The notes under the pieces: generated by a model
What the model saw: the letters and a program-made list of their open reading frames with translations, nothing else
What the model was told of the DNA's origin: nothing
Databases searched by the model: none
Position numbers and translations under genes: made by a program
Part shown: positions 1-46,080 of the stretch, in pieces
Numbering within the stretch: position 1 is the first letter of the stretch
Layout: every line of letters starts with the position of its first letter
NCBI GenBank assembly: GCA_001784725.1
Contig: MFRX01000009.1
Location: forward strand, 22,335-68,414
Reading direction: 5' to 3'
Origin: Candidatus Moranbacteria bacterium RIFCSPHIGHO2_02_FULL_40_12b
Lineage (GTDB): Bacteria; Patescibacteriota; Minisyncoccia; Moranbacterales; 2-12-FULL-40-10
Length of the DNA: 46,080 nucleotides

Positions 1-65
1 TGGTGGACAGGTATGAAAAAGCTTATCATAAAATTTTAAACAAATAAAATATCAAATACAAAAAT

Positions 66-1112
66 ATGAAGATAGCAATACTGTCTCCATTTGAGGAGAA
101 AGTTCCACCCGTAAAGTATGGCGGAACGGAGCTGGTCGTATACAACTTAATAGAACAGCTAGTTGGTATGGGCCATGACGTGACATTATTTGGAACCGGT
201 GATTCAAAAACAAGCGCCAAGCTTGAAGCTGTTTTTGATGAATCAATAAGAAACCTTCCGGAATGCCAGGACGCGAAAATGAGAGAAATATATAAATATA
301 TAGGCGTAGGAAGAGTTATTTCCAGCTTGAATAAAGAAAAATTTGATATAGTCCATAATCATATCGGTTGGAGGGTATTGCCCTATAGAGAATTAATTAA
401 GATCCCTATTATTACAACATTACATGGTCCGCTGGATGCTTCTTATGCGCAGAAAACATTCGGAACTTATAAAGACGCTAATTATGTCAGTATTAGCTAC
501 AATCAGAGAAAACCAATGCCGGAATTAAATTACATTTCCAATGTTTATAATGGTATTGACATTAAAAAATTTAAATATTTTCCAAAAGCGGAAGAATATT
601 TTGCTTTTCTAGGGAGAATGTCTCCGGAAAAGGGACCGGTTCAGGCAATTCAAATAGCAAAAAAAGCTGGCGTGAAGCTTATGATGGCGGCAAAAGTGGA
701 TGCTTCCGACAGAGAATATTTCGAAAAAAATGTCAAACCCATGATTAACGGTGAGCAAATAAAATTTATCGGAGAAATAGGCCATGAAGAAAAAGTTGAA
801 CTCCTTGGCAATGCGAGAGCATTACTGGCTCCGATCCAATGGGAGGAGCCATTCGGGCTTTTTTTTGTTGAAGCCATGATTTGCGGAACGCCGGTCATCA
901 CGATGCGAAGGGGTTCCGCGCCCGAAATTATTGTTGATAAGAAAACCGGATTCATCTGTGATAATGTGGACGAAGCCGCAAGCAGGACTAAAGAACTCGA
1001 TAAAATCAATCGCCTGGATTGCCACGAACATGTGAAGAAAAATTTTTCAGCGGAAAAGATGGCGGAAAATTATGTTGCCGCTTACCGGAAAATCCTGAAA
1101 TCGGCGGGCTAA
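66..1112 (+). CDS. Glycosyltransferase, GT4 family (GT-B fold)
   Basis: 348-aa ORF. N-terminal KYGGTE motif and C-terminal EPFGLFFVEAMICGTPVI (EX7E-type GT4 signature). Confidence 0.85.
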   Translation: MKIAILSPFEEKVPPVKYGGTELVVYNLIEQLVGMGHDVTLFGTGDSKTSAKLEAVFDESIRNLPECQDAKMREIYKYIGVGRVISSLNKEKFDIVHNHIGWRVLPYRELIKIPIITTLHGPLDASYAQKTFGTYKDANYVSISYNQRKPMPELNYISNVYNGIDIKKFKYFPKAEEYFAFLGRMSPEKGPVQAIQIAKKAGVKLMMAAKVDASDREYFEKNVKPMINGEQIKFIGEIGHEEKVELLGNARALLAPIQWEEPFGLFFVEAMICGTPVITMRRGSAPEIIVDKKTGFICDNVDEAASRTKELDKINRLDCHEHVKKNFSAEKMAENYVAAYRKILKSAG

Positions 1113-1139
1113 ATTTATCGGCGTAAAAATTTTTGAAAA

Positions 1140-3827
1140 ATGGAAAAAATCTACCACACGCTTACCGCAGAGGAAACTATAGAAAACTTGAGCTCCAGTG
1201 CAGGCGGTTTAAGCGAGAAGGAGGCAAGAAATCGCTTGTCGCGTTATGGATTGAATAAACTTCCAGAAAAAAAACCGGAGGGCTTTTTTTTGATTTTTCT
1301 CCGTCAGTTTCAAAGTCCGCTTATCTACATACTACTTTTGGCTATGGTTATTGTGTTCGCCACCGGGGAAAACGCGGATGGGCTGGTTATTTTATTTGTT
1401 ATCGTTTTCAATTCCATTGTCGGCGCGGTTCAGGAAGGAAGAGCGAAGAACACCATGTTAGCGCTAAAAAAATTCATTCAGACCAATGCGACAGTGTTAA
1501 GAGACGGAAAAGAAATCATAATTGCGGATGAAGAAGTGGTTCCCGGTGATATTTTGATTATCCAAGAAGGAGAAAAAATTCCGGCTGACGCCAGAGTTAT
1601 TCGTTCTAATAGTTTCAGGGTTGATGAGTCAACTCTCACGGGAGAATCAATTTACAAATACAAAATCACAAGCGCCATCCAGAATATAAATACTCCGATT
1701 GCCGATCAAAGTAACATTATTTTTCGGGGAACTGGCGCGATAGGAGGCAATGGCAGGGCGGTGGTTATCGCCACCGGCTCCAATACGTATATCGGAAGAA
1801 TAACGGAAAAAATCGCCGAAATTGAAAGCGAAATCCCTTTAAAAAAGGAAGTTGCAAGATTATCCAAAATTATTATGGCAGTGGTCTTTGCCATAGTTTT
1901 AATGTTATCTGTTTTAGGTTCGCTTTATAATTTTGACTGGCGGGAGATATTTAAGACCGCTGTGGCAATTTCGATTTCTGTCATTCCGGAAGGACTGCCA
2001 ATCGTCATGACTTTAGTTTTGGCAACCGGAGTACGGAGGATGAGCAGAAAGAATGTACTGGTAAAAAAGTTGCAGGCGGTGGAAGCGCTGGGGCAGGCAA
2101 AAGTAATCGCAGTGGATAAAACCGGCACGTTAACAAAGAATGAACTTTCGGTTGAAAAAGTTTTTGTCAACGGCAGATTTTTTGAGATCAGCGGGCTCGG
2201 ATATGAACCCAAGGGAGATGTTTATTTGAAAGGAAAGGCGGTGAACGCGTCAAATTACAAAGAGTTATTGCTAATGGGAAAAATAAGCGAGTTTTGCTGC
2301 AACGCCCGATTGGCCTTTTCTGAAAGCTTGAGTAAATGGCAGGTTTTCGGAGATCCCACGGAAGCCGCTATGCTTGTTTTTTCTGAAAAATTGGGATTCC
2401 GCAGGGAAATATCGGAAGACGAGTCGCCACGGATCGCGGAAATCCCATTTGACTATAAAAACAAAATTCACGCCACTCTGAATCAGGAAGAGAAAATTAA
2501 TTTTTTATCGGTTGCCGGAGCTCCCGAAAACGTTTTGGCGCTATGCGATAAAATAGAGATAGGAATAAAGTCCCACGTCCTTGATGATGAAAAAAGAGAG
2601 GAATTGGAAAAAATATTTGCTTCAATGTCGAGAAAAGGATTAAGAATCATCGCGCTTGCAATGACCAAGGTATCCGAAAAAAATATAGATGTTGATAATC
2701 TTTCACCCCTTGTTTTTGTCGGTTTTTTAGGCATGAAAGATGTCCTTCGGGAAGATGCCAGAAACGCTGTTCTGCGCACTCGCTTGGCAGGCATTAAAGT
2801 TGTAATGATAACGGGGGATCACAGAATAACGGCGGAAGCGGTTGCTAGAGAAGCAGGAATAATTTATTCATCCAATTCAAGCAGAGTAATAACGGGGAAA
2901 GAAATCGAAAAAGCAAGCATAAAAGAACTCGCGGAAATATTGCCTGAAGTCAGCATTTTTGCCAGAGTCAATCCGGAACACAAGATGAAAATAATTGAGG
3001 CCTACAAAGAGCGGGGAGAAATAATCGCGATGACCGGAGACGGGGTTAATGACGCCCTTTCATTAGTCGCCGCCGATCTCGGCGTAGCGATGGGGAAAAG
3101 CGGGACGGAGGTGGCTAAGGAGGCCTCGGACATTGTTCTTTTAGACGATAATTTTGGAAACATAGTTTTCGGCGTGGAAGAGGGCAGGAATATATATAAG
3201 ACGATTAAAAAAGTAATATTATATTTATTTTCAACCAGTATTGGCGAGGTCCTGACAATTATCGGAGCGATCTTTATCGGATATCCTTTGCCTATTTTGG
3301 CGGTTCAGATAGTTTGGCTCAATCTGATTACGGACGGTTTTTTAGATGTGGCTTTGGCGATGGAACCGAAAGAAGACGGATTGCTGAAAGAAAATTCTTT
3401 AGGAAACAAAAGAAGGTTGGTTGATAAATTAATGATTAAAAGAATGTTTTTAATGGCTTTGCCAATGATGCTGGGAACTCTTGCGCTTTTCGGCAGCTAT
3501 TTTAAAGAGGACTTAACCAAGGCATGGACTATTTCTCTGACTTTGTTGGCGATCTTCCAATGGTTCAACGCTTGGAATTGCCGTTCCGAGTTCCAATCAA
3601 TCTTCCGAATGAAATTTTTTTCTAATAGATATTTAATTCTCGCCACGCTTATTGTCATAACATTGCAAATTTTGGCTATTTATGCTCCGGCGCTTCAGAA
3701 AATTTTACATACTGTGCCGCTAAAATTGTCGGACTGGCTCATTCTCATACCCGTTGGCTTTTCGATTATTTTAGTCGAAGAAGCCAGAAAATTAATTCAT
3801 AGAAAATTTAGCAAATATATTCTATAA
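1140..3827 (+). CDS. P-type cation-transporting ATPase (type II, Ca2+/Mg2+-like)
   Basis: 895-aa ORF with the phosphorylation motif DKTGTLT, TGES, the hinge MTGDGVNDALSL and multiple TM segments. Confidence 0.95.
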   Translation: MEKIYHTLTAEETIENLSSSAGGLSEKEARNRLSRYGLNKLPEKKPEGFFLIFLRQFQSPLIYILLLAMVIVFATGENADGLVILFVIVFNSIVGAVQEGRAKNTMLALKKFIQTNATVLRDGKEIIIADEEVVPGDILIIQEGEKIPADARVIRSNSFRVDESTLTGESIYKYKITSAIQNINTPIADQSNIIFRGTGAIGGNGRAVVIATGSNTYIGRITEKIAEIESEIPLKKEVARLSKIIMAVVFAIVLMLSVLGSLYNFDWREIFKTAVAISISVIPEGLPIVMTLVLATGVRRMSRKNVLVKKLQAVEALGQAKVIAVDKTGTLTKNELSVEKVFVNGRFFEISGLGYEPKGDVYLKGKAVNASNYKELLLMGKISEFCCNARLAFSESLSKWQVFGDPTEAAMLVFSEKLGFRREISEDESPRIAEIPFDYKNKIHATLNQEEKINFLSVAGAPENVLALCDKIEIGIKSHVLDDEKREELEKIFASMSRKGLRIIALAMTKVSEKNIDVDNLSPLVFVGFLGMKDVLREDARNAVLRTRLAGIKVVMITGDHRITAEAVAREAGIIYSSNSSRVITGKEIEKASIKELAEILPEVSIFARVNPEHKMKIIEAYKERGEIIAMTGDGVNDALSLVAADLGVAMGKSGTEVAKEASDIVLLDDNFGNIVFGVEEGRNIYKTIKKVILYLFSTSIGEVLTIIGAIFIGYPLPILAVQIVWLNLITDGFLDVALAMEPKEDGLLKENSLGNKRRLVDKLMIKRMFLMALPMMLGTLALFGSYFKEDLTKAWTISLTLLAIFQWFNAWNCRSEFQSIFRMKFFSNRYLILATLIVITLQILAIYAPALQKILHTVPLKLSDWLILIPVGFSIILVEEARKLIHRKFSKYIL

Positions 3828-3834
3828 TAACCAG

Positions 3835-4764
3835 ATGATTAAATTAGAAAAAAATATTTCACTTTCTAATTACACGACTTTCCGCATCGGTGGGCCGGCG
3901 AAGTTTTTTATTGAAGTTAAAAATGAAGAGGAATTATTGGAAGCGCTGGATTACGCCAAAAAAAATAATTTGGATTTTTTTATCCTGGGCGGTGGCAGTA
4001 ATTTATTGGTGAGTGATAAAGGTTTTGACGGGTTAGTTATTAAAATGCATAATTCATCATTCCTAATTCATAATTCATCTTTAGAATGCGGCGCTGGCGT
4101 TCCCTTGGCTAAAGCGGTAAGAGAATCTGTAAACAGCGGATTGACCGGCCTTGAATGGGCAGCAGGGATTCCGGGAACGGTCGGAGGGGCGGTGCGTGGC
4201 AATGCGGGAGCATTTGGCGGCAACGCATCTGATGTGGTAAAAAAAGTCAGCGTGCTGAATACGGAAGAATTAGGAATTAAGAATTATGAATTAAGCGACT
4301 GTAATTTTAAGTACAGGGATAGTGTTTTCAAGCAGAATAAAAATTTAATAATTTTGTCTGCGGTTTTTAAATTACAAAAAGGGAATAAGGAGGAAGGCCG
4401 GAAAAAAATCCAGGAAATTATAAAAAAAAGAATTTCTGTCCAGCCGCAAGGAATGCCGAGCGCCGGATCTTTTTTCGTCAATCCAGTCGTTAATAATCCG
4501 AAAATTATTGAAGAATTTGAAAAAGAGACAGGGAAAAAAAGCAAAGAAAGTAAAGTGCCGGCGCCGTGGCTTATTGAACAAGCGGATTTGAAGGGAAGAC
4601 AAATCGGCGGAGCAAAGGTGAGCGAGAAGCACGCCAATTATATCGTCAATACTGGCAATGCCACCGCGGAAGATGTTATAATGCTAGCAAGCATTATAAA
4701 ACAGCAGGTGAGGGATAAATTTGGGGTGGAGCTGAAAGAGGAAGTGCAGTATTTAGGATTTTGA
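3835..4764 (+). CDS. murB: UDP-N-acetylenolpyruvoylglucosamine reductase
   Basis: 309 aa. FAD-binding N-terminus (NYTTFRIGGPAKFF, ILGGGSNLLVSD), GLTGLEWAAGIPGTVGGAVRGNAGAFG core, and a C-terminal GGAKVSEKHANYIVN motif typical of MurB. Confidence 0.9.
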   Translation: MIKLEKNISLSNYTTFRIGGPAKFFIEVKNEEELLEALDYAKKNNLDFFILGGGSNLLVSDKGFDGLVIKMHNSSFLIHNSSLECGAGVPLAKAVRESVNSGLTGLEWAAGIPGTVGGAVRGNAGAFGGNASDVVKKVSVLNTEELGIKNYELSDCNFKYRDSVFKQNKNLIILSAVFKLQKGNKEEGRKKIQEIIKKRISVQPQGMPSAGSFFVNPVVNNPKIIEEFEKETGKKSKESKVPAPWLIEQADLKGRQIGGAKVSEKHANYIVNTGNATAEDVIMLASIIKQQVRDKFGVELKEEVQYLGF

Positions 4765-4767
4765 TTT

Positions 4768-4851
4768 CTTTACGAATTACGAATTTAGTACGAATATACG
4801 AATATCTTGATGATAAATTAGTATATTCGTAAGTGATTTGTAATTAGTAAA
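4768..4851. repeat. Heptamer-based palindromic intergenic element (TACGAAT class), copy upstream of hpf
   Basis: Left arm tttacgaattacgaatttagtacgaatatacgaat. It is answered by the right arm agtatattcgta...gtaattagtaa. Near-identical to the copy at 20443..20524. Confidence 0.8.
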
Positions 4852-4863
4852 CATCAACTAAGT

Positions 4864-5232
4864 ATGACTATAGAAAATATGTCCAATATGCGCCTGTTTT
4901 TCAAGGGCTTGAAAATTGACGAACGGACGGAAAATTACATCCGCAAACGGCTGGCGACGATTGAAAAAATACTGCACAAAATCCTTCGCGTGGAAGTGGA
5001 AATTGATCTGGATAAAAAAGGGAAATTCCGGGTGGAAGTGATGGTTAAAACGCCGTACAATCTCTATCGGGCGGAAAACACGACTTCCAGCATTGAAGGT
5101 TCAATTGATACGGTAGAAGACGAGCTAAAGAACCAGATCAGAAAAGACAAGGAAAAAATGAGGGACTTGAGAAAAAGAGGAAGAAGATCGATAAAAAAGA
5201 GAGTTGTAATTGATGAAAACGCGCGGTTTTAA
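4864..5232 (+). CDS. hpf: Ribosome hibernation promoting factor / RaiA family (short form)
   Basis: 122 aa. Matches the HPF pattern: I-x-G-x-x-I-D-x-x-T-x-x-Y-I-x-K-R-L, VEVEIDLDK...FRVEVMV, and LYRAE...SIEGSIDTVEDELKNQIRK. The true start may be an internal Met near 4888. Confidence 0.8.
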   Translation: MTIENMSNMRLFFKGLKIDERTENYIRKRLATIEKILHKILRVEVEIDLDKKGKFRVEVMVKTPYNLYRAENTTSSIEGSIDTVEDELKNQIRKDKEKMRDLRKRGRRSIKKRVVIDENARF

Positions 5233-5344
5233 AAATAAAGATAAAATCCTTTCCACTTTCAAATTTATAAACTGATTATTTTACAGTGTGTTATATGAAA
5301 ACCTCTCTTTGACTAAGGGGGATTTTTTTTGTAGAATAACTAAA

Positions 5345-5421
5345 GGAATTATGAATCAGGAATTACGAATTAAGGGTATTTTTTTGTTTTCCATAATTCA
5401 TAATTCTTTATTCATTATTCG
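5345..5421. repeat. Heptamer-based palindromic intergenic element (GAATTAT/CATAATT class), upstream of secA
   Basis: ggaattatgaatcaggaattacgaattaag faces ccataattcataattctttattcattattcg as an inverted repeat. Confidence 0.7.
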
Positions 5422-5426
5422 AACAA

Positions 5427-8096
5427 ATGTCCATTTTCAAAAAAATCTTCGGTTCCAATGAAAGGGAAATCGCGAAAATGCGGCCGATCGTGGAGAAAAT
5501 AAATTCACTCGGGCCGGCAATCGCCAGACACTCCGATGAAGAGCTGAAGAATAAGACAACTGAATTTAAAGAATTATTAAAAAATGGCAAGTCGCTGGAT
5601 GAAATACTGCCGGAGGCCTTTGCGGTAGTTCGGGAAGCGGCCGACCGGGTGATAAACGAGCGCCATTTTGACGTTCAGCTTTTAGGCGGGATAATCCTTC
5701 ATCAGGGAAAAATCGCCGAGATGAAAACCGGAGAGGGCAAGACCCTGACTTCGACGCTGGCTTTATATCTCAACGCACTGGAAGGAAAAGGCGCCCATGT
5801 TGTCACTGTCAATGATTATCTGGCTAAAAGGGACTGCAACTGGATGGGCGCGATTTTTCATTTCCTCGGAATTTCCACGGCCTGCATCATCCATGACGCG
5901 TCGTATATTTACGAACCGAAAATTGTTGACAGCGACGAAGTGAGCGTGGAAATGGAAAATCTAAAGCTGGTGAGCAGGAAAGACGCCTATAACGCCGACA
6001 TCACTTACGGCACTAACAATGAATTCGGATTTGATTATCTGCGGGACAATATGGTGCAGGATTTGGGACAAATGAGCCAAAGGGAATTGAATTATGCCAT
6101 TGTTGACGAAGTGGACTCTATTCTCATTGATGAAGCGCGCACCCCACTCATTATTTCCGCGCCGGACACCGAATCAACCAAAATGTATCAAAAATTCGCC
6201 CAGATAATTCCGCGCCTCAAGGAAAAGGACGACTATGAAATTGACGAAAAAATGAAAGCGGTTACGCTCACTGACGATGGAATAAATAAAGTAGAACAGA
6301 TTCTGGGAATGGGTAATTTATATGAGCCGGGAAAGATAAATTATGTTCACCACTTGGAGCAGTCGCTTAAAGCCGAGGTTCTTTTTAAGCGCGACAGGGA
6401 CTATGTCGTGAAGGACGATCAGGTGATTATCGTTGACGATTTCACGGGCCGGCTGATGCAGGGACGGCGCTACAGCGAAGGGCTTCACCAGGCGATTGAA
6501 GCCAAGGAAGGCGTGCAGGTGCAAAGAGAATCAAGAACATTAGCCACTATAACTTTCCAGAATTATTTCCGGATGTACAAGAAACTTTCGGGAATGACCG
6601 GCACGGCGATTACCAGCGCGGAGGAATTTGCCAAAGTGTATAAACTGGATGTTACTGAAATTCCAACCAATAAGCCGATGATAAGAATTAATCACCCCGA
6701 CATGATTTACAAGACGGAAGAAGGAAAGTTCAATGCGATTGTTGAAAGAATAAAAGAAATAAACAAGGCCGGCCAGCCAATCCTGGTCGGAACGATTGCC
6801 ATTGAAAAATCGGAATATTTAAGCGCTTTGCTTTCAAGGGAAGGGGTGAATCACGAAGTTCTTAACGCCAAACAGCATGAAAAAGAAGCGGTGATTGTCG
6901 CTGAAGCCGGGCATAAAAACTCCGTGACAATCGCTACCAATATGGCGGGAAGAGGAACGGATATAAAATTGGGAGAAGGAGTGCGGGAACTAGGCGGACT
7001 TTTTATTTTAGGCACTGAACGGCATGAAGCGCGCCGCATTGACAATCAATTGCGGGGACGCGCCGGACGGCAAGGGGATTCCGGAATGTCGCAATTCTTT
7101 GTTTCCCTTGAAGACGAACTGATGAGGAGATTTGGGGGGGATAAGCTCAAAAATATGATGGATACCCTCGGCCTTCCCGAGGACCAGCCGATCCAGAATA
7201 AAATAATTTCCAAGACCATTGAAAGCGCCCAGTCCAAGATAGAAGGTTTTAATTTTGACATCCGGAAACATGTTCTGGAATACGACGATGTGATGAATAA
7301 GCAAAGGGAAGTGATATACAAAAAAAGGAAGGAAATACTTGGAAAGGAAGATATTAAAAATAATATAACTGATGACGCCAAAGACGAAATGGAAAAAATT
7401 GTCTCGCTTCATTGCATTGACGAAGAAGTCAATTGGGATATTGATTGCGTTTTCAATGAGGCGAATAATATATTTCCAATTAAGGAAGAAGCCAGGAATA
7501 ATTTTGAAACAATCCGCGGCGATAAGTCAAAAAATGAAATTGAGAAAAAAGGCGCGATGCTGGATTATCTGGTGGATCTGATGAAACAGGCCTATAACCA
7601 AAAAGAAGCGGAGATTAGTCCGGAAAATATGAGGCGCGTTGAAAAATTAGTCGCGCTCCAAACGATTGACAATTACTGGATGAATCATTTGGACGAAATC
7701 GATTATATCAGGCAGGGAATAGGGCTCCGCGGTTATGGCCAGAGGGATCCTTTGGTGGAATATAAACGGGAGGCCTTTGATATGTTTTCACACCTGGTCG
7801 CAAATATCCAATCGGCGATAGTGCGGACGATGTTCAGGATTTCAATGGTTCCGGCTGGAACGCAAAAAACGCAGGAGCAGGAAAAAAATATGCAATTCAA
7901 AGGGGCGGATGAAAGCATCGGGCAATTCGGCGGAAAAAATAATATAAAGCCGTCTGAATCTGGCGAAAGTGAAGAAATAAAACAAAAGCCGATTATCAAT
8001 AAAGATAAAGTCGGCCGCAATGATCCCTGTCCGTGCGGAAAAACTGATCCAAATACTGGTAAGTCAATTAAATATAAAAAATGTTGCGGGAAATAA
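5427..8096 (+). CDS. secA: Preprotein translocase ATPase SecA
   Basis: 889 aa. Contains MKTGEGKTL (Walker A), VDEVDSILIDEARTPLIIS, TNMAGRGTDIKLG, and a C-terminal zinc finger CPCG...KKCCG. Confidence 0.97.
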   Translation: MSIFKKIFGSNEREIAKMRPIVEKINSLGPAIARHSDEELKNKTTEFKELLKNGKSLDEILPEAFAVVREAADRVINERHFDVQLLGGIILHQGKIAEMKTGEGKTLTSTLALYLNALEGKGAHVVTVNDYLAKRDCNWMGAIFHFLGISTACIIHDASYIYEPKIVDSDEVSVEMENLKLVSRKDAYNADITYGTNNEFGFDYLRDNMVQDLGQMSQRELNYAIVDEVDSILIDEARTPLIISAPDTESTKMYQKFAQIIPRLKEKDDYEIDEKMKAVTLTDDGINKVEQILGMGNLYEPGKINYVHHLEQSLKAEVLFKRDRDYVVKDDQVIIVDDFTGRLMQGRRYSEGLHQAIEAKEGVQVQRESRTLATITFQNYFRMYKKLSGMTGTAITSAEEFAKVYKLDVTEIPTNKPMIRINHPDMIYKTEEGKFNAIVERIKEINKAGQPILVGTIAIEKSEYLSALLSREGVNHEVLNAKQHEKEAVIVAEAGHKNSVTIATNMAGRGTDIKLGEGVRELGGLFILGTERHEARRIDNQLRGRAGRQGDSGMSQFFVSLEDELMRRFGGDKLKNMMDTLGLPEDQPIQNKIISKTIESAQSKIEGFNFDIRKHVLEYDDVMNKQREVIYKKRKEILGKEDIKNNITDDAKDEMEKIVSLHCIDEEVNWDIDCVFNEANNIFPIKEEARNNFETIRGDKSKNEIEKKGAMLDYLVDLMKQAYNQKEAEISPENMRRVEKLVALQTIDNYWMNHLDEIDYIRQGIGLRGYGQRDPLVEYKREAFDMFSHLVANIQSAIVRTMFRISMVPAGTQKTQEQEKNMQFKGADESIGQFGGKNNIKPSESGESEEIKQKPIINKDKVGRNDPCPCGKTDPNTGKSIKYKKCCGK

Positions 8097-8275
8097 AAAA
8101 TCCCGGGACCGGAGTAATCAGAGTGCTTTGCAAACTAACTACTCCGCCGGGGGCCTAATTGCGCCTTTCTGTATTCATACGGCAAGGCAGGTATGATAAG
8201 CTTGGCCAACAGCTTATCGCAATATTATTATCTTAGAATTTATATATAGCCCTGTCAATAAATACAAAAAATGCC

Positions 8276-8737
8276 ATGGGAAGTAAGAAAATAATGACTC
8301 TTTGCATAATTCATCAGGGAAATAAAATTCTTTTAGGAATGAAGAAAAGGGGTTTTGGAAAAGGACGGTATAATGGATTCGGCGGGAAAGTTCATGACGG
8401 CGAAAGTGTGGAAGAGGCGGCTAAAAGGGAACTAATTGAAGAAGCCGGAATCAGATGTAAAGAGCTGGATTTAATCGGCGTGCTTGAATTTTCGTGGACA
8501 AATAAACCGGAAATTTTGGAAGTGCATATTTTTAAAGCCGAAAAAATTGAGGGCGAACCGACTGAAAGCGAAGAAATGAAACCGGAATGGTTCCATATTG
8601 ATGAAATACCCTTCCATTCCATGTGGTCGGACGATCCCCACTGGTTTCCGCTTTTTTTGGAAAACAAAAAATTCAAAGGTAATTTTGTTTTTGACGATTC
8701 TGATAAGATGGTTCAATATAATTTAGAAGAAATTTAA
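8276..8737 (+). CDS. Nudix hydrolase (MutT/MTH1-like)
   Basis: 153 aa with the Nudix box GGKVHDGESVEEAAKRELIEEAGI. Confidence 0.85.
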   Translation: MGSKKIMTLCIIHQGNKILLGMKKRGFGKGRYNGFGGKVHDGESVEEAAKRELIEEAGIRCKELDLIGVLEFSWTNKPEILEVHIFKAEKIEGEPTESEEMKPEWFHIDEIPFHSMWSDDPHWFPLFLENKKFKGNFVFDDSDKMVQYNLEEI

Positions 8738-8777
8738 CATATAACACAACTGTTCGGCCGAAGGATTGTGTTATATG
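8738..8777 (+). terminator. Hairpin directly after the Nudix stop codon (12-bp perfect stem)
   Basis: catataacacaa (8738..8749) pairs with ttgtgttatatg (8766..8777). There is no clean U-tract, so terminator function is tentative. Confidence 0.45.
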
Positions 8778-8800
8778 ATATTATATTTAAAGGTAAGCTT

Positions 8801-8857
8801 GCATTATTCATAATTCTTAATTCCAGCAATATGGTTTCTTTTGAAAAATCCGTCGGG
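8801..8857 (+). repeat. Left direct repeat of the island (attL-like)
   Basis: 57 nt repeated at 12809..12879. The right copy carries an extra 14 nt. The 41-nt exact core is TTAATTCCAGCAATATGGTTTCTTTTGAAAAATCCGTCGGG (8817..8857 = 12839..12879). Confidence 0.9.
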
Positions 8858-8881
8858 ATTGTGGTGTTTTGGTTAATATAA
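8831..8881 (+). pseudogene. Duplicated 5' fragment of the Nudix gene at 12853 (16 codons, then stop)
   Basis: The first nine codons (ATG GTT TCT TTT GAA AAA TCC GTC GGG) are identical to those of the intact gene at 12853. The sequence then diverges and reaches TAA at 8879..8881. Confidence 0.7.
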
Positions 8882-8921
8882 CTAAAAAATGGCTTAAATA
8901 AAGCATAAAGTCGAAACCTTC

Positions 8922-8950
8922 TTGACTTTTTTGTTTTTGCGTGCTAGTTT
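8922..8950 (+). promoter_or_regulatory. Putative sigma70-type promoter of the island's first gene
   Basis: TTGACT, a 17-nt spacer, then TAGTTT. The spacer and -35 closely resemble the promoter at 30546..30574. Confidence 0.45.
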
Positions 8951-9021
8951 GTCAGGTTCCTTATATTTTTAAATTGGAAAGTTCTTTGATTTTATGCGCG
9001 AGGAGGAGGTGAAAATATTTC

Positions 9022-9058
9022 GTGCGGTATTCTAAGGGGCGGGAGTTTCACTTCTGCC
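9022..9058 (+). repeat. Hairpin module U0 (GTGCGGT word plus GGGGCGGGAG/CTTCTGCC hairpin)
   Basis: 8-bp stem 9038..9045 / 9051..9058, including two G-T (G-U) pairs that are only valid on the + strand. Followed by CTGCCA. Lies about 35 nt upstream of the 9094 start. Confidence 0.6.
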
Positions 9059-9093
9059 ACGGAAAATAATCTTGAATTTTTTAGGAGGTAAAA

Positions 9094-9735
9094 ATGGCAC
9101 CAAAAACAGCAACGCTTCCGGAAACGGAAACATCTGAACAGATGAAAATCAATACATATAAGGTAACCTGCAGGGGAATTTCCCCGATTCTCATGAATCC
9201 AGCGACAGAGGAACTGCTCAATCAGCTTGACGGCGGAGCAGGAGCGCGTACTCCAAAAGATATGGTTTCAACTCCGGAGCAGAAAGCTGAGAGGAAAATA
9301 ATCCGGGATGAAAACGGGAATGTCGGCGTGCCGTCCAGTTATTTATTCAGTTGCTTGCGCGAAGCGGGCCGGCGCGTTCCATATGACGCCAAGACGAAGA
9401 TTTCCACTAAAGAAAGCACAATTCTTCCGGGACTGATGTCAATCGTGGAAATTTTCATTCCTTTTATTGATCAAGATGCGAAATGGGAAGTGGACCGGAG
9501 AAGAGGCATGCTTCCCAAAGATGGAACCGCGGTTTGTATCACCCGCCCGCGTTTTAACGAGTGGGCATTTGCAGTGACAATAGAAGTGGATGAAGGACAG
9601 GTTTCGCCTGGAAAAATAAAGGAACTTTTCAAGGTAGCGGGAAGAATGGTCGGCCTTGGGGACTTCCGTCCATCATGCAATGGACAGTTTGGAAGGTTCC
9701 GGGTAGAAAACTGGGAGAAGATAAAAGAAACTTAG
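9094..9735 (+). CDS. RAMP-like protein (Cas5/Cas6/Cas7-type motifs); function unknown
   Basis: 213 aa with the strong RBS taGGAGGtaaaaATG. Motif GVPSSYLFSCLREAGR (aa 78-93) resembles the RAMP P-x-S-S-h-K-G-x-h-R motif. The C-terminal glycine-rich loop is VGLGDFRPSCNGQFGRFRV (aa 186-204). Confidence 0.45.
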   Translation: MAPKTATLPETETSEQMKINTYKVTCRGISPILMNPATEELLNQLDGGAGARTPKDMVSTPEQKAERKIIRDENGNVGVPSSYLFSCLREAGRRVPYDAKTKISTKESTILPGLMSIVEIFIPFIDQDAKWEVDRRRGMLPKDGTAVCITRPRFNEWAFAVTIEVDEGQVSPGKIKELFKVAGRMVGLGDFRPSCNGQFGRFRVENWEKIKET

Positions 9736-9753
9736 TAAAATACCTTTCGTTCT

Positions 9754-9829
9754 GTGCGGTTAAGTTTCGTACTGCCTTCCCCAGCAGGGTTCGGTGGAGT
9801 TCGGAGCAGGGACTCAATGAGTCCCTGCT
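9754..9829 (+). repeat. Hairpin module U1
   Basis: GTGCGGT (9754..9760), AGCAGGGTTCGG (9783..9794), and an 11-bp perfect stem agcagggactc / gagtccctgct (9805..9815 / 9819..9829). Confidence 0.65.
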
Positions 9830-9886
9830 GAAATTACTAATGTACTTAAGAGTTGCAATAAAAACTGTTCTCTACTGTTTAGTTCA

Positions 9887-9940
9887 GTGCGGTAGGGCGC
9901 AGCAGGGTGCGGGGCAGGACAGAAGAATTTCTGTCCTGCC
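9887..9940 (+). repeat. Hairpin module U2
   Basis: GTGCGGT (9887..9893), AGCAGGGTGCGG (9901..9912), and a 12-bp perfect stem ggcaggacagaa / ttctgtcctgcc (9913..9924 / 9929..9940), followed by CTGCCATC. Confidence 0.7.
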
Positions 9941-10030
9941 ATCTCTTTCAGAGATTTTAATAAAATTGAAATTTCTAGAAGGGAGAATTTTTTTCCAATG
10001 AGTTCTTTATAATTTTAAAAGGAGATTGAA

Positions 10031-10240
10031 ATGAGGAAGAAAAACAGAGATAGAAAAGAGAAAGAGATTGTAATAAGAGTATCAGGAGTAGAAAGTTTTG
10101 TTCAAGGCAGCAGTAATAATTTGATTATAGATGTTGAAATGAATAAAGAGAATATCTGGATGGCAAAAGTTGAGTCGGAAATTACTCTAAAAGAAATATT
10201 ATACAGAATATGGCCGAACATCGCGCGCATTGTAAAGTAA
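10031..10240 (+). CDS. Small hypothetical protein (69 aa) inside the island
   Basis: Good RBS aaAAGGAGattgaaATG. Occupies the only AT-rich gap between GC-rich hairpin blocks. No recognisable motif. Confidence 0.5.
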   Translation: MRKKNRDRKEKEIVIRVSGVESFVQGSSNNLIIDVEMNKENIWMAKVESEITLKEILYRIWPNIARIVK

Positions 10241-10241
10241 C

Positions 10242-10343
10242 GTGCGGTGGTGTGTGGCTCGGTCCAGCTAGGAGTTAGTAGCGCAGTGAGCGGTCCGGTC
10301 CGCCAGAGCTTGGGGCAGAGTCACTGATAATTCAAACTCTGCC
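10242..10343 (+). repeat. Hairpin module U3
   Basis: GTGCGGT (10242..10248), then about 65 nt of GC-rich sequence, then stem ggcagagt / actctgcc (10314..10321 / 10336..10343), followed by CTGCCAAATTTT. Confidence 0.6.
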
Positions 10344-10429
10344 AAATTTTCTAAAAATTTTAAACCATTGAAATTTTTGAAAAGTTCTTTGAATCATAGA
10401 CAAGGCAGTGTTTAGTCTTGTCCGGTTGC

Positions 10430-10487
10430 GCGCGGTTCTCGACGGCGCAGTAAAGTTTGGAGCAGGGGATTTATTTGGATTTCCTGC
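10430..10487 (+). repeat. Hairpin module U4
   Basis: GCGCGGT (10430..10436). Stem 10462..10471 / 10478..10487 with G-U pairs valid only on the + strand. Followed by CTGCCAG. Confidence 0.55.
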
Positions 10488-10508
10488 CAGAACGCTTAAC
10501 GCAGATTT

Positions 10509-10586
10509 AGCAGGGTACGGCGGAGCAGCGCGCGGTGTAGTTGGGTTGTGTCGCGCATGGGGCAGGAATTAATTCTAATTCCTGCC
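10509..10586 (+). repeat. Hairpin module U5
   Basis: AGCAGGGTACGG (10509..10520), GCGCGGT (10530..10536), and stem ggcaggaatt(a) / (t)aattcctgcc (10561..10586), followed by CTGCCATCC. Confidence 0.7.
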
Positions 10587-10681
10587 ATCCCTTTCCGAGA
10601 ATTTCATTATTTGGAATTTTCAGAAAGGGAATAAAAAGTGTCTTTGGCACTTTCCCATTTGTCCTTTAAAAAGGAGAAAAA

Positions 10682-12466
10682 ATGAAACATCAGAAATATC
10701 TCGATCTTCTGGAATTTTTTCCGGTTGATCAATATCCAAAGCCATTGAAAAATCAAGTGCTGGCTTTGGAAGCAGCAGAAAAAAATGCATCAACGCTTTT
10801 AGAATTGCCGACTGGTTCAGGTAAAACTGCAATCGGCTACACTTTCTTGAAGGCGTTGAAAAGTTCGAGTAAGTCGCCACTTTTCTACATTGTTCCAAAT
10901 AAGACATTAGTTAATCAAGTGCGTGAACTTCATCCCGATGTTAAGGTTGTTTATGGACGTAATGAATATCTCTGTCCTTATTACAGAGACGGCAATGTGA
11001 CAGCCGATGAATCGCCATGTTCAATGTTGGATTGTCCGCATCGGGTAGATCAGGAAACAGGAGAAACCGAAGCTGGAGGAGTTGAGCCGTGTCCCTATCT
11101 TCAGGCCAAATATGAAGCCAAAAGAGGAGACATAATTGCCTGCACTATGTCTTTTTATCTTTTCACCCATCTTTTTTCCAAAGAATGGGATGAGACGGCC
11201 GGACTAGTGATTGATGAAGTGCATCGGTTGGCAAATGTTTTCCGCAATTCTTTGAGTTATGAGATTACGGATTATTATTTAGACAGGATAATCGAGCTCC
11301 TTTCGGAAATTTCTCCAAACGAAGCCAAGATCATATCAGAATTCAGGCGTAAGATGATGAAAATTATCAAGCGCCGTCCACCCAGAACCGCAACGCTTTT
11401 AAAAGCAGGCGAGGTTGCCGAGCTCTTGAGAGAACTTTACAAAATCGATTCGAAAAAAATGCGGAAAGCCGTCAAGGAAGCGGTTAAGCGAGGTGGCATT
11501 GATGTGGTTGCTCAGCGTGAGGTGCTGAAAAAAACCGAAATGATCACTCGCAACCTGATCCGTTATCTCAAGTCATTGGAATTTTCCTTGCCGACGGCCA
11601 AAAGAAATCCTCTCAACTATACTTACGCTTTTTATGAGAAGGATTCGGATGGAAATGGAAAATCGCAGTATCGCTTGGTAATCAGGGCATATTATGTGGC
11701 TCCACTTATCCAAAAAATATTGCCTGAAAAAACACTGGCTTATTCGGCAACAATCGGCGATCCCCAAATCATCAAATATGAAACCGGGATAGATTTTTCT
11801 TTCTATTCTTTTCCGTCTAACTTTCCGTCAAGAAATACTAAAATTTTTCTATCGACTGACATGCCTAATCTTGCGATGAAGGCCAGAAGAAAGCAGGATC
11901 TTACGCGTTCTTTGCGCAAGGTCGCAAAAGCGGCAAAAATCTTTGCTGATTCCGGCATACGGTCGCTCGTTGTGGTTGTTTCCGAGATGGAAAGGCAGAA
12001 GTTTATGATGTTGGCGAAAGAAGAAGGCGTTGAGGCGATAAGTTATGGCAACGGCGTAAAACCCAGAGTCGCCGCTGAAAAATTCAAGAGTGGTGGGAGC
12101 GATGTTCTCGTGGGCACGGTGTCCAACTATGGCGAGGGTGTGGATCTTCCTAAGAAGATTGCGCAAGTGACATTTTTTCTGCGGCCGGGATATCCCAATC
12201 CGCATGATCCGCTCACGATTTTTGAAGAACGAAGATATGGAAGCGTGCGCTGGAAAATTTGGAACTGGCGGGTGATGATAGAAGCGCTTCAGGTGCGCGG
12301 ACGCAATGTGCGGAGCGCCAAGGATACCGGTGTGACTATCTTCATTTCCCAGCAGTTCGGACGGTTCCTTTATGCCAGTCTTCCGGAGTGGCTCAAGGAA
12401 TCATTTGAGGGCAAATTGACTTGGGATGAATGTATTACTGATGCAAAGACATTGCTGGCAAAATAA
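10682..12466 (+). CDS. XPD/Rad3/DinG-family superfamily-2 helicase with Fe-S cluster domain
   Basis: 594 aa with RBS aaAAGGAGaaaaaATG. Walker A is LELPTGSGKT and the DEAH-type box is VIDEVHRL. Four Cys lie between them (LCPYY, SPCSMLDCPH, EPCPY), as in the XPD 4Fe-4S domain. Also has SATIG, YGEGVDLP and QVRGRNVRS (motifs III, V, VI). Confidence 0.85.
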   Translation: MKHQKYLDLLEFFPVDQYPKPLKNQVLALEAAEKNASTLLELPTGSGKTAIGYTFLKALKSSSKSPLFYIVPNKTLVNQVRELHPDVKVVYGRNEYLCPYYRDGNVTADESPCSMLDCPHRVDQETGETEAGGVEPCPYLQAKYEAKRGDIIACTMSFYLFTHLFSKEWDETAGLVIDEVHRLANVFRNSLSYEITDYYLDRIIELLSEISPNEAKIISEFRRKMMKIIKRRPPRTATLLKAGEVAELLRELYKIDSKKMRKAVKEAVKRGGIDVVAQREVLKKTEMITRNLIRYLKSLEFSLPTAKRNPLNYTYAFYEKDSDGNGKSQYRLVIRAYYVAPLIQKILPEKTLAYSATIGDPQIIKYETGIDFSFYSFPSNFPSRNTKIFLSTDMPNLAMKARRKQDLTRSLRKVAKAAKIFADSGIRSLVVVVSEMERQKFMMLAKEEGVEAISYGNGVKPRVAAEKFKSGGSDVLVGTVSNYGEGVDLPKKIAQVTFFLRPGYPNPHDPLTIFEERRYGSVRWKIWNWRVMIEALQVRGRNVRSAKDTGVTIFISQQFGRFLYASLPEWLKESFEGKLTWDECITDAKTLLAK

Positions 12467-12530
12467 ATACTTGCCAATGTAGTGCCCGTTTATGTAGAGT
12501 ATTGTTACGTATGGCTTAAGTATTGCGCGG

Positions 12531-12556
12531 GACGGGAATTCATTTGAATTCCCGTC
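12531..12556 (+). repeat. Hairpin module U6
   Basis: 11-bp perfect stem gacgggaattc / gaattcccgtc, preceded by GGG and followed by GAAATTTTT. Confidence 0.65.
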
Positions 12557-12626
12557 GAAATTTTTCAGCACAGCTTATGATGTTTTGAATGCTAATGTTT
12601 TGCTGAGTCACGTTCAGTTCAGTATG

Positions 12627-12653
12627 GGACGAGAATTCAAATGAGTTCCAGCC
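12627..12653 (+). repeat. Hairpin module U7 (degenerate copy of U6)
   Basis: gggacgagaattcaaatgagttccagcc aligns to U6 but has several stem mismatches. Confidence 0.4.
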
Positions 12654-12737
12654 ATAAAAATTTTACTGTGCCAGGTCATGTTCGGTATAGTTGGCTCCGG
12701 TGGAGAAGGGCATGGCAGTCAATGGTCTTCAACATGG

Positions 12738-12772
12738 GGCAGTGATTTCAATAAATCTCTGCCATTTTTTTT
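12738..12772 (+). terminator. Hairpin module U8, acting as an intrinsic terminator at the island's right end
   Basis: Stem ggcagtgattt / aaatctctgcc (one T-T mismatch), followed by A and then T8 (12765..12772). Confidence 0.7.
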
Positions 12773-12808
12773 GGAAAATTAGTGTGTTATAATTTAAAAC
12801 ACGCCACC

Positions 12809-12879
12809 GCATTATTTTTGATTCTTAATTCACAATTTTTAATTCCAGCAATATGGTTTCTTTTGAAAAATCCGTCGGG
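12809..12879 (+). repeat. Right direct repeat of the island (attR-like)
   Basis: Matches 8801..8857. Contains the start codon and first 9 codons of the intact Nudix gene. Confidence 0.9.
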
Positions 12880-13317
12880 GCGGTTTTGTTCCGGCGGGTA
12901 AACAGCAAAAATAAATATCTTCTGCTTCATTATAAGTCCGGCCATTGGGATTTTCCCAAAGGGCATCAGGAAAAAGGCGAGAATGACGAAGTAACGCTCC
13001 GAAGGGAAGTAAAAGAAGAAACCGGAATCCAGGACATCAAAATAATTCCGGGATTCAGCAAAAAAATCGGATATTTTTATGTTGCCAAAGGAAAAGAAAG
13101 AAAAAAACGGCTGAAGGTTCAAAGAGGAATAAAAATTAAAAAACAAGTTATCTACTATTTAGCCGAAACGCGGGAAAAAGAAGTGAAAATTTCTTTTGAA
13201 CATGTCGGCTTTCGGTGGCTGGACTATTCCCAGGCGCTCAAGAAAATTACTTTCAAAAATTCAAAAAATGTGCTCATTTTGGCTAATAATTATTTTGCTA
13301 AAATACCGGGGTCTTGA
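12853..13317 (+). CDS. Nudix hydrolase (Ap4A-hydrolase-like)
   Basis: 154 aa with the Nudix box GHQEKGENDEVTLRREVKEETGI, preceded by HWDFPKG. Confidence 0.85.
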   Translation: MVSFEKSVGAVLFRRVNSKNKYLLLHYKSGHWDFPKGHQEKGENDEVTLRREVKEETGIQDIKIIPGFSKKIGYFYVAKGKERKKRLKVQRGIKIKKQVIYYLAETREKEVKISFEHVGFRWLDYSQALKKITFKNSKNVLILANNYFAKIPGS

Positions 13318-13349
13318 TATTTTCAAAGAATTGGTTAATAATATTGTAG

Positions 13350-15056
13350 ATGACTCTAAAAAGAAAACTTCTTCTCAAATTTCTCCTGATAATAGTTCTT
13401 GCATTTGGCGCGGGGCTGGTTTCGTATCCCAATGCGGTAAAAAAAATACCGCCGGTTTATAACGCTCTGAATAAGCTGAAAATAAATCTGGGACTGGATT
13501 TGCAGGGAGGGATTCATCTGGAATACAAAGCCGATTTGAGCAATACCGAAAGTTCTAAAGTGAATGACGCGATGCAAGCGGCGCAGGATGTTATCGAACG
13601 GAGAGTAAACGCTTTTGGGGTGGCCGAGCCGATGATTTACACTACGCGGTCGGGAAGCGAACACCGCCTAATCGTGGAACTGGCGGGCGTCAAAGACATA
13701 GAGAAAGCGAAAGAGATGATAAAAGAGACGCCGTTTTTGGAATTCAAAGAGGAAAAAACTGAAGAGGAAATAAAGGAGACGGAGAAAATATTTGACTCAA
13801 TCAACGAACAAACGAAGAGACAGGCGGAAGAAATATTGCAGAGAGCTTTAAATGGCGAAAATTTTGAAGAGCTGGTGAAAAAATATAGCGAAGATCCCGG
13901 ATCTAAAGACGCGGGCGGGGATTTGGGATTTACGAAAAAAGGTACTTTTGTTCCGGAGTTTGACAAAGTGCTTTTCGAAGGAAATCTGAAAAACGGCAAA
14001 GTTTATCCCGCTTTGGTGGAAACGCAATTTGGCTGGCACATTATAAAATTCATTGACTCCCGCGGGGAGGGAGAAAATAAGGAAGTCCATTCCGCGCATA
14101 TTCTTTTGGCGAAAAGGACAGCCGATATGTATCCTGATTTAAAATATAAATCAACGGGGCTCACAGGAAAAAATTTAAAAAGCGCGAGCGCTGATTTTCA
14201 AGGGCAGGGGCTAACCGAACCGGTTGTTTCCTTGCAATTTGATGGCGAAGGGACGAAACTTTTCGCGGATTTGACTAAAAAGAATGTCGGGAAAACGATT
14301 GCGATTTATCTTGACGGGCAAACAATCAGCGCCCCCAGGGTCAATGAAGAGATTACCAGTGGCAGCGCGGTGATATCAGGTGATTTTACGACTGAAGAAA
14401 CTAAAAACTTGGCCAGGCGGTTGAATGAAGGCGCTTTGCCCGTGCCGTTGGAATTGATTTCACAGCAGAGCGTGGAGGCGTCACTGGGAGAAATATCGCT
14501 TCAAAAAAGTTTAAAAGCCGGCATAATCGGGCTTGTTCTCGTCATTATTTTTATGGTTCTTTACTACCGTTTTCTTGGAGTAATCGCCTCACTCGCGCTT
14601 CTCATATATTCCGCGATTATGATTTCTATTTTCAAATTGTCGTCCGGAACTCCCTGGCAAATTACGCTTACGCTTCCGGGCATCGCGGGATTCGTCCTTT
14701 CCATTGGAATGGCAGTGGACGCCAATATTTTGATTTTTGAGCGCACTAAAGAGGAAATAAGGCGAGGCCGGAATATTTTAAGCGCCATTGACGAGGGATT
14801 CAAACGCGCCTGGACATCAATCCGCGACGGAAATGTTTCTTCTCTTATCACCGCTTTCATTTTAATGATGATGGGTACCGGATTCGTCAAGGGCTTCGCG
14901 GTGACATTAATAGTTGGAGTTCTGGTATCCATGTTTACGGCAGTCGTTATTTCCCGGACGCTGATAAAATTTTTAGTAAGAGAATGGATTTCCAATAAAT
15001 TATATTTAATAGGGGTGAAAAGAAAAGATGTTGCTGACAGTGAGATTAGGAAATAA
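13350..15056 (+). CDS. secD: Protein-export membrane protein SecD with an inserted parvulin-type PPIase domain
   Basis: 568 aa. N-terminal TM segment, LGLDLQGGIHL, C-terminal TM bundle (GIAGFVLSIGMAVDANILIFER). Internal segment FEELVKKYSEDPGSKDAGGDLGF...FGWHIIKF is PpiC/parvulin-like. Confidence 0.9.
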   Translation: MTLKRKLLLKFLLIIVLAFGAGLVSYPNAVKKIPPVYNALNKLKINLGLDLQGGIHLEYKADLSNTESSKVNDAMQAAQDVIERRVNAFGVAEPMIYTTRSGSEHRLIVELAGVKDIEKAKEMIKETPFLEFKEEKTEEEIKETEKIFDSINEQTKRQAEEILQRALNGENFEELVKKYSEDPGSKDAGGDLGFTKKGTFVPEFDKVLFEGNLKNGKVYPALVETQFGWHIIKFIDSRGEGENKEVHSAHILLAKRTADMYPDLKYKSTGLTGKNLKSASADFQGQGLTEPVVSLQFDGEGTKLFADLTKKNVGKTIAIYLDGQTISAPRVNEEITSGSAVISGDFTTEETKNLARRLNEGALPVPLELISQQSVEASLGEISLQKSLKAGIIGLVLVIIFMVLYYRFLGVIASLALLIYSAIMISIFKLSSGTPWQITLTLPGIAGFVLSIGMAVDANILIFERTKEEIRRGRNILSAIDEGFKRAWTSIRDGNVSSLITAFILMMMGTGFVKGFAVTLIVGVLVSMFTAVVISRTLIKFLVREWISNKLYLIGVKRKDVADSEIRK

Positions 15057-15192
15057 TATTAAGACCTTAATTTCTAATTTTCAATTTCTAATTTCTAAAC
15101 AATTTATAATTTTTCAATGATTAAATTTTAAAATTGGATAATTGAATTATTGAAAATTGTTTGAAAATTTAAAATTGTGAATTGAAAATTTT
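15057..15192. repeat. AT-only heptamer palindromic intergenic element (AATTTCT class)
   Basis: aatttctaattttcaatttctaatttctaaacaattt faces aaattgtttgaaaatttaaaattgtgaattgaaaatt as an inverted repeat. Same style as 25205..25335. Confidence 0.65.
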
Positions 15193-16089
15193 ATGTTGAA
15201 TATTATCTCCAAAACAAAATACGCCTATATTTTCTCCATAACCCTGACGGTCTTAAGCGTTTTGAGCTTGATTTTCTGGGGCTTGCGTTTTGGTATTGAT
15301 TTTACCGGAGGAACTCTGATGGAAATAAAATTCTCCGGCAAGCCCCCCGATAATATTAAGATAGAAGAAATATTAAAAGATGCCAATCTGCAGGGGCTAA
15401 CGGTCCAAAAAACGGGATCTGATTCGGCAATTATCCGCTACGCGTCCGAGAGCGACGCGGTGAATAGAGAAGCATTTAAAAAAATATCGGAAAGGTCTGA
15501 GGGCGCCAAGCAGATGAGAGTGGAATTCATCAACTCGTCAATCTCAAAAGAACTGAAAAAAAAGTCCTTGTGGGCGATGTCTTGGGCGGTTCTCGGCATA
15601 TTACTCTATATATCCTGGGCATTTCGTAAGGTCTCCATGCCCGTAGAATCATGGAAATACGGCATTGGAGCGGTAATAGCCCTCATCCATGATGTTTTGA
15701 TTACAGTGGGCGTTTTTTCAGTCCTGGGGCATTATAAAGGCATAGAAATCGGCGTACCATTCATCGCGGCGCTATTGACGATTCTCGGATTTTCCGTCCA
15801 TGATACGATCGTGGTTTACGACCGGACAAGGGAAAATCTGCTGAAAGGGACGAGTAAAGAAAAATTTCCAGAAGTCGTGAATAGGAGCTTGAATGAAACA
15901 TTAATCCGTTCCATTAACACTTCGTTAACCGTAATAATTACTTTACTGGCGATTTACATATTTGGCGGCGAATCCGTCAGGCACTTTTCTCTTGCTCTTT
16001 TAGTCGGCGTGACATTCGGAACTTATTCTTCAATATTCATTGCCTCGGCGCTGTTGGTCACTATATATAAATATCAAATTAAACATTAA
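15193..16089 (+). CDS. secF: Protein-export membrane protein SecF
   Basis: 298 aa. Contains GIDFTGGT, six TM segments and FSVHDTIVVYDRTREN. Confidence 0.92.
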   Translation: MLNIISKTKYAYIFSITLTVLSVLSLIFWGLRFGIDFTGGTLMEIKFSGKPPDNIKIEEILKDANLQGLTVQKTGSDSAIIRYASESDAVNREAFKKISERSEGAKQMRVEFINSSISKELKKKSLWAMSWAVLGILLYISWAFRKVSMPVESWKYGIGAVIALIHDVLITVGVFSVLGHYKGIEIGVPFIAALLTILGFSVHDTIVVYDRTRENLLKGTSKEKFPEVVNRSLNETLIRSINTSLTVIITLLAIYIFGGESVRHFSLALLVGVTFGTYSSIFIASALLVTIYKYQIKH

Positions 16090-16146
16090 AGCATAAAAAC
16101 ATGAAAACAAAAAGTTGCTTTTGTGTTTTAATGTTCTATTGTTTTT

Positions 16147-16380
16147 ATGATTAACTGGAATCCGTTTAAAAAGAAAAATAATTCCGGGGTTCCCCATATG
16201 GGATTTCTTCAACGGCTTGCCATGAAGAAACTGGAAAAAATGAGTCCGGAGGAAAGGGAGAAAATCACGCGGGAAGCGATGAAACCGGAGAATATGGAAA
16301 AGATACAGAAAGTAATGGAGCAGATGGAATCCAGTGGTCAGTTTTCCGAAGAGCAGATGAATGAAACCAAGAAAAAATAA
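16147..16380 (+). CDS. Small hypothetical protein (77 aa, Lys/Glu/Met-rich)
   Basis: ORF only, with no recognisable motif. Confidence 0.35.
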   Translation: MINWNPFKKKNNSGVPHMGFLQRLAMKKLEKMSPEEREKITREAMKPENMEKIQKVMEQMESSGQFSEEQMNETKKK

Positions 16381-16402
16381 AGTTATAATTTCTAACGAAT
16401 TT

Positions 16403-16440
16403 ACATTTACTTCAATACTACTAAGTATTGAAGTAAATGT
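16403..16440. terminator. 17-bp perfect hairpin between convergent genes
   Basis: acatttacttcaatact / agtattgaagtaaatgt with loop acta. Confidence 0.6.
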
Positions 16441-16509
16441 CTGGTTGCAAGAAAAATTATTTTTTAGCAATTACTATTTTTTGAAAATTAAAAAGGCCAG
16501 GAGTAGTTT

Positions 16510-17112
16510 CTACTCGCTGGCCTTTGCTATTGTAATTTTGTTTCTGCCTCCACGCTTGGAAGCGTAGAGGGCGTTATCTGCTTTTTTAAAAACTTCTTCC
16601 ATGGTCAACTTGGAAGTCGAATCATATTCCATAATTCCGGCGCTGATCGTCACCTGAATGTTAGCGGGATTGGACTTTTCCACTTCGGCTCTAATACTCT
16701 CCGCGACTCTTATCGCTCCCTCGGTATCAGTATGGGGAAGTAGAATAATAAATTCTTCTCCGCCAAATCTTCCCGCTTTATCTGTTTCTCTGACTCTTTC
16801 CTTTATGATTTTTCCGATTTCTGCCAGTACCACATCGCCAACAGGATGTCCGTAGGTGTCGTTGATGTTCTTGAAATGGTCAATGTCAAACGTTATTACG
16901 GTTAATTTCACTCCATCTCTGCCGGCCCTTTTGTATTCCTGGCGGAATAAGTCCATTATACCTTTTCTGCTATAAAGTTTTGTTAATGGATCCGTTATTA
17001 CAGCAATTTTTAAAGTTTCGTTTTCAACGTTTAATTCTGTAATTTTTGTCTGTAATTCCTCAACTACCTTCTTTAAATATTCGTTTTCTGTTATTAATTC
17101 TTTGGTATTCAT
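16510..17112 (-). CDS. Diguanylate cyclase (GGDEF domain) with N-terminal coiled coil
   Basis: 200 aa with DPLTKLYSRKG, FDIDHFKNINDTYGH and the active site RFGGEEF. A hairpin at 16494..16523 overlaps its stop codon. Confidence 0.9.
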   Translation of the reverse strand: MNTKELITENEYLKKVVEELQTKITELNVENETLKIAVITDPLTKLYSRKGIMDLFRQEYKRAGRDGVKLTVITFDIDHFKNINDTYGHPVGDVVLAEIGKIIKERVRETDKAGRFGGEEFIILLPHTDTEGAIRVAESIRAEVEKSNPANIQVTISAGIMEYDSTSKLTMEEVFKKADNALYASKRGGRNKITIAKASE

Positions 17113-17271
17113 CTTTACCTACCACTCCTTTTTTCAGGTTATTTTTAGTTTTTAAATTACTCGGCTTTATCGCCGTAATTATCTATGTTAGCATAAAAAT
17201 TAATTTATGTCAAGTTGACTGGTTTTTGAGATATGATATTATAAAAAAACTGATAATTTAACTTTTAAAAT

Positions 17272-17571
17272 ATGAAAAAAGAATCACTTCAGCCGGAACT
17301 GCCGATAGAAATAGAGGAATTGAAGAAAAAAAACTTCAAGATTAATCTTGCCCTGTATTTAATAATGGGAATTTTACTGGGAGTGATAGTGAAGACTGAA
17401 GCAATGAAAAGAGTGGTTGTCGGCTTTGACGATTATAAATTAGCCGGTATCAGGCGGGATTATGACATTAATAAGCTTGAAAAGGACTTGATTGAAAAAG
17501 CCAAAGCGCAAAAAGATAATCCCCAACAGCAGGCCCAGGGCATTCAGGCGGGGGGAATTTGCGGACAATAG
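17272..17571 (+). CDS. Hypothetical small membrane protein
   Basis: 99-aa ORF with one hydrophobic helix (LALYLIMGILLGVIV). Confidence 0.4.
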   Translation: MKKESLQPELPIEIEELKKKNFKINLALYLIMGILLGVIVKTEAMKRVVVGFDDYKLAGIRRDYDINKLEKDLIEKAKAQKDNPQQQAQGIQAGGICGQ

Positions 17572-17577
17572 CAGCGA

Positions 17578-17615
17578 CCCGAATGACCCTAATTACCGCC
17601 CGAATGACCCAAATT
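17578..17615 (+). repeat. Tandem 17-nt direct repeat (period 21)
   Basis: cccgaatgaccctaatt (17578..17594) and cccgaatgacccaaatt (17599..17615). Confidence 0.7.
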
Positions 17616-17641
17616 TTTTAATAATTAATTTTTTTAAACAA

Positions 17642-18727
17642 ATGGAAGAAAAAAAGGAAATAGAAACCATTGAAAATCCAATGGGAGGCAAGGATCCCGC
17701 CTTTACTGAAGCTTCGGCGGACAAGAAAAAAATAAAAAATTTAATTTCCATAGTAATTTTGCTGGCCGGTTTGTTTATCGGCAGTGTTTTTGTCGATGTT
17801 GTGCAAATGACTAAAGGTGGAGGTTATTCCCAAAAAGCGCTCAACAAAACGGATGTGTTTGAATCCAACGGTAAAACATGGGTGGCTTTTACCGATCCCC
17901 TCATTAAAATTCAGGTTTTGACGGATGAAAAATGCGAGCAGTGCAAACCCGATGATGTCTTAGTGTCACTCCGCCGCGTGATGCCGACGATTTCCGTTTC
18001 GAAAGTTGACAGCAATTCCGACGAAGGTAAGAAAATAATTTCTGATTTCAGCGTAAAATCCCTGCCGGCTTTTATTTTTTCGGAGGAACTGGAAAAATCG
18101 AGTTTTTTCAGCCAGGTGCAGCCATTGTTTGAAAAGAAAGAAAATAAATACGTGATGAATACCGCGGAAGCGGGAATCAAAGCCGGAAAATTTATCGAAC
18201 TTCCCCAGATTAGCGACTCTGACATTAAAATCGGACCGGCAGACGCGAAAGTCAGGATCACGGAGTTTTCGGATTTCCAATGCCCATATTGCAAAAAATT
18301 ACATGAAGATGTAATTTCCAAAATGCTGAAGGACTATGGAGATAAAGTGCTTTTTGTTTACAAACATCTTCCACTCGCTATCCATCCTCAAGCGGAAAAC
18401 GCCGCGCTGGCTTCCGAATGCGCCAACGAGCAGGGAAAATTCAACAATTACATGGATAAGCTTTTCGCCAGCCAGACCGAATGGGGAAAGACCACGGGAA
18501 CCCAAAGCTTTAAAAATTACGCGGCGCAATCAGGATTGAATCAGGCGCAGTTTAACAGTTGTCTGGATAGCAAGAAATATCAAAGCAAGATCGACGAAAA
18601 CAAAAAAGAAGCCGGAAATTTCGGGATTACCGGAACACCCTCGTTTTTCATAAACGACACCTTTGAAAACGGCGCGGTTCCGTATGATGACGTAAAAAAG
18701 ATTATTGACCAGGAACTACAGAAATAG
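17642..18727 (+). CDS. DsbA-family thiol:disulfide oxidoreductase, membrane-anchored, two thioredoxin-like modules
   Basis: Active site FSDFQCPYCKK, an upstream CEQC, and an N-terminal TM segment (LISIVILLAGLFIGSVFV). Start moved to the Met at 17642, because the ORF-track start at 17492 overlaps the previous gene and reads through the repeat. Confidence 0.8.
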   Translation: MEEKKEIETIENPMGGKDPAFTEASADKKKIKNLISIVILLAGLFIGSVFVDVVQMTKGGGYSQKALNKTDVFESNGKTWVAFTDPLIKIQVLTDEKCEQCKPDDVLVSLRRVMPTISVSKVDSNSDEGKKIISDFSVKSLPAFIFSEELEKSSFFSQVQPLFEKKENKYVMNTAEAGIKAGKFIELPQISDSDIKIGPADAKVRITEFSDFQCPYCKKLHEDVISKMLKDYGDKVLFVYKHLPLAIHPQAENAALASECANEQGKFNNYMDKLFASQTEWGKTTGTQSFKNYAAQSGLNQAQFNSCLDSKKYQSKIDENKKEAGNFGITGTPSFFINDTFENGAVPYDDVKKIIDQELQK

Positions 18728-18787
18728 CAAAAAGATAAAATTGTAATACTTTTGGGAGGCAGGTGAATCAATGTTACTGCCTCCTTT

Positions 18788-20401
18788 TTGTATGCTATAA
18801 TAAAGAAAAATAAATCTATGCAGGACTTGAATGATTTATTATCCAGCGTGCATTATTTGAATCACCCTTTGCTTTCGGGCCTAAGCGCCTTGCTTATTTT
18901 ATTAATGGGCATTTTTGTCCTTTCAAGAGACAGGAAATCCGAACTTTACAGGACTTTCTTTTGGATAACTTTAGTAATGAGCATTTGGTTTTTTGGAAAC
19001 GCTTTGTCAATGTTTTATTTTAATAATTTTGAATACGCGTTTTTTTGGTTTAAATTCGGTTATACGACAGTGCCCCTCTTATCTATATCTTATTATCATT
19101 TTTATCTTGCTTATTTCAAAAAAGAAAAAAGGATTCTTTACTCCCTTTACATTATTGGTATCCTGGAGATTATTTATCTTTGGCTTTTTTCTGGCGACCA
19201 TAAAACAGCGGATTATGTTTTGCCGAATGTGGGCGTGATTTGGCGGACAATGTCGCCAATTTTTTACTTCCTCCTTTTTGGGATGGTTAAATATATTATT
19301 TTATCAACGGTAACAACTGTATCTTTTTTAAATAAATACAGAAAAGAAACCGCGCTTCTTAAAAAACAGGAACTCAAGTATTTAACCGCTGTATTTTTTG
19401 TTACTATTTTTGGCACTATAGAATGGCTGGTAATATTTGGTATCCCGCTTCACATTGCCTGGCCTGTGCTTCCTGTTCTTGTCGGTCTTATCGCCTACGC
19501 TATTCTAAAATACCAGCTAATGAACATCAAGATAATCATTAAGAAGGCCTTTTTCTATTCAGTCGGCATTGCCCTAGCCGGCGGGATTATTATGGCAGTC
19601 AGTTTCCTCTCCAGTTGGTTTACAGAACGTATTCCCGGATTCAAATTCTGGACAATTCCTTTGCTCGCCGGCACCGCGGCTTTCATTATCGGCAACATTT
19701 TCTGGCGGAAATCCAAAGAAGTGGACAAACTGAAATATGAATTCATAACAGTTGCCGCCCATAAATTGAGAACCCCCCTCACTGAAATTAAATGGGCGGC
19801 GGATGTCGCAAGTGACCAAAAACTAGAAGAAAAAGAAAGGCAGAGATTAATTTCCCAGATAGAATATTCCGCTAACCGACTCATTGATCTTTCCGACGAA
19901 CTGCTGCAAGTCGCTCAAACGGAGTCCGGACAATTTACATATAAATTAAATCCAGAAGATCTTGAGGAAATTGCGAGAGAAGAAATAGCCGATATGGAAA
20001 GCCGCATCAGGGAGAAAAACATAAAACTGACGCTTGAAGCGGAAAAAAATATTCCTAAAATTAATATAGACCGCATCAGGATCAGTTCAGTAATTCAATC
20101 GCTTTTGGAAAACGCGGTAATGTACACAAAAGACCAAATAAACATATCTATCAGAAAAGACAGGACAGAAGTAATATTTTCAATTAAAGATAACGGCATG
20201 GGTGTTTCCAAAGACGACCAGCCGTATATTTTCAGCAAGCTTTATCGGGCTCAAAATGCCTATCTTGCGGATACAGAGGGGTCAGGAATAAATCTTTTTC
20301 TCGCCAAAAGCATTGTTGAAAAACATGGCGGTAAAATTAATGTTAACAGCGAAGGGGCAGGGAAGGGAAGCGAGTTTTGGTTTAAACTAAAGATAATCTA
20401 G
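18788..20401 (+). CDS. Membrane sensor histidine kinase
   Basis: 537 aa. About 7 TM helices, an H-box FITVAAHKLRTPL, an N-box ENAVMYT, and G-boxes DNGMGV / GSGINL. An alternative start lies at 18818. Confidence 0.9.
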   Translation: MYAIIKKNKSMQDLNDLLSSVHYLNHPLLSGLSALLILLMGIFVLSRDRKSELYRTFFWITLVMSIWFFGNALSMFYFNNFEYAFFWFKFGYTTVPLLSISYYHFYLAYFKKEKRILYSLYIIGILEIIYLWLFSGDHKTADYVLPNVGVIWRTMSPIFYFLLFGMVKYIILSTVTTVSFLNKYRKETALLKKQELKYLTAVFFVTIFGTIEWLVIFGIPLHIAWPVLPVLVGLIAYAILKYQLMNIKIIIKKAFFYSVGIALAGGIIMAVSFLSSWFTERIPGFKFWTIPLLAGTAAFIIGNIFWRKSKEVDKLKYEFITVAAHKLRTPLTEIKWAADVASDQKLEEKERQRLISQIEYSANRLIDLSDELLQVAQTESGQFTYKLNPEDLEEIAREEIADMESRIREKNIKLTLEAEKNIPKINIDRIRISSVIQSLLENAVMYTKDQINISIRKDRTEVIFSIKDNGMGVSKDDQPYIFSKLYRAQNAYLADTEGSGINLFLAKSIVEKHGGKINVNSEGAGKGSEFWFKLKII

Positions 20402-20431
20402 TTTTTTTGACTAAGTAAAGAATTTATTTTG

Positions 20432-20440
20432 TGGTATAAT
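20432..20440 (+). promoter_or_regulatory. Extended -10 promoter element TGGTATAAT
   Basis: Exact TGnTATAAT immediately upstream of the 20443..20524 repeat, which places the repeat in the porG 5' UTR. Confidence 0.5.
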
Positions 20441-20442
20441 AA

Positions 20443-20524
20443 TTTTACGAATTACGAATTTCATACGAATATACGAATAAATCTTTTGAGAAATTCGTAT
20501 ATTAGTAATTGATTAGTAATTAAT
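20443..20524. repeat. Heptamer-based palindromic element (TACGAAT class), upstream of porG
   Basis: ttttacgaattacgaatttcatacgaatatacgaata ... aaattcgtatattagtaattgattagtaattaat. Near-identical to 4768..4851. Confidence 0.8.
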
Positions 20525-20535
20525 AAAAAAATTGC

Positions 20536-21105
20536 ATGAAATTCAACGAAACATTTGAAATAATATTTTTTGCCCGCGCGGGCCAGGGCGCTAAAGCGGC
20601 CGCGGAAATCATCGCCCAGGCGGCGGTGAGCGAGGGAAAATTCGTCCAGGCCTTCCCCTTTTTCGGGCCGGAAAGAAGCGGCGCGCCGACTAAATCATTT
20701 GTCCGCGTTTCAGAAATCCCGATCAGTACCCACGAACCGATAGCGGATCCGGACGCAGTCGTGGTTTTGGACGACACGCTTCTGGGAAGCGTTGATGTCG
20801 CGGAAAATCTGGATATGAATGAATCACTGATAATCAATACTTCAAAAAGCCATGATGAAATAAAAAAATCAGTTCCGAAATTCAGAGGCAAGGCCTATCT
20901 TATTGACGGAAATAAGATTTCATCGGCAATTATCGGGCAGCCCAGGCCTAATTCGGTGATTTTGGGAAAAATCGCGAATGTGACTGGAGTCGTTAAGCTT
21001 GAAAGCATTTTCAGCGAGTTCCGGAAATTATTCGCTCCAAAAATAGGAGAGGAGGAAACGGAAAAAAATATAGAGGCCATACAAAAAGGATACGACGCGA
21101 TATAA
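20536..21105 (+). CDS. porG: 2-oxoacid (pyruvate):ferredoxin oxidoreductase, gamma subunit
   Basis: 189 aa. GQGAKAAAEIIAQAA and FFGPERSGAP are typical of POR/KOR gamma subunits. First gene of the por-type operon. Confidence 0.88.
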   Translation: MKFNETFEIIFFARAGQGAKAAAEIIAQAAVSEGKFVQAFPFFGPERSGAPTKSFVRVSEIPISTHEPIADPDAVVVLDDTLLGSVDVAENLDMNESLIINTSKSHDEIKKSVPKFRGKAYLIDGNKISSAIIGQPRPNSVILGKIANVTGVVKLESIFSEFRKLFAPKIGEEETEKNIEAIQKGYDAI

Positions 21106-21136
21106 CTTTATGAATTACTAATTAGTAAAAAATTTC

Positions 21137-21484
21137 ATGGAAATCGGCGCAGTCATAAAACACGACATCAAAAAAGCCCCCAAAACGGGCGACTGGCGGT
21201 ATATGAAGCCGGAAGTCATCAAAGAAAAATGCGTCGGATGCGGCGCATGCGTCAAATATTGCCCGGAGGCGGTAATAGAAACAATTGACAGAAAACAATT
21301 GACAATTGACCACGGTAAAATGTCAAAGGTCAAGGGTCAAATATTGAGCAACGAAGTTGCTCAAATAGATTATTATTTTTGCAAAGGGTGCGGAGTTTGC
21401 GCCAATGTCTGCCCGGAAAAAGCGATAATAATGAAAAAAGAAACGGAATGCGTAAAATGCGGAATGGAAGCAGAGAGAGAATAA
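21137..21484 (+). CDS. porD: 2-oxoacid:ferredoxin oxidoreductase, delta subunit (2x[4Fe-4S] ferredoxin)
   Basis: Two CxxCxxCxxxCP motifs: CVGCGACVKYCP and CKGCGVCANVCP. Confidence 0.88.
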   Translation: MEIGAVIKHDIKKAPKTGDWRYMKPEVIKEKCVGCGACVKYCPEAVIETIDRKQLTIDHGKMSKVKGQILSNEVAQIDYYFCKGCGVCANVCPEKAIIMKKETECVKCGMEAERE

Positions 21485-21519
21485 ATTTTATAATATATAT
21501 TAAAATATATACTTCGGTA

Positions 21520-22689
21520 ATGAATAATAATAAAACAAAAAATAAGGCGCTGACTGGCGGAGCCGCAATGGCCGAGGCGTTCCGGCAAATAAATCCGGAC
21601 GTGATGCCGGTCTATCCCATCACGCCCCAGACCCCGATTATTGAGACCTTTGCCAAATTTCAGGCCGAGCGGATTGTGGAAACCGAAATAATTCCAGTTG
21701 AATCAGAACATAGCGCGATGAGCGCCTGCGTCGGATCCTCGGCGGCGGGAGCAAGAACAGTAACGGCAACCAGTTCCCAGGGACTGGCCCTTATGAATGA
21801 AGTGCTCTATATCGCCAGCGGTTTGCGCCTGCCGATTTTAATGGCGGTTTCGGCACGGGCGCTTTCCGCCCCGATCAATATTCACGGAGAACACGGCGAC
21901 GTAATGGGCGCGCGCGACACCGGCTGGATCCAGATTTTTTCGGAAAATGTCCAGGAGGCCTATGACAACGTGATAATTGGATTGAAACTCGCGGAGAAAA
22001 CGATGCTTCCGATAATGGTTATTATGGACGGATTTATTACTTCGCATTCAGTTGAAAATCTTGAAATTCTAACTGATGAAAAGGTAAAATCATTCGCCGG
22101 CGAATATAAGCCGGAAAAATTCCTCCTAAATTTGGAAGATCCTGTTACTTTCGGTCCGGTGGGACTTCCCAATTCTTATTTTGAGTTCAAAATCGACCAG
22201 GGAAAAGCGATGGAAAGAGTTTTTGATATGTATAAAAAAATTACAGGGGACTTTCATACAATTTCTCTCCGGAATTATGATCTTCTGGAAAAATATAAAT
22301 CGGATGATGCCGAGCAGATTATTGTCATTGCCGGTTCCGCGGCGGGAACCGCGAAGGAAGTGGTTGATAAATTAAGGAATGAAGGAAAGAAAGTTGGACT
22401 TGTAAAAATAAAACTTTTCCGCCCGTTTCCCCATAAAGAAATCGCTGAAGCGCTGAAAAATTCCAAAAGCGTTGCCGTCCTTGACCGCGCAATGTCATTC
22501 GGAACTACGCCGCCGTTGTATTCGGAAATTGTTAATTCTTTGCATGGTACATATTACGAGTTACTAATTACTAGTTACGTTTATGGTCTCGGCGGCCGGG
22601 ATATTTTTCAAAAAAATATCGAAAAGGTTTTTAACGATATGATTAACGGGCGATATATTGAAGAGGAAAAATATCTTAATTCAAAATAA
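21520..22689 (+). CDS. porA: 2-oxoacid:ferredoxin oxidoreductase, alpha subunit
   Basis: N-terminus MNNNKTKNKALTGGAAMAEAFRQINPDVMPVYPITPQT matches POR-alpha. Start moved from 21379 to 21520, because the upstream extension overlaps porD. Confidence 0.9.
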   Translation: MNNNKTKNKALTGGAAMAEAFRQINPDVMPVYPITPQTPIIETFAKFQAERIVETEIIPVESEHSAMSACVGSSAAGARTVTATSSQGLALMNEVLYIASGLRLPILMAVSARALSAPINIHGEHGDVMGARDTGWIQIFSENVQEAYDNVIIGLKLAEKTMLPIMVIMDGFITSHSVENLEILTDEKVKSFAGEYKPEKFLLNLEDPVTFGPVGLPNSYFEFKIDQGKAMERVFDMYKKITGDFHTISLRNYDLLEKYKSDDAEQIIVIAGSAAGTAKEVVDKLRNEGKKVGLVKIKLFRPFPHKEIAEALKNSKSVAVLDRAMSFGTTPPLYSEIVNSLHGTYYELLITSYVYGLGGRDIFQKNIEKVFNDMINGRYIEEEKYLNSK

Positions 22690-22692
22690 TTT

Positions 22693-23589
22693 ATGGAAGA
22701 AGATAAAATAAAAAATGAATCAGAGGAAATAGGAAAAGTGTACGAAGAGTATGTTGAAAAAGTAGAGAAACTAAGATCCGAAGAAAACAGCATAATTGAC
22801 GAGCTTGAAGAGAAAATGGAAGAAATAAAAAATGTTGAAATAGAAAAACTCAGAGAAAACGAGGAGAAACTGGGAGAAGTTAAAAATGATTTCCAAAAAG
22901 CGCTTGACGGATTGAAAGCGGAGTATAACGTTATTGCTTCAGCCCGGCAAAGAAATAAAGTATTAACGCATCCGGAGCAAGCAAGCATGGTTCAAAAAAA
23001 GGAGAAAAAAGCGGAATTAAAAAAAGAAAAGAAAAAAGAAAATATATATCTGAAATCGGAAAAAAGCGAAACTCAAGACATGGAAAAATTAGTTGAAAAA
23101 AAACCGGCGATAGAACCCGGGCCATCAGATGATTTCAATTCGCCGAGTGACAAGCCAGAAGAAGAAAAAATGACGGAGGTTGTTCAGGAAAATGTAGATA
23201 ATGAAACTTCCGGATTTCCCAAGCCGGAACCGATAACGGAAAAATTGATCCGGGAAGAACCGGTGGATGAAACGGCAAGTCCTCAAATAACTCAAGATAA
23301 TTCGGCAAATATTGCAACAGAACCGGAACCGCCGAAAATGACTTTTGAATCGCCCAAAGAGAATTATGAACCGCGCATTCTAGAGATAAAAACAAGAGAG
23401 GACTTGATAAATCTCCTTGATTCAATACCGGGAATTCAGGATAAAGAAAAATTTTTTACGTCCGACGAATTAAAAAAAGCGGCGATTGAAGCGCTGGACA
23501 GCAGGAACAAAAAACTGCTGGATAATATAACTCGCAAGAATAATCTGCGCCTCAAGGTTTATGAAATAATGAGGCATGAAGAAAAATAA
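22693..23589 (+). CDS. Acidic, low-complexity hypothetical protein located between porA and porB
   Basis: 298 aa. Glu/Lys-rich coiled-coil-like N-terminal third and Pro/Glu-rich middle. Tightly packed: 3 nt after the porA stop and 8 nt before the porB start. Confidence 0.6.
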   Translation: MEEDKIKNESEEIGKVYEEYVEKVEKLRSEENSIIDELEEKMEEIKNVEIEKLRENEEKLGEVKNDFQKALDGLKAEYNVIASARQRNKVLTHPEQASMVQKKEKKAELKKEKKKENIYLKSEKSETQDMEKLVEKKPAIEPGPSDDFNSPSDKPEEEKMTEVVQENVDNETSGFPKPEPITEKLIREEPVDETASPQITQDNSANIATEPEPPKMTFESPKENYEPRILEIKTREDLINLLDSIPGIQDKEKFFTSDELKKAAIEALDSRNKKLLDNITRKNNLRLKVYEIMRHEEK

Positions 23590-23597
23590 CAAAATAA

Positions 23598-24533
23598 ATG
23601 AATAAAAAACTAACCCAAAAATTCGCTCCCGGGCATTCAACTTGCGCCGGATGCGGGATTCCGGCGATCGTGCGGACGGTTTTAGACGCGACCAATGATC
23701 CGGTGGTTGTCGTTAATGGAACGGGATGCCTGGAAGTTACCTCTACGCTCTATCCCTATACTTCCTGGAAAGTTCCGTATATCCATAACGCATTTGAAAA
23801 TGCCGCGGCGACGGCGGCGGGAATTGACGCGGCTCAAAAAGTTCTGGAGAAAAAAGGGAGAGGGGGTAAGAAGGCGAAGATTATCGCGTTTGCCGGCGAC
23901 GGCGGAACATATGATATCGGACTGCAGTCGCTTTCAGGAGCGTTGGAGCGCGGCCACAATTTTCTTTATGTCTGCTACGACAACCAGGGATATATGAACA
24001 CCGGCGGGCAAAGATCCAGCGCTTCACCCTACGGCGCCAGCACCGAGACAACTCCTTCAAGCGGAAAAGATATCGGAAACGAGCTTTATCGGAAGGACCT
24101 TATGCAAATTGTGGAAGCGCATCATATCAAATACCTGGCGCAGGCCAATGTGGCGTATATTGAGGACTTAAAAATGAAAGCCAAAAAGGGACTGGAGACC
24201 GAAGGGCCGTCGTTTTTGCTGGTGCTTCAGCCCTGCACCAACCTCTGGAAATACCCGACTTCACTCTATGTCCATTACGGGAAGTCGGCGACGGAAACCA
24301 ATTTCTGGCCGCTCTATGAAATTTCCGCCAAAGGCGGATCCGCCTCGGGCGGAGAAAATGTAAAATATAAAATAAATTATACTCCAAAAGAAAGAAAACC
24401 GATTGAGGAATTCCTGAAAGGGCAGGGAAGATTCAAACATCTATTCAAACCGCATAATAAAAAAGTGATTGAAAAAATGCAGAAAATGGTGGATGAAAAG
24501 TGGGAGGAACTTATAAAAAGAAGCAAGAATTAA
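23598..24533 (+). CDS. porB: 2-oxoacid:ferredoxin oxidoreductase, beta subunit (TPP-binding)
   Basis: 311 aa with CAGCG, the TPP motif GDGGTYDIGLQSL...NQGYMNTGGQ. Confidence 0.9.
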   Translation: MNKKLTQKFAPGHSTCAGCGIPAIVRTVLDATNDPVVVVNGTGCLEVTSTLYPYTSWKVPYIHNAFENAAATAAGIDAAQKVLEKKGRGGKKAKIIAFAGDGGTYDIGLQSLSGALERGHNFLYVCYDNQGYMNTGGQRSSASPYGASTETTPSSGKDIGNELYRKDLMQIVEAHHIKYLAQANVAYIEDLKMKAKKGLETEGPSFLLVLQPCTNLWKYPTSLYVHYGKSATETNFWPLYEISAKGGSASGGENVKYKINYTPKERKPIEEFLKGQGRFKHLFKPHNKKVIEKMQKMVDEKWEELIKRSKN

Positions 24534-24551
24534 GAAGTATGAATTAAGCGG

Positions 24552-24624
24552 AGCCACCTGTCGGATTTGAACCGACGACCTATGCGTTACGAATGCATTG
24601 CTCTACCAACTGAGCTAAGGTGGC
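24552..24624 (-). tRNA. tRNA-Thr (anticodon CGU)
   Basis: 73-nt cloverleaf read by hand. Acceptor GCCACCT/AGGTGGC, D arm GCTC-AGTTGGTA-GAGC, anticodon loop TTCGTAA, T arm GTCGG-TTCAAAT-CCGAC. There is one A-C mismatch at the bottom of the anticodon stem, and no encoded CCA. Confidence 0.85.
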
Positions 24625-24685
24625 AATAGTAGTAATATAAAATATAAAAAACAATTTAGCAATATAACAATTTAACAATAAAGCA

Positions 24686-25204
24686 ATGAATAATTTTATC
24701 TGCCAAATTTGCGGGGACGCGTATCTGGGCGAGGAAAAACCGAAGAACTGCCCGTTTTGCGGGGCGCGGGAGCATTTTATCAAAGTTGGGAAAGAAGCGG
24801 ATCCGATCGTAAATCAGAAAATAGAGATTAGTGAAATTTCCGGCAGAAATTTGGAGGAAACATTGGCGCTGGAACTAAGGGCTAATCTAATTTATCTCTG
24901 TATGGCTAGCGTAGCGCATAGATATGAGCTGAAGGCGATGTATAAAAGATTGGCTAAAGTAGAAATGGAACACGCGGTGATTGTCACTAAATTATTAAAT
25001 ATTGCCTTGCCGAAAGTGGAAGAACAAACCTGCAGTCAGGATGATATAGAAAATTTCAAAAAAACAATAGAACTGGAAGAACACGCTGCAGGATTATATT
25101 CCAAATTTGCCAAAGAGTCAGAAGAACAGAATATTAAAATATTTTTTACCGCGCTTAATCAGGCGGAGCAAGATCATATAGAGCTTATAAAAAACTATTT
25201 GTAG
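24686..25204 (+). CDS. Rubrerythrin-family protein (N-terminal rubredoxin-like CxxC pair plus ferritin-like four-helix bundle)
   Basis: CQICG...CPFCG at the N-terminus. E/H-containing helices are ELRANLIY, EMEHA, EEHAAGLY and EQDHIELI. Confidence 0.75.
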   Translation: MNNFICQICGDAYLGEEKPKNCPFCGAREHFIKVGKEADPIVNQKIEISEISGRNLEETLALELRANLIYLCMASVAHRYELKAMYKRLAKVEMEHAVIVTKLLNIALPKVEEQTCSQDDIENFKKTIELEEHAAGLYSKFAKESEEQNIKIFFTALNQAEQDHIELIKNYL

Positions 25205-25335
25205 TTTTTTATAAGAATTTTTAATTTCCAATTTTTAATTTTTAAATAATTTCTAATGTTTAAATGTTTAAAAATTTATAAACTAAGATTTATTTATAAA
25301 ATTACAAAATTAAAAATCATAAAATTTACTTAACT
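25205..25335. repeat. AT-only heptamer palindromic intergenic element
   Basis: aatttttaatttccaatttttaatttttaaataatttctaat ... aaattacaaaattaaaaatcataaaattt. Same style as 15057..15192. Confidence 0.55.
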
Positions 25336-26079
25336 ATGCTTTGGATTTATACGTTAGTGTCAGTCGTTATCGTCAGCTTGATTTCGCTCATCGGCGTTTT
25401 TACTTTGTCTATCAGCCAAGAAAAATTAAAAAAATTTCTAATTTATTTTGTAAGCTTGTCGGCGGGAACGCTTTTGGGCGACGCCTTTATTCATCTCATT
25501 CCGGAGTCGTATAAAAACGGAGCGAACGCGATATTAGCTCCGCTTTCAATTTTGTCGGGCATTCTAGTATTTTTTATTCTGGAAAAATTTCTGCACTGGC
25601 GCCATTGCCATGATGTCGCCTGCGACGATCATCCTCATCCTTTTTCTTATGTCATTTTAATGGGAGATACGCTTCACAATTTTATTGATGGATTGGTTAT
25701 AGCGGCAAGTTACCTTGTTAGCATTCCTGTCGGGTTGGCTACGACTTTAGCGGTGATACTTCATGAAATTCCGCAGGAGGTCGGCGATTTTGGCTCGTTA
25801 ATATATGGCGGATTCACAAGAGCCAAAGCGCTGCTTTTTAATTTTGGAACGGCATTGAGCGCCATTCTGGGCGCTATAATTGTATTGATAATCAATATAG
25901 ATACCACACGAGTTACTAATTTTCTGATACCTTTCGCGGCTGGCGGATTCATCTATATCGCTAGTTCCGATCTTATTCCGGAAATCCACAAGCAAACGGA
26001 ATTAAAAAAATCATTCGGGCAGTTAATAATGTTTCTGATTGGCATCGGGCTAATGGCTGCGTTGATTCTTATGGAATAA
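25336..26079 (+). CDS. ZIP-family divalent metal transporter (ZupT-like)
   Basis: 247 aa with about 8 TM segments, HNFIDGL and HEIPQEVGDF signatures, and a His-rich loop HWRHCHDVACDDHPHP. Confidence 0.88.
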   Translation: MLWIYTLVSVVIVSLISLIGVFTLSISQEKLKKFLIYFVSLSAGTLLGDAFIHLIPESYKNGANAILAPLSILSGILVFFILEKFLHWRHCHDVACDDHPHPFSYVILMGDTLHNFIDGLVIAASYLVSIPVGLATTLAVILHEIPQEVGDFGSLIYGGFTRAKALLFNFGTALSAILGAIIVLIINIDTTRVTNFLIPFAAGGFIYIASSDLIPEIHKQTELKKSFGQLIMFLIGIGLMAALILME

Positions 26080-26138
26080 TTAAAATATTTAATAATTAAA
26101 AGGCTGTTGCGATTTGTCGCAACAGCCTTTCCGCGCCT

Positions 26139-27197
26139 TCATTTCACCCAGTCCAGATCGGGGTCGGCAAAATCAATATTTTTTTCTCGGATGTGCGGGA
26201 TTATCTCCGTTATTCCAAAGTTCTTAATATCTTCAATTCTCGGCTTCTTCCCGTGGAGATAAATATTTTTTGCCATTTGATTAATCTCCGTATCAGTCAT
26301 TAATGCTAACAAAATAGACGGGTCGCATTCCCTGAAAGAGTGGTCGCGCTGCAAGAATTCAAAAACCCTTTCTAAAATCATCTTTTGGATTCTCCAGTCA
26401 AGTTGGCTATAATAATTTTCATACATCCAGTCGCGAATCTTCCCAAATTTTTCTGCCGCTTCGCTTTCAGAAAAGGAAATAATTCCTTTTTCCGAACTCT
26501 CTCTAACCAAAGTGAAAATGCAATGCAGAATTCTTTCCCTTTGGTTTTTTCCAAGATAATTTACTTCACGCGGAAGCGCAGCTTCTTCTATATGCCCATA
26601 TCTCAGACCATCATTGATATCTGAAAATGTATAAGCGATTTTGTCGGAAAACATTGCGACCGCATATTCAAGAGGGGATTCCGGATTTATTAATAAAGCT
26701 TTCCCGCCCCGCGAATGATTTAGCACTCCCTCTAACACTTCAAAATTTAAATTTAGTCCTTCTCCCTTTCTTTCAATATGCTGGGCTATTACTATCCCAA
26801 AAACTTCATGACTGAATTTTTTTCCGCTCACTTTAGAAATAAATTCTTCGCCGAGATGGCCAAAGGGCGTGTGGCCGATGTCATGGGCTTCCGCTATTGC
26901 TTCGCAAAGAGGAATATTTAATCCCGTAATGTCAGCGATTTTTGTGGCGATGGAAACCACCTCCATTGTATGGCGCGAGCGGGTTCTTATATGAGGATTG
27001 CGGGGATCGCAGAGAACTTGGGTTTTCTCATTTAGGCGGCGCCTGGCTTTACTATTAAGGACTTTGTCTCTGGAAAGAATGAATGGATCAACGCAGTTAA
27101 AATAAGGGCTGTCCTCATCCTTGCCGTCATTTCTTCTTCCCTGGCTATTTTCCGGATTAAACGCTTTGTCTCTTAAGCAGTTCTTGAATTTTTTCAT
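26139..27197 (-). CDS. HD-domain phosphohydrolase, dGTP triphosphohydrolase-like
   Basis: 352 aa with RTRSRHTMEVVSIA, AHDIGHTPFGHLGE and FSDKIAYTFSDINDG, typical of the dGTPase/Dgt family. RBS GGAGGG. Confidence 0.8.
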   Translation of the reverse strand: MKKFKNCLRDKAFNPENSQGRRNDGKDEDSPYFNCVDPFILSRDKVLNSKARRRLNEKTQVLCDPRNPHIRTRSRHTMEVVSIATKIADITGLNIPLCEAIAEAHDIGHTPFGHLGEEFISKVSGKKFSHEVFGIVIAQHIERKGEGLNLNFEVLEGVLNHSRGGKALLINPESPLEYAVAMFSDKIAYTFSDINDGLRYGHIEEAALPREVNYLGKNQRERILHCIFTLVRESSEKGIISFSESEAAEKFGKIRDWMYENYYSQLDWRIQKMILERVFEFLQRDHSFRECDPSILLALMTDTEINQMAKNIYLHGKKPRIEDIKNFGITEIIPHIREKNIDFADPDLDWVK

Positions 27198-27312
27198 ACC
27201 GCCCTCCTTGTTTATTTTTCAAAAATTTAAGGTACAAAATCTAGTGATTTATATTATCAGTAAAAAGAAAATCAGTCAATTTTTTCATCGCTTTATTTTT
27301 TATATTTTATTA

Positions 27313-27321
27313 TGGTATAAT
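27313..27321 (+). promoter_or_regulatory. Extended -10 element TGGTATAAT, 8 nt before the prfB ATG (leaderless or near-leaderless transcript)
   Basis: Exact TGnTATAAT. No SD sequence between it and the ATG at 27330. Confidence 0.45.
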
Positions 27322-27329
27322 GTAATCCC

Positions 27330-28422
27330 ATGAAAGAACTCCAAGAAAAATTAGATATTTTAAAAGCTAAAATCCCGCAATTGCGGGACTGGCTTTGATG
27401 TTGCCGGTAAAAAGCGGACTATTGCGGACTTGGAACGGACTACCGCGGAGAAAGAGTTTTGGAGCGACAATCAGAAAGCAAGCGAAACAATGAAAGAGTT
27501 GGAATTATTGCGAATAGAAGTCGGGGAAATTGAAAATACTGAAAAAAGAATTGAAGAAATTTCGGGCCTCGCGGAAATCGCGGAAAACGAAAAAGACGCG
27601 GCGGAAATTGAAAAGGAAATCGGGAAAATCGGGGAGATGATGGACAAACTGGAATTCAAAACGCTTTTTAACGGCCCTTATGACAAAAACGACGCCATCC
27701 TTTCTATCCATAGTGGCGCTGGAGGCGTGGACGCGCAGGACTGGGCGGAAATGCTGCTGCGGATGTATCTGCGCTGGGCGGAAAAAAATAATTTCAAAGT
27801 CCGCCTCATTGACGAATCGCGCGGGGGAGAAGCGGGAATAAAAAGCGCGACTTTCGAAGTGGAAGGGCCGTACGGGTACGGACATCTTCAGTCAGAAGCC
27901 GGAGTGCATCGCCTGGTCCGGCTTTCGCCGTTCAACGCGGATAATCTCCGCCAGACATCTTTCGCGTTGGTCGAAGTCCTTCCGATAATATCCGAAATGG
28001 AAGAAGTGAAAATAAAACCGGATGATCTCCGGATTGATACTTTCCGCTCGGGGGGAGCTGGCGGCCAAAGCGTCAATAAAACCGAAAGCGCCGTCCGCAT
28101 AACTCATATACCGACCGGCCTGGTGGCGGCTTGCCAGAATGAAAGGTCGCAAGCGCAAAATAAGGAACAGGCGATGAAGGTTTTGAAAGCCAAACTGCAT
28201 CAGAAATTTCTGGAGGAAAAGGAAAAGGAAAAAATGAAACTGCGCGGTGAATACAAGAGCGCCGAGTGGGGAAATCAGATCCGGTCTTATGTTTTACATC
28301 CGTATAAAATGGTAAAAGACCACCGGACGAAATATGAAACTTCAGACGCGGAAAAGGTGCTGGACGGGGAAATAAGCGAATTTATTGAGGAATATTTGAA
28401 GTTTGCGGCAGGAAAGAAATAA
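27330..28422 (+). CDS. prfB: Peptide chain release factor 2, requires a programmed +1 frameshift at 27393..27399
   Basis: Frame 0 reads MKELQEKLDILKAKIPQLRDWL, then CTT TGA T. Shifting +1 gives DVAGKKRTIADLERTTAEKEFW and joins the 330-aa ORF, which carries the SPF and GGQ motifs. Confidence 0.93.
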
Positions 28423-28433
28423 TGGTAAAATAA

Positions 28434-28534
28434 CTTTACTAATTACGAATCAATTACTAATATACTAATTTTTTAAAATTTATTCATATATAATTCGTTA
28501 ATAATTCGGATATAATTAGAATAGCAATTCGAAT
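28434..28534. repeat. Heptamer-based palindromic element (ACTAATT/ACGAAT class), upstream of ftsE
   Basis: ctttactaattacgaatcaattactaatatactaatt ... taattcgttaataattcggatataattagaatagcaattcgaat. Confidence 0.7.
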
Positions 28535-28536
28535 CC

Positions 28537-29217
28537 ATGATTAAATTCGAAAATGTCACCAAAATATTTCCGGGCGACTTTATCGCTTTGGAAGACATTG
28601 ACCTCTTTATTGACAAAGGAGAATTTATTTCCATTGTCGGGCAGAGCGGCGCCGGAAAGTCAACTTTATTGAAACTTATATACGCGGAAGAACAGCCGAC
28701 AACCGGAAAGGTTTATTTTGAGGAAAGGCCTTTGGACGGAATTAAAAGGCGGCATCTGCCGTATTATCGCCGTAACATTGGAACGGTATTTCAGGATTTC
28801 AAGCTTTTGCCGCAGAGGACTATTTTTGAAAATGTGGCATACGCCTTGGAAGTGGCGGGGGAAACGAACGCGGAAATCAGCGAAAAAGTTCCGAAAATTT
28901 TGGATATCGTGGGATTGGGCGACAAGATGGAGAAATTTCCCAAGCAGCTTTCAGGCGGGGAGCAGCAAAGGGTCTCCTTGGCGCGCGCCCTTATTCACCG
29001 GCCGAAAGTCATTATCGCCGACGAACCAACGGGAAATCTGGATCCGATTTCCACCTGGGAGCTTATTAAGCTTTTGCTTAAAATTAATGATTTTGGAACA
29101 ACGATTCTTCTGGCCACGCATAATAAGAATATCGTGGATCGGATAGGAAAAAGAGTTGTCGCGCTTGATAAAGGAAAAGTGATAAGGGATCATAAGAAAG
29201 GCAAATATGTGATATAG
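28537..29217 (+). CDS. ftsE: Cell-division ABC transporter ATP-binding protein FtsE
   Basis: 226 aa with GQSGAGKST, LSGGEQQRV and IIADEPTGNLD. Followed by ftsX. Confidence 0.9.
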   Translation: MIKFENVTKIFPGDFIALEDIDLFIDKGEFISIVGQSGAGKSTLLKLIYAEEQPTTGKVYFEERPLDGIKRRHLPYYRRNIGTVFQDFKLLPQRTIFENVAYALEVAGETNAEISEKVPKILDIVGLGDKMEKFPKQLSGGEQQRVSLARALIHRPKVIIADEPTGNLDPISTWELIKLLLKINDFGTTILLATHNKNIVDRIGKRVVALDKGKVIRDHKKGKYVI

Positions 29218-29316
29218 CTTTACGAATTACGAATCAATACTAATATACGAATCTTTTTGGTTTGATTAAAGACATAGGCATCATTAGTATATTCATATAA
29301 AATTCGTAATTAGTAA
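29218..29316. repeat. Heptamer-based palindromic element (TACGAAT class), upstream of ftsX
   Basis: ctttacgaattacgaatcaatactaatatacgaatc ... cattagtatattcatataaaattcgtaattagtaaa. Confidence 0.8.
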
Positions 29317-29326
29317 AAAATTTATT

Positions 29327-30250
29327 ATGAAATTATTAAAACTTTGGCGGACATTTAAAGAAGGTTTCAAAAATTTTTACCGCAATGGCTGGCTTAGCGT
29401 TGCGACAGCCGTTATTTTAACGCTGTCTCTTTATATTGTCGGCATATTCGCGATTGTCGGCGTTGCTTCCAATGTTCTTCTGAAAAATATCCAAGGCGTG
29501 GCTAATATTAGCGTTTATTTTAATCCTGAAGTGAGCGAGGCGAAAATTATGGAAATCAAAAGTAATCTGGAAAGTTTCCGGGAAATTAATTCCGCGGAGT
29601 ATGTTTCAAAAGAACAAGCGATGCAGGAGCTGCTGTCTATGGAAGATATTCAGGACGCCATCAGCAGAGCGGTCGAGGAAGTTGGCAATGACGCTTTGCC
29701 CGCGTCGCTGATAATCACCGCGAAGCAATCCGACCAATATGAAATTATTTCTCAGGCGATACGCGGCAGTTATGGCGGTGAAATAGAAAAAATTGAAGAC
29801 AATAAAAAGATTATTGATGAAATAAACGGAATAACAAAGCTTTCAGAAAGAGCCGGCTTGATTTTGGGAATTATTTTTCTGCTCATCGCGGTGCTCATTA
29901 CATTCAATACCATAAGAATAACTATGTATTCCCACCGGCAGGAATTTGAGATTATGCGGCTGGTGGGCGCTTCAAACTTGTATGTTCGGATGCCTTTCGT
30001 GTTTGAAGGAATTTTTTACGGGCTTTTCACCGCGATAACCGCCACTCTTTTTCTGTTCGCCACGGTAAAATTTGTTTTTCCGGTTCTGATCCGGGAGTCG
30101 GCCTCGCAAAGCGCCAAAGTTTTTTTTGAACAGGTTAATTCGTTTTATTTCCAGTATGTCTGGCTCGTGTTCGGGATTCTTCTACTTTTTGGAATGATTA
30201 TGGGCGTTATCAGCGGGTTTATCGCGATCAGAAGATACCTGAAAGTGTAA
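29327..30250 (+). CDS. ftsX: Cell-division permease-like protein FtsX
   Basis: 307 aa with an N-terminal TM segment, a periplasmic domain and three C-terminal TM segments (FEIMRLVGAS motif). Confidence 0.88.
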   Translation: MKLLKLWRTFKEGFKNFYRNGWLSVATAVILTLSLYIVGIFAIVGVASNVLLKNIQGVANISVYFNPEVSEAKIMEIKSNLESFREINSAEYVSKEQAMQELLSMEDIQDAISRAVEEVGNDALPASLIITAKQSDQYEIISQAIRGSYGGEIEKIEDNKKIIDEINGITKLSERAGLILGIIFLLIAVLITFNTIRITMYSHRQEFEIMRLVGASNLYVRMPFVFEGIFYGLFTAITATLFLFATVKFVFPVLIRESASQSAKVFFEQVNSFYFQYVWLVFGILLLFGMIMGVISGFIAIRRYLKV

Positions 30251-30271
30251 GAGAAGAGAAACGAAAAAAAT

Positions 30272-30298
30272 AAAAAAAAGGATGAATATCCTTTTTTT
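30272..30298. terminator. Bidirectional A/T-flanked hairpin between ftsX and tRNA-Gln
   Basis: aaaaaaaaggat gaat atccttttttt. Confidence 0.6.
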
Positions 30299-30299
30299 G

Positions 30300-30371
30300 T
30301 TGGAGCGGTAGGATTCGAACCCACGCATGACGGGACCAGAACCCGTTGCCTTACCGCTTGGCTACGCTCCA
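30300..30371 (-). tRNA. tRNA-Gln (anticodon CUG)
   Basis: 72-nt cloverleaf. Acceptor TGGAGCG/CGCTCCA, D arm GCC-AAGCGGTAA-GGC, anticodon stem ACGGG/CCCGT with loop TTCTGGT, T arm GTGGG-TTCGAAT-CCTAC. The 5' half resembles classical bacterial tRNA-Gln. Confidence 0.85.
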
Positions 30372-30391
30372 GCGGCGCTAAAATAATTTAC

Positions 30392-30406
30392 TTGTCTAGT
30401 ATAATT
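30392..30406 (+). repeat. 15-nt exact direct repeat TTGTCTAGTATAATT (copy 1)
   Basis: Identical to 32277..32291. Confidence 0.85.
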
Positions 30407-30545
30407 TGAATTTCCAAAAAAATCAATATAATGCTCTATTAATATGGTTTTTACCCTGTAGCGTCCGCCTTTTACGGACTGTTATCCGGGCGGATCCCCC
30501 TCTAACTGTGATTATTTAATACTTATTTAAGCCCTATTTTGACTA

Positions 30546-30574
30546 TTGACTTTTTTTATATTTTGCGCTACAAT
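30546..30574 (+). promoter_or_regulatory. Near-consensus sigma70 promoter
   Basis: TTGACT (30546..30551), a 17-nt spacer, then TACAAT (30569..30574). Predicts a leader of about 150 nt before the ATG at 30734. Confidence 0.65.
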
Positions 30575-30733
30575 GCAATATTGGTTCATTGAGAACTTAA
30601 TATTATTGCGAAAGGAGGTGAAAGGACTTTTTACTTATCCAGTTGTCTTTGGCAATTGGAAAACGGATTGAAATCTAAATCAATTCGTCTGTCTGAAAAA
30701 TCTGTCTGTTTAATCTGTCTGGAAGGAGTAAAA

Positions 30734-32089
30734 ATGGAAAAGAAAGTTTTAGAAGGAGAGTTAATTACAATCCCTAAGTATAGAGGGACTGTCGTATCGT
30801 CTCACAAGGGCTTCAGTTATATAGGCGGAGTGAGGCGCGGATCCGAAACCATTAATACAAATGGCGATGTTTTTGTCCCGCAAGAGCTTCTGCCGGGTGA
30901 AGTGGTAGAATTTGATTCTATGGAGTTGGACGAAAAAAGAACAAAACCGGGAGAAAAAAAATTCCGAACTGAATTAGCAGTAGTTGTAAGTTCGGAGTAT
31001 GTTCCCAGTGTTATTGGTTCGTCGCCGGCGGATATAGTGCTTTACGCAAGCAGGCAGCGCAGCGCCTACCATTATAACGCAAAGGAAATTGATCCGGAAA
31101 AAGTCAGGAAGGCGGCGGAAAACGAGCCCTTCAGTGAAATGATGGGTTTGGCCCGTGAGCGCGCGGAAGAAAAAATAAAAGAAATGGATATTGTCACAAT
31201 TGCCGAAAACTTTCTGAAAAATACCTTTGCTTCTTTCTCAACCATGAATGTCAGTTATTCCATTAAAGGCGATGTCAAGGCCTATGATGAAAAAGAGTCA
31301 ATTAAAGCGATCGCGGAAGAATATGAAAAAGCGGGACTCAATGCCCAAAAAACCTCAATAATGCAGGAGTATGAGTACTTCTCCGGGGTCAGAGATGTTT
31401 TTACTCTGATGAAAAATGAGGAATTACTCCATATGGACGCAGTTATTCCTATCCGCCATCTTCCCGATCTACTGGTGATGGCTCCGGTTTGGTATGTGGA
31501 TAAAAAGAATCTAATTAGTTCGAGTCTATTTATACAATATTTCTGTGATGAGGTTGGTACGAAGGAATTTGCTAACCTGTTCCAGCTATACAATCGAAAT
31601 TGTCGCCTAACCGAAAATTTTGACAGCCGGCGGGATATAATTCCTGTCCCGATAATGAAGATTCTTGAAAAGGCGAGGGAGATTTTTGACTTTACGGTCA
31701 TTGCAACTCCTTATCATGATCTGGCTTCCGAAGAGTGGAAGACGACATGGACAAGGAATATTGATCCTTTCCTTTTCGGATTCGTGAGAGGACTGCCTTA
31801 TATGTTTCTTCTCGGACGGTGGAGCGGGACAGGCCTGTTTCCTTTAATGTGCGAGATGGTGGCCGACACCATTGAACACTTAAGACAAAACTATGGAGCG
31901 TTGAAGAATATTGCACCAAATAATGAAAACAGAATATGGTTTTATAGAAGTGGTGACAAATGGAGCGATGTTAAAGGAAAAGAGCTTTCAGAATTTGCCC
32001 AAGATGTAATCAAGGCATTTGAAGAGGACAGATTATTTGCCTTTCTTCGCGGCGAGACCGCCAATACAGGCGCGGTAGTGGCGAAGTAG
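30734..32089 (+). CDS. Hypothetical protein with an N-terminal cold-shock/OB-like domain; remainder unknown
   Basis: 451 aa from the ATG with RBS GGAAGGAG. The ORF-track start at 30656 is a TTG with no RBS. The N-terminus GTVVSSHKGFSYIGG...GDVFVPQELL..GEVVEFD resembles a CSD/S1-like fold. Confidence 0.6.
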   Translation: MEKKVLEGELITIPKYRGTVVSSHKGFSYIGGVRRGSETINTNGDVFVPQELLPGEVVEFDSMELDEKRTKPGEKKFRTELAVVVSSEYVPSVIGSSPADIVLYASRQRSAYHYNAKEIDPEKVRKAAENEPFSEMMGLARERAEEKIKEMDIVTIAENFLKNTFASFSTMNVSYSIKGDVKAYDEKESIKAIAEEYEKAGLNAQKTSIMQEYEYFSGVRDVFTLMKNEELLHMDAVIPIRHLPDLLVMAPVWYVDKKNLISSSLFIQYFCDEVGTKEFANLFQLYNRNCRLTENFDSRRDIIPVPIMKILEKAREIFDFTVIATPYHDLASEEWKTTWTRNIDPFLFGFVRGLPYMFLLGRWSGTGLFPLMCEMVADTIEHLRQNYGALKNIAPNNENRIWFYRSGDKWSDVKGKELSEFAQDVIKAFEEDRLFAFLRGETANTGAVVAK

Positions 32090-32112
32090 AGTAGAATTAG
32101 CAATTAGATGCG

Positions 32113-32163
32113 AGCCCCGCGCGATTTTCGTAGATTCTTTACGAAATCGCATGGGGCTTTTTT
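32113..32163 (+). terminator. Intrinsic terminator
   Basis: Long imperfect stem agccccgcgcgattttcgta / tacgaaatcgcatggggct, followed by TTTTTT. Confidence 0.8.
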
Positions 32164-32233
32164 ATTTTTTCAATGAAATTTTCATTTGTTTTAATCAAAA
32201 GAATTCCTCTTTTTCAAAATCCCGCAACACATT

Positions 32234-32277
32234 AAAAAACTATTCTCAAATTCTTAAGAATTTGAGAATAGTTTTTT
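32234..32277. repeat. 44-nt perfect palindrome (copy 1)
   Basis: aaaaaactattctcaaattctt|aagaatttgagaatagtttttt. Its 40-nt core is repeated at 32633..32672. Confidence 0.9.
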
Positions 32278-32291
32278 TGTCTAGTATAATT
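32277..32291 (+). repeat. 15-nt exact direct repeat TTGTCTAGTATAATT (copy 2)
   Basis: Identical to 30392..30406. Followed by three phased GTATAAT boxes, the last being TGGTATAAT at 32299..32307. Confidence 0.85.
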
Positions 32292-32312
32292 GTATAATTG
32301 GTATAATGCGGT

Positions 32313-32654
32313 ATGTTTGGTATAATACAAAATAAAAGGGGAGGTAAAAACATAAAATCACAAAATATTAAAATTATGCAAAAAACCAGCAAACAATTAG
32401 AGAGGCACTTCAAGGGAGTTGCCAATCACCACCGGATTGACATTTTATTACTGATTAAGAGTAATAGGGGAATAACACTGGATAAAATTTCCAGGAAATT
32501 GAGATGTAATATCAAAACCATATCCGAACACACCAGAAGATTGGTCCAAGCAGGGTTAGTCAATAAAAAATACTTCGGCAATTCAGTAAAACACTCTCTC
32601 ACGCCATACGGAGAAAAATTTTTTGACTTCATAAAACTATTCTCAAATTCTTAA
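32313..32654 (+). CDS. ArsR/SmtB-family winged-helix transcriptional regulator
   Basis: HHRIDILLLI...ITLDKISRKLRCNIKTISEHTRRLVQAGLVNKK matches the ArsR HTH pattern. The ATG at 32313 lies 6 nt after TGGTATAAT (possibly leaderless). An alternative start lies at 32376. Confidence 0.75.
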   Translation: MFGIIQNKRGGKNIKSQNIKIMQKTSKQLERHFKGVANHHRIDILLLIKSNRGITLDKISRKLRCNIKTISEHTRRLVQAGLVNKKYFGNSVKHSLTPYGEKFFDFIKLFSNS

Positions 32655-32672
32655 GAATTTGAGAATAGTTTT
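32633..32672. repeat. 40-nt perfect palindrome (copy 2), centred on the ArsR-like stop codon
   Basis: aaaactattctcaaattctt|aagaatttgagaatagtttt. The TAA stop (32652..32654) sits at the dyad centre. Confidence 0.9.
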
Positions 32673-32743
32673 TATTGCAGTATTATAAGGAGATTATCAA
32701 AACGATATTATGTAAGACAATAATTTTATAACTTTGTGATATT

Positions 32744-33973
32744 ATGCGCATCGCCATTCAGGCGGCGGATTTGGACGCCAGCCGCATTGACGGAACGAGA
32801 GTATATATTCTTAATCTGCTTCGGCGTTTTGGAAGCATTGCTCCCTGGGACGATTTTTATATTTATCATAAAAGCGAGTTTAATCCGGAGCTTATCCCGC
32901 CCAATTTCCCCAATTATAAAATAAAAAAAATAAAGTCGCCTTTACTTTGGACCCAGACGCGATTCGCCTGGGAATTATTAAAAGACAAGCCAGATGTTTT
33001 GTGGATGCCGATGCATAATATTCCCTTGATACGGAGCAAGAAAATAAAAACAGCGGTGACAGTCCATGATTTGGCTTACAAATATTTTCCTGATTACTTC
33101 CCTAGTAAAGATCTGTTTTTACTCAATTTGCTCGGTGATATGGCGATAAAAAATGCCAGCAAACTAATCGCTATTTCCGAATCGACTAAAAGGGATATTC
33201 TGAAGTTTTACCCCGCCGTCAAAGAAGAAAAAATCAAAGTTATTTATCACGGCTTTGACGCTGACTTATTCCAAAAAAATATTCCGACGGAAGAGAAAGA
33301 TTCCGTCCTAAAAAGCTACGACCTAAAGTCCAAGGGCTATATTCTATATTCCGGCGCCATTCAGCCGCGGAAAAATTTAGTCCGGCTTATCGAGGCCTTT
33401 GGGATATTTAAAAATAATACCTCATCGGATGTTAAATTGGTGTTAGCGGGCGAGAAGGCCTGGCTCTGGGAAAGTATCCTGGCTAAAGCCGAAAATAGTC
33501 CGTTTAAGGATGACATTATAATAACCGGAAAGCTAAAATTTAGCGATTTAAGCGTCCTTACCCGGTCGGCGGGGGTGTATGCATATCCTTCGCTTTATGA
33601 GGGTTTCGGCATGCCGATTTTGGAAGCGCAGTCGGCTGGCGTGCCGGTGGTGGCGGGGGATAATTCGTCTATTAGAGAAATAATTACCTTGCCATTCTCT
33701 CCTTGGATAAGGAGAGATGTCCCGGAGGGGCAGAGAGGTGGCGATGACGCATCCCAAGACCTCCCCCTAGCCCCCTCCTTATCAAGGAGGGGGGGTATGG
33801 AGTCCGCGATTCTCGCGGATCCTTCTGATGCCGAACAAATCGCCGAAGCCGCCTATAAATTAATTTCTGACAAAAATTTGAGAGATGATATAATAAAAAG
33901 GGGATATGAGAATGTGAAACGATTCTCATGGGAAAAATGCGCCAACGAAACGCTTGACTGGATGAAATCATAA
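32744..33973 (+). CDS. Glycosyltransferase, GT4 family, with an in-frame insertion of about 38 aa
   Basis: 409 aa with EGFGMPILEAQSAGVPVVAGDNSSIREI ... ILADPSDAEQIAEA. The insertion between REII and ESAILADP is encoded by a palindromic element. Confidence 0.85.
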   Translation: MRIAIQAADLDASRIDGTRVYILNLLRRFGSIAPWDDFYIYHKSEFNPELIPPNFPNYKIKKIKSPLLWTQTRFAWELLKDKPDVLWMPMHNIPLIRSKKIKTAVTVHDLAYKYFPDYFPSKDLFLLNLLGDMAIKNASKLIAISESTKRDILKFYPAVKEEKIKVIYHGFDADLFQKNIPTEEKDSVLKSYDLKSKGYILYSGAIQPRKNLVRLIEAFGIFKNNTSSDVKLVLAGEKAWLWESILAKAENSPFKDDIIITGKLKFSDLSVLTRSAGVYAYPSLYEGFGMPILEAQSAGVPVVAGDNSSIREIITLPFSPWIRRDVPEGQRGGDDASQDLPLAPSLSRRGGMESAILADPSDAEQIAEAAYKLISDKNLRDDIIKRGYENVKRFSWEKCANETLDWMKS

Positions 33974-34441
33974 TTTTTCCTTCTTTTCCACCATGAGTTT
34001 ATAAAAATAATAAATCAGCGCGGCCGAAACAGCGGTTATAATAATATTTTGCCAAGTCGTGAATTTTATCAGGGAATTTGCCGTGAAGCTGATGATTAAA
34101 ATCAAAAAAATAATTTTCAAGGGTAAATTTATCCGGAAAGTTCCTTTTTCTTCAAGGCGAATTTTTTTGTTTCCCAGATAATAGATTGCGCCTAAAACAG
34201 AAAAAACCAGGAAAATTATTTTTGTAAAGCTGATTTCGGCGGAAAAAATTCCAGGCAACGCGCTGTCCGCGGCCAGAAGCGCGAAAAATACAATCAAAAG
34301 AAGGAAAAGAATGTCGTGAAGAATCTTAAAAGCCAGTTTCCAAAAATTTTCATCTTTGGATATTTTTGTAAAAAAATCAGGGATTTTTGTCAGCCGTTTT
34401 TTCGCGCTTACCGAAGATATTTCAATTTTTTCGTTCTCCAT
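33968..34441 (-). CDS. Hypothetical integral membrane protein
   Basis: 157 aa with four hydrophobic helices. Overlaps its neighbours by a few nt (operon-like). Confidence 0.55.
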   Translation of the reverse strand: MENEKIEISSVSAKKRLTKIPDFFTKISKDENFWKLAFKILHDILFLLLIVFFALLAADSALPGIFSAEISFTKIIFLVFSVLGAIYYLGNKKIRLEEKGTFRINLPLKIIFLILIISFTANSLIKFTTWQNIIITAVSAALIYYFYKLMVEKKEKL

Positions 34442-35768
34442 AATATTTTTGGATTAACCGCTTTTTAATTTCCGAAAGAGCGCCTTTTAAATTTGGCCAA
34501 TTCAGCTTTCTTTCAAAAGAAACCGATATTTCTTTTATTTGTATGTCCGAATCATTGGAAAATGTCAGCTGATAGTCATTGCCGGTAAATAAACTTATTC
34601 CCTCAAGCGACATATTGCAAAAATATTTTTTTGAAATCCCAAAGCGCTTTTCCAAATGGCAAAGGTTTTTGGTGACAAGGCCTTCCTTTTCAGCGATAAT
34701 GGGCGATTTTTTCAGATAGGACTTCAGGATTGAAACACTGGGTATCAAGCGCTTCCGGCCTCCTTTAATATAATAGTAGTCCTCCGTATTCCGGGCTAAA
34801 AATATTGTCCCGTCCGGCTGTGGTTGGAAAATAGTGAAGATTTTAGTTTTTTCATAGATGCCGATTTCTTCTCCGCTGGCCGGGATGACGTCATCCCAGG
34901 AATATCCCATTGAATTGAAGGTGAACTCGCTGTCTATTGGAATTTTTTTGTTTCCGCTGATTATATAAGCCGAATCCGCGTAGGAAACCAAAGTCCCATC
35001 GGCAAAACCCAAAAATTCGTCCGCCACCGGATATTTTTCAAGAAAATCAGGATTTTTTTGAATGGCTTGATTTATTTCGTAGTTCGTCAAATAAGCCCTA
35101 GCGCTTACGAATTTATATAACTTTTCATTTTTAAGCTGGTAGTAATCGTCGTCAACGCGGAAAAGGGAGCCCTCCGGATAATTCTTATCGTCAGAAATAT
35201 TTTTTCCCTCGCCATTGAATTGCAATTCCATTTCGTTAGTATCACTGAAAGAGGATGGATTGTACCCGAGATACTTTGCGATTTGAGGCGAATCAAATTT
35301 TCTCCTTTTGCCGCCGGAAATTATATAATAATTGTCCGGTGTCTTGAGAAGTTCGCCTTCTTTGAATCCCATTGGATCTCCCAGAGGATAAAAAAACGCC
35401 TGATATGATTTTTTGGCTGAAATAATCCCATTAACAACCGGATTAGATCCGCTTTCCAGTATTATTTCTATTTTTAAATTGGAAAAATTGCCGATTACTG
35501 CCGAATCAAAAATCATCTTTTCTTTTTTTCCCAGCTTGCCTTGGGCTGCCGCGCCGCCGTCTTCCAATCGCGGAGAAATTATGGTGTTTTTCAGCGCGCC
35601 GGCGGCGCGGAAGAAAAATCCGAAATCCGCCTTGGGAAAAAGCACCCGCAGCGTCAAATAAATCAGGGAAATGATAAAAATTAGATACACGAAAAATTTC
35701 GCAATCAAATAAATTTTTTTCCATTGGCGTTCAAGCTTAATTTCTTTGGTAAAATCGAGCATAGGCAT
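34422..35768 (-). CDS. Hypothetical protein with an N-terminal membrane anchor
   Basis: 448-aa ORF with one TM segment (IYLIAKFFVYLIFIISLIYLTL). No motif recognised. Confidence 0.55.
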   Translation of the reverse strand: MPMLDFTKEIKLERQWKKIYLIAKFFVYLIFIISLIYLTLRVLFPKADFGFFFRAAGALKNTIISPRLEDGGAAAQGKLGKKEKMIFDSAVIGNFSNLKIEIILESGSNPVVNGIISAKKSYQAFFYPLGDPMGFKEGELLKTPDNYYIISGGKRRKFDSPQIAKYLGYNPSSFSDTNEMELQFNGEGKNISDDKNYPEGSLFRVDDDYYQLKNEKLYKFVSARAYLTNYEINQAIQKNPDFLEKYPVADEFLGFADGTLVSYADSAYIISGNKKIPIDSEFTFNSMGYSWDDVIPASGEEIGIYEKTKIFTIFQPQPDGTIFLARNTEDYYYIKGGRKRLIPSVSILKSYLKKSPIIAEKEGLVTKNLCHLEKRFGISKKYFCNMSLEGISLFTGNDYQLTFSNDSDIQIKEISVSFERKLNWPNLKGALSEIKKRLIQKYYGERKN

Positions 35769-35770
35769 TA

Positions 35771-35857
35771 GGACTTACCCGTTTGCAGACATCCGATGTC
35801 TTTCGGTCGTTATGGTCGTGAGACATCGGATGTCTAATAAACCAAACGCGTAAGTCC
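35771..35857. repeat. 87-nt nested palindromic element (copy 1)
   Basis: Outer inverted repeat GGACTTACCCGTTTGC / CAAACGCGTAAGTCC. Inner palindromes AGACATCCGATGTCT and AGACATCGGATGTCT. Confidence 0.9.
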
Positions 35858-35880
35858 CATGTATAATAAAAATAAAAAAT

Positions 35881-37659
35881 TTACTTCATAATCTCATAAA
35901 TTTTTCCGTTTGTTTCACTGGATGCGATTTCAGGAGAGCTTATGGAGTCCTGGCCGGACATGTTCGCGATTTTCAGGCGGCTGGCTGAAAGAAAGTATGA
36001 ATTGGCGTATACCAACTGGTATTCTGAATTAAGTTTGTCGTATAAAATTGAGCCGCTGTCCGGAACTGCCAAATAAATTTTATCAAATTTTCGCGCGTTG
36101 ATTTTTTTTAAATCAGAAGGATTGAAAAAGTATACCGCGTTTTTGCCAAAAAGAAAACTCGCCGGTCCGGTTATCATCGACCATCCGTCGCCGCTGGCAA
36201 GCCGGTCGACTAAAATGAGATCATTGCCGGAAAATTGCTGGGAGAATTCCTTGGTCTTCGCCAGAAGATTATCGTTTTCGGAGAAAGCGAGGTATTTCGC
36301 GAAGGAGGGGATATTCAGGATTATCAGAATGATAATTGAACCCGAAAAAATTAATTTTTTCTTTTCTTCCAGCCGGTTATTCAGGAATAAAACCGTGTAG
36401 AAGATAAGAGCCGGAAGAACCGCGAAGACATAGCGGCGGAGCATCCAGGGGTGGTCGGACGAGATATTGGAGTCAATGAGGTAAAGAAAAGCCGGCGCGG
36501 CGATAACGAAAGGAATAATCTCCGAAAACCTTTTCTTTTTGAGAAAATACCCTATTCCTATGATTCCCAAAATTAAGTACTGCAAAATTCCGTAGGCAAA
36601 AAATATTCCGGTGGCGCGGGAAGCGGGATTGAGATATCTTTCCGGGATGCTCCCTCCGCTTTTGGGCAGAAAATCAAATATTTTCAGCGCGGCTTTTCCT
36701 ATTTCCTTGAAAAAGGGAAAGTTGGCAAAAAAATCAATAACTAAAATCACGGCCAGCGCCAAGGCGGGAAATAAAATCCTTTTATATTTTTCAGCCACTA
36801 AGAATTTCCTTGCTTCTTTATTAATAAACAAAATCAAAACAGCCATAAGGAGAAAAGCGAATCCTTCAACGCGGGTAAAGGCGATTAATCCGAACGCGAG
36901 CGCGGCGGAAAAAAAATAAAAATCGTTTTTTTCCTTCAGGAAAACAATGAGTTCCAGTATTCCGATCCAAAGGAGCGCCAGCGCCATATTCTCGCTTAAA
37001 GTGTATTTGAAAAACCACATAAAAGAAAAAGAAGTTGCGGATATTATTAATACAGCCGCTGAAGCGGGGATTTTCAAAAACTGGCGGGAAAGAAAATAAA
37101 AAGCGGAAAAAAAGAGGAACAATAATATGGCATTTGCCATAACAAGTCCGAATAATCCCAGTAAAGAATAAAAAATTCCGAGCCACGCGATATAAACCAG
37201 CGGAAATTGAGTCACAAGGTTTCCTTTAGCGTCATAATAAAATCCCGGAAAATTAAGCGCTTTGCCTGGACGGTATGCCCGAAAAAATTCTTTGCTGGCG
37301 GATGTTTCAAATTCCAATTTATGATTTTGCTCCAGGCGGATTGCCGCTTCGCTTATTGATCCCTGATCGCGGCCGGAAAAAATCGTGGGTGTGACAAAAA
37401 AAGAAAAAATAGCCGTTATTAAAAAAGACGAAAGAAGCGCGCAGCGGAATTCAAAAGAAAGGCGGGAAATTATCTTTTTTCCCGCCATAAAATAAAGCAA
37501 TGATGCCGCCCCCAAGAAAAAATAAGCGGCAAAAAGCGCTTTGTAAAAAATTCCGAAAAGCGCCGAAATAAACCCCAGCCAGCCTAGGACAACCCAGAAA
37601 AGCGCGAAAATTATGAAAATTTTATAATCAAAAGCCGATAGCTTGTTTTTTTTCATCAT
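35881..37659 (-). CDS. Polytopic membrane glycosyltransferase, PMT/ArnT-like (GT39/GT83-type)
   Basis: About 592 aa from MMKKNK, with at least 12 hydrophobic helices and a soluble C-terminal domain. The assignment rests on architecture only. The ORF-track N-terminus (to 37851) reads through the palindromic element and is rejected. Confidence 0.55.
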   Translation of the reverse strand: MMKKNKLSAFDYKIFIIFALFWVVLGWLGFISALFGIFYKALFAAYFFLGAASLLYFMAGKKIISRLSFEFRCALLSSFLITAIFSFFVTPTIFSGRDQGSISEAAIRLEQNHKLEFETSASKEFFRAYRPGKALNFPGFYYDAKGNLVTQFPLVYIAWLGIFYSLLGLFGLVMANAILLFLFFSAFYFLSRQFLKIPASAAVLIISATSFSFMWFFKYTLSENMALALLWIGILELIVFLKEKNDFYFFSAALAFGLIAFTRVEGFAFLLMAVLILFINKEARKFLVAEKYKRILFPALALAVILVIDFFANFPFFKEIGKAALKIFDFLPKSGGSIPERYLNPASRATGIFFAYGILQYLILGIIGIGYFLKKKRFSEIIPFVIAAPAFLYLIDSNISSDHPWMLRRYVFAVLPALIFYTVLFLNNRLEEKKKLIFSGSIIILIILNIPSFAKYLAFSENDNLLAKTKEFSQQFSGNDLILVDRLASGDGWSMITGPASFLFGKNAVYFFNPSDLKKINARKFDKIYLAVPDSGSILYDKLNSEYQLVYANSYFLSASRLKIANMSGQDSISSPEIASSETNGKIYEIMK

Positions 37660-37727
37660 CTTGATTATATCCGTAATTCTGTATGTTTGCAAAAGAAGTT
37701 TTATTGGGATAAAATTGAGTAGAAATA

Positions 37728-37814
37728 GGACTTGCCCGTTTGCTTCTCTGGACATCCGATGTCTCGCGACTATAACAGCCGAAAGACATCGGATGTCCGC
37801 AAACGCGAAAGTCC
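37728..37814. repeat. 87-nt nested palindromic element (copy 2, centre inverted relative to copy 1)
   Basis: GGACTTGCCCGTTTGC ... GACATCCGATGTC ... GACATCGGATGTC ... GCAAACGCGAAAGTCC. The central spacer is the reverse complement of the copy 1 spacer. Confidence 0.9.
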
Positions 37815-37879
37815 TAAGAGATTTAAATTTTTTTCGCCAGTTTGGGTTCAATTTCGCTGTTTAAAGCGGTCAAATAAAA

Positions 37880-40336
37880 ATGAAAACAAAAAAGAATTTT
37901 TTTCTTTGGTATTATACCGGCGGGCTGGAAGGTTATCTTGAAATTTGGAAAAATTTCATCCGTTTTTTTTGGCGTTATTTTTCAGTCAAAGATATTCTTT
38001 TTACCTTATTTTCTCCATGGAAGCGGGATGTCATATTCCATTATTGGCGGGGATTACAGCCCCTGAAATCAATTGAGACATTGATAGAAAATTTTTTTTC
38101 CCGCTTTGTCGGGCTGATAGTCCGGACTTTTGTTGTCGCAGCAGGATCAATCATTACTTTAATCACGGCTGCCTCGGGGCTTGTTTTATTGCTTGTTTTA
38201 ATTGCCTATCCGGCTGTCGCTTTGGTAATTATTGCCAAACTCATCCAGGGAAATAGTGGCTTTATATTTGCCGCAATTTCGCTTTTAATTTTCTTTTTAG
38301 TAATGCTAATTTCGTATCTCATAGGCAGGAAGCCAAATTATCGCGCAATGAATATCCAAGAAATTTTAGGGAGCCGCCTTGGAGAAAGAATTTTGAACCG
38401 GCTGGGCAAAACAAAGGAAGAGGTTGACGTGAAAATATTTGAAAATCAGGGAACGGTCCGTGAATTTTTAAATTCATTGAATCTATCGGAAAGCGATTTC
38501 GAAGGCCTGATAAGAAAGGAGGCGAATCGGGCGGATGGACTGGAAAAAACGGGCAGATTTTGGCTTTGGGAAAATTTGCGCAAAATTATGCCCATAGGAA
38601 GATACTGGAAATACGCCTATACCGTCCAATTGGATAAGTATTCTCTCGATTTGTCTCAAGCCGACTATACTCAATACAGAAATTACGACTTGATAGCCAG
38701 GGAAAAGGAATTTAAAGTAATGAAACTGGTTCTGGAAAGGCCGGCGCAAAATAACGTTCTGCTGGTCGGAGAGCCGGGCATCGGGAAGAAAACCATAATT
38801 CATTATCTGGCAAAAATGATCAGGCAGTATAAGGCGGAAGAAATATTAAACAACAAGCGGGTGTTAATTTTTGATTTGGGAGGAGCGATTGCCCATTTTG
38901 TCAATGAAGGATTTGATGTTGAGAATGAAATTAGGAAAATTTTCAATGAAGCGGCGTACGCGGGGAATGTGATTTTAGTGCTTGAAAACATAGGAAATTA
39001 TATTTTTGAGAGAAGTGATAATTTTCATTTCAGTGTTTCAAAAGTACTGGTTGAATTTCTGGACATTCCTACTTTTCAGATTATCGCCACATCCAGTGTT
39101 TCTGACTATCATCAACTGGTTGAAAGATCGGAAGAAATGGTGAAATTTTTTGACGTGATTGAAATGAGGGAACCCGATGAAAATGAAACTATTGATATTC
39201 TTTACCAATTTTTCAGACCGATTGAAAGGAAAAGAGCCATCTTTGCTTACGAAGGATTTAAGGCCGTAATAGACGCTTCCGGAAAATATAATTGGAATTC
39301 GGTTCTTCCAGAGCGGGCGATCGACCTGGCGGAGGAGGTCTTGATTTATTGGGAAAAAAATTCCGGCGCTCCTTTCATTGGATCCGATGCGGTGAATGAA
39401 TTTATTACCCTGAAAACCGGAATTCCGCTCGGAAAAATAGGCAAAAACGAACAGGATAAACTGCTGAATTTGGAAAAAATAATGCACCAGAGGATAGTCG
39501 GGCAGGATGAAGCGGTCCATATGGTTTCCGAAGCGCTTCGCAAGGCCCGCACCGGAATTACCAATGCGAAAAAACCGATGGGAAGTTTTCTTTTTCTCGG
39601 ACCCACCGGAGTTGGTAAAACGGAAACGGCAAAAACACTGGCGGAAGTATATTTCGGGCAGGAGGACAAAATGATCCGGCTGGATATGAGCGAATACCAG
39701 CATACGTCTTCAATTGACCGGATCATCGGTTCCGCCCAAACAGGCCAGCCCGGCCAGCTTTCTTCCAAAGTGAAGGACAATCCGTACGCGGTGCTGCTTT
39801 TGGATGAAATTGAGAAGGCCTATCCGACTATTCTGGACTTATTTCTGCAGATTCTGGATGAAGGTTTTATTACCGACGCTTTCGGGGAAAAAATAAATTT
39901 CAGAAATATGATGATTGCGGCTACTTCCAACGCGGGAGCGCCGCTGATCAAGAAATTAGTCGAGCAAAACACCGATCCGAAAGAAATTTCAAAGCAATTA
40001 ATTGATCATGTAATTGAAAATAATATTTTCCGGCCGGAATTCCTGAACAGGTTTGACGGAGTGATATTTTTCCGGCCACTTAATAATAAGGAAATTAAAA
40101 ATGTCACAAAACTTATCCTCAAGGATTTCGCTTCCCGCCTCAAAAAGGAAAAAAACATAGAGATTGAATTCGAAGACAGCGTAGTTGAAAAAATTGTGGA
40201 ACAGGGATATAATCAGATATTCGGAGCGAGATCGATTTACCATTTTATCGAAGATAAAATAGATGACCTGGTTATAAAAAAAGTAATTTCGGGTGACTAT
40301 AAGAAAGGGGACAAGATAAATATTTCAGACATATAA
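37880..40336 (+). CDS. Clp/Hsp100-type double AAA+ ATPase with an N-terminal transmembrane region
   Basis: 818 aa. The first nucleotide-binding module (D1) has P-loop GEPGIGKKT. The second (D2) has GPTGVGKTETAKTLAE and LLLDEIEKA, plus sensor motifs. The N-terminal 160 aa or so contain 3 to 4 hydrophobic helices in place of a Clp N-domain. Confidence 0.85.
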   Translation: MKTKKNFFLWYYTGGLEGYLEIWKNFIRFFWRYFSVKDILFTLFSPWKRDVIFHYWRGLQPLKSIETLIENFFSRFVGLIVRTFVVAAGSIITLITAASGLVLLLVLIAYPAVALVIIAKLIQGNSGFIFAAISLLIFFLVMLISYLIGRKPNYRAMNIQEILGSRLGERILNRLGKTKEEVDVKIFENQGTVREFLNSLNLSESDFEGLIRKEANRADGLEKTGRFWLWENLRKIMPIGRYWKYAYTVQLDKYSLDLSQADYTQYRNYDLIAREKEFKVMKLVLERPAQNNVLLVGEPGIGKKTIIHYLAKMIRQYKAEEILNNKRVLIFDLGGAIAHFVNEGFDVENEIRKIFNEAAYAGNVILVLENIGNYIFERSDNFHFSVSKVLVEFLDIPTFQIIATSSVSDYHQLVERSEEMVKFFDVIEMREPDENETIDILYQFFRPIERKRAIFAYEGFKAVIDASGKYNWNSVLPERAIDLAEEVLIYWEKNSGAPFIGSDAVNEFITLKTGIPLGKIGKNEQDKLLNLEKIMHQRIVGQDEAVHMVSEALRKARTGITNAKKPMGSFLFLGPTGVGKTETAKTLAEVYFGQEDKMIRLDMSEYQHTSSIDRIIGSAQTGQPGQLSSKVKDNPYAVLLLDEIEKAYPTILDLFLQILDEGFITDAFGEKINFRNMMIAATSNAGAPLIKKLVEQNTDPKEISKQLIDHVIENNIFRPEFLNRFDGVIFFRPLNNKEIKNVTKLILKDFASRLKKEKNIEIEFEDSVVEKIVEQGYNQIFGARSIYHFIEDKIDDLVIKKVISGDYKKGDKINISDI

Positions 40337-40367
40337 CTAACAACTAATAACCAACAACTAACGACGA

Positions 40368-41558
40368 ATGTTAAAAATTCTTATGGTGGCTCCAACGCCA
40401 TTTTTTGCTGACCGGGGAACCCATATCCGGATTTTGGAAGAAGCGCTGGCGCTGGAAAAAAAGGGACACGAAATCACTATCGCCACTTATCACATCGGCA
40501 GGGATATCGGAAGCGAAGTGAAAACAAAGATCGACGTCCGGAGAATTCTGCGGCTTCTTTTTTGGTATAAGAAACTGGAAGCCGGGCCGGACTGGCAGAA
40601 AATAATTCTGGATCTGATGCTCATCCGGAAAGTTTTTTATTTGGCGCGGAAAAAGAAACCGGACATAATTCATGGCCATCTTCACGAAGGCGTGCTTATC
40701 GGCTGGATAGTCCAGAAATTATTATTTTGGAAAAAAATAAAATTAGTAGCTGATTTTCACGGGAGCTTGACGAGAGAAATGGTGTCGCACAGTTATCTTA
40801 GAAGCGGACTATTAAAATATATTTTTGGATTTCTGGAAGGCCTTATTAATAATCTTGGTAATTTTGCGATTGCCAGTTCCTGGGAATACGCGGAGGAATT
40901 AAGAAAGACCCGCCGGGATGGGAAAGTAGCGGTGGTTTTAGACGGAGTAAATTTTGATTATTACCGCCATCTTCCCTCAAAAGAAAATTTAAAAAGGGAT
41001 TTGGAACTGCCGCTGGATAAAATGATTATCACCTATACCGGAGCGCTGGTGGCGAATAAAGGGATAAAATTTTTGTTTGATTCAATCCCGTTGGTTCTAA
41101 ATAGAAACACAAACTCCTATTTTATCATTGCCGGATTTCCCGTTGAAAGCGCGGAGAATTTCATAAAAGAAAACAAATTGGAACATTCCGCGCGTCTCGT
41201 TTACCCCCTGAATTATTTTAATCTTCCCGAAATTTTGGCGGCCAGCGATATCGCGGTAGATCCTAAGGATTCGTCTACGCGCCAAGCCAGCGGAAAAATT
41301 TTGCAATACATGGCGGCGGGGTTGCCGGTGGTTTGTTTTGACCGGGAAAATAACCGGAATTATCTGGGCGAGGGAGGATCTTACAGCCGGGAAATATCAG
41401 GAAAGGGGATAGCGGATTCCATACTTGATTTAATCAATAATCCAGGCGATATAATGGCCAAAGGCGAAATAAACCGGAAAAGAGCCGAAAATTTCAGCTG
41501 GGGCAAATCCGCAAATCAAATTGAAGGAATTTATAATTTAGTAGCTAACATTCGTTAA
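40368..41558 (+). CDS. Glycosyltransferase, GT4 family
   Basis: 396 aa. N-terminus ILMVAPTPFFADRGTHIRI and a GT-B C-terminal domain (ASGKILQYMAAGLPVV). Confidence 0.8.
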   Translation: MLKILMVAPTPFFADRGTHIRILEEALALEKKGHEITIATYHIGRDIGSEVKTKIDVRRILRLLFWYKKLEAGPDWQKIILDLMLIRKVFYLARKKKPDIIHGHLHEGVLIGWIVQKLLFWKKIKLVADFHGSLTREMVSHSYLRSGLLKYIFGFLEGLINNLGNFAIASSWEYAEELRKTRRDGKVAVVLDGVNFDYYRHLPSKENLKRDLELPLDKMIITYTGALVANKGIKFLFDSIPLVLNRNTNSYFIIAGFPVESAENFIKENKLEHSARLVYPLNYFNLPEILAASDIAVDPKDSSTRQASGKILQYMAAGLPVVCFDRENNRNYLGEGGSYSREISGKGIADSILDLINNPGDIMAKGEINRKRAENFSWGKSANQIEGIYNLVANIR

Positions 41559-41565
41559 TTTTTTT

Positions 41566-42789
41566 ATGAAGACACTTTTGATAAAAATCGGGAAAGCGTT
41601 TACCACCATGAGACGGGAAGGGGTTATAAAAGGAGGGAAAAGGGTTTTTTCCGCGTTTTTTGCGATGTTTCGGTTTGTCGGGAGAGGGGACATTCTTTTC
41701 ATTACCGGTGGTGTGGGTGACAGCGCACTTTATCGCTGCCACCATACCGCGGAAGAACTGGAAATTCATGGATTTAAATGTTCGATTACCGTCCAGGACA
41801 ATCCATTTCTTCCGTCATACGCGAATAAATTCAACATTTTTATTTTCCACAGAGTTCTGTTTACGCCTAGCGTCGCGAAACTTATCAAAAGGGCAAAACA
41901 ACAAAAAAAAGAAATTATCTTTGAAACGGATGATTTGGTTTTTGATCCGAAATACCTCACGCATATGGACTACTTTAACCAAATGAACATGTTTGAAAAA
42001 ATGCTCTATGAAAACGGCGTGGGAGGCGAAATTTTAAGAGACCCTTACGTTAAAGTATGCACAACCACGACATCTTACCTCGCGGATAAATTAAAGGAGT
42101 ATGATAAAAAAGTTTTTGTTTCCAAAAATAAATTATCCAATCGCGACATGGAAATCGCTAATGTCATTCTGAGCGAGCGGAAGCGAGTCGAAGAATCTAA
42201 TAAAAATAAAATTAGATCCCTCGACAATGCTCGGGATGACAAAATAATTAAAATTGGATATTTCAGTGGCACACTCTCCCACAATAAGGACTTCGCTACT
42301 ATCATTAACGCTCTGACGCGAATTATGGAAAAATATCCGCAGGTGGAACTATTTTTAGCCGGACCGCTGGACATTGAAAATAAATTAAATAAATTCAAAA
42401 ACAGAATCAAACAATTCCCGCGCGTTTCGCGGGATAAATATTTTGAAAATATTTCCCAAGTTGACATCAACCTCGCGCCTTTAGAAATTAATAATCCTTT
42501 CTGCGAGGCCAAATCGGAACTTAAATGGTTTGAAGCCGGAATTGTCGGCGTGCCGACGGTAGTCGTGAAAAACCGGACTTTTTCTGAAGTGATTAAGGAT
42601 GGAGTGGACGGATTTTTGGCCGGCGATACCGAAGAATGGGTAGGCAAGTTGGAAAAGCTTATCCTGGATGAAAATTTGAGGCGGGAAATAGGCCAGAAAG
42701 CGCGGGAAAAGTCATTGCAAAATTATACTAATAAAAATAGCCATAATGAAGGATATTATAATTATTTAAGGCAGATTATTGATAAATGA
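41566..42789 (+). CDS. Putative GT-B fold glycosyltransferase with an in-frame repeat-element insertion
   Basis: 407 aa. C-terminal CEAKSELKWFEAGIVGVPTVV...DGVDGFLA resembles GT1/GT4 donor-binding domains. Confidence 0.6.
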   Translation: MKTLLIKIGKAFTTMRREGVIKGGKRVFSAFFAMFRFVGRGDILFITGGVGDSALYRCHHTAEELEIHGFKCSITVQDNPFLPSYANKFNIFIFHRVLFTPSVAKLIKRAKQQKKEIIFETDDLVFDPKYLTHMDYFNQMNMFEKMLYENGVGGEILRDPYVKVCTTTTSYLADKLKEYDKKVFVSKNKLSNRDMEIANVILSERKRVEESNKNKIRSLDNARDDKIIKIGYFSGTLSHNKDFATIINALTRIMEKYPQVELFLAGPLDIENKLNKFKNRIKQFPRVSRDKYFENISQVDINLAPLEINNPFCEAKSELKWFEAGIVGVPTVVVKNRTFSEVIKDGVDGFLAGDTEEWVGKLEKLILDENLRREIGQKAREKSLQNYTNKNSHNEGYYNYLRQIIDK

Positions 42790-42840
42790 ATAATGAATTA
42801 TGTCCTGTGGATAACTTTTTTGTAATTAGCGCGTTTTTAT

Positions 42841-42848
42841 TGTATAAT
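42841..42848 (+). promoter_or_regulatory. Extended -10 element TGTATAAT upstream of the surface-protein gene
   Basis: TGnTATAAT match 53 nt before the ATG at 42901. Confidence 0.35.
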
Positions 42849-42900
42849 ACTATCAGAAGATTCTTAACTTTAACGAAGAATAGGGGGGGGCGAAACAAAA

Positions 42901-45900
42901 ATGAAAATTAAAGAATCCGGAGTTTTTCGAAACTCCAAGGCGAAAATATTAATCGCGCTGTTTTTGGTTGTCGGCGCTTTTTTTATTTTCTGGGCGATTA
43001 ATAAATCGCAAGCCGGAAATATTTCCGGAATCGCAGTTTCCGTTTCCAGCGCCACTCCAGACGCGACAGGCGTGGTTTATACAATTGCGCTTACTCCCGC
43101 TTCTGCTATTCCCGCGGACGGCTCAATTCATGTCCAGTTTCGCTATCGGGAAGGACACGTTACTTTAATTAGCGGCAACCCTTCAAAAGAAGCCGGCACC
43201 TACGGATCAATTAATAATTTGCTTTGGGTAAGCAATAATGAATTTTACGCGACGGTTACCGACGAAGTTGCCGGCGGCACCGCGCTGACGATAAAAGCGG
43301 GCGGACTGCAAAATCCGTTTCAGGCGGGAGAATATTCCGCGGTTGTATGGACAGCCAATAATTCCGGCGCTGCCATTGATGGGTCCCAGCTTTCAAATTC
43401 AACCAGCCGGGATTATTACACGATTGGAACTCCAGTTGTGATCGGAAGAGTGACTGATCCCAGCGTTGCCGCGGTTTCCGGAGCGTGGGTCAACGCGCAC
43501 ACGACCGGAAATAATCCGCAATGGGGTGGGGGCAGTACGGACGAACTTGGTTATTATTCTATTGGAAACATAGGAGGCAGTACGCCGGCCAACGGCACGG
43601 ATCTGAAAATTAACGCGTTTGCTCCCAATCAAAACGCTGAACTGGGGCAGACCGATGAAGAACAAATTACCTTTAACGGTTCGACTATTACAAAAAATAT
43701 CCAATTTACCGCTTCTACTAAGACCATTACCGGCCGGGTAGTGGATGATGATGGCGCAGCGATAAACGGAGCGCGCGTCAATCTTTGGAAAGTGGACGGG
43801 ATGGGATGGTCGCAGACCACGACTGATTCCAGCGGGGATTATGAGGTTTTGGTAAAAGGCGGCCGCTGGGATGTTATGCCGCAGGCGGATAACGATGATG
43901 ACTGGGCTTATGGCCAGCCGCCAACCAGTGTGATTTTTGCCGGTGACGATTCAGTGGAATCACAGACGGTTAATTTTACGGTTATGAACGCCAGTTCCAC
44001 CCTCACGGGGTCAATTCGCCTGCCAAACGGCTCGGTTCCTGATAATCCGCAGAATTTTTGGGTGAATGCGCACGCGATGATGATGGGCGCGGGCACGCAA
44101 CTGGGAAATGACGGGAACTTTACTCTTAATCTGCCAGCCGGAACCTATATGGTTGAAATTTTTGACCAGGGCCAGAATTACGCGGTTCCGGAAATGGCGC
44201 CAGTGACGATAAATGAAAACGAAACGAAAAATGTCGGAACCATAACGCTCATTAACCGCGACGCGACCATTCAAGGAAGGGCCACGGACCAGAATGGAAA
44301 TCCAGTGGCTAATCAGCGGCTGAACGCTTTTATGATGATGAAAGGCGGCGGTGGCGGTGGAGGCGGCTGGGCGGAAGATACCACGGACGCGAACGGAGAT
44401 TTTTCCATGAAGGTTTTCCCCGGGCGCTGGATAGTGCATGTTCCCAACTGGGGAAATGATGGCGATACCAGCCAGTATGTTTTGGACGGCAACCCCACGG
44501 AAGTCAAAGTGAGTTCCGGACAAACCGCCACCGTTAATATAAGCTTGGTTGAAACCAGCGCTACGATTTCCGGAAATATCGTTGATCCTGATGGCAATCC
44601 GATTTCGGAAATGTATGGCTGGGTATTCGCCGATCAGGCGGGTGATGATGCGTTTTTTGGGCCGGGCTTGGGGGACGCCGTGAGTTTCGGCCAGTTTTCT
44701 TTCGATGTTCCGCCCGGCACTTATGAAATAGGACTGGGTCCGATGCCCGGTTCGGGGTATTCAGCGGGAGATATTACTGAAGTCACCGTGGCCGATGGGG
44801 AAACGGCCACCCAAAATATTACAGTGTATCCCAGCGACATGACAATCATCGGAACTATCCGGGACGAAAACGGCAACGCGGTTACTGGCGTCTTTATGGA
44901 TATTTTCGCCACTAATGACAATGGCGGCTGGCAGAACGCGATGATTAACCAGTCAAACGGAACCTATGAAATGGCCGTGGCATCCGCGGTTGATCCGTGG
45001 AGCATCGGTTATTTCGTGGATCCCAGCTCCGGATATTTCTCTGAAAAATTGACTGATAGCTCCATTTCCGGAAATTCGGGAGATACGATAACTAAAAATA
45101 TAACCGTCCGGACTGCCAACGCGACAATTTCAGGGCAGGTTACCGACAATAGCGGATCTCCGATGAGTGATGTATTCGTGTTCGCGGATAACCGCACGGC
45201 AGGGTATGACCGCCAGGGAGCGGAATTTATGGGACCGATGTTCATGGGTGACAATATGACGGACGCCAATGGAAATTTCTCCGTTAATGTTCCGGCCGGC
45301 ACTTATAATGTCGGCGCGTCGCTTCCCCGCGATATCCGGTCAGAGCTCATTAATCCGGAACGGGTTCAGGTGACGGTGGCGGCTAATGGAACCGCGACTG
45401 CCAATCTAGCTTTCAAAAGCGCGGATATTGAAGTGGCCGGAACAGTCAACTTGGACGGAAGCCCGCAGGAAGACGCCTATGTCTGGGCCTGGTCGGAAGA
45501 AGGCGGATATACTGAAGCGCAGGCCGATGACAGCGGAAATTACATTTTAAACGTAACCGCGGATGACAATTGGCACATCGGGACTAATAGCGACGTGGTG
45601 GATTCCACGAATTACGTGAGATCGGAAGAATATATAATCGACACCAGCACGGCGGATAGTTTTAACCAGGATATTAATTTGGAAACAGTGGTTGGTGGCT
45701 TAGCTGATCCCGTCACAACATCTTTTGATCCGGCTAATGCCAAAGTGTCTAACTTAAGCGACGGGAGCCAGATAACTATTCCGGCTAACGCGATGGGAGA
45801 CGCGGACACCGTGACGCTCAATGCTTCCACCACTTCCGAACTTCCCCGCACTACCAATGCCAAACCGATCGGCACCGGGCTGGAGCTGACGGCGATGGAA

Positions 45901-46080
45901 GAAGACGGAACTTCCATAACCTCGTTCGATTCCGACGTGAGCATCACTCTGCCTTACGATGAAACGGTTCTTGATGATTTGAGAATTACCGAAGACGATC
46001 TGGTGGCGGCGTATTGGGATGAAACCAATGGCGTATGGCAGCCGCTGGACAACTACACGATTGACAAAGAAAATAATTTA
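42901..46080 (+). CDS. Large secreted or surface protein with repeated carboxypeptidase-regulatory-like (CarboxypepD_reg/Cna-B-type) beta-sandwich modules; 3' end outside the window
   Basis: Open frame of 1060 codons from ATG 42901 to the window edge (hand-translated; absent from the ORF track because no stop is reached). Signal anchor ILIALFLVVGAFFIFWA. At least 8 repeats of the pattern (I/V)xGx(V/I)xDxxGxP(V/I)xxxxV, for example ITGRVVDDDGAAINGARVNLW and ISGQVTDNSGSPMSDVFVFA. Confidence 0.8.
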   Translation, partial: MKIKESGVFRNSKAKILIALFLVVGAFFIFWAINKSQAGNISGIAVSVSSATPDATGVVYTIALTPASAIPADGSIHVQFRYREGHVTLISGNPSKEAGTYGSINNLLWVSNNEFYATVTDEVAGGTALTIKAGGLQNPFQAGEYSAVVWTANNSGAAIDGSQLSNSTSRDYYTIGTPVVIGRVTDPSVAAVSGAWVNAHTTGNNPQWGGGSTDELGYYSIGNIGGSTPANGTDLKINAFAPNQNAELGQTDEEQITFNGSTITKNIQFTASTKTITGRVVDDDGAAINGARVNLWKVDGMGWSQTTTDSSGDYEVLVKGGRWDVMPQADNDDDWAYGQPPTSVIFAGDDSVESQTVNFTVMNASSTLTGSIRLPNGSVPDNPQNFWVNAHAMMMGAGTQLGNDGNFTLNLPAGTYMVEIFDQGQNYAVPEMAPVTINENETKNVGTITLINRDATIQGRATDQNGNPVANQRLNAFMMMKGGGGGGGGWAEDTTDANGDFSMKVFPGRWIVHVPNWGNDGDTSQYVLDGNPTEVKVSSGQTATVNISLVETSATISGNIVDPDGNPISEMYGWVFADQAGDDAFFGPGLGDAVSFGQFSFDVPPGTYEIGLGPMPGSGYSAGDITEVTVADGETATQNITVYPSDMTIIGTIRDENGNAVTGVFMDIFATNDNGGWQNAMINQSNGTYEMAVASAVDPWSIGYFVDPSSGYFSEKLTDSSISGNSGDTITKNITVRTANATISGQVTDNSGSPMSDVFVFADNRTAGYDRQGAEFMGPMFMGDNMTDANGNFSVNVPAGTYNVGASLPRDIRSELINPERVQVTVAANGTATANLAFKSADIEVAGTVNLDGSPQEDAYVWAWSEEGGYTEAQADDSGNYILNVTADDNWHIGTNSDVVDSTNYVRSEEYIIDTSTADSFNQDINLETVVGGLADPVTTSFDPANAKVSNLSDGSQITIPANAMGDADTVTLNASTTSELPRTTNAKPIGTGLELTAMEEDGTSITSFDSDVSITLPYDETVLDDLRITEDDLVAAYWDETNGVWQPLDNYTIDKENNL

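What the first reader, a model, noticed from the sequence alone, without database searches (positions are those of the whole stretch)
8801..12879. Island of about 3.9 kb inserted into the 5' end of a Nudix gene, bounded by 57/71-nt direct repeats, with no recombinase
The promoter-proximal region, start codon and first nine codons of the Nudix gene at 12853 are duplicated upstream.
- 8801..8857 matches 12809..12879, with a 41-nt exact core at 8817..8857 = 12839..12879. Weaker similarity extends further on both sides.
- The left copy continues for only 16 codons before a stop. The right copy continues as the intact gene.
- Removing 8858..12838 would restore a simple tandem Nudix-Nudix arrangement.

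This is the signature of site-specific integration that regenerates the target gene's 5' end. Yet the three ORFs between the repeats are a RAMP-like protein, a 69-aa ORF and an XPD/DinG helicase. None looks like a tyrosine or serine recombinase, a DDE transposase or an HUH enzyme. The element is therefore either mobilised in trans, an immobilised remnant, or uses an unrecognised mechanism.
Basis: seen in the sequence. Interest (0 to 1): 0.75.

Follow-up and report, generated by a model that had tools for sequence, protein, structure and literature searches.

The report
VIPR RNA-guided cassette inserted between Nudix genes
The island is a compact VIPR system (a small Cas7-like protein, a helicase and eight repeat-coded guide RNA genes, a kind of RNA-guided DNA-targeting system first described in 2026) that was inserted into the start of a housekeeping gene in a Candidatus Moranbacteria genome, duplicating 57 bases of its target and carrying no recombinase of its own.

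Summary
The direct repeat is real: 8801-8857 matches 12809-12879, with an exact 41-nt core. The claimed weaker similarity beyond it is not above chance. Related Moranbacteria keep SecA-Nudix1-Nudix2-SecD-SecF with the two Nudix genes 15-27 nt apart and no island, so this is an insertion.

- **Protein:** the "RAMP-like" ORF is a Vipr protein. Its family profile hits PDB 36pp, the SUSP1 Vipr, at E=8e-11 over the full length, and the model has a Cas7-like fold.
- **Helicase:** an XPD/DinG-type enzyme with four invariant cysteines. Its best defence-model hit is the type IV CRISPR DinG.
- **Guide RNAs:** the "non-coding" DNA holds eight guide RNA (vrRNA) genes. Each is a period-5 xGYnn tract followed by a GGGGCAG...CTGCC hairpin. 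Such tracts occur nowhere else in the 46 kb, on either strand.

The same Vipr + helicase + vrRNA cassette sits between unrelated housekeeping genes in eight other contigs, never next to a recombinase. Four of the nine cassettes have locus-specific flanking repeats of about 20-77 nt, above every mismatched control. This argues against one att site. It fits insertion with target duplication, by a mechanism that remains unknown.

VIPR has been published, so this is a new member of a known kind. The recurrent flanking duplications are not mentioned in the text of the VIPR discovery preprint that I could search.

The parts
8276..8737 (+). Nudix-1 gene, the left neighbour of the insertion
   Evidence: Pfam NUDIX E=6.6e-18. 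It lies directly next to Nudix-2 in relatives L014, L015, L019 and L025.
8801..8857 (+). Left copy of the direct repeat: Nudix-2 leader, start codon and first 9 codons
   Evidence: The exact 41-nt core is 8817-8857.
8830..8880 (+). Truncated pseudo-start of Nudix-2 (16 codons, then a stop)
   Evidence: Read from the sequence.
8921..9093 (+). Cassette-borne promoter-like region and conserved leader of vipr, with a tail-like hairpin at 9036-9058
   Evidence: Aligns with the region upstream of vipr in L094 and L093. Hairpin energy -11.4 kcal/mol. Promoter function is inferred.
9094..9735 (+). vipr gene: a 213-aa minimal RAMP, the RNA-guided DNA-binding subunit
   Evidence: PDB 36pp_D SUSP1 Vipr at E=1.2e-4 with the single sequence and E=8.1e-11 over the full length with the profile. 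phrog_4652 E=7e-18. AF2 model pLDDT 84; best folds are Csm3, Cas7 and Cmr4 at E about 1e-7. G-rich loop GLGDFRP..G.FG.F is nearly invariant.
9748..9830 (+). vrRNA 1: 11 pentamer units, then tail hairpin 9803-9830
   Evidence: tail is in alignment A5.
9866..9940 (+). vrRNA 2: 9 units, then tail hairpin 9911-9940
10031..10240 (+). 69-aa orphan ORF. It is not part of the conserved cassette and may not be a gene.
   Evidence: Its only database match is itself. It has no counterpart in L093-L095. Its upstream region duplicates the helicase upstream region (D3 and D14).
10241..10343 (+). vrRNA 3: about 14 units with one 6-nt unit, then tail hairpin 10312-10343
   Evidence: Its tail is nearly identical to a tail in L093.
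10404..10488 (+). vrRNA 4: 11 units, then tail hairpin 10459-10488
10509..10586 (+). vrRNA 5: 10 units, all xGYnn, then tail hairpin 10559-10586
10682..12466 (+). Accessory (vap) gene: a 594-aa XPD/DinG-family SF2 helicase with a 4-Cys FeS-type motif
   Evidence: PADLOC typeIV_DinG PDLC01439 E=2.6e-39 over the full length. Pfam Helicase_C_2, DEAD and DEAD_2. PDB XPD E=3e-9. C98, C113, C118, C137, the Walker A motif and DExH are invariant in 8 homologues. It is below every NCBIfam cut-off.
12478..12556 (+). vrRNA 6: 8 units, then variant tail hairpin 12529-12556
12581..12653 (+). vrRNA 7: 9 units, then a weak tail hairpin 12626-12653
   Evidence: (-6.3 kcal/mol).
12669..12775 (+). vrRNA 8: about 13 units, tail hairpin 12736-12763 and a T-run. 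This is the right end of the cassette.
   Evidence: It is homologous to the last vrRNA of L093.
12809..12879 (+). Right copy of the direct repeat, continuing into the intact Nudix-2 gene
12853..13317 (+). Nudix-2 gene, the target of the insertion, intact
   Evidence: Pfam NUDIX E=4.1e-15.

Best explanation
The island (about 8858-12808) is a chromosomal VIPR (Viral Interference Programmable Repeat) system of the helicase-associated kind.

**How it works.**
- Shown: it encodes a Vipr protein, an XPD/DinG-like helicase, and eight small RNA genes on the same strand.
- Shown: each RNA gene consists of 8-14 pentanucleotide units (xGYnn, the YNNNG variant of the GGY/NN code) followed by a conserved-shape hairpin tail.
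- Inferred by analogy with the experimentally studied SUSP1 and P. fulva systems: Vipr protomers polymerise along each vrRNA, one per unit. They flip out the fixed bases and present the variable bases for gapped pairing with double-stranded DNA of an invader. The helicase is then recruited to the R-loop, as CasDinG is in type IV-A CRISPR.

**How it got there.**
- Shown: the cassette arrived by horizontal transfer and was inserted into the leader/5' end of Nudix-2.
- Shown: 57 nt of the target (leader plus 9 codons) is duplicated on both sides, so Nudix-2 stays intact.
- Inferred: the duplication is a by-product of the insertion event, either a long target duplication or one-sided homology-facilitated illegitimate recombination. 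It is not an att site of a dedicated recombinase.
- Inferred: the 41-nt identical core could allow RecA-type excision and re-insertion within the population.
For: **Vipr identity.** (profile E=8.1e-11, query 9-194 against chain 4-190 of 202). (Cas7/Csm3 fold). (G-loop).

**vrRNAs.**
- Tracts with at least 7 of 9 GY at period 5 occur 8 times in the window. All are on the + strand and all are inside the island, with none elsewhere in 2 x 46 kb. GY frequency is 0.09, so my estimate of the chance expectation is about 0.2.
- All 8 are followed by a hairpin.
- In nine loci there are 65 + strand tracts, all in the cassettes' intergenic DNA. The 2 minus-strand tracts overlap them.
- All 11 pairs of the tail hairpin show compensatory changes. 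93% of cells are paired against 70% in shuffles, and 0 of 500 shuffles reach the observed values.
- Unit composition is G 80% at position 2 and Y 89% at position 3. The other positions are near background.

**Definition of VIPR, its variants and helicase vaps.** bioRxiv 10.64898/2026.04.26.720920.

**Insertion.** Empty Nudix1-Nudix2 junctions in L014, L015, L019 and L025.

**Cassette recurs at other loci without a recombinase.**

**Flanking repeats elsewhere.** Matched left/right flank scores are window 94, L177 103, L093 40 and L176 35, against a maximum of 30 in 72 mismatched pairs. In L093 the repeat is the 3' end of the upstream peptidase gene. In L177 it is the region just upstream of alaS.
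Against: - No expression, RNP or targeting data exist for this system.
- No perfect target for vrRNA 1, 4 or 5 was found in IMG/VR, and none in the window.
- The pairing rule for the YNNNG variant is not given in the paper's text, so the target patterns I used are an assumption.
- Five of nine cassettes show no significant flanking repeat, so the duplication is not universal, or it decays.
- The tails in the covariation alignment were chosen partly because they fold, which inflates the pairing percentage.
- No strain-level empty site or circular junction was found. However, the metagenome collection returned no hit even for the repeat core, which the island itself carries twice, so it apparently does not hold this population.
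Confidence: 0.8

Rival explanations
1. It is a site-specific integrative element. The 41-57-nt repeat is attL/attR, and the island is moved in trans by a tyrosine or serine integrase encoded elsewhere in the genome or on a helper phage.
For: - The repeats flank the island exactly and regenerate the 5' end of the target gene.
- A more distant Vipr + helicase pair (L184/L185, 41% identity) lies in an element with two phage-integrase genes.
Against: - Related cassettes occupy eight other, unrelated loci, and their flanking repeats are local sequence with no shared motif.
- There are no conserved cassette ends and no terminal inverted repeats.
- No recombinase was found in the 22 large ORFs of the 46-kb window that were scanned, or next to any of the eight related cassettes.
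- Similarity outside the repeat, which an element-borne copy of the target would give, is at chance level.
Confidence: 0.1
2. It is a degraded type IV CRISPR-Cas locus that has kept only Csf2 (Cas7) and the DinG helicase (Csf4) and has lost its array and other cas genes.
For: - The helicase's best defence-library hit is typeIV_DinG at E=2.6e-39.
- The small protein has a Cas7-like fold.
Against: - There is no CRISPR array anywhere in the window.
- The small protein hits no Cas family in PADLOC, Pfam or NCBIfam, but it hits the solved Vipr over its full length.
- The locus holds eight pentamer-repeat RNAs, not crRNAs.
- The helicase keeps four invariant cysteines, whereas CasDinG has only a vestigial FeS domain (PMC10450177 abstract).
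- The two-gene architecture is conserved in nine loci, so it is not a decay product.
Confidence: 0.03
3. It is an old local duplication of the Nudix-2 start, unrelated to how the intervening genes arrived.
For: - AT-rich heptad leaders are common in this genome and expand by slippage.
Against: - 41 identical nt, including 27 nt of coding sequence, exactly bracket a 4-kb block that is absent from relatives.
- Analogous bracketing is seen at three other loci.
Confidence: 0.03

Closest known systems
VIPR systems (Vipr + vap + vrRNAs; bioRxiv 10.64898/2026.04.26.720920 and 10.64898/2026.04.26.720927). The studied examples are the type II systems of Escherichia phage SUSP1 and a Pseudomonas fulva prophage.
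   Same: - A small RAMP protein homologous over its full length to the solved SUSP1 Vipr.
- A minimal two-gene locus.
- No CRISPR array.
- Several roughly 70-110-nt RNA genes made of pentamer repeats plus a structured 3' tail, placed in the intergenic DNA around the genes.
   Different: - The repeat is xGYnn (the YNNNG variant), not GGYNN.
- The tail is a simple GGGGCAG...CTGCC hairpin. A pseudoknot was not examined here.
- The accessory gene is a 594-aa XPD/DinG-like helicase, not a small DNA-binding protein.
- The host is a Candidatus Moranbacteria (CPR) chromosome, and the cassette sits between housekeeping genes, not in a phage.
- It is flanked by a target duplication.
- The paper says types III-V carry nuclease or helicase vaps. 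I infer that this is the helicase type, but I could not see the figures that define the types.
Type IV-A CRISPR-Cas (Csf1-Csf2-Csf3-Cas6 complex plus CasDinG)
   Same: - A Cas7-like RNA-binding subunit paired with a DinG-family helicase.
- No nuclease.
- Presumably helicase action at an RNA-guided R-loop.
   Different: - No CRISPR array.
- No Cas5, Cas6 or Cas8-like genes.
- Guides are pentamer-coded.
- The helicase keeps the 4-Cys motif.
Genomic islands integrated at the ends of genes, with att direct repeats
   Same: - A direct repeat that contains the end of the target gene brackets the island.
- The target gene stays intact.
   Different: - No integrase.
- No common target among related cassettes.
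IS1634/IS1549-type insertion sequences with long, variable target duplications (recalled from memory, not tested here)
   Same: Long flanking duplications of local sequence, variable in length (about 20-77 nt here).
   Different: - No transposase.
- No terminal inverted repeats.
- Cassette ends are not conserved.

Membership tests
VIPR system | Vipr protein: a minimal RAMP with a G-rich loop, homologous to known Viprs | tested here: met
   The profile of 29 homologues hits PDB 36pp_D (SUSP1 Vipr) at E=8.1e-11 over the full length. The AF2 model matches Csm3/Cas7 at E about 1e-7 and TM about 0.5. GLGDFRP..G.FG.F is nearly invariant.
VIPR system | vrRNAs of tandem pentanucleotide repeats (GGY/NN, or the variants NNNGG, YNNNG, NNNNG), at least 4 units | tested here: met
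   There are eight tracts of 8-14 units. G is 80% and Y is 89% at the fixed positions. The tracts occur only inside the island and on the gene strand. The pattern corresponds to YNNNG (for the definition).
VIPR system | A conserved, structured 3' tail after the repeat tract | tested here: met
   8 of 8 tracts are followed by a hairpin. In 23 tails from four loci, all 11 pairs show compensatory changes, and 0 of 500 shuffles reach the observed values. Caveat: the tails were partly selected for folding.
VIPR system | A minimal locus of vipr plus one accessory gene, with no CRISPR array and no other cas genes | tested here: met
   The same two-gene architecture is found in eight other loci.
VIPR system | vrRNAs are expressed, bind Vipr and direct gapped recognition of DNA | not testable with these tools
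   This needs small-RNA sequencing and biochemistry.
VIPR system | Natural targets in competing mobile elements, found with the skip rule | tested here: inconclusive
   No perfect match for three guides in IMG/VR. No hit in the window reaches the paper's 80% NN-match threshold: the best is vrRNA 1 at 17 of 22, one above the shuffled-guide maximum of 16. Only exact patterns could be searched, and the rule for YNNNG units is assumed.
Type IV CRISPR-Cas | A CRISPR array and the Csf1/Csf2/Csf3 (+Cas6) effector genes | tested here: not met
   No array. The small protein hits no Cas model.
Type IV CRISPR-Cas | A CasDinG/Csf4 helicase | tested here: inconclusive
   The PADLOC typeIV_DinG model matches over the full length at E=2.6e-39. 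But no NCBIfam model reaches its cut-off, and the 4-Cys motif is retained, unlike the vestigial FeS domain of CasDinG.
Site-specific integrative element | Its own tyrosine/serine recombinase, DDE transposase or HUH enzyme | tested here: not met
   None was found in the other large ORFs of the window that were scanned either.
Site-specific integrative element | The same att core and target used by related elements | tested here: not met
   Nine cassettes lie at nine different loci, and the flanking repeats are locus-specific.
Site-specific integrative element | An empty site in relatives, and a circular or excised form | tested here: inconclusive
   Empty synteny is seen only in distant relatives, at 52-61% amino-acid identity. 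All 12 near-identical contigs carry the island or stop short of it. Scans for the attB junction and for the core returned nothing.
Transposon with target-site duplication | Terminal inverted repeats and conserved ends | tested here: not met
   No inverted repeat lies at the cassette ends. The ends do not align between loci beyond the promoter and the last vrRNA.

The most novel reading that the evidence does not exclude
The Vipr + helicase + vrRNA cassette of CPR bacteria is itself a recombinase-less mobile unit. In this reading, its insertion next to host promoters and gene ends generates long, variable target duplications (about 20-77 nt) by a mechanism not yet described. One example would be staggered breaks at the two edges of an R-loop or transcription bubble, processed with the help of the cassette's helicase. 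Spread within populations would then follow by recombination between the duplicated copies and DNA uptake.
Probability: 0.12. Interest if true: 0.85.

Novelty: new member of a known kind. Interest (0 to 1): 0.55.

Why it matters
VIPR is a very recently described class of RNA-guided DNA recognition, proposed to be older than CRISPR. Only phage and prophage type II systems have been studied experimentally.

This locus gives a clean, fully delimited chromosomal example from a Candidatus Moranbacteria (CPR) genome. It has a DinG/XPD-type helicase partner, eight annotated guide RNAs with a simple hairpin tail, and an exact insertion site. It therefore links VIPR to the Cas7 + DinG logic of type IV CRISPR. 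It also offers eight guides with which to look for targets in groundwater phages.

Separately, four of nine independent cassettes are bracketed by duplications of local sequence and none has a recombinase. This raises a testable question about how such minimal defence cassettes move. The searchable text of the VIPR discovery preprint does not address that question.

Tried and rejected
- **Rfam over 8000-14000.** Only chance-level hits, and no hammerhead or other known RNA. There are no tRNAs near the island.
- **Metagenome scan for the predicted empty-site junction, then for the 41-nt core.** Both returned zero matches. Even the island itself was not found, so the collection lacks this population and the result says nothing about excision.
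- **Contigs with identical Nudix proteins.** All carry the island or end before it. The population is nearly clonal.
- **Extended similarity outside the repeat.** Not above shuffles. I first read it as support for a Campbell-type hybrid att site and dropped that argument.
- **Terminal inverted repeats or conserved cassette ends.** None.
- **Recombinase elsewhere in the window.** None among 20 further ORFs. Four ORFs had no Pfam hit at all.
- **Self-targets of the eight guides in the window.** At or near the level of shuffled guides, and none reaches 80% NN match.
- **Exact gapped-pattern scans of IMG/VR for vrRNA 1, 4 and 5.** No hit.
- **The 69-aa ORF.** An orphan with no relatives outside this organism.
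- **The helicase in IMG/VR.** Only relatives at 27% identity or less over substantial alignments, and none next to a Vipr. Viral Vipr homologues (38% identity or less) lack this helicase.
- **Consensus promoter and terminator scan of the island.** Not enriched over shuffles, so promoter assignments remain inference.

Full report
**1. The observation**

The window section reads SecA (5427-8096), Nudix-1 (8276-8737), the island, Nudix-2 (12853-13317), SecD and SecF.

- The repeat finder reports 8806-8868 vs 12828-12890 (63 nt, 89%) and, in a second register, 8801-8823 vs 12809-12831.
- The stretch 8817-8857 is identical to 12839-12879.
- The indel is two units of an AT-rich heptad repeat.
- A local alignment of the two flanks scores 94, against 21.6 +/- 2.6 for shuffles.
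- The left copy runs ATG + 15 codons and stops.
- The claimed weaker similarity beyond the repeat is at chance level, z = 0.0 and 0.8. The shared GTGTTATA also precedes secA, so it is probably this genome's usual -10 element.

**2. It is an insertion**

The organism is a Candidatus Moranbacteria MAG from the Rifle aquifer. P0001 is 100% identical to the 213-aa ORF.

- Related genomes share 45-61% Nudix-2 identity. L014, L015, L019 and L025 have SecA-Nudix1-Nudix2-SecD-SecF with the two Nudix genes 15-27 nt apart.
- Several other relatives have SecA-Nudix2-SecD.
- None has the island genes at this locus.
- All near-identical contigs of the same population carry the island or end before it. The island region is 99.9-100% identical among them.
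- No strain-level empty site could be found. The metagenome collection does not contain even the repeat core, so that test is void.

**3. What the island is**

*The small protein.* The 213-aa ORF has no Pfam, PADLOC or NCBIfam hit.

- It matches phrog_4652 and the PDB chain 36pp_D, "SUSP1 Vipr protein".
- A profile of 29 homologues raises this match to E = 8.1e-11 over the whole length of both proteins.
- An AlphaFold model (pLDDT 84) finds Csm3, type VII Cas7, Cmr4 and Cas7-11 as its best folds.

*What VIPR is.* Vipr is the protein of the VIPR systems described in two 2026 preprints. A VIPR system has three parts:

- a minimal RAMP;
- an accessory vap gene;
- vrRNAs built of 9-16 pentamer units, in which fixed bases (GGY, or the variants NNNGG, YNNNG, NNNNG) alternate with variable bases. 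The variable bases read DNA with a one-base skip. A structured 3' tail follows the units.

*The guide RNAs.* I scanned the whole window on both strands for at least 7 of 9 GY dinucleotides at period 5.

- There are eight such tracts. All are on the + strand and all are inside the island.
- They lie at 9744-9808, 9862-9921, 10217-10281, 10395-10464, 10500-10569, 12474-12523, 12582-12626 and 12670-12719.
- GY frequency is 0.09, so my estimate of the chance expectation is about 0.2 tracts.
- In register they read xGYnn.
- Each tract is followed by a hairpin, mostly GGGGCAG-stem-loop-stem-CTGCC.
- Five vrRNA genes lie between vipr and the helicase, and three lie after the helicase. The last one ends in a T-run at 12775.

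*The helicase.* The 594-aa ORF is an XPD/DinG-family helicase.

- It hits Pfam Helicase_C_2, DEAD and DEAD_2 and PDB XPD.
- Its best defence model is typeIV_DinG, at E = 2.6e-39 over the full length.
- No NCBIfam model reaches its cut-off.
- Walker A, DExH and four cysteines (C98, C113, C118, C137) are invariant in eight homologues. CasDinG, by contrast, has only a vestigial FeS domain (PMC10450177).

*The 69-aa ORF.* It is an orphan, absent from related cassettes.

*No CRISPR array.* There is none in the window.

**4. The cassette elsewhere**

Vipr homologues at 50-69% identity lie next to a 593-611-aa helicase of the same family in L093, L094, L095, L176, L177, L178, L179 and L182.

- The two genes are always co-oriented and separated by 0.6-2 kb of non-coding DNA.
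- The cassettes sit between housekeeping genes: peptidase M23/TrmB, ATP synthase/alaS, relA/hisS, HU/rpsP and others.
- There is no recombinase beside any of them.
- In these nine loci, 65 period-5 tracts lie on the gene strand, all in the cassettes' non-coding DNA. The 2 minus-strand tracts overlap them.
- Over 785 units, position 2 is G in 80% and position 3 is a pyrimidine in 89%. The other three positions are near background. This is the YNNNG variant.
- In 23 tails from four loci, all 11 pairs of the hairpin show compensatory changes. 93% of cells are paired, against 70% in shuffles and 32-53% with slid partners. The tails were partly chosen for folding, which inflates the percentage. That caveat does not affect the count of 8 of 8 independently found tracts followed by a hairpin.
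- The helicase is more conserved than Vipr: 84% vs 69% to L093.
- Viral contigs hold many Vipr homologues at 38% identity or less, none with this helicase.
- A 41%-identical Vipr with a divergently oriented helicase lies in an element with integrases. A 39%-identical one lies in a phage, with a small accessory gene.

**5. How it got there**

*Site-specific integration is unlikely.*

- The nine cassettes are at nine different loci.
- Their ends do not share a motif or inverted repeats.
- No recombinase is in the island, in the other large ORFs of the window that I scanned, or beside any relative.

*The flanking repeat is not unique to this locus.* I aligned the DNA left of each cassette with the DNA right of it.

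| Locus | Matched left/right score |
|---|---|
| window | 94 |
| L177 | 103 |
| L093 | 40 |
| L176 | 35 |
| highest of 72 mismatched pairs | 30 |

- L093 and L176 were each reached by 1 of 3000 shuffles.
- In L177 the repeat is 77 nt at about 88% identity. It ends 9 nt before the alaS start codon, and each copy follows a terminator-like hairpin.
- In L093 the repeat is the last 35 nt or so of the upstream peptidase gene, found again after the cassette.
- In L176 it is about 21 nt around a TTGACA.
- Five cassettes show nothing significant.

*Interpretation.* The repeats are made of local target sequence. They differ in length and sequence, and they bracket the cassette. I read them as duplications created at insertion. 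Possible routes are a long staggered break with fill-in, replication template switching, or one-sided homology-facilitated illegitimate recombination from a donor that already had the cassette at the same gene. I could not decide between these. This is inference, and it is the weakest part of the account.

The 41 identical bases are long enough for RecA-type recombination. Such an event would excise a circle and restore the Nudix1-Nudix2 arrangement. This too is inferred.

**6. Function**

By homology, Vipr should polymerise on each vrRNA and bind matching double-stranded DNA. The helicase would act at the bound site. The paper states that types III-V carry nuclease or helicase vaps. [quoted passage not shown]

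I found no target.

- The guides do not match the window above shuffled controls in any meaningful way. This agrees with the absence of self-targets reported for other VIPRs.
- Exact gapped patterns for three guides have no hit in IMG/VR.
- Only perfect matches could be searched, and the pairing rule for YNNNG units is my assumption.

**7. Verdict**

- The insertion reading is correct.
- The "integrative element" reading is not supported.
- The identity of the island was missed.
- The island is a new member of a published kind: a VIPR system, helicase-associated, in a Candidatus Moranbacteria (CPR) chromosome.
- One point appears to be new. These cassettes repeatedly sit inside duplications of their target and never carry a recombinase. 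The main VIPR preprint's text contains no mention of "direct repeat" or "insertion".

Noticed in passing
window 4770-4805, 5344-5420, 8802-8823, 15068-15191, 20445-20521, 24525-24548, 24634-24687, 25216-25326, 28441-28534, 29220-29341, 40335-40362: AT-rich heptad tandem repeats (CATAATT, TTACGAA, AAGAATT, TAATTTC) fill many leaders directly upstream of start codons. They are often preceded by a TGTGTTATAT-like extended -10 element. This looks like a genome-wide leader or promoter-proximal feature of unknown role. The 14-nt indel between the two repeat copies of the finding is two such heptads.
   Followed up: partly
L002 6437-6448 (window 12026-12129): One population contig lacks about 104 nt inside the helicase gene, which splits it into 464-aa and 99-aa ORFs. 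This is either a natural helicase-null variant or an assembly error.
   Followed up: no
window 8990-9058: The leader upstream of vipr is conserved in sequence with L094. It ends in a tail-like hairpin (GGGGCGGGAGTTTCACTTCTGCC) but has no GY periodicity. It could be a degenerate vrRNA or a Vipr-binding autoregulatory site.
   Followed up: partly
window 9934-10030 and 10580-10681: The DNA upstream of the orphan 69-aa ORF is a 76-80% copy of the DNA upstream of the helicase gene, ribosome-binding site included. This suggests an internal duplication during expansion of the vrRNA array.
   Followed up: no
L094 1581-4216: The related cassette in L094 lies about 3.3 kb downstream of a Prok-E2 / JAB / ThiF gene set, a ubiquitin-like conjugation module of the kind found in anti-phage systems. 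That cassette may therefore sit in a defence island.
   Followed up: no
L184/L185 5954-8744: A more distant Vipr (247 aa) is divergently paired with a DinG-like helicase, inside an element that carries two phage-integrase genes. This is a possible vehicle for this gene pair outside CPR chromosomes.
   Followed up: no
window 8735-8780: A 23-nt-arm palindrome with no loop overlaps the Nudix-1 stop codon. Its 3' arm contains the -10-like TGTGTTATAT that precedes the left repeat copy.
   Followed up: no

What the first reader, a model, noticed from the sequence alone, without database searches (positions are those of the whole stretch)
8922..12772. Candidate undescribed RNA-associated module: RAMP-like protein, XPD/DinG helicase, small ORF and nine structured hairpin units
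The cargo of the island is unusually coherent.
- One putative promoter lies at 8922..8950.
- Three co-oriented ORFs each have a strong GGAGG-type RBS.
- About 1.1 kb of non-coding sequence is far more GC-rich than other intergenic DNA in this window. By hand count, 10501..10560 is about 63% G+C, whereas other spacers are almost pure A/T.
- That non-coding sequence is organised into hairpin units of a single family.

The only well-known pairing of RAMP proteins with a DinG-family helicase is type IV-A CRISPR-Cas (Csf2/Csf3/Csf5 plus Csf4/DinG). Here there is no regular repeat-spacer array, no Csf1-like large subunit and no adaptation genes. The hairpins also differ in their inner stems.

Working hypotheses:
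1. A radically minimised type IV-like or CRISPR-derived effector that uses fixed structured RNAs rather than an array.
2. A new defence or plasmid-interference module in which the RAMP protein binds or processes the hairpin RNAs and recruits the helicase.
3. A mobile-element maintenance system.

All three are inferences. Only the gene and RNA architecture is directly observed.
Basis: inference. Interest (0 to 1): 0.85.

Follow-up and report, generated by a model that had tools for sequence, protein, structure and literature searches.

The report
Helicase-linked VIPR RNA-guided system
This 4-kb island in a Candidatus Moranbacteria genome is a VIPR system, a very recently described CRISPR relative: a small RAMP protein, nine guide RNAs built from 5-nucleotide repeats that end in a hairpin, and an XPD/DinG-type helicase. 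It is a real and coherent module, but it belongs to a kind first reported in 2026 preprints rather than to an undescribed one.

Summary
The island carries three co-oriented ORFs with Shine-Dalgarno sites, about 1.1 kb of unusually GC-rich non-coding DNA, and nine hairpin units of one family.

The interpretation needs updating.
- **213-aa protein.** It is a homologue of the Vipr protein of phage SUSP1 (PDB 36pp, profile E 1.3e-16). It has a Cas7/Csm3-like RAMP fold and keeps the thumb Arg and the G-loop Asp-aromatic-Arg.
- **Hairpins.** They are only the conserved 3' handles of vrRNAs. Upstream of each lies a tract of 3-14 in-frame pentamers with consensus YNN(G)G, which is the VIPR guide code.
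- **594-aa protein.** It is an XPD/DinG-family helicase with four invariant FeS cysteines. It is closer in fold to DinG and XPD than to CasDinG.
- **Conservation.** Vipr, vrRNA arrays and this helicase co-occur in 17 of 17 sufficiently long Patescibacteria loci. The helicase is essentially absent from 80 viral Vipr loci.
- **69-aa ORF.** It is an orphan and not part of the system.

I found no natural targets. By elimination from the paper's text, this is probably the helicase-associated VIPR type (type IV). That type has been catalogued but not characterised.

The parts
8806..8868 (+). Left copy of a 63-nt direct repeat that bounds the island. It duplicates the promoter region and first 9 codons of the NUDIX gene at 12853.
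   Evidence: D1, 89% identical, spacing 4022; sequence
9018..9060 (+). U0: mini vrRNA-like unit upstream of vipr. It has 3-4 pentamers (TTTCG TGCGG TATTC TAAGG) and then the hairpin GGCGGGAGT-TTC-ACTTCTGCC.
   Evidence: covariance-model hit 9031-9064, E 0.0034
9094..9735 (+). vipr: 213-aa single-RRM RAMP protein. The thumb beta-hairpin spans about residues 131-154 and carries invariant R151-P152. The G-loop is G187-L-G-D190-F191-R192-P...G-x-F-G200.
   Evidence: PDB 36pp 'SUSP1 Vipr protein' E 1.3e-16; phrog_4652 E 6.9e-18; invariant residues; AF2 model; Foldseek hits to Csm3/Cas7
9745..9829 (+). U1 vrRNA candidate: 12 in-frame pentamers and then an 11-bp hairpin at 9805-9829.
9863..9940 (+). 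U2 vrRNA candidate: 5 clear pentamers (up to 10 counting weaker ones) and then a 12-bp hairpin at 9913-9940.
9942..9984 (.). AT-rich 19-bp inverted repeat immediately after the U2 tail. Similar elements lie at 10345-10386 and 10588-10630. Function unknown; possibly a terminator or an operator.
   Evidence: repeat family D3; homologous motifs in L081, L082 and L094
10031..10240 (+). 69-aa ORF with an AGGAG ribosome-binding site. It is an orphan and probably not a component of the system.
   Evidence: only itself among 1.84 billion representative proteins; absent from all related loci; no family hit
10243..10342 (+). U3 vrRNA candidate: 14 pentamers with one 1-nt insertion, then an 8-bp stem with a 13-nt loop. 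The tail differs at a single position from that of a unit in locus L081, while the pentamer tract is divergent.
10401..10488 (+). U4 vrRNA candidate: 12 in-frame pentamers and then an 11-bp hairpin.
10506..10587 (+). U5 vrRNA candidate: 11 in-frame pentamers and then an 11-bp hairpin at 10561-10587.
10682..12466 (+). vap-type accessory gene: 594-aa XPD/DinG-family SF2 helicase. Walker A is at G45-x-G47-K48, the DEAH box at D178-E179-x-H181, and the four invariant Cys are C98, C113, C118 and C137 (FeS cluster).
   Evidence: Pfam Helicase_C_2, DEAD, ResIII and DEAD_2; PADLOC typeIV_DinG E 2.6e-39; PDB XPD 7e-15; invariant columns; AF2 model pLDDT 87.5; Foldseek DinG 3.9e-25, XPD TM 0.70-0.75, CasDinG TM 0.56-0.63
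12480..12556 (+). U6 vrRNA candidate: 11 AT-richer YNNNG pentamers with one 1-nt insertion, then an 11-bp hairpin at 12531-12556.
12578..12655 (+). U7 vrRNA candidate: 10 in-frame YNNNG pentamers. The hairpin is degenerate (3 mismatches), so the unit may be decaying.
12671..12772 (+). U8 vrRNA candidate: 13 pentamers with one 2-nt insertion, a 10-bp hairpin at 12738-12763, and then a T8 run that probably terminates the array. It has the strongest period-5 G signal in the whole 46-kb window.
12828..12890 (+). Right copy of the 63-nt direct repeat. It overlaps the start of the intact NUDIX gene (12853-13317).

Best explanation
The island is a VIPR (Viral Interference Programmable Repeat) system of the helicase-associated kind. 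It sits in the chromosome of a Candidatus Moranbacteria (Patescibacteria/CPR) bacterium.

**Proposed mechanism.**
1. The eight long units and one mini unit are transcribed as vrRNAs of about 60-100 nt. Each is a tract of YNN(G)G pentamers capped by a constant 3' hairpin handle.
2. Vipr protomers polymerise along the tract, one per pentamer. They flip out the conserved G/Y positions with the thumb Arg and the G-loop Asp-aromatic-Arg, and present the variable dinucleotides.
3. The filament binds double-stranded DNA whose sequence matches the gapped code and forms an R-loop or triplex.
4. The co-encoded FeS XPD/DinG-like 5'-3' helicase is then loaded on the displaced strand. It unwinds or clears the target, which interferes with replication or transcription of a phage or other mobile element.

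**What is shown here.** Homology, fold, conserved contact residues, the pentamer code, the covarying handle, and conserved synteny.

**What is shown elsewhere.** Steps 2-3 were demonstrated for type II VIPR of phage SUSP1 in the two preprints.

**What is inferred.** Expression and processing of these particular RNAs, the exact code in this YNNNG-like variant, recruitment of the helicase, and the nature of the targets.
For: **Vipr protein.**
- The family profile matches PDB 36pp 'SUSP1 Vipr protein' at E 1.3e-16 over nearly the full length. It also matches phrog_4652 at E 6.9e-18.
- Residues that 10.64898/2026.04.26.720927 reports as vrRNA contacts are conserved: R138 corresponds to R151 (invariant), D177-W178-R179 to D190-F191-R192, and H17 to N35. 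Alanine substitution of R138 or D177 abolished silencing in that study.
- The AF2 model (pLDDT 85.5) is a single-RRM RAMP. Its top 50 listed Foldseek hits are CRISPR effector structures, mostly type III and type VII Cas7 subunits, at E about 1e-7 and TM about 0.5-0.55.

**Pentamer code.**
- All eight long tracts fall in the top 0.5% of period-5 G power among all 60-nt windows of the 46-kb window. U8 is the window maximum.
- In 87 parsed pentamers, position 1 is Y in 81, position 5 is G in 79, and position 4 is G in 37. Positions 2-3 are unbiased.
- Without any manual parsing, the eight pentamers upstream of 70 tails in relatives give Y1 90%, G5 72% and G4 40%.
- The discovery paper reports 9-16 YNNGG repeats plus a constant tail. 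It also reports NNNGG, YNNNG and NNNNG variants in other types.

**Handle.**
- The hairpin covaries strongly.
- It is conserved between loci while the tract diverges.

**Synteny.**
- Every Patescibacteria locus long enough to show it has Vipr, the helicase (45-84% identity) and same-strand tails around both genes.
- Starting from two helicase homologues instead also leads to a Vipr gene and tails.

**Fit with the literature.** The paper states that types III-V carry nuclease or helicase accessory genes.
Against: - No RNA-level data exist for this locus.
- I found no natural target under the 1-nt-skip rule. Nothing in the window or in the 98 loci held at that point (L001-L098) exceeded shuffled controls. 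Two 18-base core hits in IMG/VR did not extend. Two 20-base patterns gave nothing in JGI metagenomes.
- Position 4 of the pentamer is G in only about 40% of cases, so the strict GGY/NN code of type II may not apply.
- Recruitment of a helicase by a VIPR filament has not been shown for any system.
- The type assignment (IV) rests on elimination from the text, because the figures and supplementary tables were not available.
Confidence: 0.85

Rival explanations
1. It is a radically minimised or degenerate type IV-A CRISPR-Cas system, derived from CRISPR. In this view the RAMP is a Csf2-like Cas7, the helicase is CasDinG, and the hairpin units are decayed repeats.
For: - The best named profile for the helicase is PADLOC 'typeIV_DinG, CAS-IV-A associated', at E 2.6e-39 over the full length.
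- The RAMP fold resembles Cas7.
- The pairing of a RAMP with a DinG-family helicase mirrors type IV-A.
Against: - The 213-aa protein hits no Cas or Csf profile in PADLOC, Pfam or NCBIfam. It does hit Vipr.
- There is no repeat-spacer array, and no Csf1, Csf3 or Csf5.
- Solved CasDinG chains are not detected by sequence even at E 10.
- In fold, CasDinG ranks 18th or lower (TM 0.56-0.63), behind E. coli DinG and XPD (TM 0.70-0.75).
- The four FeS cysteines are invariant here, whereas CasDinG has only a vestigial FeS domain (abstract of PMC10450177).
- The units are spaced about 100-140 nt apart and carry pentamer periodicity, unlike CRISPR repeats.
Confidence: 0.04
2. It is a genuine VIPR locus that acts only by transcriptional silencing, as in SUSP1. 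The helicase would not be an effector recruited to targets. Instead it would help load or recycle the RNP, help open PAM-less duplex DNA, or serve replication or repair of the mobile element that carries the module.
For: - Silencing without any enzyme is the only demonstrated VIPR activity.
- The helicase is far more conserved than Vipr: 50-84% against 37-69% identity. That pattern would fit a housekeeping-like enzymatic role.
- Part of the module lies in integrase-bearing elements.
Against: - Linkage is strict, including a divergent orientation with retained adjacency.
- vrRNA arrays lie on both sides of the helicase, which argues for one functional unit.
- The known precedents in which a helicase sits next to a RAMP complex, Cas3 and CasDinG, are target-recruited effectors. 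This is established knowledge about types I and IV-A, not tested here.
Confidence: 0.09
3. The GC-rich hairpin units are not guide RNAs. They would be repeated terminators, REP-like or att-like DNA elements of a decaying mobile element, and the two proteins would act without them.
For: - Two tails score as intrinsic-terminator-like, and U8 is followed by T8.
- The island is bounded by direct repeats.
- No expression data exist.
Against: - The units always lie on the same strand as vipr.
- The phased pentamer signal with Y1/G5 is conserved in 70 units of other genomes.
- The handle is conserved while the tract is hypervariable.
- The protein partner is homologous to one whose structure shows it reading exactly such repeats.
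Confidence: 0.02

Closest known systems
VIPR type II of Escherichia phage SUSP1 and the Pseudomonas fulva prophage (bioRxiv 10.64898/2026.04.26.720920; structures in 10.64898/2026.04.26.720927; PDB 36pp)
   Same: - The Vipr protein is homologous, a single-RRM RAMP of about 200 aa with the same thumb Arg and G-loop D-aromatic-R.
- Several guide RNAs of about 100 nt lie upstream and downstream of the genes.
- Each RNA is a tandem pentamer tract followed by a constant structured 3' tail.
- There is no CRISPR array and there are no adaptation genes.
- The locus has two genes.
   Different: - The accessory gene here is an FeS XPD/DinG helicase, not a small predicted DNA-binding Vap.
- The repeat consensus is relaxed to YNN(G)G, with position 4 G in only about 40% of pentamers.
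- The tail is a simple 8-12-bp hairpin (GGCAG...CTGCC) rather than a hairpin plus pseudoknot.
- The host is a CPR bacterium and the locus is chromosomal, not a coliphage.
- Vipr identity to viral relatives is only about 30-38%.
Helicase-associated VIPR type (probably 'type IV' of the seven types in 10.64898/2026.04.26.720920)
   Same: The paper says that types III-V encode nucleases or helicases, and that III and V are the only nuclease-bearing types. A Vipr + helicase + vrRNA locus therefore fits the remaining type.
   Different: - I could not verify the assignment, because Fig. 5A, figs S16-S17 and the tables are not held.
- The main text of the first paper gives no mechanism or targets for this type. 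It never mentions DinG or Patescibacteria.
Type IV-A CRISPR-Cas (Csf complex + CasDinG)
   Same: - An RNA-guided RAMP filament is encoded next to a DinG-family 5'-3' SF2 helicase, with no nuclease.
- It is carried on mobile elements.
- It probably interferes without cleaving.
   Different: - There is no CRISPR array and no Csf1, Csf3 or Csf5.
- The RAMP is Vipr, not Csf2.
- The helicase has an intact 4-Cys FeS motif and is structurally nearer to DinG and XPD than to CasDinG.
- The guide code is gapped pentamers, not a contiguous spacer.
Type III and type VII Cas7 subunits (Csm3 and type VII Cas7)
   Same: They are the best structural matches to the Vipr model: RRM core, thumb and G-loop, at E 6e-8 and TM about 0.55.
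   Different: - Sequence identity is only 10-16%.
- They work within multi-subunit effectors, with 6-nt periodicity, contiguous spacers and RNA targets.

Membership tests
VIPR system | A Vipr protein homologous to the characterised Vipr (SUSP1) | tested here: met
   The profile of 29 family members hits PDB 36pp_D 'SUSP1 Vipr protein' at E 1.3e-16, residues 4-189 of 202. It also hits phrog_4652 at E 6.9e-18.
VIPR system | A minimal RAMP fold: single RRM core, thumb and glycine-rich loop, with no second RRM | tested here: met
   The AF2 model has pLDDT 85.5 and pTM 0.80, with a beta-hairpin at 131-154 and a G-loop at 187-200. Foldseek top hits are Csm3 and type VII Cas7.
VIPR system | Conserved residues that read the GGY motif: thumb Arg, G-loop Asp-aromatic-Arg, and a beta-sheet H-bond donor | tested here: met
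   R151, D190 and R192 are invariant. Position 191 is F or Y. N35 replaces H17. The residue roles come from 10.64898/2026.04.26.720927.
VIPR system | vrRNAs: at least 4 tandem pentanucleotide repeats (YNNGG or a related consensus) in the intergenic DNA flanking vipr | tested here: met
   Eight tracts have 5-14 in-frame pentamers, and all are in the top 0.5% of period-5 G power. Y1 is 93%, G5 91% and G4 43%. The same pattern appears in 70 units of relatives. The consensus is the relaxed YNN(G)G or YNNNG form, not strict YNNGG.
VIPR system | A constant structured 3' tail that caps a hypervariable repeat tract | tested here: met
   The hairpin is 91.5-94.6% paired, with 9 of 11 and 11 of 11 pairs compensatory. 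The U3 tail differs at one position from that of an L081 unit, while the tract diverges. No pseudoknot was looked for.
VIPR system | No CRISPR array and no other cas genes; a minimal locus of vipr plus one accessory (vap) gene | tested here: met
   There is no regular repeat-spacer family. The only PADLOC hits are helicase profiles. The two genes are conserved together in 17 of 17 loci.
VIPR system | vrRNAs are expressed and co-purify with Vipr | not testable with these tools
   This needs small-RNA sequencing and a pull-down. No transcript data are available.
VIPR system | Targets obey the NN-x-NN (1-nt skip) rule | tested here: inconclusive
   No match above shuffled controls appeared in the window plus the 98 loci held at that point. 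IMG/VR 18-base cores gave one hit each for U4 and U5, and their flanks did not match; U1 gave none. JGI metagenomes gave no hits for two 20-base patterns. Only exact matching was possible in the large collections.
Type IV-A CRISPR-Cas | A CRISPR repeat-spacer array processed by Csf5/Cas6 | tested here: not met
   No array was found. The units are 97-140 nt apart and have variable stems.
Type IV-A CRISPR-Cas | A Csf1, Csf2 (Cas7), Csf3 (Cas5) effector complex | tested here: not met
   Only one RAMP gene is present, and it matches no Cas profile in PADLOC, Pfam or NCBIfam.
Type IV-A CRISPR-Cas | A CasDinG (Csf4) helicase | tested here: inconclusive
   The PADLOC typeIV_DinG profile PDLC01439 scores E 2.6e-39. 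However, solved CasDinG chains are absent from the sequence search even at E 10. They rank 18th or lower by fold, at TM 0.56-0.63 against 0.70-0.75 for XPD. The FeS cysteines are intact, unlike the vestigial FeS domain of CasDinG (PMC10450177).
XPD/Rad3/DinG family of SF2 5'-3' helicases | Two RecA-like motor domains with Walker A and DEAH, a Helicase_C_2 domain, and a 4-Cys FeS insertion in the first motor domain | tested here: met
   Pfam Helicase_C_2 scores 9e-12, with DEAD, ResIII and DEAD_2 also hit. Invariant residues are G45/G47/K48, D178/E179/H181 and C98/C113/C118/C137. The PDB profile hit to XPD is 7e-15. Foldseek gives DinG 3.9e-25 and XPD TM 0.70-0.75. Polarity and FeS binding were not tested.

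The most novel reading that the evidence does not exclude
The Patescibacteria helicase-VIPR clade may be a mechanistically distinct branch with three features.
1. The Vipr-vrRNA filament recruits an FeS XPD-like helicase to its R-loop or triplex. That would be an independent, possibly pre-CRISPR, version of the 'RAMP filament + helicase' logic of type IV-A and type I CRISPR.
2. The relaxed YNNNG repeat is read with a code different from the published NN/1-nt-skip rule, for example three read positions per pentamer.
3. The 3-4-kb cassette is itself mobile. It would insert at gene 5' ends and leave flanking duplications of about 60 nt without carrying an integrase.
Probability: 0.2. Interest if true: 0.75.

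Novelty: new member of a known kind. Interest (0 to 1): 0.45.

Why it matters
VIPR was reported only in 2026, as an RNA-guided DNA-recognition system that reads a gapped pentamer code and may predate CRISPR. Only the repressor-type (type II) systems have been studied mechanistically.

This locus is a clean, compact example of the uncharacterised helicase-bearing type. It offers:
- nine candidate guides with defined boundaries;
- a simple hairpin handle;
- a relaxed repeat consensus;
- an XPD-like FeS helicase.

The type appears to be widespread in Patescibacteria. At least 480 helicase homologues scored E <= 1e-5, and the 120 best listed are all at least 51% identical.

It gives a concrete system for two questions. 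The first is how an enzyme is coupled to a VIPR filament. The second is whether the parallel with type IV-A CRISPR (RAMP + DinG) reflects common descent or convergence. It also shows that ultra-small CPR genomes, which are often poor in CRISPR, carry this alternative RNA-guided system.

Tried and rejected
**Curated libraries.**
- Rfam found nothing in the island, either at gathering thresholds or in an E <= 1 scan. There are no hammerhead ribozymes of the kind reported between vrRNAs in some other VIPR types.
- Pfam, NCBIfam and PADLOC gave nothing for the 213-aa protein. Only a PDB profile search and PHROGs identified it.

[quoted passage not shown] - IMG/VR 18-base cores for U4, U5 and U1 gave 1, 1 and 0 hits. 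Both hits failed to extend: 1 of 8 and 2 of 6 flanking bases matched, as expected for chance.
- JGI metagenomes with 20-base patterns for U5 and U4 gave 0 and 0.
- Mismatch-tolerant scanning of the large collections was not possible.

**CasDinG identity of the helicase.** I considered and rejected this as a membership claim.

**The 69-aa ORF as a component.** Rejected.

**Empty-site search.** All four places shown, out of 22 contigs that encode the identical downstream NUDIX protein, carry the island. The insertion is therefore not confirmed by comparison.

**Other period-5 peaks.** The peaks at 27824-27938 (+) and 45821-45922 (-) lie inside ORFs and have no tail hairpin. I treat them as false positives.

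**Failed or limited searches.**
- The first genome-contig scan, with the broad alignment, failed for lack of a conserved stretch. A narrower alignment found six loci.
- Supplementary tables of the VIPR paper are not held. I could not confirm the type number or whether this exact locus (A3J63_02530) is in the authors' list.

Full report
**1. What is in the sequence**

The window comes from a Candidatus Moranbacteria (Patescibacteria/CPR) genome. The 213-aa protein is identical to NCBI 'hypothetical protein A3J63_02530'.

A segment of about 4.0 kb lies between a NUDIX gene (8276-8737) and a second NUDIX gene (12853-13317). SecA lies upstream and SecDF downstream. The segment is bounded by a 63-nt direct repeat at 8806-8868 and 12828-12890, 89% identical. 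The repeat duplicates the promoter region and first nine codons of the downstream NUDIX gene.

Inside are three + strand ORFs with Shine-Dalgarno sequences:
- 9094-9735 (213 aa)
- 10031-10240 (69 aa)
- 10682-12466 (594 aa)

There are also 1,122 nt of non-coding DNA.

A covariance model built from the nine hairpins recovers all nine on the + strand. It finds essentially nothing else in 46 kb. The proposed promoter at 8922-8950 is not supported by the consensus scan, which finds no excess of promoter-like sites.

**2. The 213-aa protein is a Vipr**

Pfam, NCBIfam and PADLOC give nothing for this protein. A search of 5.8 billion proteins found 42 homologues, all unannotated.

- **Sequence.** A profile of 29 homologues hits one solved structure strongly: PDB 36pp, 'SUSP1 Vipr protein', at E 1.3e-16 over almost the whole chain. 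PHROG family phrog_4652 matches at 6.9e-18.
- **Literature.** Two 2026 bioRxiv preprints (10.64898/2026.04.26.720920 and 10.64898/2026.04.26.720927) describe VIPR systems. Vipr is a minimal, single-RRM RAMP. It polymerises on vrRNAs made of 9-16 (up to 30) YNNGG pentamers followed by a constant structured tail. It recognises double-stranded DNA through the variable NN dinucleotides with a one-nucleotide skip.
- **Contact residues.** The residues that the structure paper identifies as contacting the GGY motif are conserved here. Thumb R138 corresponds to invariant R151. G-loop D177-W178-R179 corresponds to D190-F191-R192. H17 corresponds to N35.
- **Fold.** The AlphaFold2 model (pLDDT 85.5, pTM 0.80) shows an RRM core, a beta-hairpin thumb and a G-loop. 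Its best PDB fold matches are Cas7 subunits of type III (Csm3) and type VII effectors, at E 6e-8 and TM about 0.55. The Foldseek PDB copy pre-dates the Vipr depositions.

**3. The hairpin units are vrRNAs, and the hairpin is only the handle**

*Pentamer periodicity.*
- Upstream of each hairpin the sequence falls into a single 5-nt register.
- For U1, U2, U4, U5 and U7 the register runs without interruption into the first pentamer of the stem (GGCAG or AGCAG). U3, U6 and U8 need one small indel each.
- The tracts hold 12, 5-10, 14, 12, 11, 11, 10 and 13 pentamers for U1-U8. U0, upstream of vipr, has only 3-4.
- Over 87 parsed pentamers, position 1 is a pyrimidine in 81, position 5 is G in 79, and position 4 is G in 37. 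Positions 2-3 are unbiased.
- As an unbiased test, I computed period-5 Fourier power of the G indicator in all 60-nt windows of the 46-kb sequence. All eight tracts lie above the 99.5th percentile, and U8 (12651-12741) is the global maximum.
- In related genomes I applied a fixed frame, with no manual parsing, to the eight pentamers upstream of 70 tails found by the covariance model. This gives Y1 90%, G5 72% and G4 40%.
- The consensus is therefore YNN(G)G or YNNNG. That is one of the 'related consensus' forms which the discovery paper lists for types other than type II.

*The hairpin handle.*
- In the nine window copies, 91.5% of cells pair and 9 of 11 pairs show double changes. No shuffle out of 500 reaches this, and slid registers give 29-50% pairing.
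- In 69 model-aligned copies the figures are 94.6% paired and 11 of 11 pairs compensatory. That alignment was fitted to the model and includes some palindromic reverse-strand hits.
- The U3 tail differs at a single position from that of a unit in locus L081, while the pentamer tract has diverged beyond recognition. This is the 'variable guide, constant handle' signature.

Rfam has no matching family and no ribozymes are present.

**4. The 594-aa protein**

- **Domains.** Pfam finds Helicase_C_2, DEAD, ResIII and DEAD_2.
- **Best named profile.** PADLOC 'typeIV_DinG (CAS-IV-A associated)' scores E 2.6e-39 over the full length. phrog_2488 'DNA helicase' scores 1.5e-42.
- **Sequence against the PDB.** The closest solved proteins are archaeal and eukaryotic XPD (profile E 7e-15) and E. 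coli DinG (1.7e-7). CasDinG chains do not appear even at E 10.
- **Conserved motifs.** Across 42 homologues, the Walker A motif, the DEAH box and four cysteines (C98, C113, C118, C137) are invariant. This is the FeS-cluster signature of XPD and DinG. CasDinG is described as having only a vestigial FeS domain (PMC10450177 abstract).
- **Fold.** The AF2 model (pLDDT 87.5) matches E. coli DinG best (E 3.9e-25) and XPD with the highest TM (0.70-0.75). CasDinG entries start at rank 18 with TM 0.56-0.63.

I file the protein as an XPD/DinG-family helicase. I do not file it as CasDinG.

**5. Conservation of the module**

- **Starting from Vipr homologues.** Contexts were fetched for eight homologues, and six GTDB representative genomes were added: Saccharibacteria, Portnoybacteria and Paceibacterota. 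Every Patescibacteria locus long enough to show it has a helicase of 45-84% identity next to vipr, separated by 0.3-2 kb of non-coding DNA. That DNA is filled with same-strand tails, and more tails lie upstream of vipr and downstream of the helicase.
- **One variant.** One lineage (L086/L087) has the two genes divergent, inside an integrase-bearing element.
- **Starting from the helicase.** Two helicase homologues chosen without reference to Vipr (P0078 and P0154) also have a Vipr gene and, respectively, about 20 and about 8 tails.
- **Viral Vipr loci.** Among 80 IMG/VR viral loci with more distant Vipr genes (30-38% identity, out of 276 detected), only one shows even a weak helicase hit. Two phage-borne relatives, P0036 and P0041, lack the helicase.
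- **Abundance.** The helicase has at least 480 homologues at E <= 1e-5. The 120 best listed are all at least 51% identical, and those that carry a source name are mostly labelled Patescibacteria.
- **The 69-aa ORF.** It is absent from all related loci. It has no homologue among 1.84 billion representative proteins. It is not part of the system.

**6. Mechanism**

My best explanation is a VIPR system whose accessory enzyme is a helicase. Confidence in the identification is about 0.85.

- **Demonstrated for type II VIPR (SUSP1), not here.** One Vipr protomer binds per pentamer. The conserved bases are flipped out. The NN dinucleotides pair with the target with a 1-nt skip. An R-loop triplex forms, and the result is PAM-less silencing that can block phage.
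- **Inferred here.**
  - The nine units are expressed and bound by Vipr.
  - The hairpin defines the 3' end. Several tails are followed by T-runs and two score as terminator-like.
  - The XPD-like helicase is loaded at the R-loop and acts as the effector, by analogy with Cas3 in type I and CasDinG in type IV-A.
- **Alternative helicase roles.** Helping duplex opening or RNP turnover remains possible.

I could not identify natural targets, so the biological opponent, whether phage or another mobile element, is unknown. With position 4 only 40% G, the published code may not transfer unchanged.

**7. Comparison with what is known, and novelty**

The module meets every sequence-level defining feature of VIPR that I could test. 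It fails the defining features of type IV-A CRISPR: no array, no Csf1/3/5, and a RAMP that is not Csf2.

The discovery paper states that types III-V carry nucleases or helicases, and that III and V are the only nuclease-bearing types. By elimination this is probably type IV. The figures and tables were not available to confirm that.

The main text of the discovery paper never mentions DinG, XPD, Patescibacteria or CPR. The structure paper only notes that helicase accessory genes exist and are uncharacterised.

The architecture it inferred from raw sequence was substantially right. I rate the locus as a new member of a known, very recently described, kind. Interest is moderate. It is a good model for the uncharacterised helicase-coupled VIPR type and for the RAMP + DinG parallel with type IV CRISPR, but it is not a new category.

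Noticed in passing
window 8806-8868 and 12828-12890; L090 6787-6844 and 10026-10083: The Vipr-helicase cassette is bracketed by a direct repeat of about 60 nt. The repeat copies the upstream region or 5' end of the downstream housekeeping gene: NUDIX here, and alanyl-tRNA synthetase in the Paceibacterota locus L090 (58 nt, 90% identical). The repeat sequences differ between genomes, and neither cassette carries an integrase. Five other loci show no flanking repeat of 28 nt or more. This suggests a small mobile cassette with an unknown insertion mechanism.
   Followed up: partly
window 9942-9984, 10345-10386, 10588-10630: AT-rich inverted repeats of 18-19 bp (for example TCTCTTTCAGAGATTTTAAT/ATTGAAATTTCTAGAAGGGA) lie directly after the tails of U2, U3 and U5. 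Similar 'CCATTCTTTCAGAGATTTT...' motifs follow tails in L081, L082 and L094. They could be terminators, processing signals or operator sites.
   Followed up: partly
window 10031-10240: This Lys/Glu-rich 69-aa ORF has a good ribosome-binding site, but it has no homologue among 1.84 billion representative proteins and is absent from all related VIPR loci. It is either a strain-specific gene or not a gene.
   Followed up: yes
L105 3924-5614 (same island in another assembly of the same population): In one metagenome assembly the helicase is called as two ORFs of 464 and 99 aa instead of one of 594 aa. This could be a frameshift variant or an assembly error. It may indicate helicase inactivation in part of the population.
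   Followed up: no
L086/L087 58-7744: In one Patescibacteria lineage, vipr and the helicase are divergently oriented. They sit about 4 kb from a tyrosine integrase, among unannotated genes, and the vrRNA tails lie downstream of the helicase on its strand. The module therefore also travels inside larger integrative elements.
   Followed up: no
window 9023-9029, 9758-9764, 9887-9893, 10242-10248: Four units (U0-U3) begin with the same heptamer, GTGCGGT, whose TGCGG is the first pentamer. Relatives show similar starts, GTGC(G/C)GT. This may mark the vrRNA 5' end or a processing or transcription start.
   Followed up: no
window 27824-27938 (+) and 45821-45922 (-): These are two further strong period-5 G/C signals outside the island. 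Both lie inside ORFs and have no tail hairpin. They are probably coincidental periodicity in coding sequence.
   Followed up: partly
window 16510-17112 (-): A 200-aa GGDEF-domain protein lies downstream of SecDF. In the precomputed annotation of an identical contig it carries a 'faint' Cas10-Cmr2 palm hit. This is most likely just the generic similarity between GGDEF and the Cas10 palm domain, not a CRISPR component.
   Followed up: no

Follow-up and report, generated by a model that had tools for sequence, protein, structure and literature searches.

A probable helicase-associated VIPR system with hairpin-tailed predicted vrRNAs on a Candidatus Moranbacteria chromosome

VIPR (Viral Interference Programmable Repeat) systems are recently described and CRISPR-like (bioRxiv 2026.04.26.720920; 10.64898/2026.04.26.720927). 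As described, a vrRNA consists of a repeat tract followed by a structured 3' tail, YNNNG is given as an alternative to the YNNGG repeat, and the arrays flank the genes on both sides (bioRxiv 2026.04.26.720920). VIPR types III to V are said to encode nucleases or helicases, nucleases being confined to types III and V. Two further kinds of system invite comparison: type IV-A CRISPR-Cas (Csf proteins with CasDinG), and the type I and type III systems with repeat hairpins of the Cas6/Cas5d kind.

The window analysed here, a stretch of 46,080 nucleotides from Candidatus Moranbacteria bacterium RIFCSPHIGHO2_02_FULL_40_12b, contains an island that very probably is a helicase-associated VIPR system on the chromosome of a CPR bacterium, composed of vipr, a gene for a DinG/XPD-type Fe-S helicase and nine vrRNA genes. 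With the published systems it shares a homologous Vipr protein, a minimal two-gene locus with no adaptation module, RNAs of about 100 nt (here predicted) with tandem five-base repeats that have conserved ends and a free middle, a structured 3' tail, RNA genes on both sides of the protein genes, and a DNA-acting accessory gene. It differs in its repeats, which follow Y-N-N-N-S with three free positions instead of YNNGG; in its tail, a simple hairpin that is conserved at the base and variable at the top within the locus, whereas the SUSP1 tail is described as an 'invariable' pseudoknot; in its setting, a small island inserted in a bacterial chromosome, whereas the published systems are placed in phage; and in its accessory gene, a Fe-S DinG/XPD helicase. 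The island probably belongs to the helicase-carrying type, which we infer to be type IV because types III to V carry nucleases or helicases and nucleases are said to occur only in III and V. The features are as follows (E values are those of the covariance model R1 described below).

8806..8868, no strand: flanking direct repeat, left copy, 63 nt, 89% identical to 12828-12890 (52 nt at 96%)
9018..9059, + strand: predicted vrRNA0, short, in the vipr leader; about 4 repeats (9018-9037), tail 9038-9058, 3' A; E 8.6e-5
9094..9735, + strand: vipr, 213 aa (Vipr profile match, AF2/Foldseek, phrog_4652)
9745..9830, + strand: predicted vrRNA1; about 12 repeats (9745-9804), tail 9805-9829; E 1.6e-6, non-seed
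9863..9941, + strand: predicted vrRNA2; about 10 repeats (9863-9912), tail 9913-9940, 3' A; E 1.1e-6
9942..9994, + strand: AT-rich long hairpin and T run, closing the first sub-array
10031..10240, + strand: putative ORF of 69 aa with a good ribosome-binding site
10239..10344, + strand: predicted vrRNA3; about 15 repeats (10239-10313), 1-nt slip, tail 10314-10343, 3' A; E 9.4e-6, non-seed
10401..10489, + strand: predicted vrRNA4; about 12 repeats (10401-10460), tail 10461-10488 with G-U pairs, 3' A; E 9.4e-4
10506..10587, + strand: predicted vrRNA5; about 11 repeats (10506-10560), tail 10561-10586, 3' A; E 1.3e-8
10682..12466, + strand: DinG/XPD-type accessory helicase, 594 aa (Pfam-type domains, PADLOC, PHROG and PDB matches)
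12476..12557, + strand: predicted vrRNA6; about 11 repeats (12476-12530), degenerate on the 5' side, tail 12531-12556 (GACGGG/CCCGTC); E 9.3e-8
12578..12654, + strand: predicted vrRNA7; about 10 clean repeats (12578-12627), decayed tail 12628-12653; E 0.38
12678..12772, + strand: predicted vrRNA8; about 12 repeats (12678-12737), register offset by 2, tail 12738-12763, 3' A, T8; E 3.2e-9
12828..12890, no strand: flanking direct repeat, right copy, overlapping the start of an intact Nudix gene

The predicted vrRNA genes are grouped in small arrays, which flank the pair of protein genes and also occupy the gap between them. Further copies of the AT-rich element lie at 10345-10386 and 10588-10630, and no homologue of the 69-aa ORF was found in any related locus. 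The island looks inserted, with a direct repeat on both sides; the left copy is a truncated duplicate of the Nudix gene (12853-13317), taking in its promoter region and 5' end.

All nine hairpins (U0 to U8, numbered as their RNAs) were folded, and each formed on the + strand where the sequence-only reading had placed it, with folding energies of -9.3 to -22.6 kcal/mol and, relative to dinucleotide-shuffled sequences, z-scores from -2.6 to -5.4. They belong to one family, eight strong and one decayed, with a stem-base consensus of GG, then R-N-C ... G-N-Y, then A, and a top that covaries freely. The CTGCC ending followed by A, described earlier as typical, is present in seven of the nine; the compensatory double change reported at the base is that of U6 (GACGGG/CCCGTC), and the G-U pairs that U0 and U4 had been said to need were seen on folding. 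R1, built from 41 family members including six of the window copies, was run over the entire window with filters off and gave eight matches at E < 1e-3, all on the + strand and all within 9026-12771, two of them (9793-9837 and 10302-10351) absent from the seed. The ninth unit (12616-12661) scored E 0.38 and is the decayed one. The only R1 match at E < 0.01 beyond the island, a partial one at 37461-37494 (E 0.0075), was rejected as a family member, since it lacks the 5' flank and is a GC hairpin of the ordinary sort. In a loose regular-expression scan the strict GGGGCAG...CTGCCA form had no other occurrence in the window, and across these 46 kb the family is confined to the 4-kb island at about 8869-12808.

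Each hairpin proved to be the 3' end of a longer unit. The sequence-only reading had treated the sequence upstream of the hairpins as unrelated; it is instead built of five-base repeats whose register is fixed relative to the hairpin, on the same strand as vipr and in its neighbourhood, with 9-15 repeats in eight of the nine tracts and only about 4 in vrRNA0. The consensus is Y-N-N-N-S, with conserved ends and a free middle. When the register was set by the GG preceding each stem, position 1 was a pyrimidine in 64 of 80 window units (26-41 in the other phases; P 2.6e-9) and position 5 was G in 50 of 80 (7-38 in the other phases; P 5.5e-7). Among 108 units from metagenomic loci outside the seed, position 1 was Y at a frequency of 0.85, positions 2-4 were near uniform and position 5 was S at 0.87; outside the part covered by the model, the period-5 spectral peak reached 27.6 against about 10. 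The hairpin is thus most likely the structured 3' end (tail or cap) of a putative vrRNA of which the upstream tract is the guide part, the structurally conserved element following the repeats; the predicted lengths are about 75-105 nt, or about 42 nt for the truncated vrRNA0.

Outside the window, R1 recovered 203 further copies in related loci, 84 of them in genome loci and 119 in metagenome loci, the matches being limited to loci with an adjacent DinG gene or to contigs too short to tell. Zero matches were obtained in loci without the helicase and in 1 Mb of viral contigs carrying vipr alone, so the REP-like scatter that would have counted against the sequence-only reading is not seen in these loci, in keeping with the confinement of the family within the window. 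Of these copies, 197 lie on the vipr strand, which bears out the proposed tie between hairpins and island genes; the six others are on the DinG strand in L074 and L080, two loci with a divergent helicase gene. The helicase gene lies next to vipr in 32 loci, and across 28 non-redundant loci these two are the only conserved genes, no third one being found. The compensatory variation noted earlier was examined in 112 distinct matches from non-seed loci, in which 96.7% of cells were paired and 287 cells showed double changes against 77 in shuffles; 0 of 500 shuffles reached the observed count, as expected of a conserved base with a compensating top. Covariation is strong.

Because G-T pairs outnumber A-C mismatches 46 to 5, RNA read from the + strand is favoured, which is the sense orientation argued earlier. 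The same count weighs on the idea that the hairpins are sites acting at the DNA level (as cruciforms or single strands, for DinG loading, replication or island recombination, comparable to attC or REP elements), since such an excess is expected for RNA and at most for one DNA strand. That idea draws on the flanking direct repeat of an island that looks inserted, on the 5'-3' DNA helicase gene adjoining the hairpins, and on attC sites, in which the base is likewise conserved while the top varies. It is nevertheless highly improbable: no integrase or transposase is present, the strands are strongly unequal (143 copies on +, 6 on -), the remainder of the window has no such hairpins, and the phased repeats link them to a family of proteins with demonstrated RNA binding.

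A role in the island's own transcripts, with the hairpins acting chiefly as terminators, attenuators or RNA-stabilising stem-loops and having no part in guide RNAs, is very unlikely, though some features lend themselves to it. A long T run (T8) follows U8, where it probably ends transcription of the array; a simple terminator scan picks out U2 and U6 and no other unit; U0 is located in the vipr leader; and in the related loci L006 and L059 ATTTTTTA follows almost all hairpins. Against this, a long T run is seen at U8 alone and a U tract is missing from most copies, in agreement with the earlier statement that these are not simple terminators; tandem runs of up to 12 or more hairpins occur without an intervening gene (L008, L009 and L059); and the invariant GG, C:G pair and A, together with the phased upstream repeats, are foreign to terminators. 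Terminator-like sites in the region were as numerous as in shuffles. The two roles are compatible, and a vrRNA tail may also halt transcription.

The protein evidence points the same way as the predicted vrRNAs. A profile of the 213-aa family (24 members) matched PDB 36pp_D, 'SUSP1 Vipr protein', at E 1e-10, the match spanning 186 of the 200 profile positions, and the motif RPxFxxW...AG..GxGDxRP..FGRF (G-loop) is common to the family and SUSP1 Vipr, the C-terminal motif of the island protein reading GLGDFRP...FGRF. The AF2 model (pLDDT 84) gave type VII Cas7, Csm3 and Cmr subunits as top Foldseek matches, and the protein also matches phrog_4652. It is therefore assigned, by profile and by model, as a single-domain RAMP, a predicted Vipr/Cas7-like backbone subunit of ancestral Cas7-like kind; it is small, has a single RRM and a glycine-rich loop, and is homologous to the characterised Vipr. 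The sequence-only reading holds in attaching the hairpins to this protein, which does prove to be a RAMP, and in keeping them apart from CRISPR repeats.

What does not hold is its proposal that the hairpins are substrates for processing of the Cas6/Cas5d type. They do resemble such repeat hairpins in that a predicted RNA stem-loop, probably recognised by protein at its base, closes the guide on the 3' side; however, the island has no Cas6 or Cas5d endonuclease, the protein at hand is a Vipr/Cas7-like backbone subunit, the hairpin sequence is inconstant within the array, and there is no sign of cleavage at the stem base.

The accessory helicase contains Helicase_C_2, DEAD and DEAD_2 domains and matched the PADLOC profile typeIV_DinG over its full length (E 2.6e-39) and phrog_2488 equally well (E 1.5e-42), with XPD/Ta0057 as the best PDB matches. 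Walker A and DEVH are intact, as are the four cysteines of the Fe-S domain, which are invariant. Beside vipr the island has one vap gene, with a product predicted to act on DNA, and no cas adaptation or processing genes. Its likeness to type IV-A lies in a Cas7-like RAMP with a DinG-family helicase, the lack of a nuclease and of Cas1-Cas2, a predicted guide RNA with a 3' hairpin, and a location on mobile DNA; it differs in having no CRISPR array, Cas5, Cas6 or Cas8-like subunit, in guides made of periodic five-base tracts, and in a helicase that retains the four Fe-S cysteines. From the Csf set (Csf1, Csf2, Csf3 and Cas6/Csf5), searches of Pfam, NCBIfam and PADLOC returned one RAMP only and no other Cas protein.

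A rival reading takes the island for a decayed type IV-like CRISPR array, with diverged repeats as hairpins, old spacers as the GC-rich stretches, and the RAMP and DinG as type IV-A remnants. The typeIV_DinG match, the resemblance of the RAMP to Cas7, and units about 100 nt apart in a single orientation fit such an origin, to which we nonetheless give hardly any credence and which is already largely refuted. An array of near-identical repeats and regular spacers is absent from the island: neither repeat nor spacing is constant, TRF found none, and the hairpins lie 67 to 190 nt apart across loci. The supposed spacers show a 5-nt periodicity in the hairpin register, Cas5, Cas6, Cas8, Cas1 and Cas2 are absent from all 28 loci, and the RAMP family gives a sequence match to Vipr. 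All four Fe-S cysteines are retained, whereas in P. aeruginosa CasDinG the Fe-S domain is described as vestigial (PMC10450177).

For the VIPR system proposed here, a mechanism can be sketched by analogy with SUSP1 and P. fulva. Each five-base repeat would take one Vipr protomer, giving a helical filament on the RNA, and the variable repeat bases would serve to read a DNA target with gaps. At the 3' end, the hairpin would cap the RNA, fix the repeat register and mark the end from which filament and R-loop grow; protein probably touches the invariant GG ahead of the stem, the invariant third pair (C:G) and the A that follows the stem, and the top of the stem drifts with compensatory changes because only pairing is required there. 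The helicase would presumably be brought to the bound target to unwind or clear the DNA, like CasDinG of type IV-A CRISPR.

No targets emerged from IMG/VR, which was scanned for exact gapped matches to three guides under the published 1-nt-skip rule and to the vrRNA1 guide under a contiguous-triplet rule; in 2 Mb of local sequence, 113 guides tried under five rules produced no outliers. Where relatives have vipr alone, their tracts are of the canonical YNNGG kind, 6-42 repeats long, and lie on the vipr strand with the single exception of L140. Strict YNNGG runs are rare in the helicase-linked clade, and its repeats are far more degenerate; since, moreover, the register shifts in several tracts (as in the 1-nt slip of vrRNA3 and the offset of vrRNA8), this clade may read its repeats by another rule. 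In the closest locus, L040, a nearly identical vrRNA3 tail stands behind a different tract, which fits a conserved scaffold with exchangeable guides.

Three open reading frames on the + strand, with long non-coding stretches between them, were present in the region 8800-13000, as follows.

9094-9735, + strand, 213-aa ORF, Vipr-family protein
10031-10240, + strand, 69-aa ORF
10682-12466, + strand, 594-aa ORF, DinG/XPD-type helicase

The best explanation of the nine hairpins of this island is that they form the 3′ tails of nine guide RNAs (vrRNA0-vrRNA8) of a helicase-associated VIPR system. According to the accessible text of two preprints (bioRxiv 10.64898/2026.04.26.720920 and 10.64898/2026.04.26.720927), VIPR systems were first described in 2026, the tested examples being from E. 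coli and Pseudomonas phages, and combine the RAMP protein Vipr and an accessory gene, vap, with vrRNAs roughly 100 nt long. A vrRNA there comprises 9-16 YNNGG repeats (alternatively NNNGG, YNNNG or NNNNG) and, after them, a structured 3′ tail; each repeat is bound by one Vipr protomer, double-stranded DNA is read by the variable bases with a one-base skip, and the 3′ structure forms an RNA cap from which R-loop growth starts. In the same accessible text seven types are distinguished, and since nucleases or helicases are carried by types III-V and nucleases by III and V only, the helicase-carrying type is presumably IV.

No match was obtained for either the 213-aa or the 69-aa protein in Pfam, NCBIfam or PADLOC. 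The 213-aa protein matched phrog_4652, and its AlphaFold model (pLDDT 84, pTM 0.78) resembled subunits of the Cas7 family from effectors of types VII, III-A, III-B and III-E (E ~1e-6, TM ~0.5). A profile of its family returned a single match from the PDB, 36pp_D ('SUSP1 Vipr protein', E 1e-10, nearly full length), with which the family shares the C-terminal motif RPxFxxW...AG..GxGDxRP..FGRF; the link to VIPR was found through this sequence search, and the 213-aa protein is a member of the Vipr family. The 594-aa protein is a helicase of the DinG/XPD type, matching PADLOC typeIV_DinG (E 2.6e-39) and phrog_2488 (E 1.5e-42), with XPD/Ta0057 as the nearest solved structures. Walker A, DEVH and four cysteines (C98, C113, C118 and C137, encoded at 10973-11092, residues 98-137) were invariant across 25 orthologues; because the cysteines were retained in 25/25, the Fe-S domain is probably functional, whereas that of P. 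aeruginosa CasDinG is described as vestigial (PMC10450177). The helicase would presumably be recruited to the bound target.

The 213-aa protein had 42 relatives in the protein collection, and a hypothetical protein encoded in a Candidatus Moranbacteria (CPR) genome matched it at 100% identity. Genome, metagenome and viral collections were scanned, yielding 197 loci, in 32 of which vipr adjoined an orthologue of the helicase (43-84% identity); those among the 32 with a taxon label were all Patescibacteria/CPR or unclassified bacteria. When ORFs of 28 non-redundant loci were clustered, the 213-aa protein and the helicase were the only conserved proteins, the other clusters being antisense shadows. 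In two phage records with distant homologues, no helicase adjoined these and the annotation was of no use. A search of the literature on Cas7, DinG and CPR returned nothing relevant.

The sequence-only reading had described the hairpins as one family on the + strand with compensatory changes in the stem. All nine units (9/9) folded, with z-scores from -2.6 to -5.4. A covariance model (R1), built from an alignment of 41 hairpins with flanks, drawn from eight related loci as well as the window, was then applied unfiltered to the whole window and gave eight matches at E < 1e-3, two of them non-seed, all on the + strand between 9026 and 12771, the ninth unit being decayed (E 0.38). From this pattern of matches the family is real and, within the 46-kb window, confined to the island; the alternative of generic REP elements was rejected on the same ground. 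A GC hairpin at 37461-37494 (GGCGGGAAATTATCTTTTTTCCCGCC + A) gave a weak partial R1 match (E 0.0075); it has neither the GG flank nor a repeat tract and probably acts as a terminator in both directions.

The compensatory changes held among 112 distinct metagenomic R1 matches, a set with no seed loci, though some members (e.g. the related locus L048) almost duplicate one. In these matches 96.7% of cells were paired, both-side changes numbered 287 cells vs 77 ± 12 in shuffles (0/500 as high), and the covariation score was 0.76 vs 0.13-0.16 with the 3′ partners slid. Across loci the base of the stem varied as matched pairs (GGC..GCC, GAC..GTC, GTC..GAC, AGC..GCT and GCC..GGC), and three elements were near-invariant, namely the GG ahead of the stem, its third base pair (C:G) and the A that follows the stem; such a tail may serve as the cap and set the register. 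G-T pairs were in excess over A-C mismatches (46 vs 5), which fits an RNA read from the + strand, where the vrRNAs would be transcribed; R1 itself, however, has a slight bias toward G-U.

Other hairpin classes were considered. The ...CTGCCA end might suggest tRNA-like minihelices; its CCA is composed of the stem C-C and the conserved A, and in other loci the end varies to GTC-A, GAC-A or GCT-A, so this reading was rejected. Sites resembling attC were likewise rejected. Rfam at gathering thresholds over the whole window, and by E-value over the island, returned, apart from two tRNAs elsewhere, only three matches below threshold (E 0.06-0.8), which were taken to be chance.

R1 matches in the related loci (84 in genome loci and 119 in metagenome loci) were restricted to loci in which the helicase was adjacent or the contig was too short to tell; neither the long loci in which the 213-aa homologue stands alone nor 1 Mb of viral contigs gave any. 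The covarying tail is accordingly associated exclusively with vipr and helicase together. The strand was that of vipr in 197/203 matches, and the six exceptions came from two loci, L074 and L080, in which vipr and the helicase gene diverge and the hairpins lie on the helicase strand (L074, 2564-3315; L080, 856-1177; both - strand, downstream of the helicase gene). From this strand pattern, the arrays seem to accompany the helicase gene as much as vipr.

The sequence upstream of each hairpin was cut into blocks of five anchored on GG. Clear repeats were seen, for instance, ahead of the vrRNA1 tail (TGCGG TTAAG TTTCG TACTG CCTTC CCCAG CAGGG TTCGG TGGAG TTCGG). Position 1 was a pyrimidine in 64/80 window blocks (26-41 in other phases) and position 5 was G in 50/80 (7-38 in other phases), so phased five-base repeats are present. 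In 108 units from non-seed metagenomic loci the consensus was Y (0.85), N, N, N (weak G), S (0.87), with a period-5 spectral peak within the part outside R1 coverage. Some tracts slip register by 1-2 nt, and internal degeneracy of repeats is also reported in the accessible text of the preprint. The reading as a degenerate CRISPR array was rejected; TRF found no array. Each repeat of these vrRNAs would be bound by one Vipr protomer.

Loci with vipr alone served as a positive control and contained canonical YNNGG tracts of 6-42 repeats beside the gene and on its strand, except in one locus (L140). These proteobacterial or viral loci held up to 42 YNNGG repeats per run or 14 consecutive tracts, the long or numerous ones being the following.

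L155, 3101-3325, vipr strand, YNNGG tract
L036/L183, 350-2013, vipr strand, YNNGG tracts
L160, 3134-4299, vipr strand, YNNGG tracts
L176, 3375-4984, vipr strand, YNNGG tracts

In the closest relative, L040, the vrRNA3 tail was nearly identical and the tract unrelated, as would be predicted for tails that serve as scaffold and tracts that serve as exchangeable guides. Contiguous searches found no match of the tracts within the window, and when gaps were allowed (skips of 0-3) the window and 199 loci together gave only a trivial self-match at skip 3; no self-target was found in the window by either search. Mismatch-tolerant searches of 113 guides under five rules in 2 Mb of local sequence gave no outliers above background, and four exact gapped scans of IMG/VR gave zero matches.

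This kind of system is already described and no new kind is revealed, so the island ranks as a further example of VIPR. It is possible, if rather doubtful, that the CPR clade forms a distinct working variant with a Y-N-N-N-S code, a minimal hairpin cap and an Fe-S DinG/XPD effector. Because such a repeat has three free positions, its DNA reading rule could depart from the published two-base, one-skip code; it would be the GG / C:G / A base of a minimal hairpin, with no pseudoknot, that fixes the register and initiates the filament, and the effector would be an Fe-S DinG/XPD helicase related to CasDinG. If this were true, these loci would be a living link from VIPR to type IV CRISPR-Cas. The accessible supplementary file of the preprint mentions neither helicases nor CPR taxa, and three local features were not found in the accessible text of the preprints, namely a tail that is a simple hairpin, fixed at its base and free at its top, the Y-N-N-N-S repeat of this clade and an Fe-S DinG partner in CPR genomes. 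These three features should be useful to VIPR workers and leave the overall picture unchanged. The locus and its ~30 relatives extend VIPR logic, coupled to a helicase, to ultra-small CPR bacteria, and the ~200 aligned tails amount to a clean map of the RNA cap drawn by natural mutagenesis, in which GG, a single C:G pair and the 3′ A stay near-fixed and the remainder need only pair; the map guides the choice of bases for mutation and the minimum size of a synthetic tail. The locus also allows a direct test of whether VIPR helicases act like CasDinG.

A direct repeat of 63 nt (8806-8868 / 12828-12890, 89% identical) lies on both sides of the island and corresponds to the upstream region and first codons of a Nudix gene (12853-13317); the ~4-kb island (8869-12808) therefore looks like an insertion into the 5′ end of that gene. 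The left copy is a truncated remnant of the Nudix start (MVSFEKSVGIVVFWLI*). No integrase or transposase was found in the island. Tandem Nudix hydrolase genes (8276-8737 and 12853-13317; 153 and 154 aa) stand one on each side, with secA (5427-8096) beyond the first and a secD-type gene with a fused PPIase domain (13350-15056) beyond the second. Flanking repeats in L048 (5830-5884 / 11168-11222) and L040 (~5611-5640 / 9373-9400) are quite unlike those of the window in sequence, and most relatives have none.

The 69-aa ORF, Lys/Glu-rich and with a good ribosome-binding site, lies between two vrRNA sub-arrays, and its stop codon coincides with the start of vrRNA3. No homologue occurs among 199 related loci; the ORF may encode a small, lineage-specific accessory protein or may not be a gene. 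An AT-rich long hairpin (18-20 bp; arms such as TCTCTTTCAGAGATTTTAAT...ATTGAAATTTCTAGAAGGGA and TCCCTTTCCGAGAATTTCA...TGGAATTTTCAGAAAGGGA) occurs at 9942-9984, 10345-10386 and 10588-10630, after the final tail of each sub-array and directly ahead of the next gene or array. The copy ahead of the helicase gene is kept in L040 (7333-7375; z -7.0), and the element might terminate transcripts, mark a processing site or regulate expression of the helicase. A scan for sigma-70 promoters gave sites no more numerous than in shuffles. In a Doudnabacteria locus (L008), two arrays (6740-7860 and 9760-10900) of a dozen or more units each carry very small tails (8-bp stem, GNRA-like loop, GGGGCAGARR-GAAA-YYTCTGCCA), both arrays end in identical strong terminators (GGCGATAATTCAGCAATTGAATTATCGCC + T run), and one vrRNA is duplicated (10027 and 10620).

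Follow-up and report, generated by a model that had tools for sequence, protein, structure and literature searches.

VIPR (Viral Interference Programmable Repeat) systems perform RNA-guided DNA recognition and were described in 2026 in two preprints (bioRxiv 10.64898/2026.04.26.720920 and 10.64898/2026.04.26.720927), which are the source of the statements on published VIPR systems made here. In a VIPR locus, non-coding RNA regions lie on either side of vipr and one vap gene. The vrRNA genes contain at least four tandem YNNGG units, with NNNGG, YNNNG and NNNNG as accepted variants. Vipr is presented as an early-branching RAMP lineage, and VIPR is claimed to be older than CRISPR. The Vipr of SUSP1 forms a filament along the repeat tract; a VIPR system is expected to express its vrRNAs and, on purification, to yield them together with Vipr in an RNP filament. 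The guides match DNA under a one-nucleotide-skip (NNx) rule and are directed at phages, satellites and prophages; chromosomal types are reported to be antiviral. VIPRs are mostly phage-borne, with 25.5% in cellular chromosomes. Types III-V carry nucleases or helicases, types III and V being the nuclease types. The survey comprises 667 representatives and used five seed proteins, one of which is A0A1F4YLN4; the impression that this accession lies near the RIFCSP aquifer-genome series comes from its numbering only. All published experiments concern the phage type II, apart from sequencing of small RNAs for types III and V; none is reported on helicase-associated VIPR.

The locus described here lies in a 46,080-nucleotide stretch of DNA from a Candidatus Moranbacteria genome, which was analysed as a whole and is called the window below. 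A 213-aa ORF in it is very probably the Vipr of a VIPR cassette that also comprises about nine vrRNA-like guides and an XPD-type Fe-S helicase as the vap-type gene. The locus is a new member of the recently published VIPR family and probably represents its helicase-associated type.

Organization of the locus

The cassette is about 4 kb long (about 8870-12830) and holds vipr, the helicase gene, eight long repeat tracts and one short one (Table 1). It is chromosomal and has housekeeping flanks (SecA, NUDIX, SecDF). A search for cas genes and a CRISPR array in the 46-kb window found none (no cas1/cas2 and no other Csf, Csm or Cmr gene). Both edges of the cassette are marked by a direct repeat, whose copies are 89% identical over 63 nt and share a 41-nt identical core. 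The left copy is a displaced duplicate of the 5' region of the NUDIX gene, comprising its ribosome-binding region and 11 codons in a short truncated ORF; the intact NUDIX gene lies at 12853-13317. No empty cassette site was found, all eight of the eight assemblies with an identical NUDIX gene carrying the cassette (these assemblies are clonal). The 3' end of the possible 69-aa ORF overlaps the start of U3, and this ORF has no Pfam or PADLOC match and no homologue among 38 related loci. A scan for promoters and terminators gave counts not above those of shuffled sequences.

Table 1. Features of the Moranbacteria cassette, with positions in the window
Feature	Position	Strand	Evidence
Direct repeat, left copy, at the left cassette edge	8806..8868	+	repeat search, pairwise alignment
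U0, short vrRNA-like unit upstream of vipr	9020..9058	+	hairpin at 9038-9058, same stem by RNAfold
vipr, ORF for a 213-aa Vipr-family RAMP protein	9094..9735	+	profile, fold and sequence matches
U1, vrRNA candidate, 12 YNNNG units (11 conforming)	9745..9829	+	tract, fold
U2, vrRNA candidate, 8 YNNNG units	9873..9955	+	tract, fold (z = -4.84)
Possible 69-aa ORF between U2 and U3, good ribosome-binding site, status uncertain	10031..10240	+	
U3, vrRNA candidate	10228..10343	+	tract, hairpin, fold
U4, vrRNA candidate	10401..10487	+	tract, fold (z = -3.39)
U5, vrRNA candidate	10506..10586	+	tract, hairpin, fold
XPD/Rad3/DinG-family SF2 helicase, 594 aa, vap-like accessory gene	10682..12466	+	Pfam, PADLOC, motifs, synteny
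U6, vrRNA candidate	12475..12556	+	tract, hairpin, fold (z = -3.64)
U7, 10 YNNNG units	12578..12653	+	tract; fold z = +0.53
U8, vrRNA candidate, 10 units (8 conforming)	12666..12763	+	tract, hairpin, fold (z = -2.14)
Direct repeat, right copy, at the right cassette edge	12828..12890	+	continuous with the intact NUDIX gene

The Vipr protein

The vipr gene runs from an ATG to a stop codon on the forward strand and is preceded by a strong AGGAGG ribosome-binding site. Its product matches OGI17651.1 (Candidatus Moranbacteria bacterium RIFCSPHIGHO2_02_FULL) with 100% identity, and a literature text search found no mention of OGI17651 or its locus tag. A first-pass annotation, made from the DNA letters, had described an orphan single-RAMP, Cas5/Cas6-like protein with a beta-strand-like N terminus, a RAMP-signature motif and a C-terminal glycine-rich loop, and had pointed to Cas profiles as the place to look for relatives. 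The protein has no match to Pfam, NCBIfam or the PADLOC Cas/defence profiles, and so does not come from an annotated Cas family. Its relatives were found elsewhere. The single 213-aa sequence matches PDB 36pp_D, the Vipr protein of SUSP1, across the G-loop (E=1.2e-4), and the profile of its 27-member family matches the same chain end to end (E=4.8e-17), profile positions 6-191 of 198 aligning with residues 3-189 of 202. PHROG family phrog_4652 is a full-length match (7e-18), and the matches in the viral library are phage proteins of about 200 aa, one of them annotated as RAMP. By these profile matches the 213-aa protein is assigned to the Vipr family as a homologue of SUSP1 Vipr.

Both motifs named in the first-pass annotation are conserved in the 27 homologues, whose alignment has invariant columns at L33, A65, P80, G92, R151, P152, W157, D190 and R192. 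P80 and G92 belong to motif 1 (GIP..YLF.CL.EAGR), in which A91 is nearly invariant. D190 and R192 belong to the C-terminal loop (VGLGDFRP...FG.F), in which G187, L188, G189, P193, F199 and G200 are nearly invariant. The residues of SUSP1 Vipr that read the GGY bases are given in the cryo-EM preprint as H17, R138, D177, W178 and R179; they align to N35, R151, D190, F191 and R192. Three of the five are identical, W178 is replaced by another aromatic residue, and H17 is replaced by Asn. R151, D190, F191 and R192 are the same residue in 113 of 114 family members.

The AlphaFold2 model of Vipr (pLDDT 87.3, pTM 0.81) predicts a beta-alpha-beta-beta-alpha-beta order with a beta-hairpin at residues 131-154. 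The N-terminal segment YKVTCRGIS forms strand beta-1 (residues 19-28), as the beta-strand-like start had suggested; motif 1 forms a short strand and helix alpha-1 (residues 77-91), and motif 2 is the loop that joins the helix at 172-186 to the last strand at 202-212. In the model the two motifs occupy the positions of the RRM helix-1 and the G-loop of a RAMP, and they are its main RNA-binding elements. A second RRM would not fit into 213 aa, which leaves a single RRM core. As modelled, Vipr has the minimal RAMP fold, with one RRM, a glycine-rich loop and a thumb. The best 50 PDB matches of the model in Foldseek are without exception Cas7-type subunits (probability 1.00), among them Csm3, type VII Cas7, Cmr4 and Cas7-11, with E~2e-7 and TM~0.5. 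The resemblance to RAMP proteins thus extends beyond chance, in the family profile that matches a solved RAMP-type protein as well as in the fold search, and the single-RAMP part of the first-pass reading stands. The Cas5/Cas6-like part is unsupported, the structural neighbours being Cas7 backbone subunits, with no Cas5/Cas6 match in the profile searches or among the best 50 Foldseek matches.

Repeat tracts and candidate guide-RNA units

Strict YNNGG tracts occur only twice in the 46 kb (0.07 expected), in both cases just 3' of vipr and on the same strand. There are eight YNNNG tracts, each with 7-12 units. Every one of them lies within the cassette and on the forward strand; the remainder of the window has only two weak 6-unit YNNNG tracts. 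A hairpin ends eight of the nine units, with stems of 8-12 bp according to a hairpin search and RNAfold. The hairpins have conserved closing pairs (GGCAG/CTGCC), and their inner stems appear to covary.

U0 is very short and consists of about four pentanucleotide units (TTTCG TGCGG TATTC TAAGG) followed by the hairpin GGCGGGAGT-ttc-ACTTCTGCC; its fold is weak when taken alone (z = -1.9). U1 starts 10 nt past the vipr stop codon and has an 11-bp hairpin tail at 9805-9829 (z = -3.25; none of 200 shuffles folds as well). The 12-bp hairpin tail of U2 (9913-9940) is followed by a small stem at 9941-9955 and a terminator-like U-run. In U3 a 1-nt phase slip separates 9 YNNNG units from about 8 more, and the hairpin tail follows at 10314-10343. 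U4 combines 7 clean and 5 looser units with an 11-bp hairpin tail that includes G-U pairs (10462-10487). U5 is the best-phased guide, with 11 of 11 YNNNG units conforming and an adjoining 11-bp hairpin tail at 10561-10586. In U6, the 11-bp hairpin tail (GACGGGAATTC/GAATTCCCGTC, 12531-12556) comes after 8 units, a 1-nt slip and 3 further units. The tail of U7 is degenerate and folds poorly, and U7 is possibly a decaying unit. The units of U8 are followed by a linker of about 22 nt, the hairpin tail (12738-12763) and a U-run.

The fourth position of the unit is G in just 40% of the units, so that the locus conforms to the YNNNG variant rather than to canonical YNNGG. Across the clade the value is 27%, and it is 77% in the non-CPR relatives, which have long canonical YNNGG arrays beside the vipr homologue. 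The relatives share the architecture of the locus, and repeat tracts are present in 74 of 75 viral ones. Replacement of H17 by N35 was considered as the cause of the loss of the first G and found insufficient when loci were compared: His loci are always G-rich at position 4 (9/9), but Asn loci span fractions from 0.13 to 1.00. An Rfam search of the cassette gave nothing significant, and the window showed neither a ribozyme nor another processing activity. Hammerhead cores (CTGATGA...GAAA) seen by eye between the units of L003 were unsupported at gathering or permissive thresholds. Most likely, the hairpins are 3' handles of guide RNAs that carry the Vipr polymer, and not substrates for cleavage.

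The helicase partner

The helicase carries a Walker A motif (PTGSGKT), a DEVH box and four invariant cysteines (C98, C113, C118, C137), which by their pattern are assigned as an Fe-S cluster motif. Its Pfam domains are Helicase_C_2, DEAD, ResIII and DEAD_2. In the helicase family PTGSGKT, DE(V/A)H and the four cysteines are conserved, the cysteines being invariant in 15-17 homologues. The protein scores far under the NCBIfam equivalog cut-offs and is therefore regarded as a distinct subfamily. The best defence-database match is the PADLOC profile typeIV_DinG (E=2.6e-39), which is probably a broad DinG/Rad3 profile. Searched against the PDB, the helicase family profile retrieved Thermoplasma XPD (1.5e-16), FANCJ and DinG; the solved CasDinG is absent from these matches. 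The Fe-S domain of CasDinG is vestigial and lacks the cluster cysteines (PMC10450177). Identification of the helicase as CasDinG was rejected, since all four Fe-S cysteines are kept and CasDinG is not retrieved by the profile.

In 18 of 22 Patescibacteria-type loci, the strand of vipr also carries a helicase homologue (42-56% identity) 0.6-2.6 kb 3' of it; in the remaining four the contigs stop 81-2596 nt after vipr. Vipr identity among the divergent Patescibacteria is 37-69%. Since vipr has a conserved helicase as its partner and guide-RNA genes on its flanks, its product is no orphan, and this label of the first-pass annotation is unsupported. One population variant has a 104-nt deletion inside the helicase gene.

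Target searches

Targets were searched for with exact matches only, and the published method tolerates 20% mismatch. Under the NNx rule, the viral collection gave one match for U5 (9 units) and none for U1 or U8; U5 read as contiguous NNN gave no exact match in the same collection. The one U5 match (L039:10755-10780) was rejected for three reasons: the next two units match at 2 of 4 bases only, its wildcards agree with guide position 4 in just 4 of 9 cases, and codon position 2 is the one skipped. The scan of metagenomes with U5 gave 47 matches, none of which extends past 2 of 4 further bases and which fall into a few recurrent GC-rich coding motifs. The matches from four viral scans and one metagenome scan with exact patterns are consistent with chance. 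Six skip rules were also applied to the other 42 kb of the window to look for self-targets at a match of 80% or more, and none was found beyond chance.

Proposed mechanism and alternatives

Vipr homology, a RAMP fold, conservation of the RNA-reading residues, hairpin-tailed tracts and helicase synteny are observed in the Moranbacteria locus. Filament formation, DNA targeting, silencing and the role of the helicase are inferred from the published work on SUSP1 and by analogy with type IV-A CRISPR-Cas. Each non-coding unit would give a short RNA of 7-12 pentanucleotide repeats with a 3' hairpin handle. Vipr protomers would polymerise along the repeat tract, one per 5-nt unit, with the constant bases sequestered by the G-loop (D190, F191, R192), the thumb (R151) and the residue N35 assigned to strand beta-1. 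The variable bases would then be presented for gapped pairing with double-stranded DNA, and the bound complex would keep the target, presumably a phage or another mobile element of the CPR bacterium, from being transcribed or replicated. The helicase could load at the R-loop or triplex and move 5'-3', extending interference as CasDinG does in type IV-A.

Three other explanations were weighed. That this is a genuine Vipr-vrRNA system for host gene regulation or chromosome maintenance, with the helicase acting in repair or R-loop resolution, is very unlikely, although it survives best of the three. It would agree with the chromosomal housekeeping setting, with the lack of a viral target in the exact-match scans and with the classical roles of XPD/DinG helicases as repair and R-loop enzymes. 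However, no self-target at 80% or more beyond chance is present in the rest of the window, and the targets and antiviral activity reported in the VIPR preprints point to defence. Each locus has multiple divergent guides whose content varies between relatives, which is the signature of an arms race.

The first-pass annotation had suggested a Cas6/Cas5-like single-RAMP endoribonuclease that recognises and cuts the nine hairpins. Conserved hairpins do flank the gene for a RAMP fold with a G-loop, and since no ribozyme or processing activity was found in the window, something must set the RNA ends. Yet the best 50 Foldseek matches are all Cas7 backbone subunits, with no Cas6 or Cas5 among them; there is no Cas5/Cas6 profile match, and the homology to the filament-forming Vipr is full-length. 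His, Tyr and Lys are absent from the invariant columns of the 27 homologues, and the alignment indicates that the invariant residues correspond to those with which SUSP1 Vipr reads RNA bases, not to a Cas6-type His/Tyr/Lys active site. The 5-nt periodic tracts 5' of the hairpins also have no explanation in a hairpin nuclease. This reading is accordingly given still less weight than host regulation.

The least probable explanation is a decayed, non-functional CRISPR-Cas remnant with an orphan type III/IV Cas7 and a DinG-like helicase: the Cas7-like fold, the type IV-A DinG label of the best defence match and the helicase deletion in the population variant would suit it, but the 46 kb hold no array, cas1/cas2 or Csf/Csm/Cmr gene, no Cas7 profile matches, the helicase differs from CasDinG in its kept cysteines and its profile matches, and the two-gene-plus-RNA module is intact, catalytic motifs included, in at least 18 divergent Patescibacteria genomes, which is indicative of purifying selection acting on a system complete in itself.

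The preferred reading is thus a VIPR cassette with a helicase as its vap-type gene. Most CPR bacteria are not known to carry CRISPR-Cas. A tentative extension, unlikely but worth stating, is that the helicase clade combines a read-out other than GGY/NN with coupling to an Fe-S helicase, as a distinct VIPR variant that has converged on type IV-A and is possibly the main RNA-guided defence of CPR bacteria. The repeat of the clade keeps two fixed bases (G-Y) and leaves three free per 5-nt unit. Three bases, for example, may be read per protomer in the helicase-linked clade, the gap being removed; binding may be coupled to the Fe-S XPD-like helicase instead of passive silencing; and VIPR could be the main RNA-guided defence of these bacteria.

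The Moranbacteria locus offers a compact, complete, helicase-associated VIPR, with nine guides, a YNNNG repeat and an Fe-S helicase in 4 kb. The piece can be cloned directly and could show how many bases are read per repeat, what the helicase contributes to a DNA-binding filament that works by forming a triplex, and whether the RNA-guided immunity of ultra-small CPR bacteria is provided by VIPR. Reading raw sequence for RAMP motifs can also find proteins of this kind that Cas/defence profile libraries miss.

Comparison with known systems

The closest described system is the type II VIPR of Escherichia phage SUSP1 (PDB 36pp). Both have a homologous single-RRM RAMP protein of about 200 aa with a conserved D-aromatic-R in the G-loop and a conserved thumb Arg, pentanucleotide tandem-repeat guide genes with a structured 3' tail on both sides of the protein genes, and a minimal two-gene locus without a CRISPR array. 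The Moranbacteria protein is at best about 25-30% identical to SUSP1 Vipr and has N35 and F191 in place of H17 and W178. The repeat is YNNGG in SUSP1 and YNNNG here (mostly T...G), and the tail here is a simple covarying hairpin without a predicted pseudoknot. The SUSP1 accessory protein is the small DNA-binding Vap1, whereas a 594-aa Fe-S helicase is found here; the SUSP1 system is carried by a phage and the present one by a Patescibacteria chromosome. VIPR types III-V share with this locus a vipr gene with an enzymatic vap gene, cellular genomes and alternative repeats that include YNNNG. By elimination of the nuclease types III and V, the helicase-type VIPR is probably type IV.

Among Cas7 proteins, Csm3, Cmr4 and type VII Cas7 are the best structural neighbours and share the RRM core, the G-loop, the thumb hairpin and a similar size. 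They differ in having no sequence-profile match to Vipr and a period of 6 nt, compared with 5 nt here. The alignment column of D72, a residue of the loop that precedes helix-1, is unconserved (G in 54, D in 32 and another residue in 28 of the 114 sequences), which gives no hint of an aspartate that cleaves target RNA as in Csm3. Type IV-A CRISPR-Cas has in common with the locus a Cas7-like RNA-coating protein, hairpin-handled guides and an XPD/DinG 5'-3' helicase, without a nuclease. Csf1, Csf3, Csf5, a CRISPR array and spacers are lacking here; the type IV-A guide is a contiguous spacer, in contrast to a periodic repeat code, and CasDinG is without the Fe-S cysteines (PMC10450177), all four of which are kept in the Moranbacteria helicase. 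The likeness to type IV-A is one of shared design, not of membership.

Classification and features of the protein

The gene vipr is preceded by a strong ribosome-binding site and encodes a protein of 213 aa, Vipr, whose sequence is that of OGI17651.1 (100% identity), annotated as hypothetical in Candidatus Moranbacteria bacterium RIFCSPHIGHO2_02_FULL. The locus very probably belongs to the VIPR (Viral Interference Programmable Repeat) family, described in two 2026 preprints (10.64898/2026.04.26.720920,.720927). There, Vipr is the protein component, a ~20-kDa single-RRM RAMP branching before Cas5, Cas6 and Cas7, which polymerises with one protomer per repeat on a guide RNA (vrRNA) of 9-16 YNNGG units and a structured 3' tail. 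The GGY bases are flipped out, and the NN dinucleotides pair with double-stranded DNA, every third target base being skipped.

Profile searches of Pfam, NCBIfam and PADLOC with the protein gave no match, even at E<=10. The sole profile-library match was PHROG 4652 (function unknown; full length, 7e-18). A PDB sequence search gave one meaningful match, 36pp_D ('SUSP1 Vipr protein', from Escherichia phage SUSP1), in the C-terminal glycine-rich loop (E=1.2e-4), and the family profile matched 36pp_D over its full length (E=4.8e-17). The SUSP1 residues named as GGY readers in the preprints (H17, R138, D177, W178, R179) align with N35, R151, D190, F191 and R192; of these, all but N35 are identical in 113 of 114 collected family members. 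Fixed columns in the family alignment (27 sequences) are L33, A65, P80, G92, R151, P152, W157, D190 and R192. The AlphaFold2 model from this alignment is confident (pLDDT 87.3, pTM 0.81), and every one of its best 50 PDB matches is a Cas7-type backbone subunit (Csm3, type VII Cas7, Cmr4, Cas7-11; E~2e-7, probability 1.00, TM~0.5). Viral structure library matches were ~200-aa uncharacterised phage proteins and one annotated 'Cas system-associated RAMP superfamily protein'.

The first-pass annotation had called the protein a RAMP from a helix-1 motif and a G-loop. Both motifs are present, both in the best-conserved stretches of the alignment, and the call is correct because of the Vipr homology and the Cas7-type structural neighbours. 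Its suggestion of a Cas5/Cas6-like endoribonuclease is not borne out: the searches gave neither Cas5/Cas6 neighbours nor a profile match, and the alignment has no invariant His/Tyr/Lys. Nor is the protein an orphan, as had been stated, since RNA genes flank it and a partner helicase gene is present.

Coordinates of features in the window
Feature	Position	Strand	Remark
Direct repeat, left copy	8806-8868		41-nt core identical to right copy
U0	about 9020-9058		short ninth unit, upstream of vipr
vipr	9094-9735	+	213 aa
ORF	9675-10001	+	108 aa
YNNNG tract	9745-9804	+
YNNNG tract	9873-9912	+
ORF	10031-10240	+	69 aa, between U2 and U3
YNNNG tract	10228-10272	+
YNNNG tract	10401-10435	+
YNNNG tract	10506-10560	+
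Helicase gene	10682-12466		594 aa
YNNNG tract	12475-12514	+
YNNNG tract	12578-12627	+
YNNNG tract	12666-12715	+
Direct repeat, right copy	12828-12890
GGDEF-domain protein	16510-17112	-	200 aa
Inverted-repeat arms	32235-32275, 32633-32673		41 nt, perfect, each palindromic
MarR/winged-helix ORF	32313-32654		113 aa
Inverted repeats	35768-35870, 37715-37817		103 nt, 82% complementary
ORF	35881-37851	-	656 aa
G+C-rich segment	44001-46000		G+C up to 0.52
AT-rich motif sites	4045-4082, 4265-4297, 4750-4851, 5344-5420, 8795-8823, 12810-12844, 20421-20533, 28412-28478, 29196-29328

Repeat tracts and hairpins

A whole-window scan for strict YNNGG runs found 2 tracts, against 0.07 in shuffles, both directly downstream of vipr on the same strand. 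In related Patescibacteria loci the repeats have a clear 5-nt periodicity, YNNNG, which is among the alternative repeat consensus forms in the 2026 preprint. Scanned for YNNNG, the window holds 8 tracts of 7-12 units, all on the + strand within one 4-kb segment; the other 42 kb contain just 2 weak tracts of 6 units each. With U0, the nine units U0-U8 are evidently the 'U0-U8 hairpins' of the first-pass annotation. A hairpin of 8-12 bp follows every tract but U7. Its closing pairs are conserved (GG|GGCAG...CTGCC, or GACGG...CCGTC), and the inner stems vary yet remain complementary (GACAGAA/TTCTGTC, GAATTA/TAATTC, GAATTC/GAATTC, AGT/ACT, GGACTC/GAGTCC).

Two small ORFs lie among the units, both without family match. 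The 108-aa ORF, called as a gene in public assemblies, overlaps the 3' end of vipr and the U1/U2 repeat-hairpin units and probably reflects a false call across non-coding RNA genes. A good ribosome-binding site (AAGGAG) precedes the 69-aa ORF, whose final codons run into the first U3 repeats. No homologue was found among related loci, and the ORF may be either fortuitous or a small accessory protein specific to the lineage. The biggest array seen in the clade is that of a Saccharibacteria locus (L020, 1595-3669), with 16 YNNNG tracts between vipr and helicase. Another related locus (L003) carries repeated ~90-nt elements between vrRNA units (6690-6800 and 7040-7140) with CTGATGA...GAAA, reminiscent of hammerhead cores; the hammerhead reading was dropped because no Rfam hammerhead model matched, whatever the threshold. 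Ribozyme-interspersed arrays are on record in the preprint.

Among 609 units of helicase-linked loci, with positions 1 and 5 imposed by the repeat detector and position 4 left free, position 1 is T in 77% and C in 20%, and position 5 is G in 92%. Position 4 is G in 27% (40% in the window), whereas in non-CPR relatives it is G in 77% of units, with C at position 1 in 87%. The helicase-linked Patescibacteria clade therefore uses the YNNNG variant, in which three bases of each unit are free. Replacement of His by Asn at the first-G-reading residue is not a sufficient cause of this relaxation: Asn loci span 0.13 to 1.00 G at position 4. His loci are G-rich there in 9/9.

Targets were scanned with exact patterns only, so a null is not counted against targeting. 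Under the NNx rule (x a wildcard, the contiguous NNN reading included), U5 (9 units) gave 1 viral and 47 metagenome matches, none extending past 2/4 further guide bases. The skip of the viral match falls on codon position 2, versus the wobble position in the natural targets reported in the preprint. U1, U8 and the contiguous-NNN version of U5 had zero matches, and no self-target beyond chance was found in the remainder of the window.

Partner helicase

The partner belongs to the XPD/Rad3/DinG family of SF2 helicases (Pfam DEAD, DEAD_2, ResIII, Helicase_C_2). Relatives of Vipr were found in 38 loci in a scan that took one genome for each species. A helicase homologue (42-56% identity) lies 0.6-2.6 kb downstream of vipr on the same strand in 18 of 22 Patescibacteria-type loci, one of these 22 being labelled only 'bacterium'; the remaining 4 contigs stop 81-2596 nt past vipr. 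No homologue occurs in the 16 non-CPR loci or the 75 viral-contig relatives. Walker A, DE(V/A)H and four cysteines (C98, C113, C118, C137) are conserved. Among solved structures, the family profile scores best against XPD, FANCJ and CHL1, which contain Fe-S clusters (1.5e-16), and far lower against E. coli DinG (6.7e-7); solved CasDinG was not recovered.

In two Saccharibacteria loci (L017, L019) GEGH replaces DE(A/V)H in Walker B and MGTGSGKT replaces PTGSGKT; on these motif changes the ATPase may be impaired. Within the same population, the assembly from one sample (L116; ENA ERZ28563641 scaffold_14393) has a ~104-nt deletion at about 6267-6278 that splits the helicase into ORFs of 464 and 99 aa, the cassette being otherwise 100% identical.

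Genomic setting

The window carries chromosomal housekeeping genes (glycosyltransferases, P-type ATPase, MurB, SecA, two NUDIX genes, SecDF, GGDEF, PFOR, release factor, FtsX, ClpB); it holds no cas genes, CRISPR array or phage genes. The direct repeat bracketing the cassette copies the ribosome-binding region and opening 11 codons of the NUDIX gene downstream, which is no recent paralogue of the window's other NUDIX gene. The L003 module also lies between copies of a repeat, here of 46 nt (5792-5837 and 9031-9076), in which the promoter region of the gene downstream is duplicated. Two independent vipr-helicase loci are thus flanked by a 46-63-nt direct repeat of the 5'/promoter region of the adjoining downstream host gene. 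Neither module contains an integrase or transposase. No empty site was found: 8/8 assemblies with the identical NUDIX gene, all clonal, carry the cassette. The repeats could reflect capture of a host promoter, or an att-like footprint left by a cassette that is mobilised in trans.

Elsewhere, inverted-repeat arms surround the MarR/winged-helix ORF, and longer inverted repeats flank the 656-aa ORF, which has no Pfam match. Related AT-rich motifs (AATTCATAATTC, TTACGAATTACGAAT), often in inverted pairs, occur in many intergenic regions and may represent a regulatory or terminator motif used across the organism's genome. The diguanylate-cyclase (GGDEF) protein has a sub-threshold match to the Cas10/Cmr2 palm domain; it was rejected as a Cas10 because the known homology of GGDEF and Cas10 palm accounts for the match. 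The G+C-rich segment (window average about 0.41) has no rRNA or other Rfam family at the gathering threshold.

Comparison with known systems

The homology and fold of the protein, the conservation of its base-reading residues, the RNA genes made of repeats and a hairpin, and the obligate synteny with an Fe-S helicase are established here. From the SUSP1 experiments and the type IV-A analogy, a Vipr filament would assemble on the repeats, the guide would pair with gaps to double-stranded DNA, the complex would silence a mobile element, and the helicase would be recruited to the R-loop or triplex. Defence by DNA binding plus helicase is somewhat favoured. Already on record in the 2026 preprint are the family, its two-gene minimal arrangement, accessory genes of the helicase type and the YNNNG variants. 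Searchable literature text makes no mention of this locus or protein, and the two 2026 preprints report no experimental study of a helicase-associated VIPR. The locus is a new case of a very recent family, and the questions it raises concern the repeat code and the role of the helicase.

The arrangement of the units agrees with that published for vrRNAs, in which repeat tracts with a structured 3' tail flank the protein genes on either side. In the preprint, types III-V carry nucleases or helicases and only III and V are nuclease types; by elimination, the locus is probably of the helicase type (IV). The helicase's top PADLOC match, over the full length at 2.6e-39, carries the label 'typeIV_DinG, CAS-IV-A associated'. 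By definition, CasDinG has a vestigial Fe-S domain without the cysteines (PMC10450177); the helicase keeps all four and is not a CasDinG. Type IV-A CRISPR is therefore treated as the architectural analogue of the locus, not as its family.
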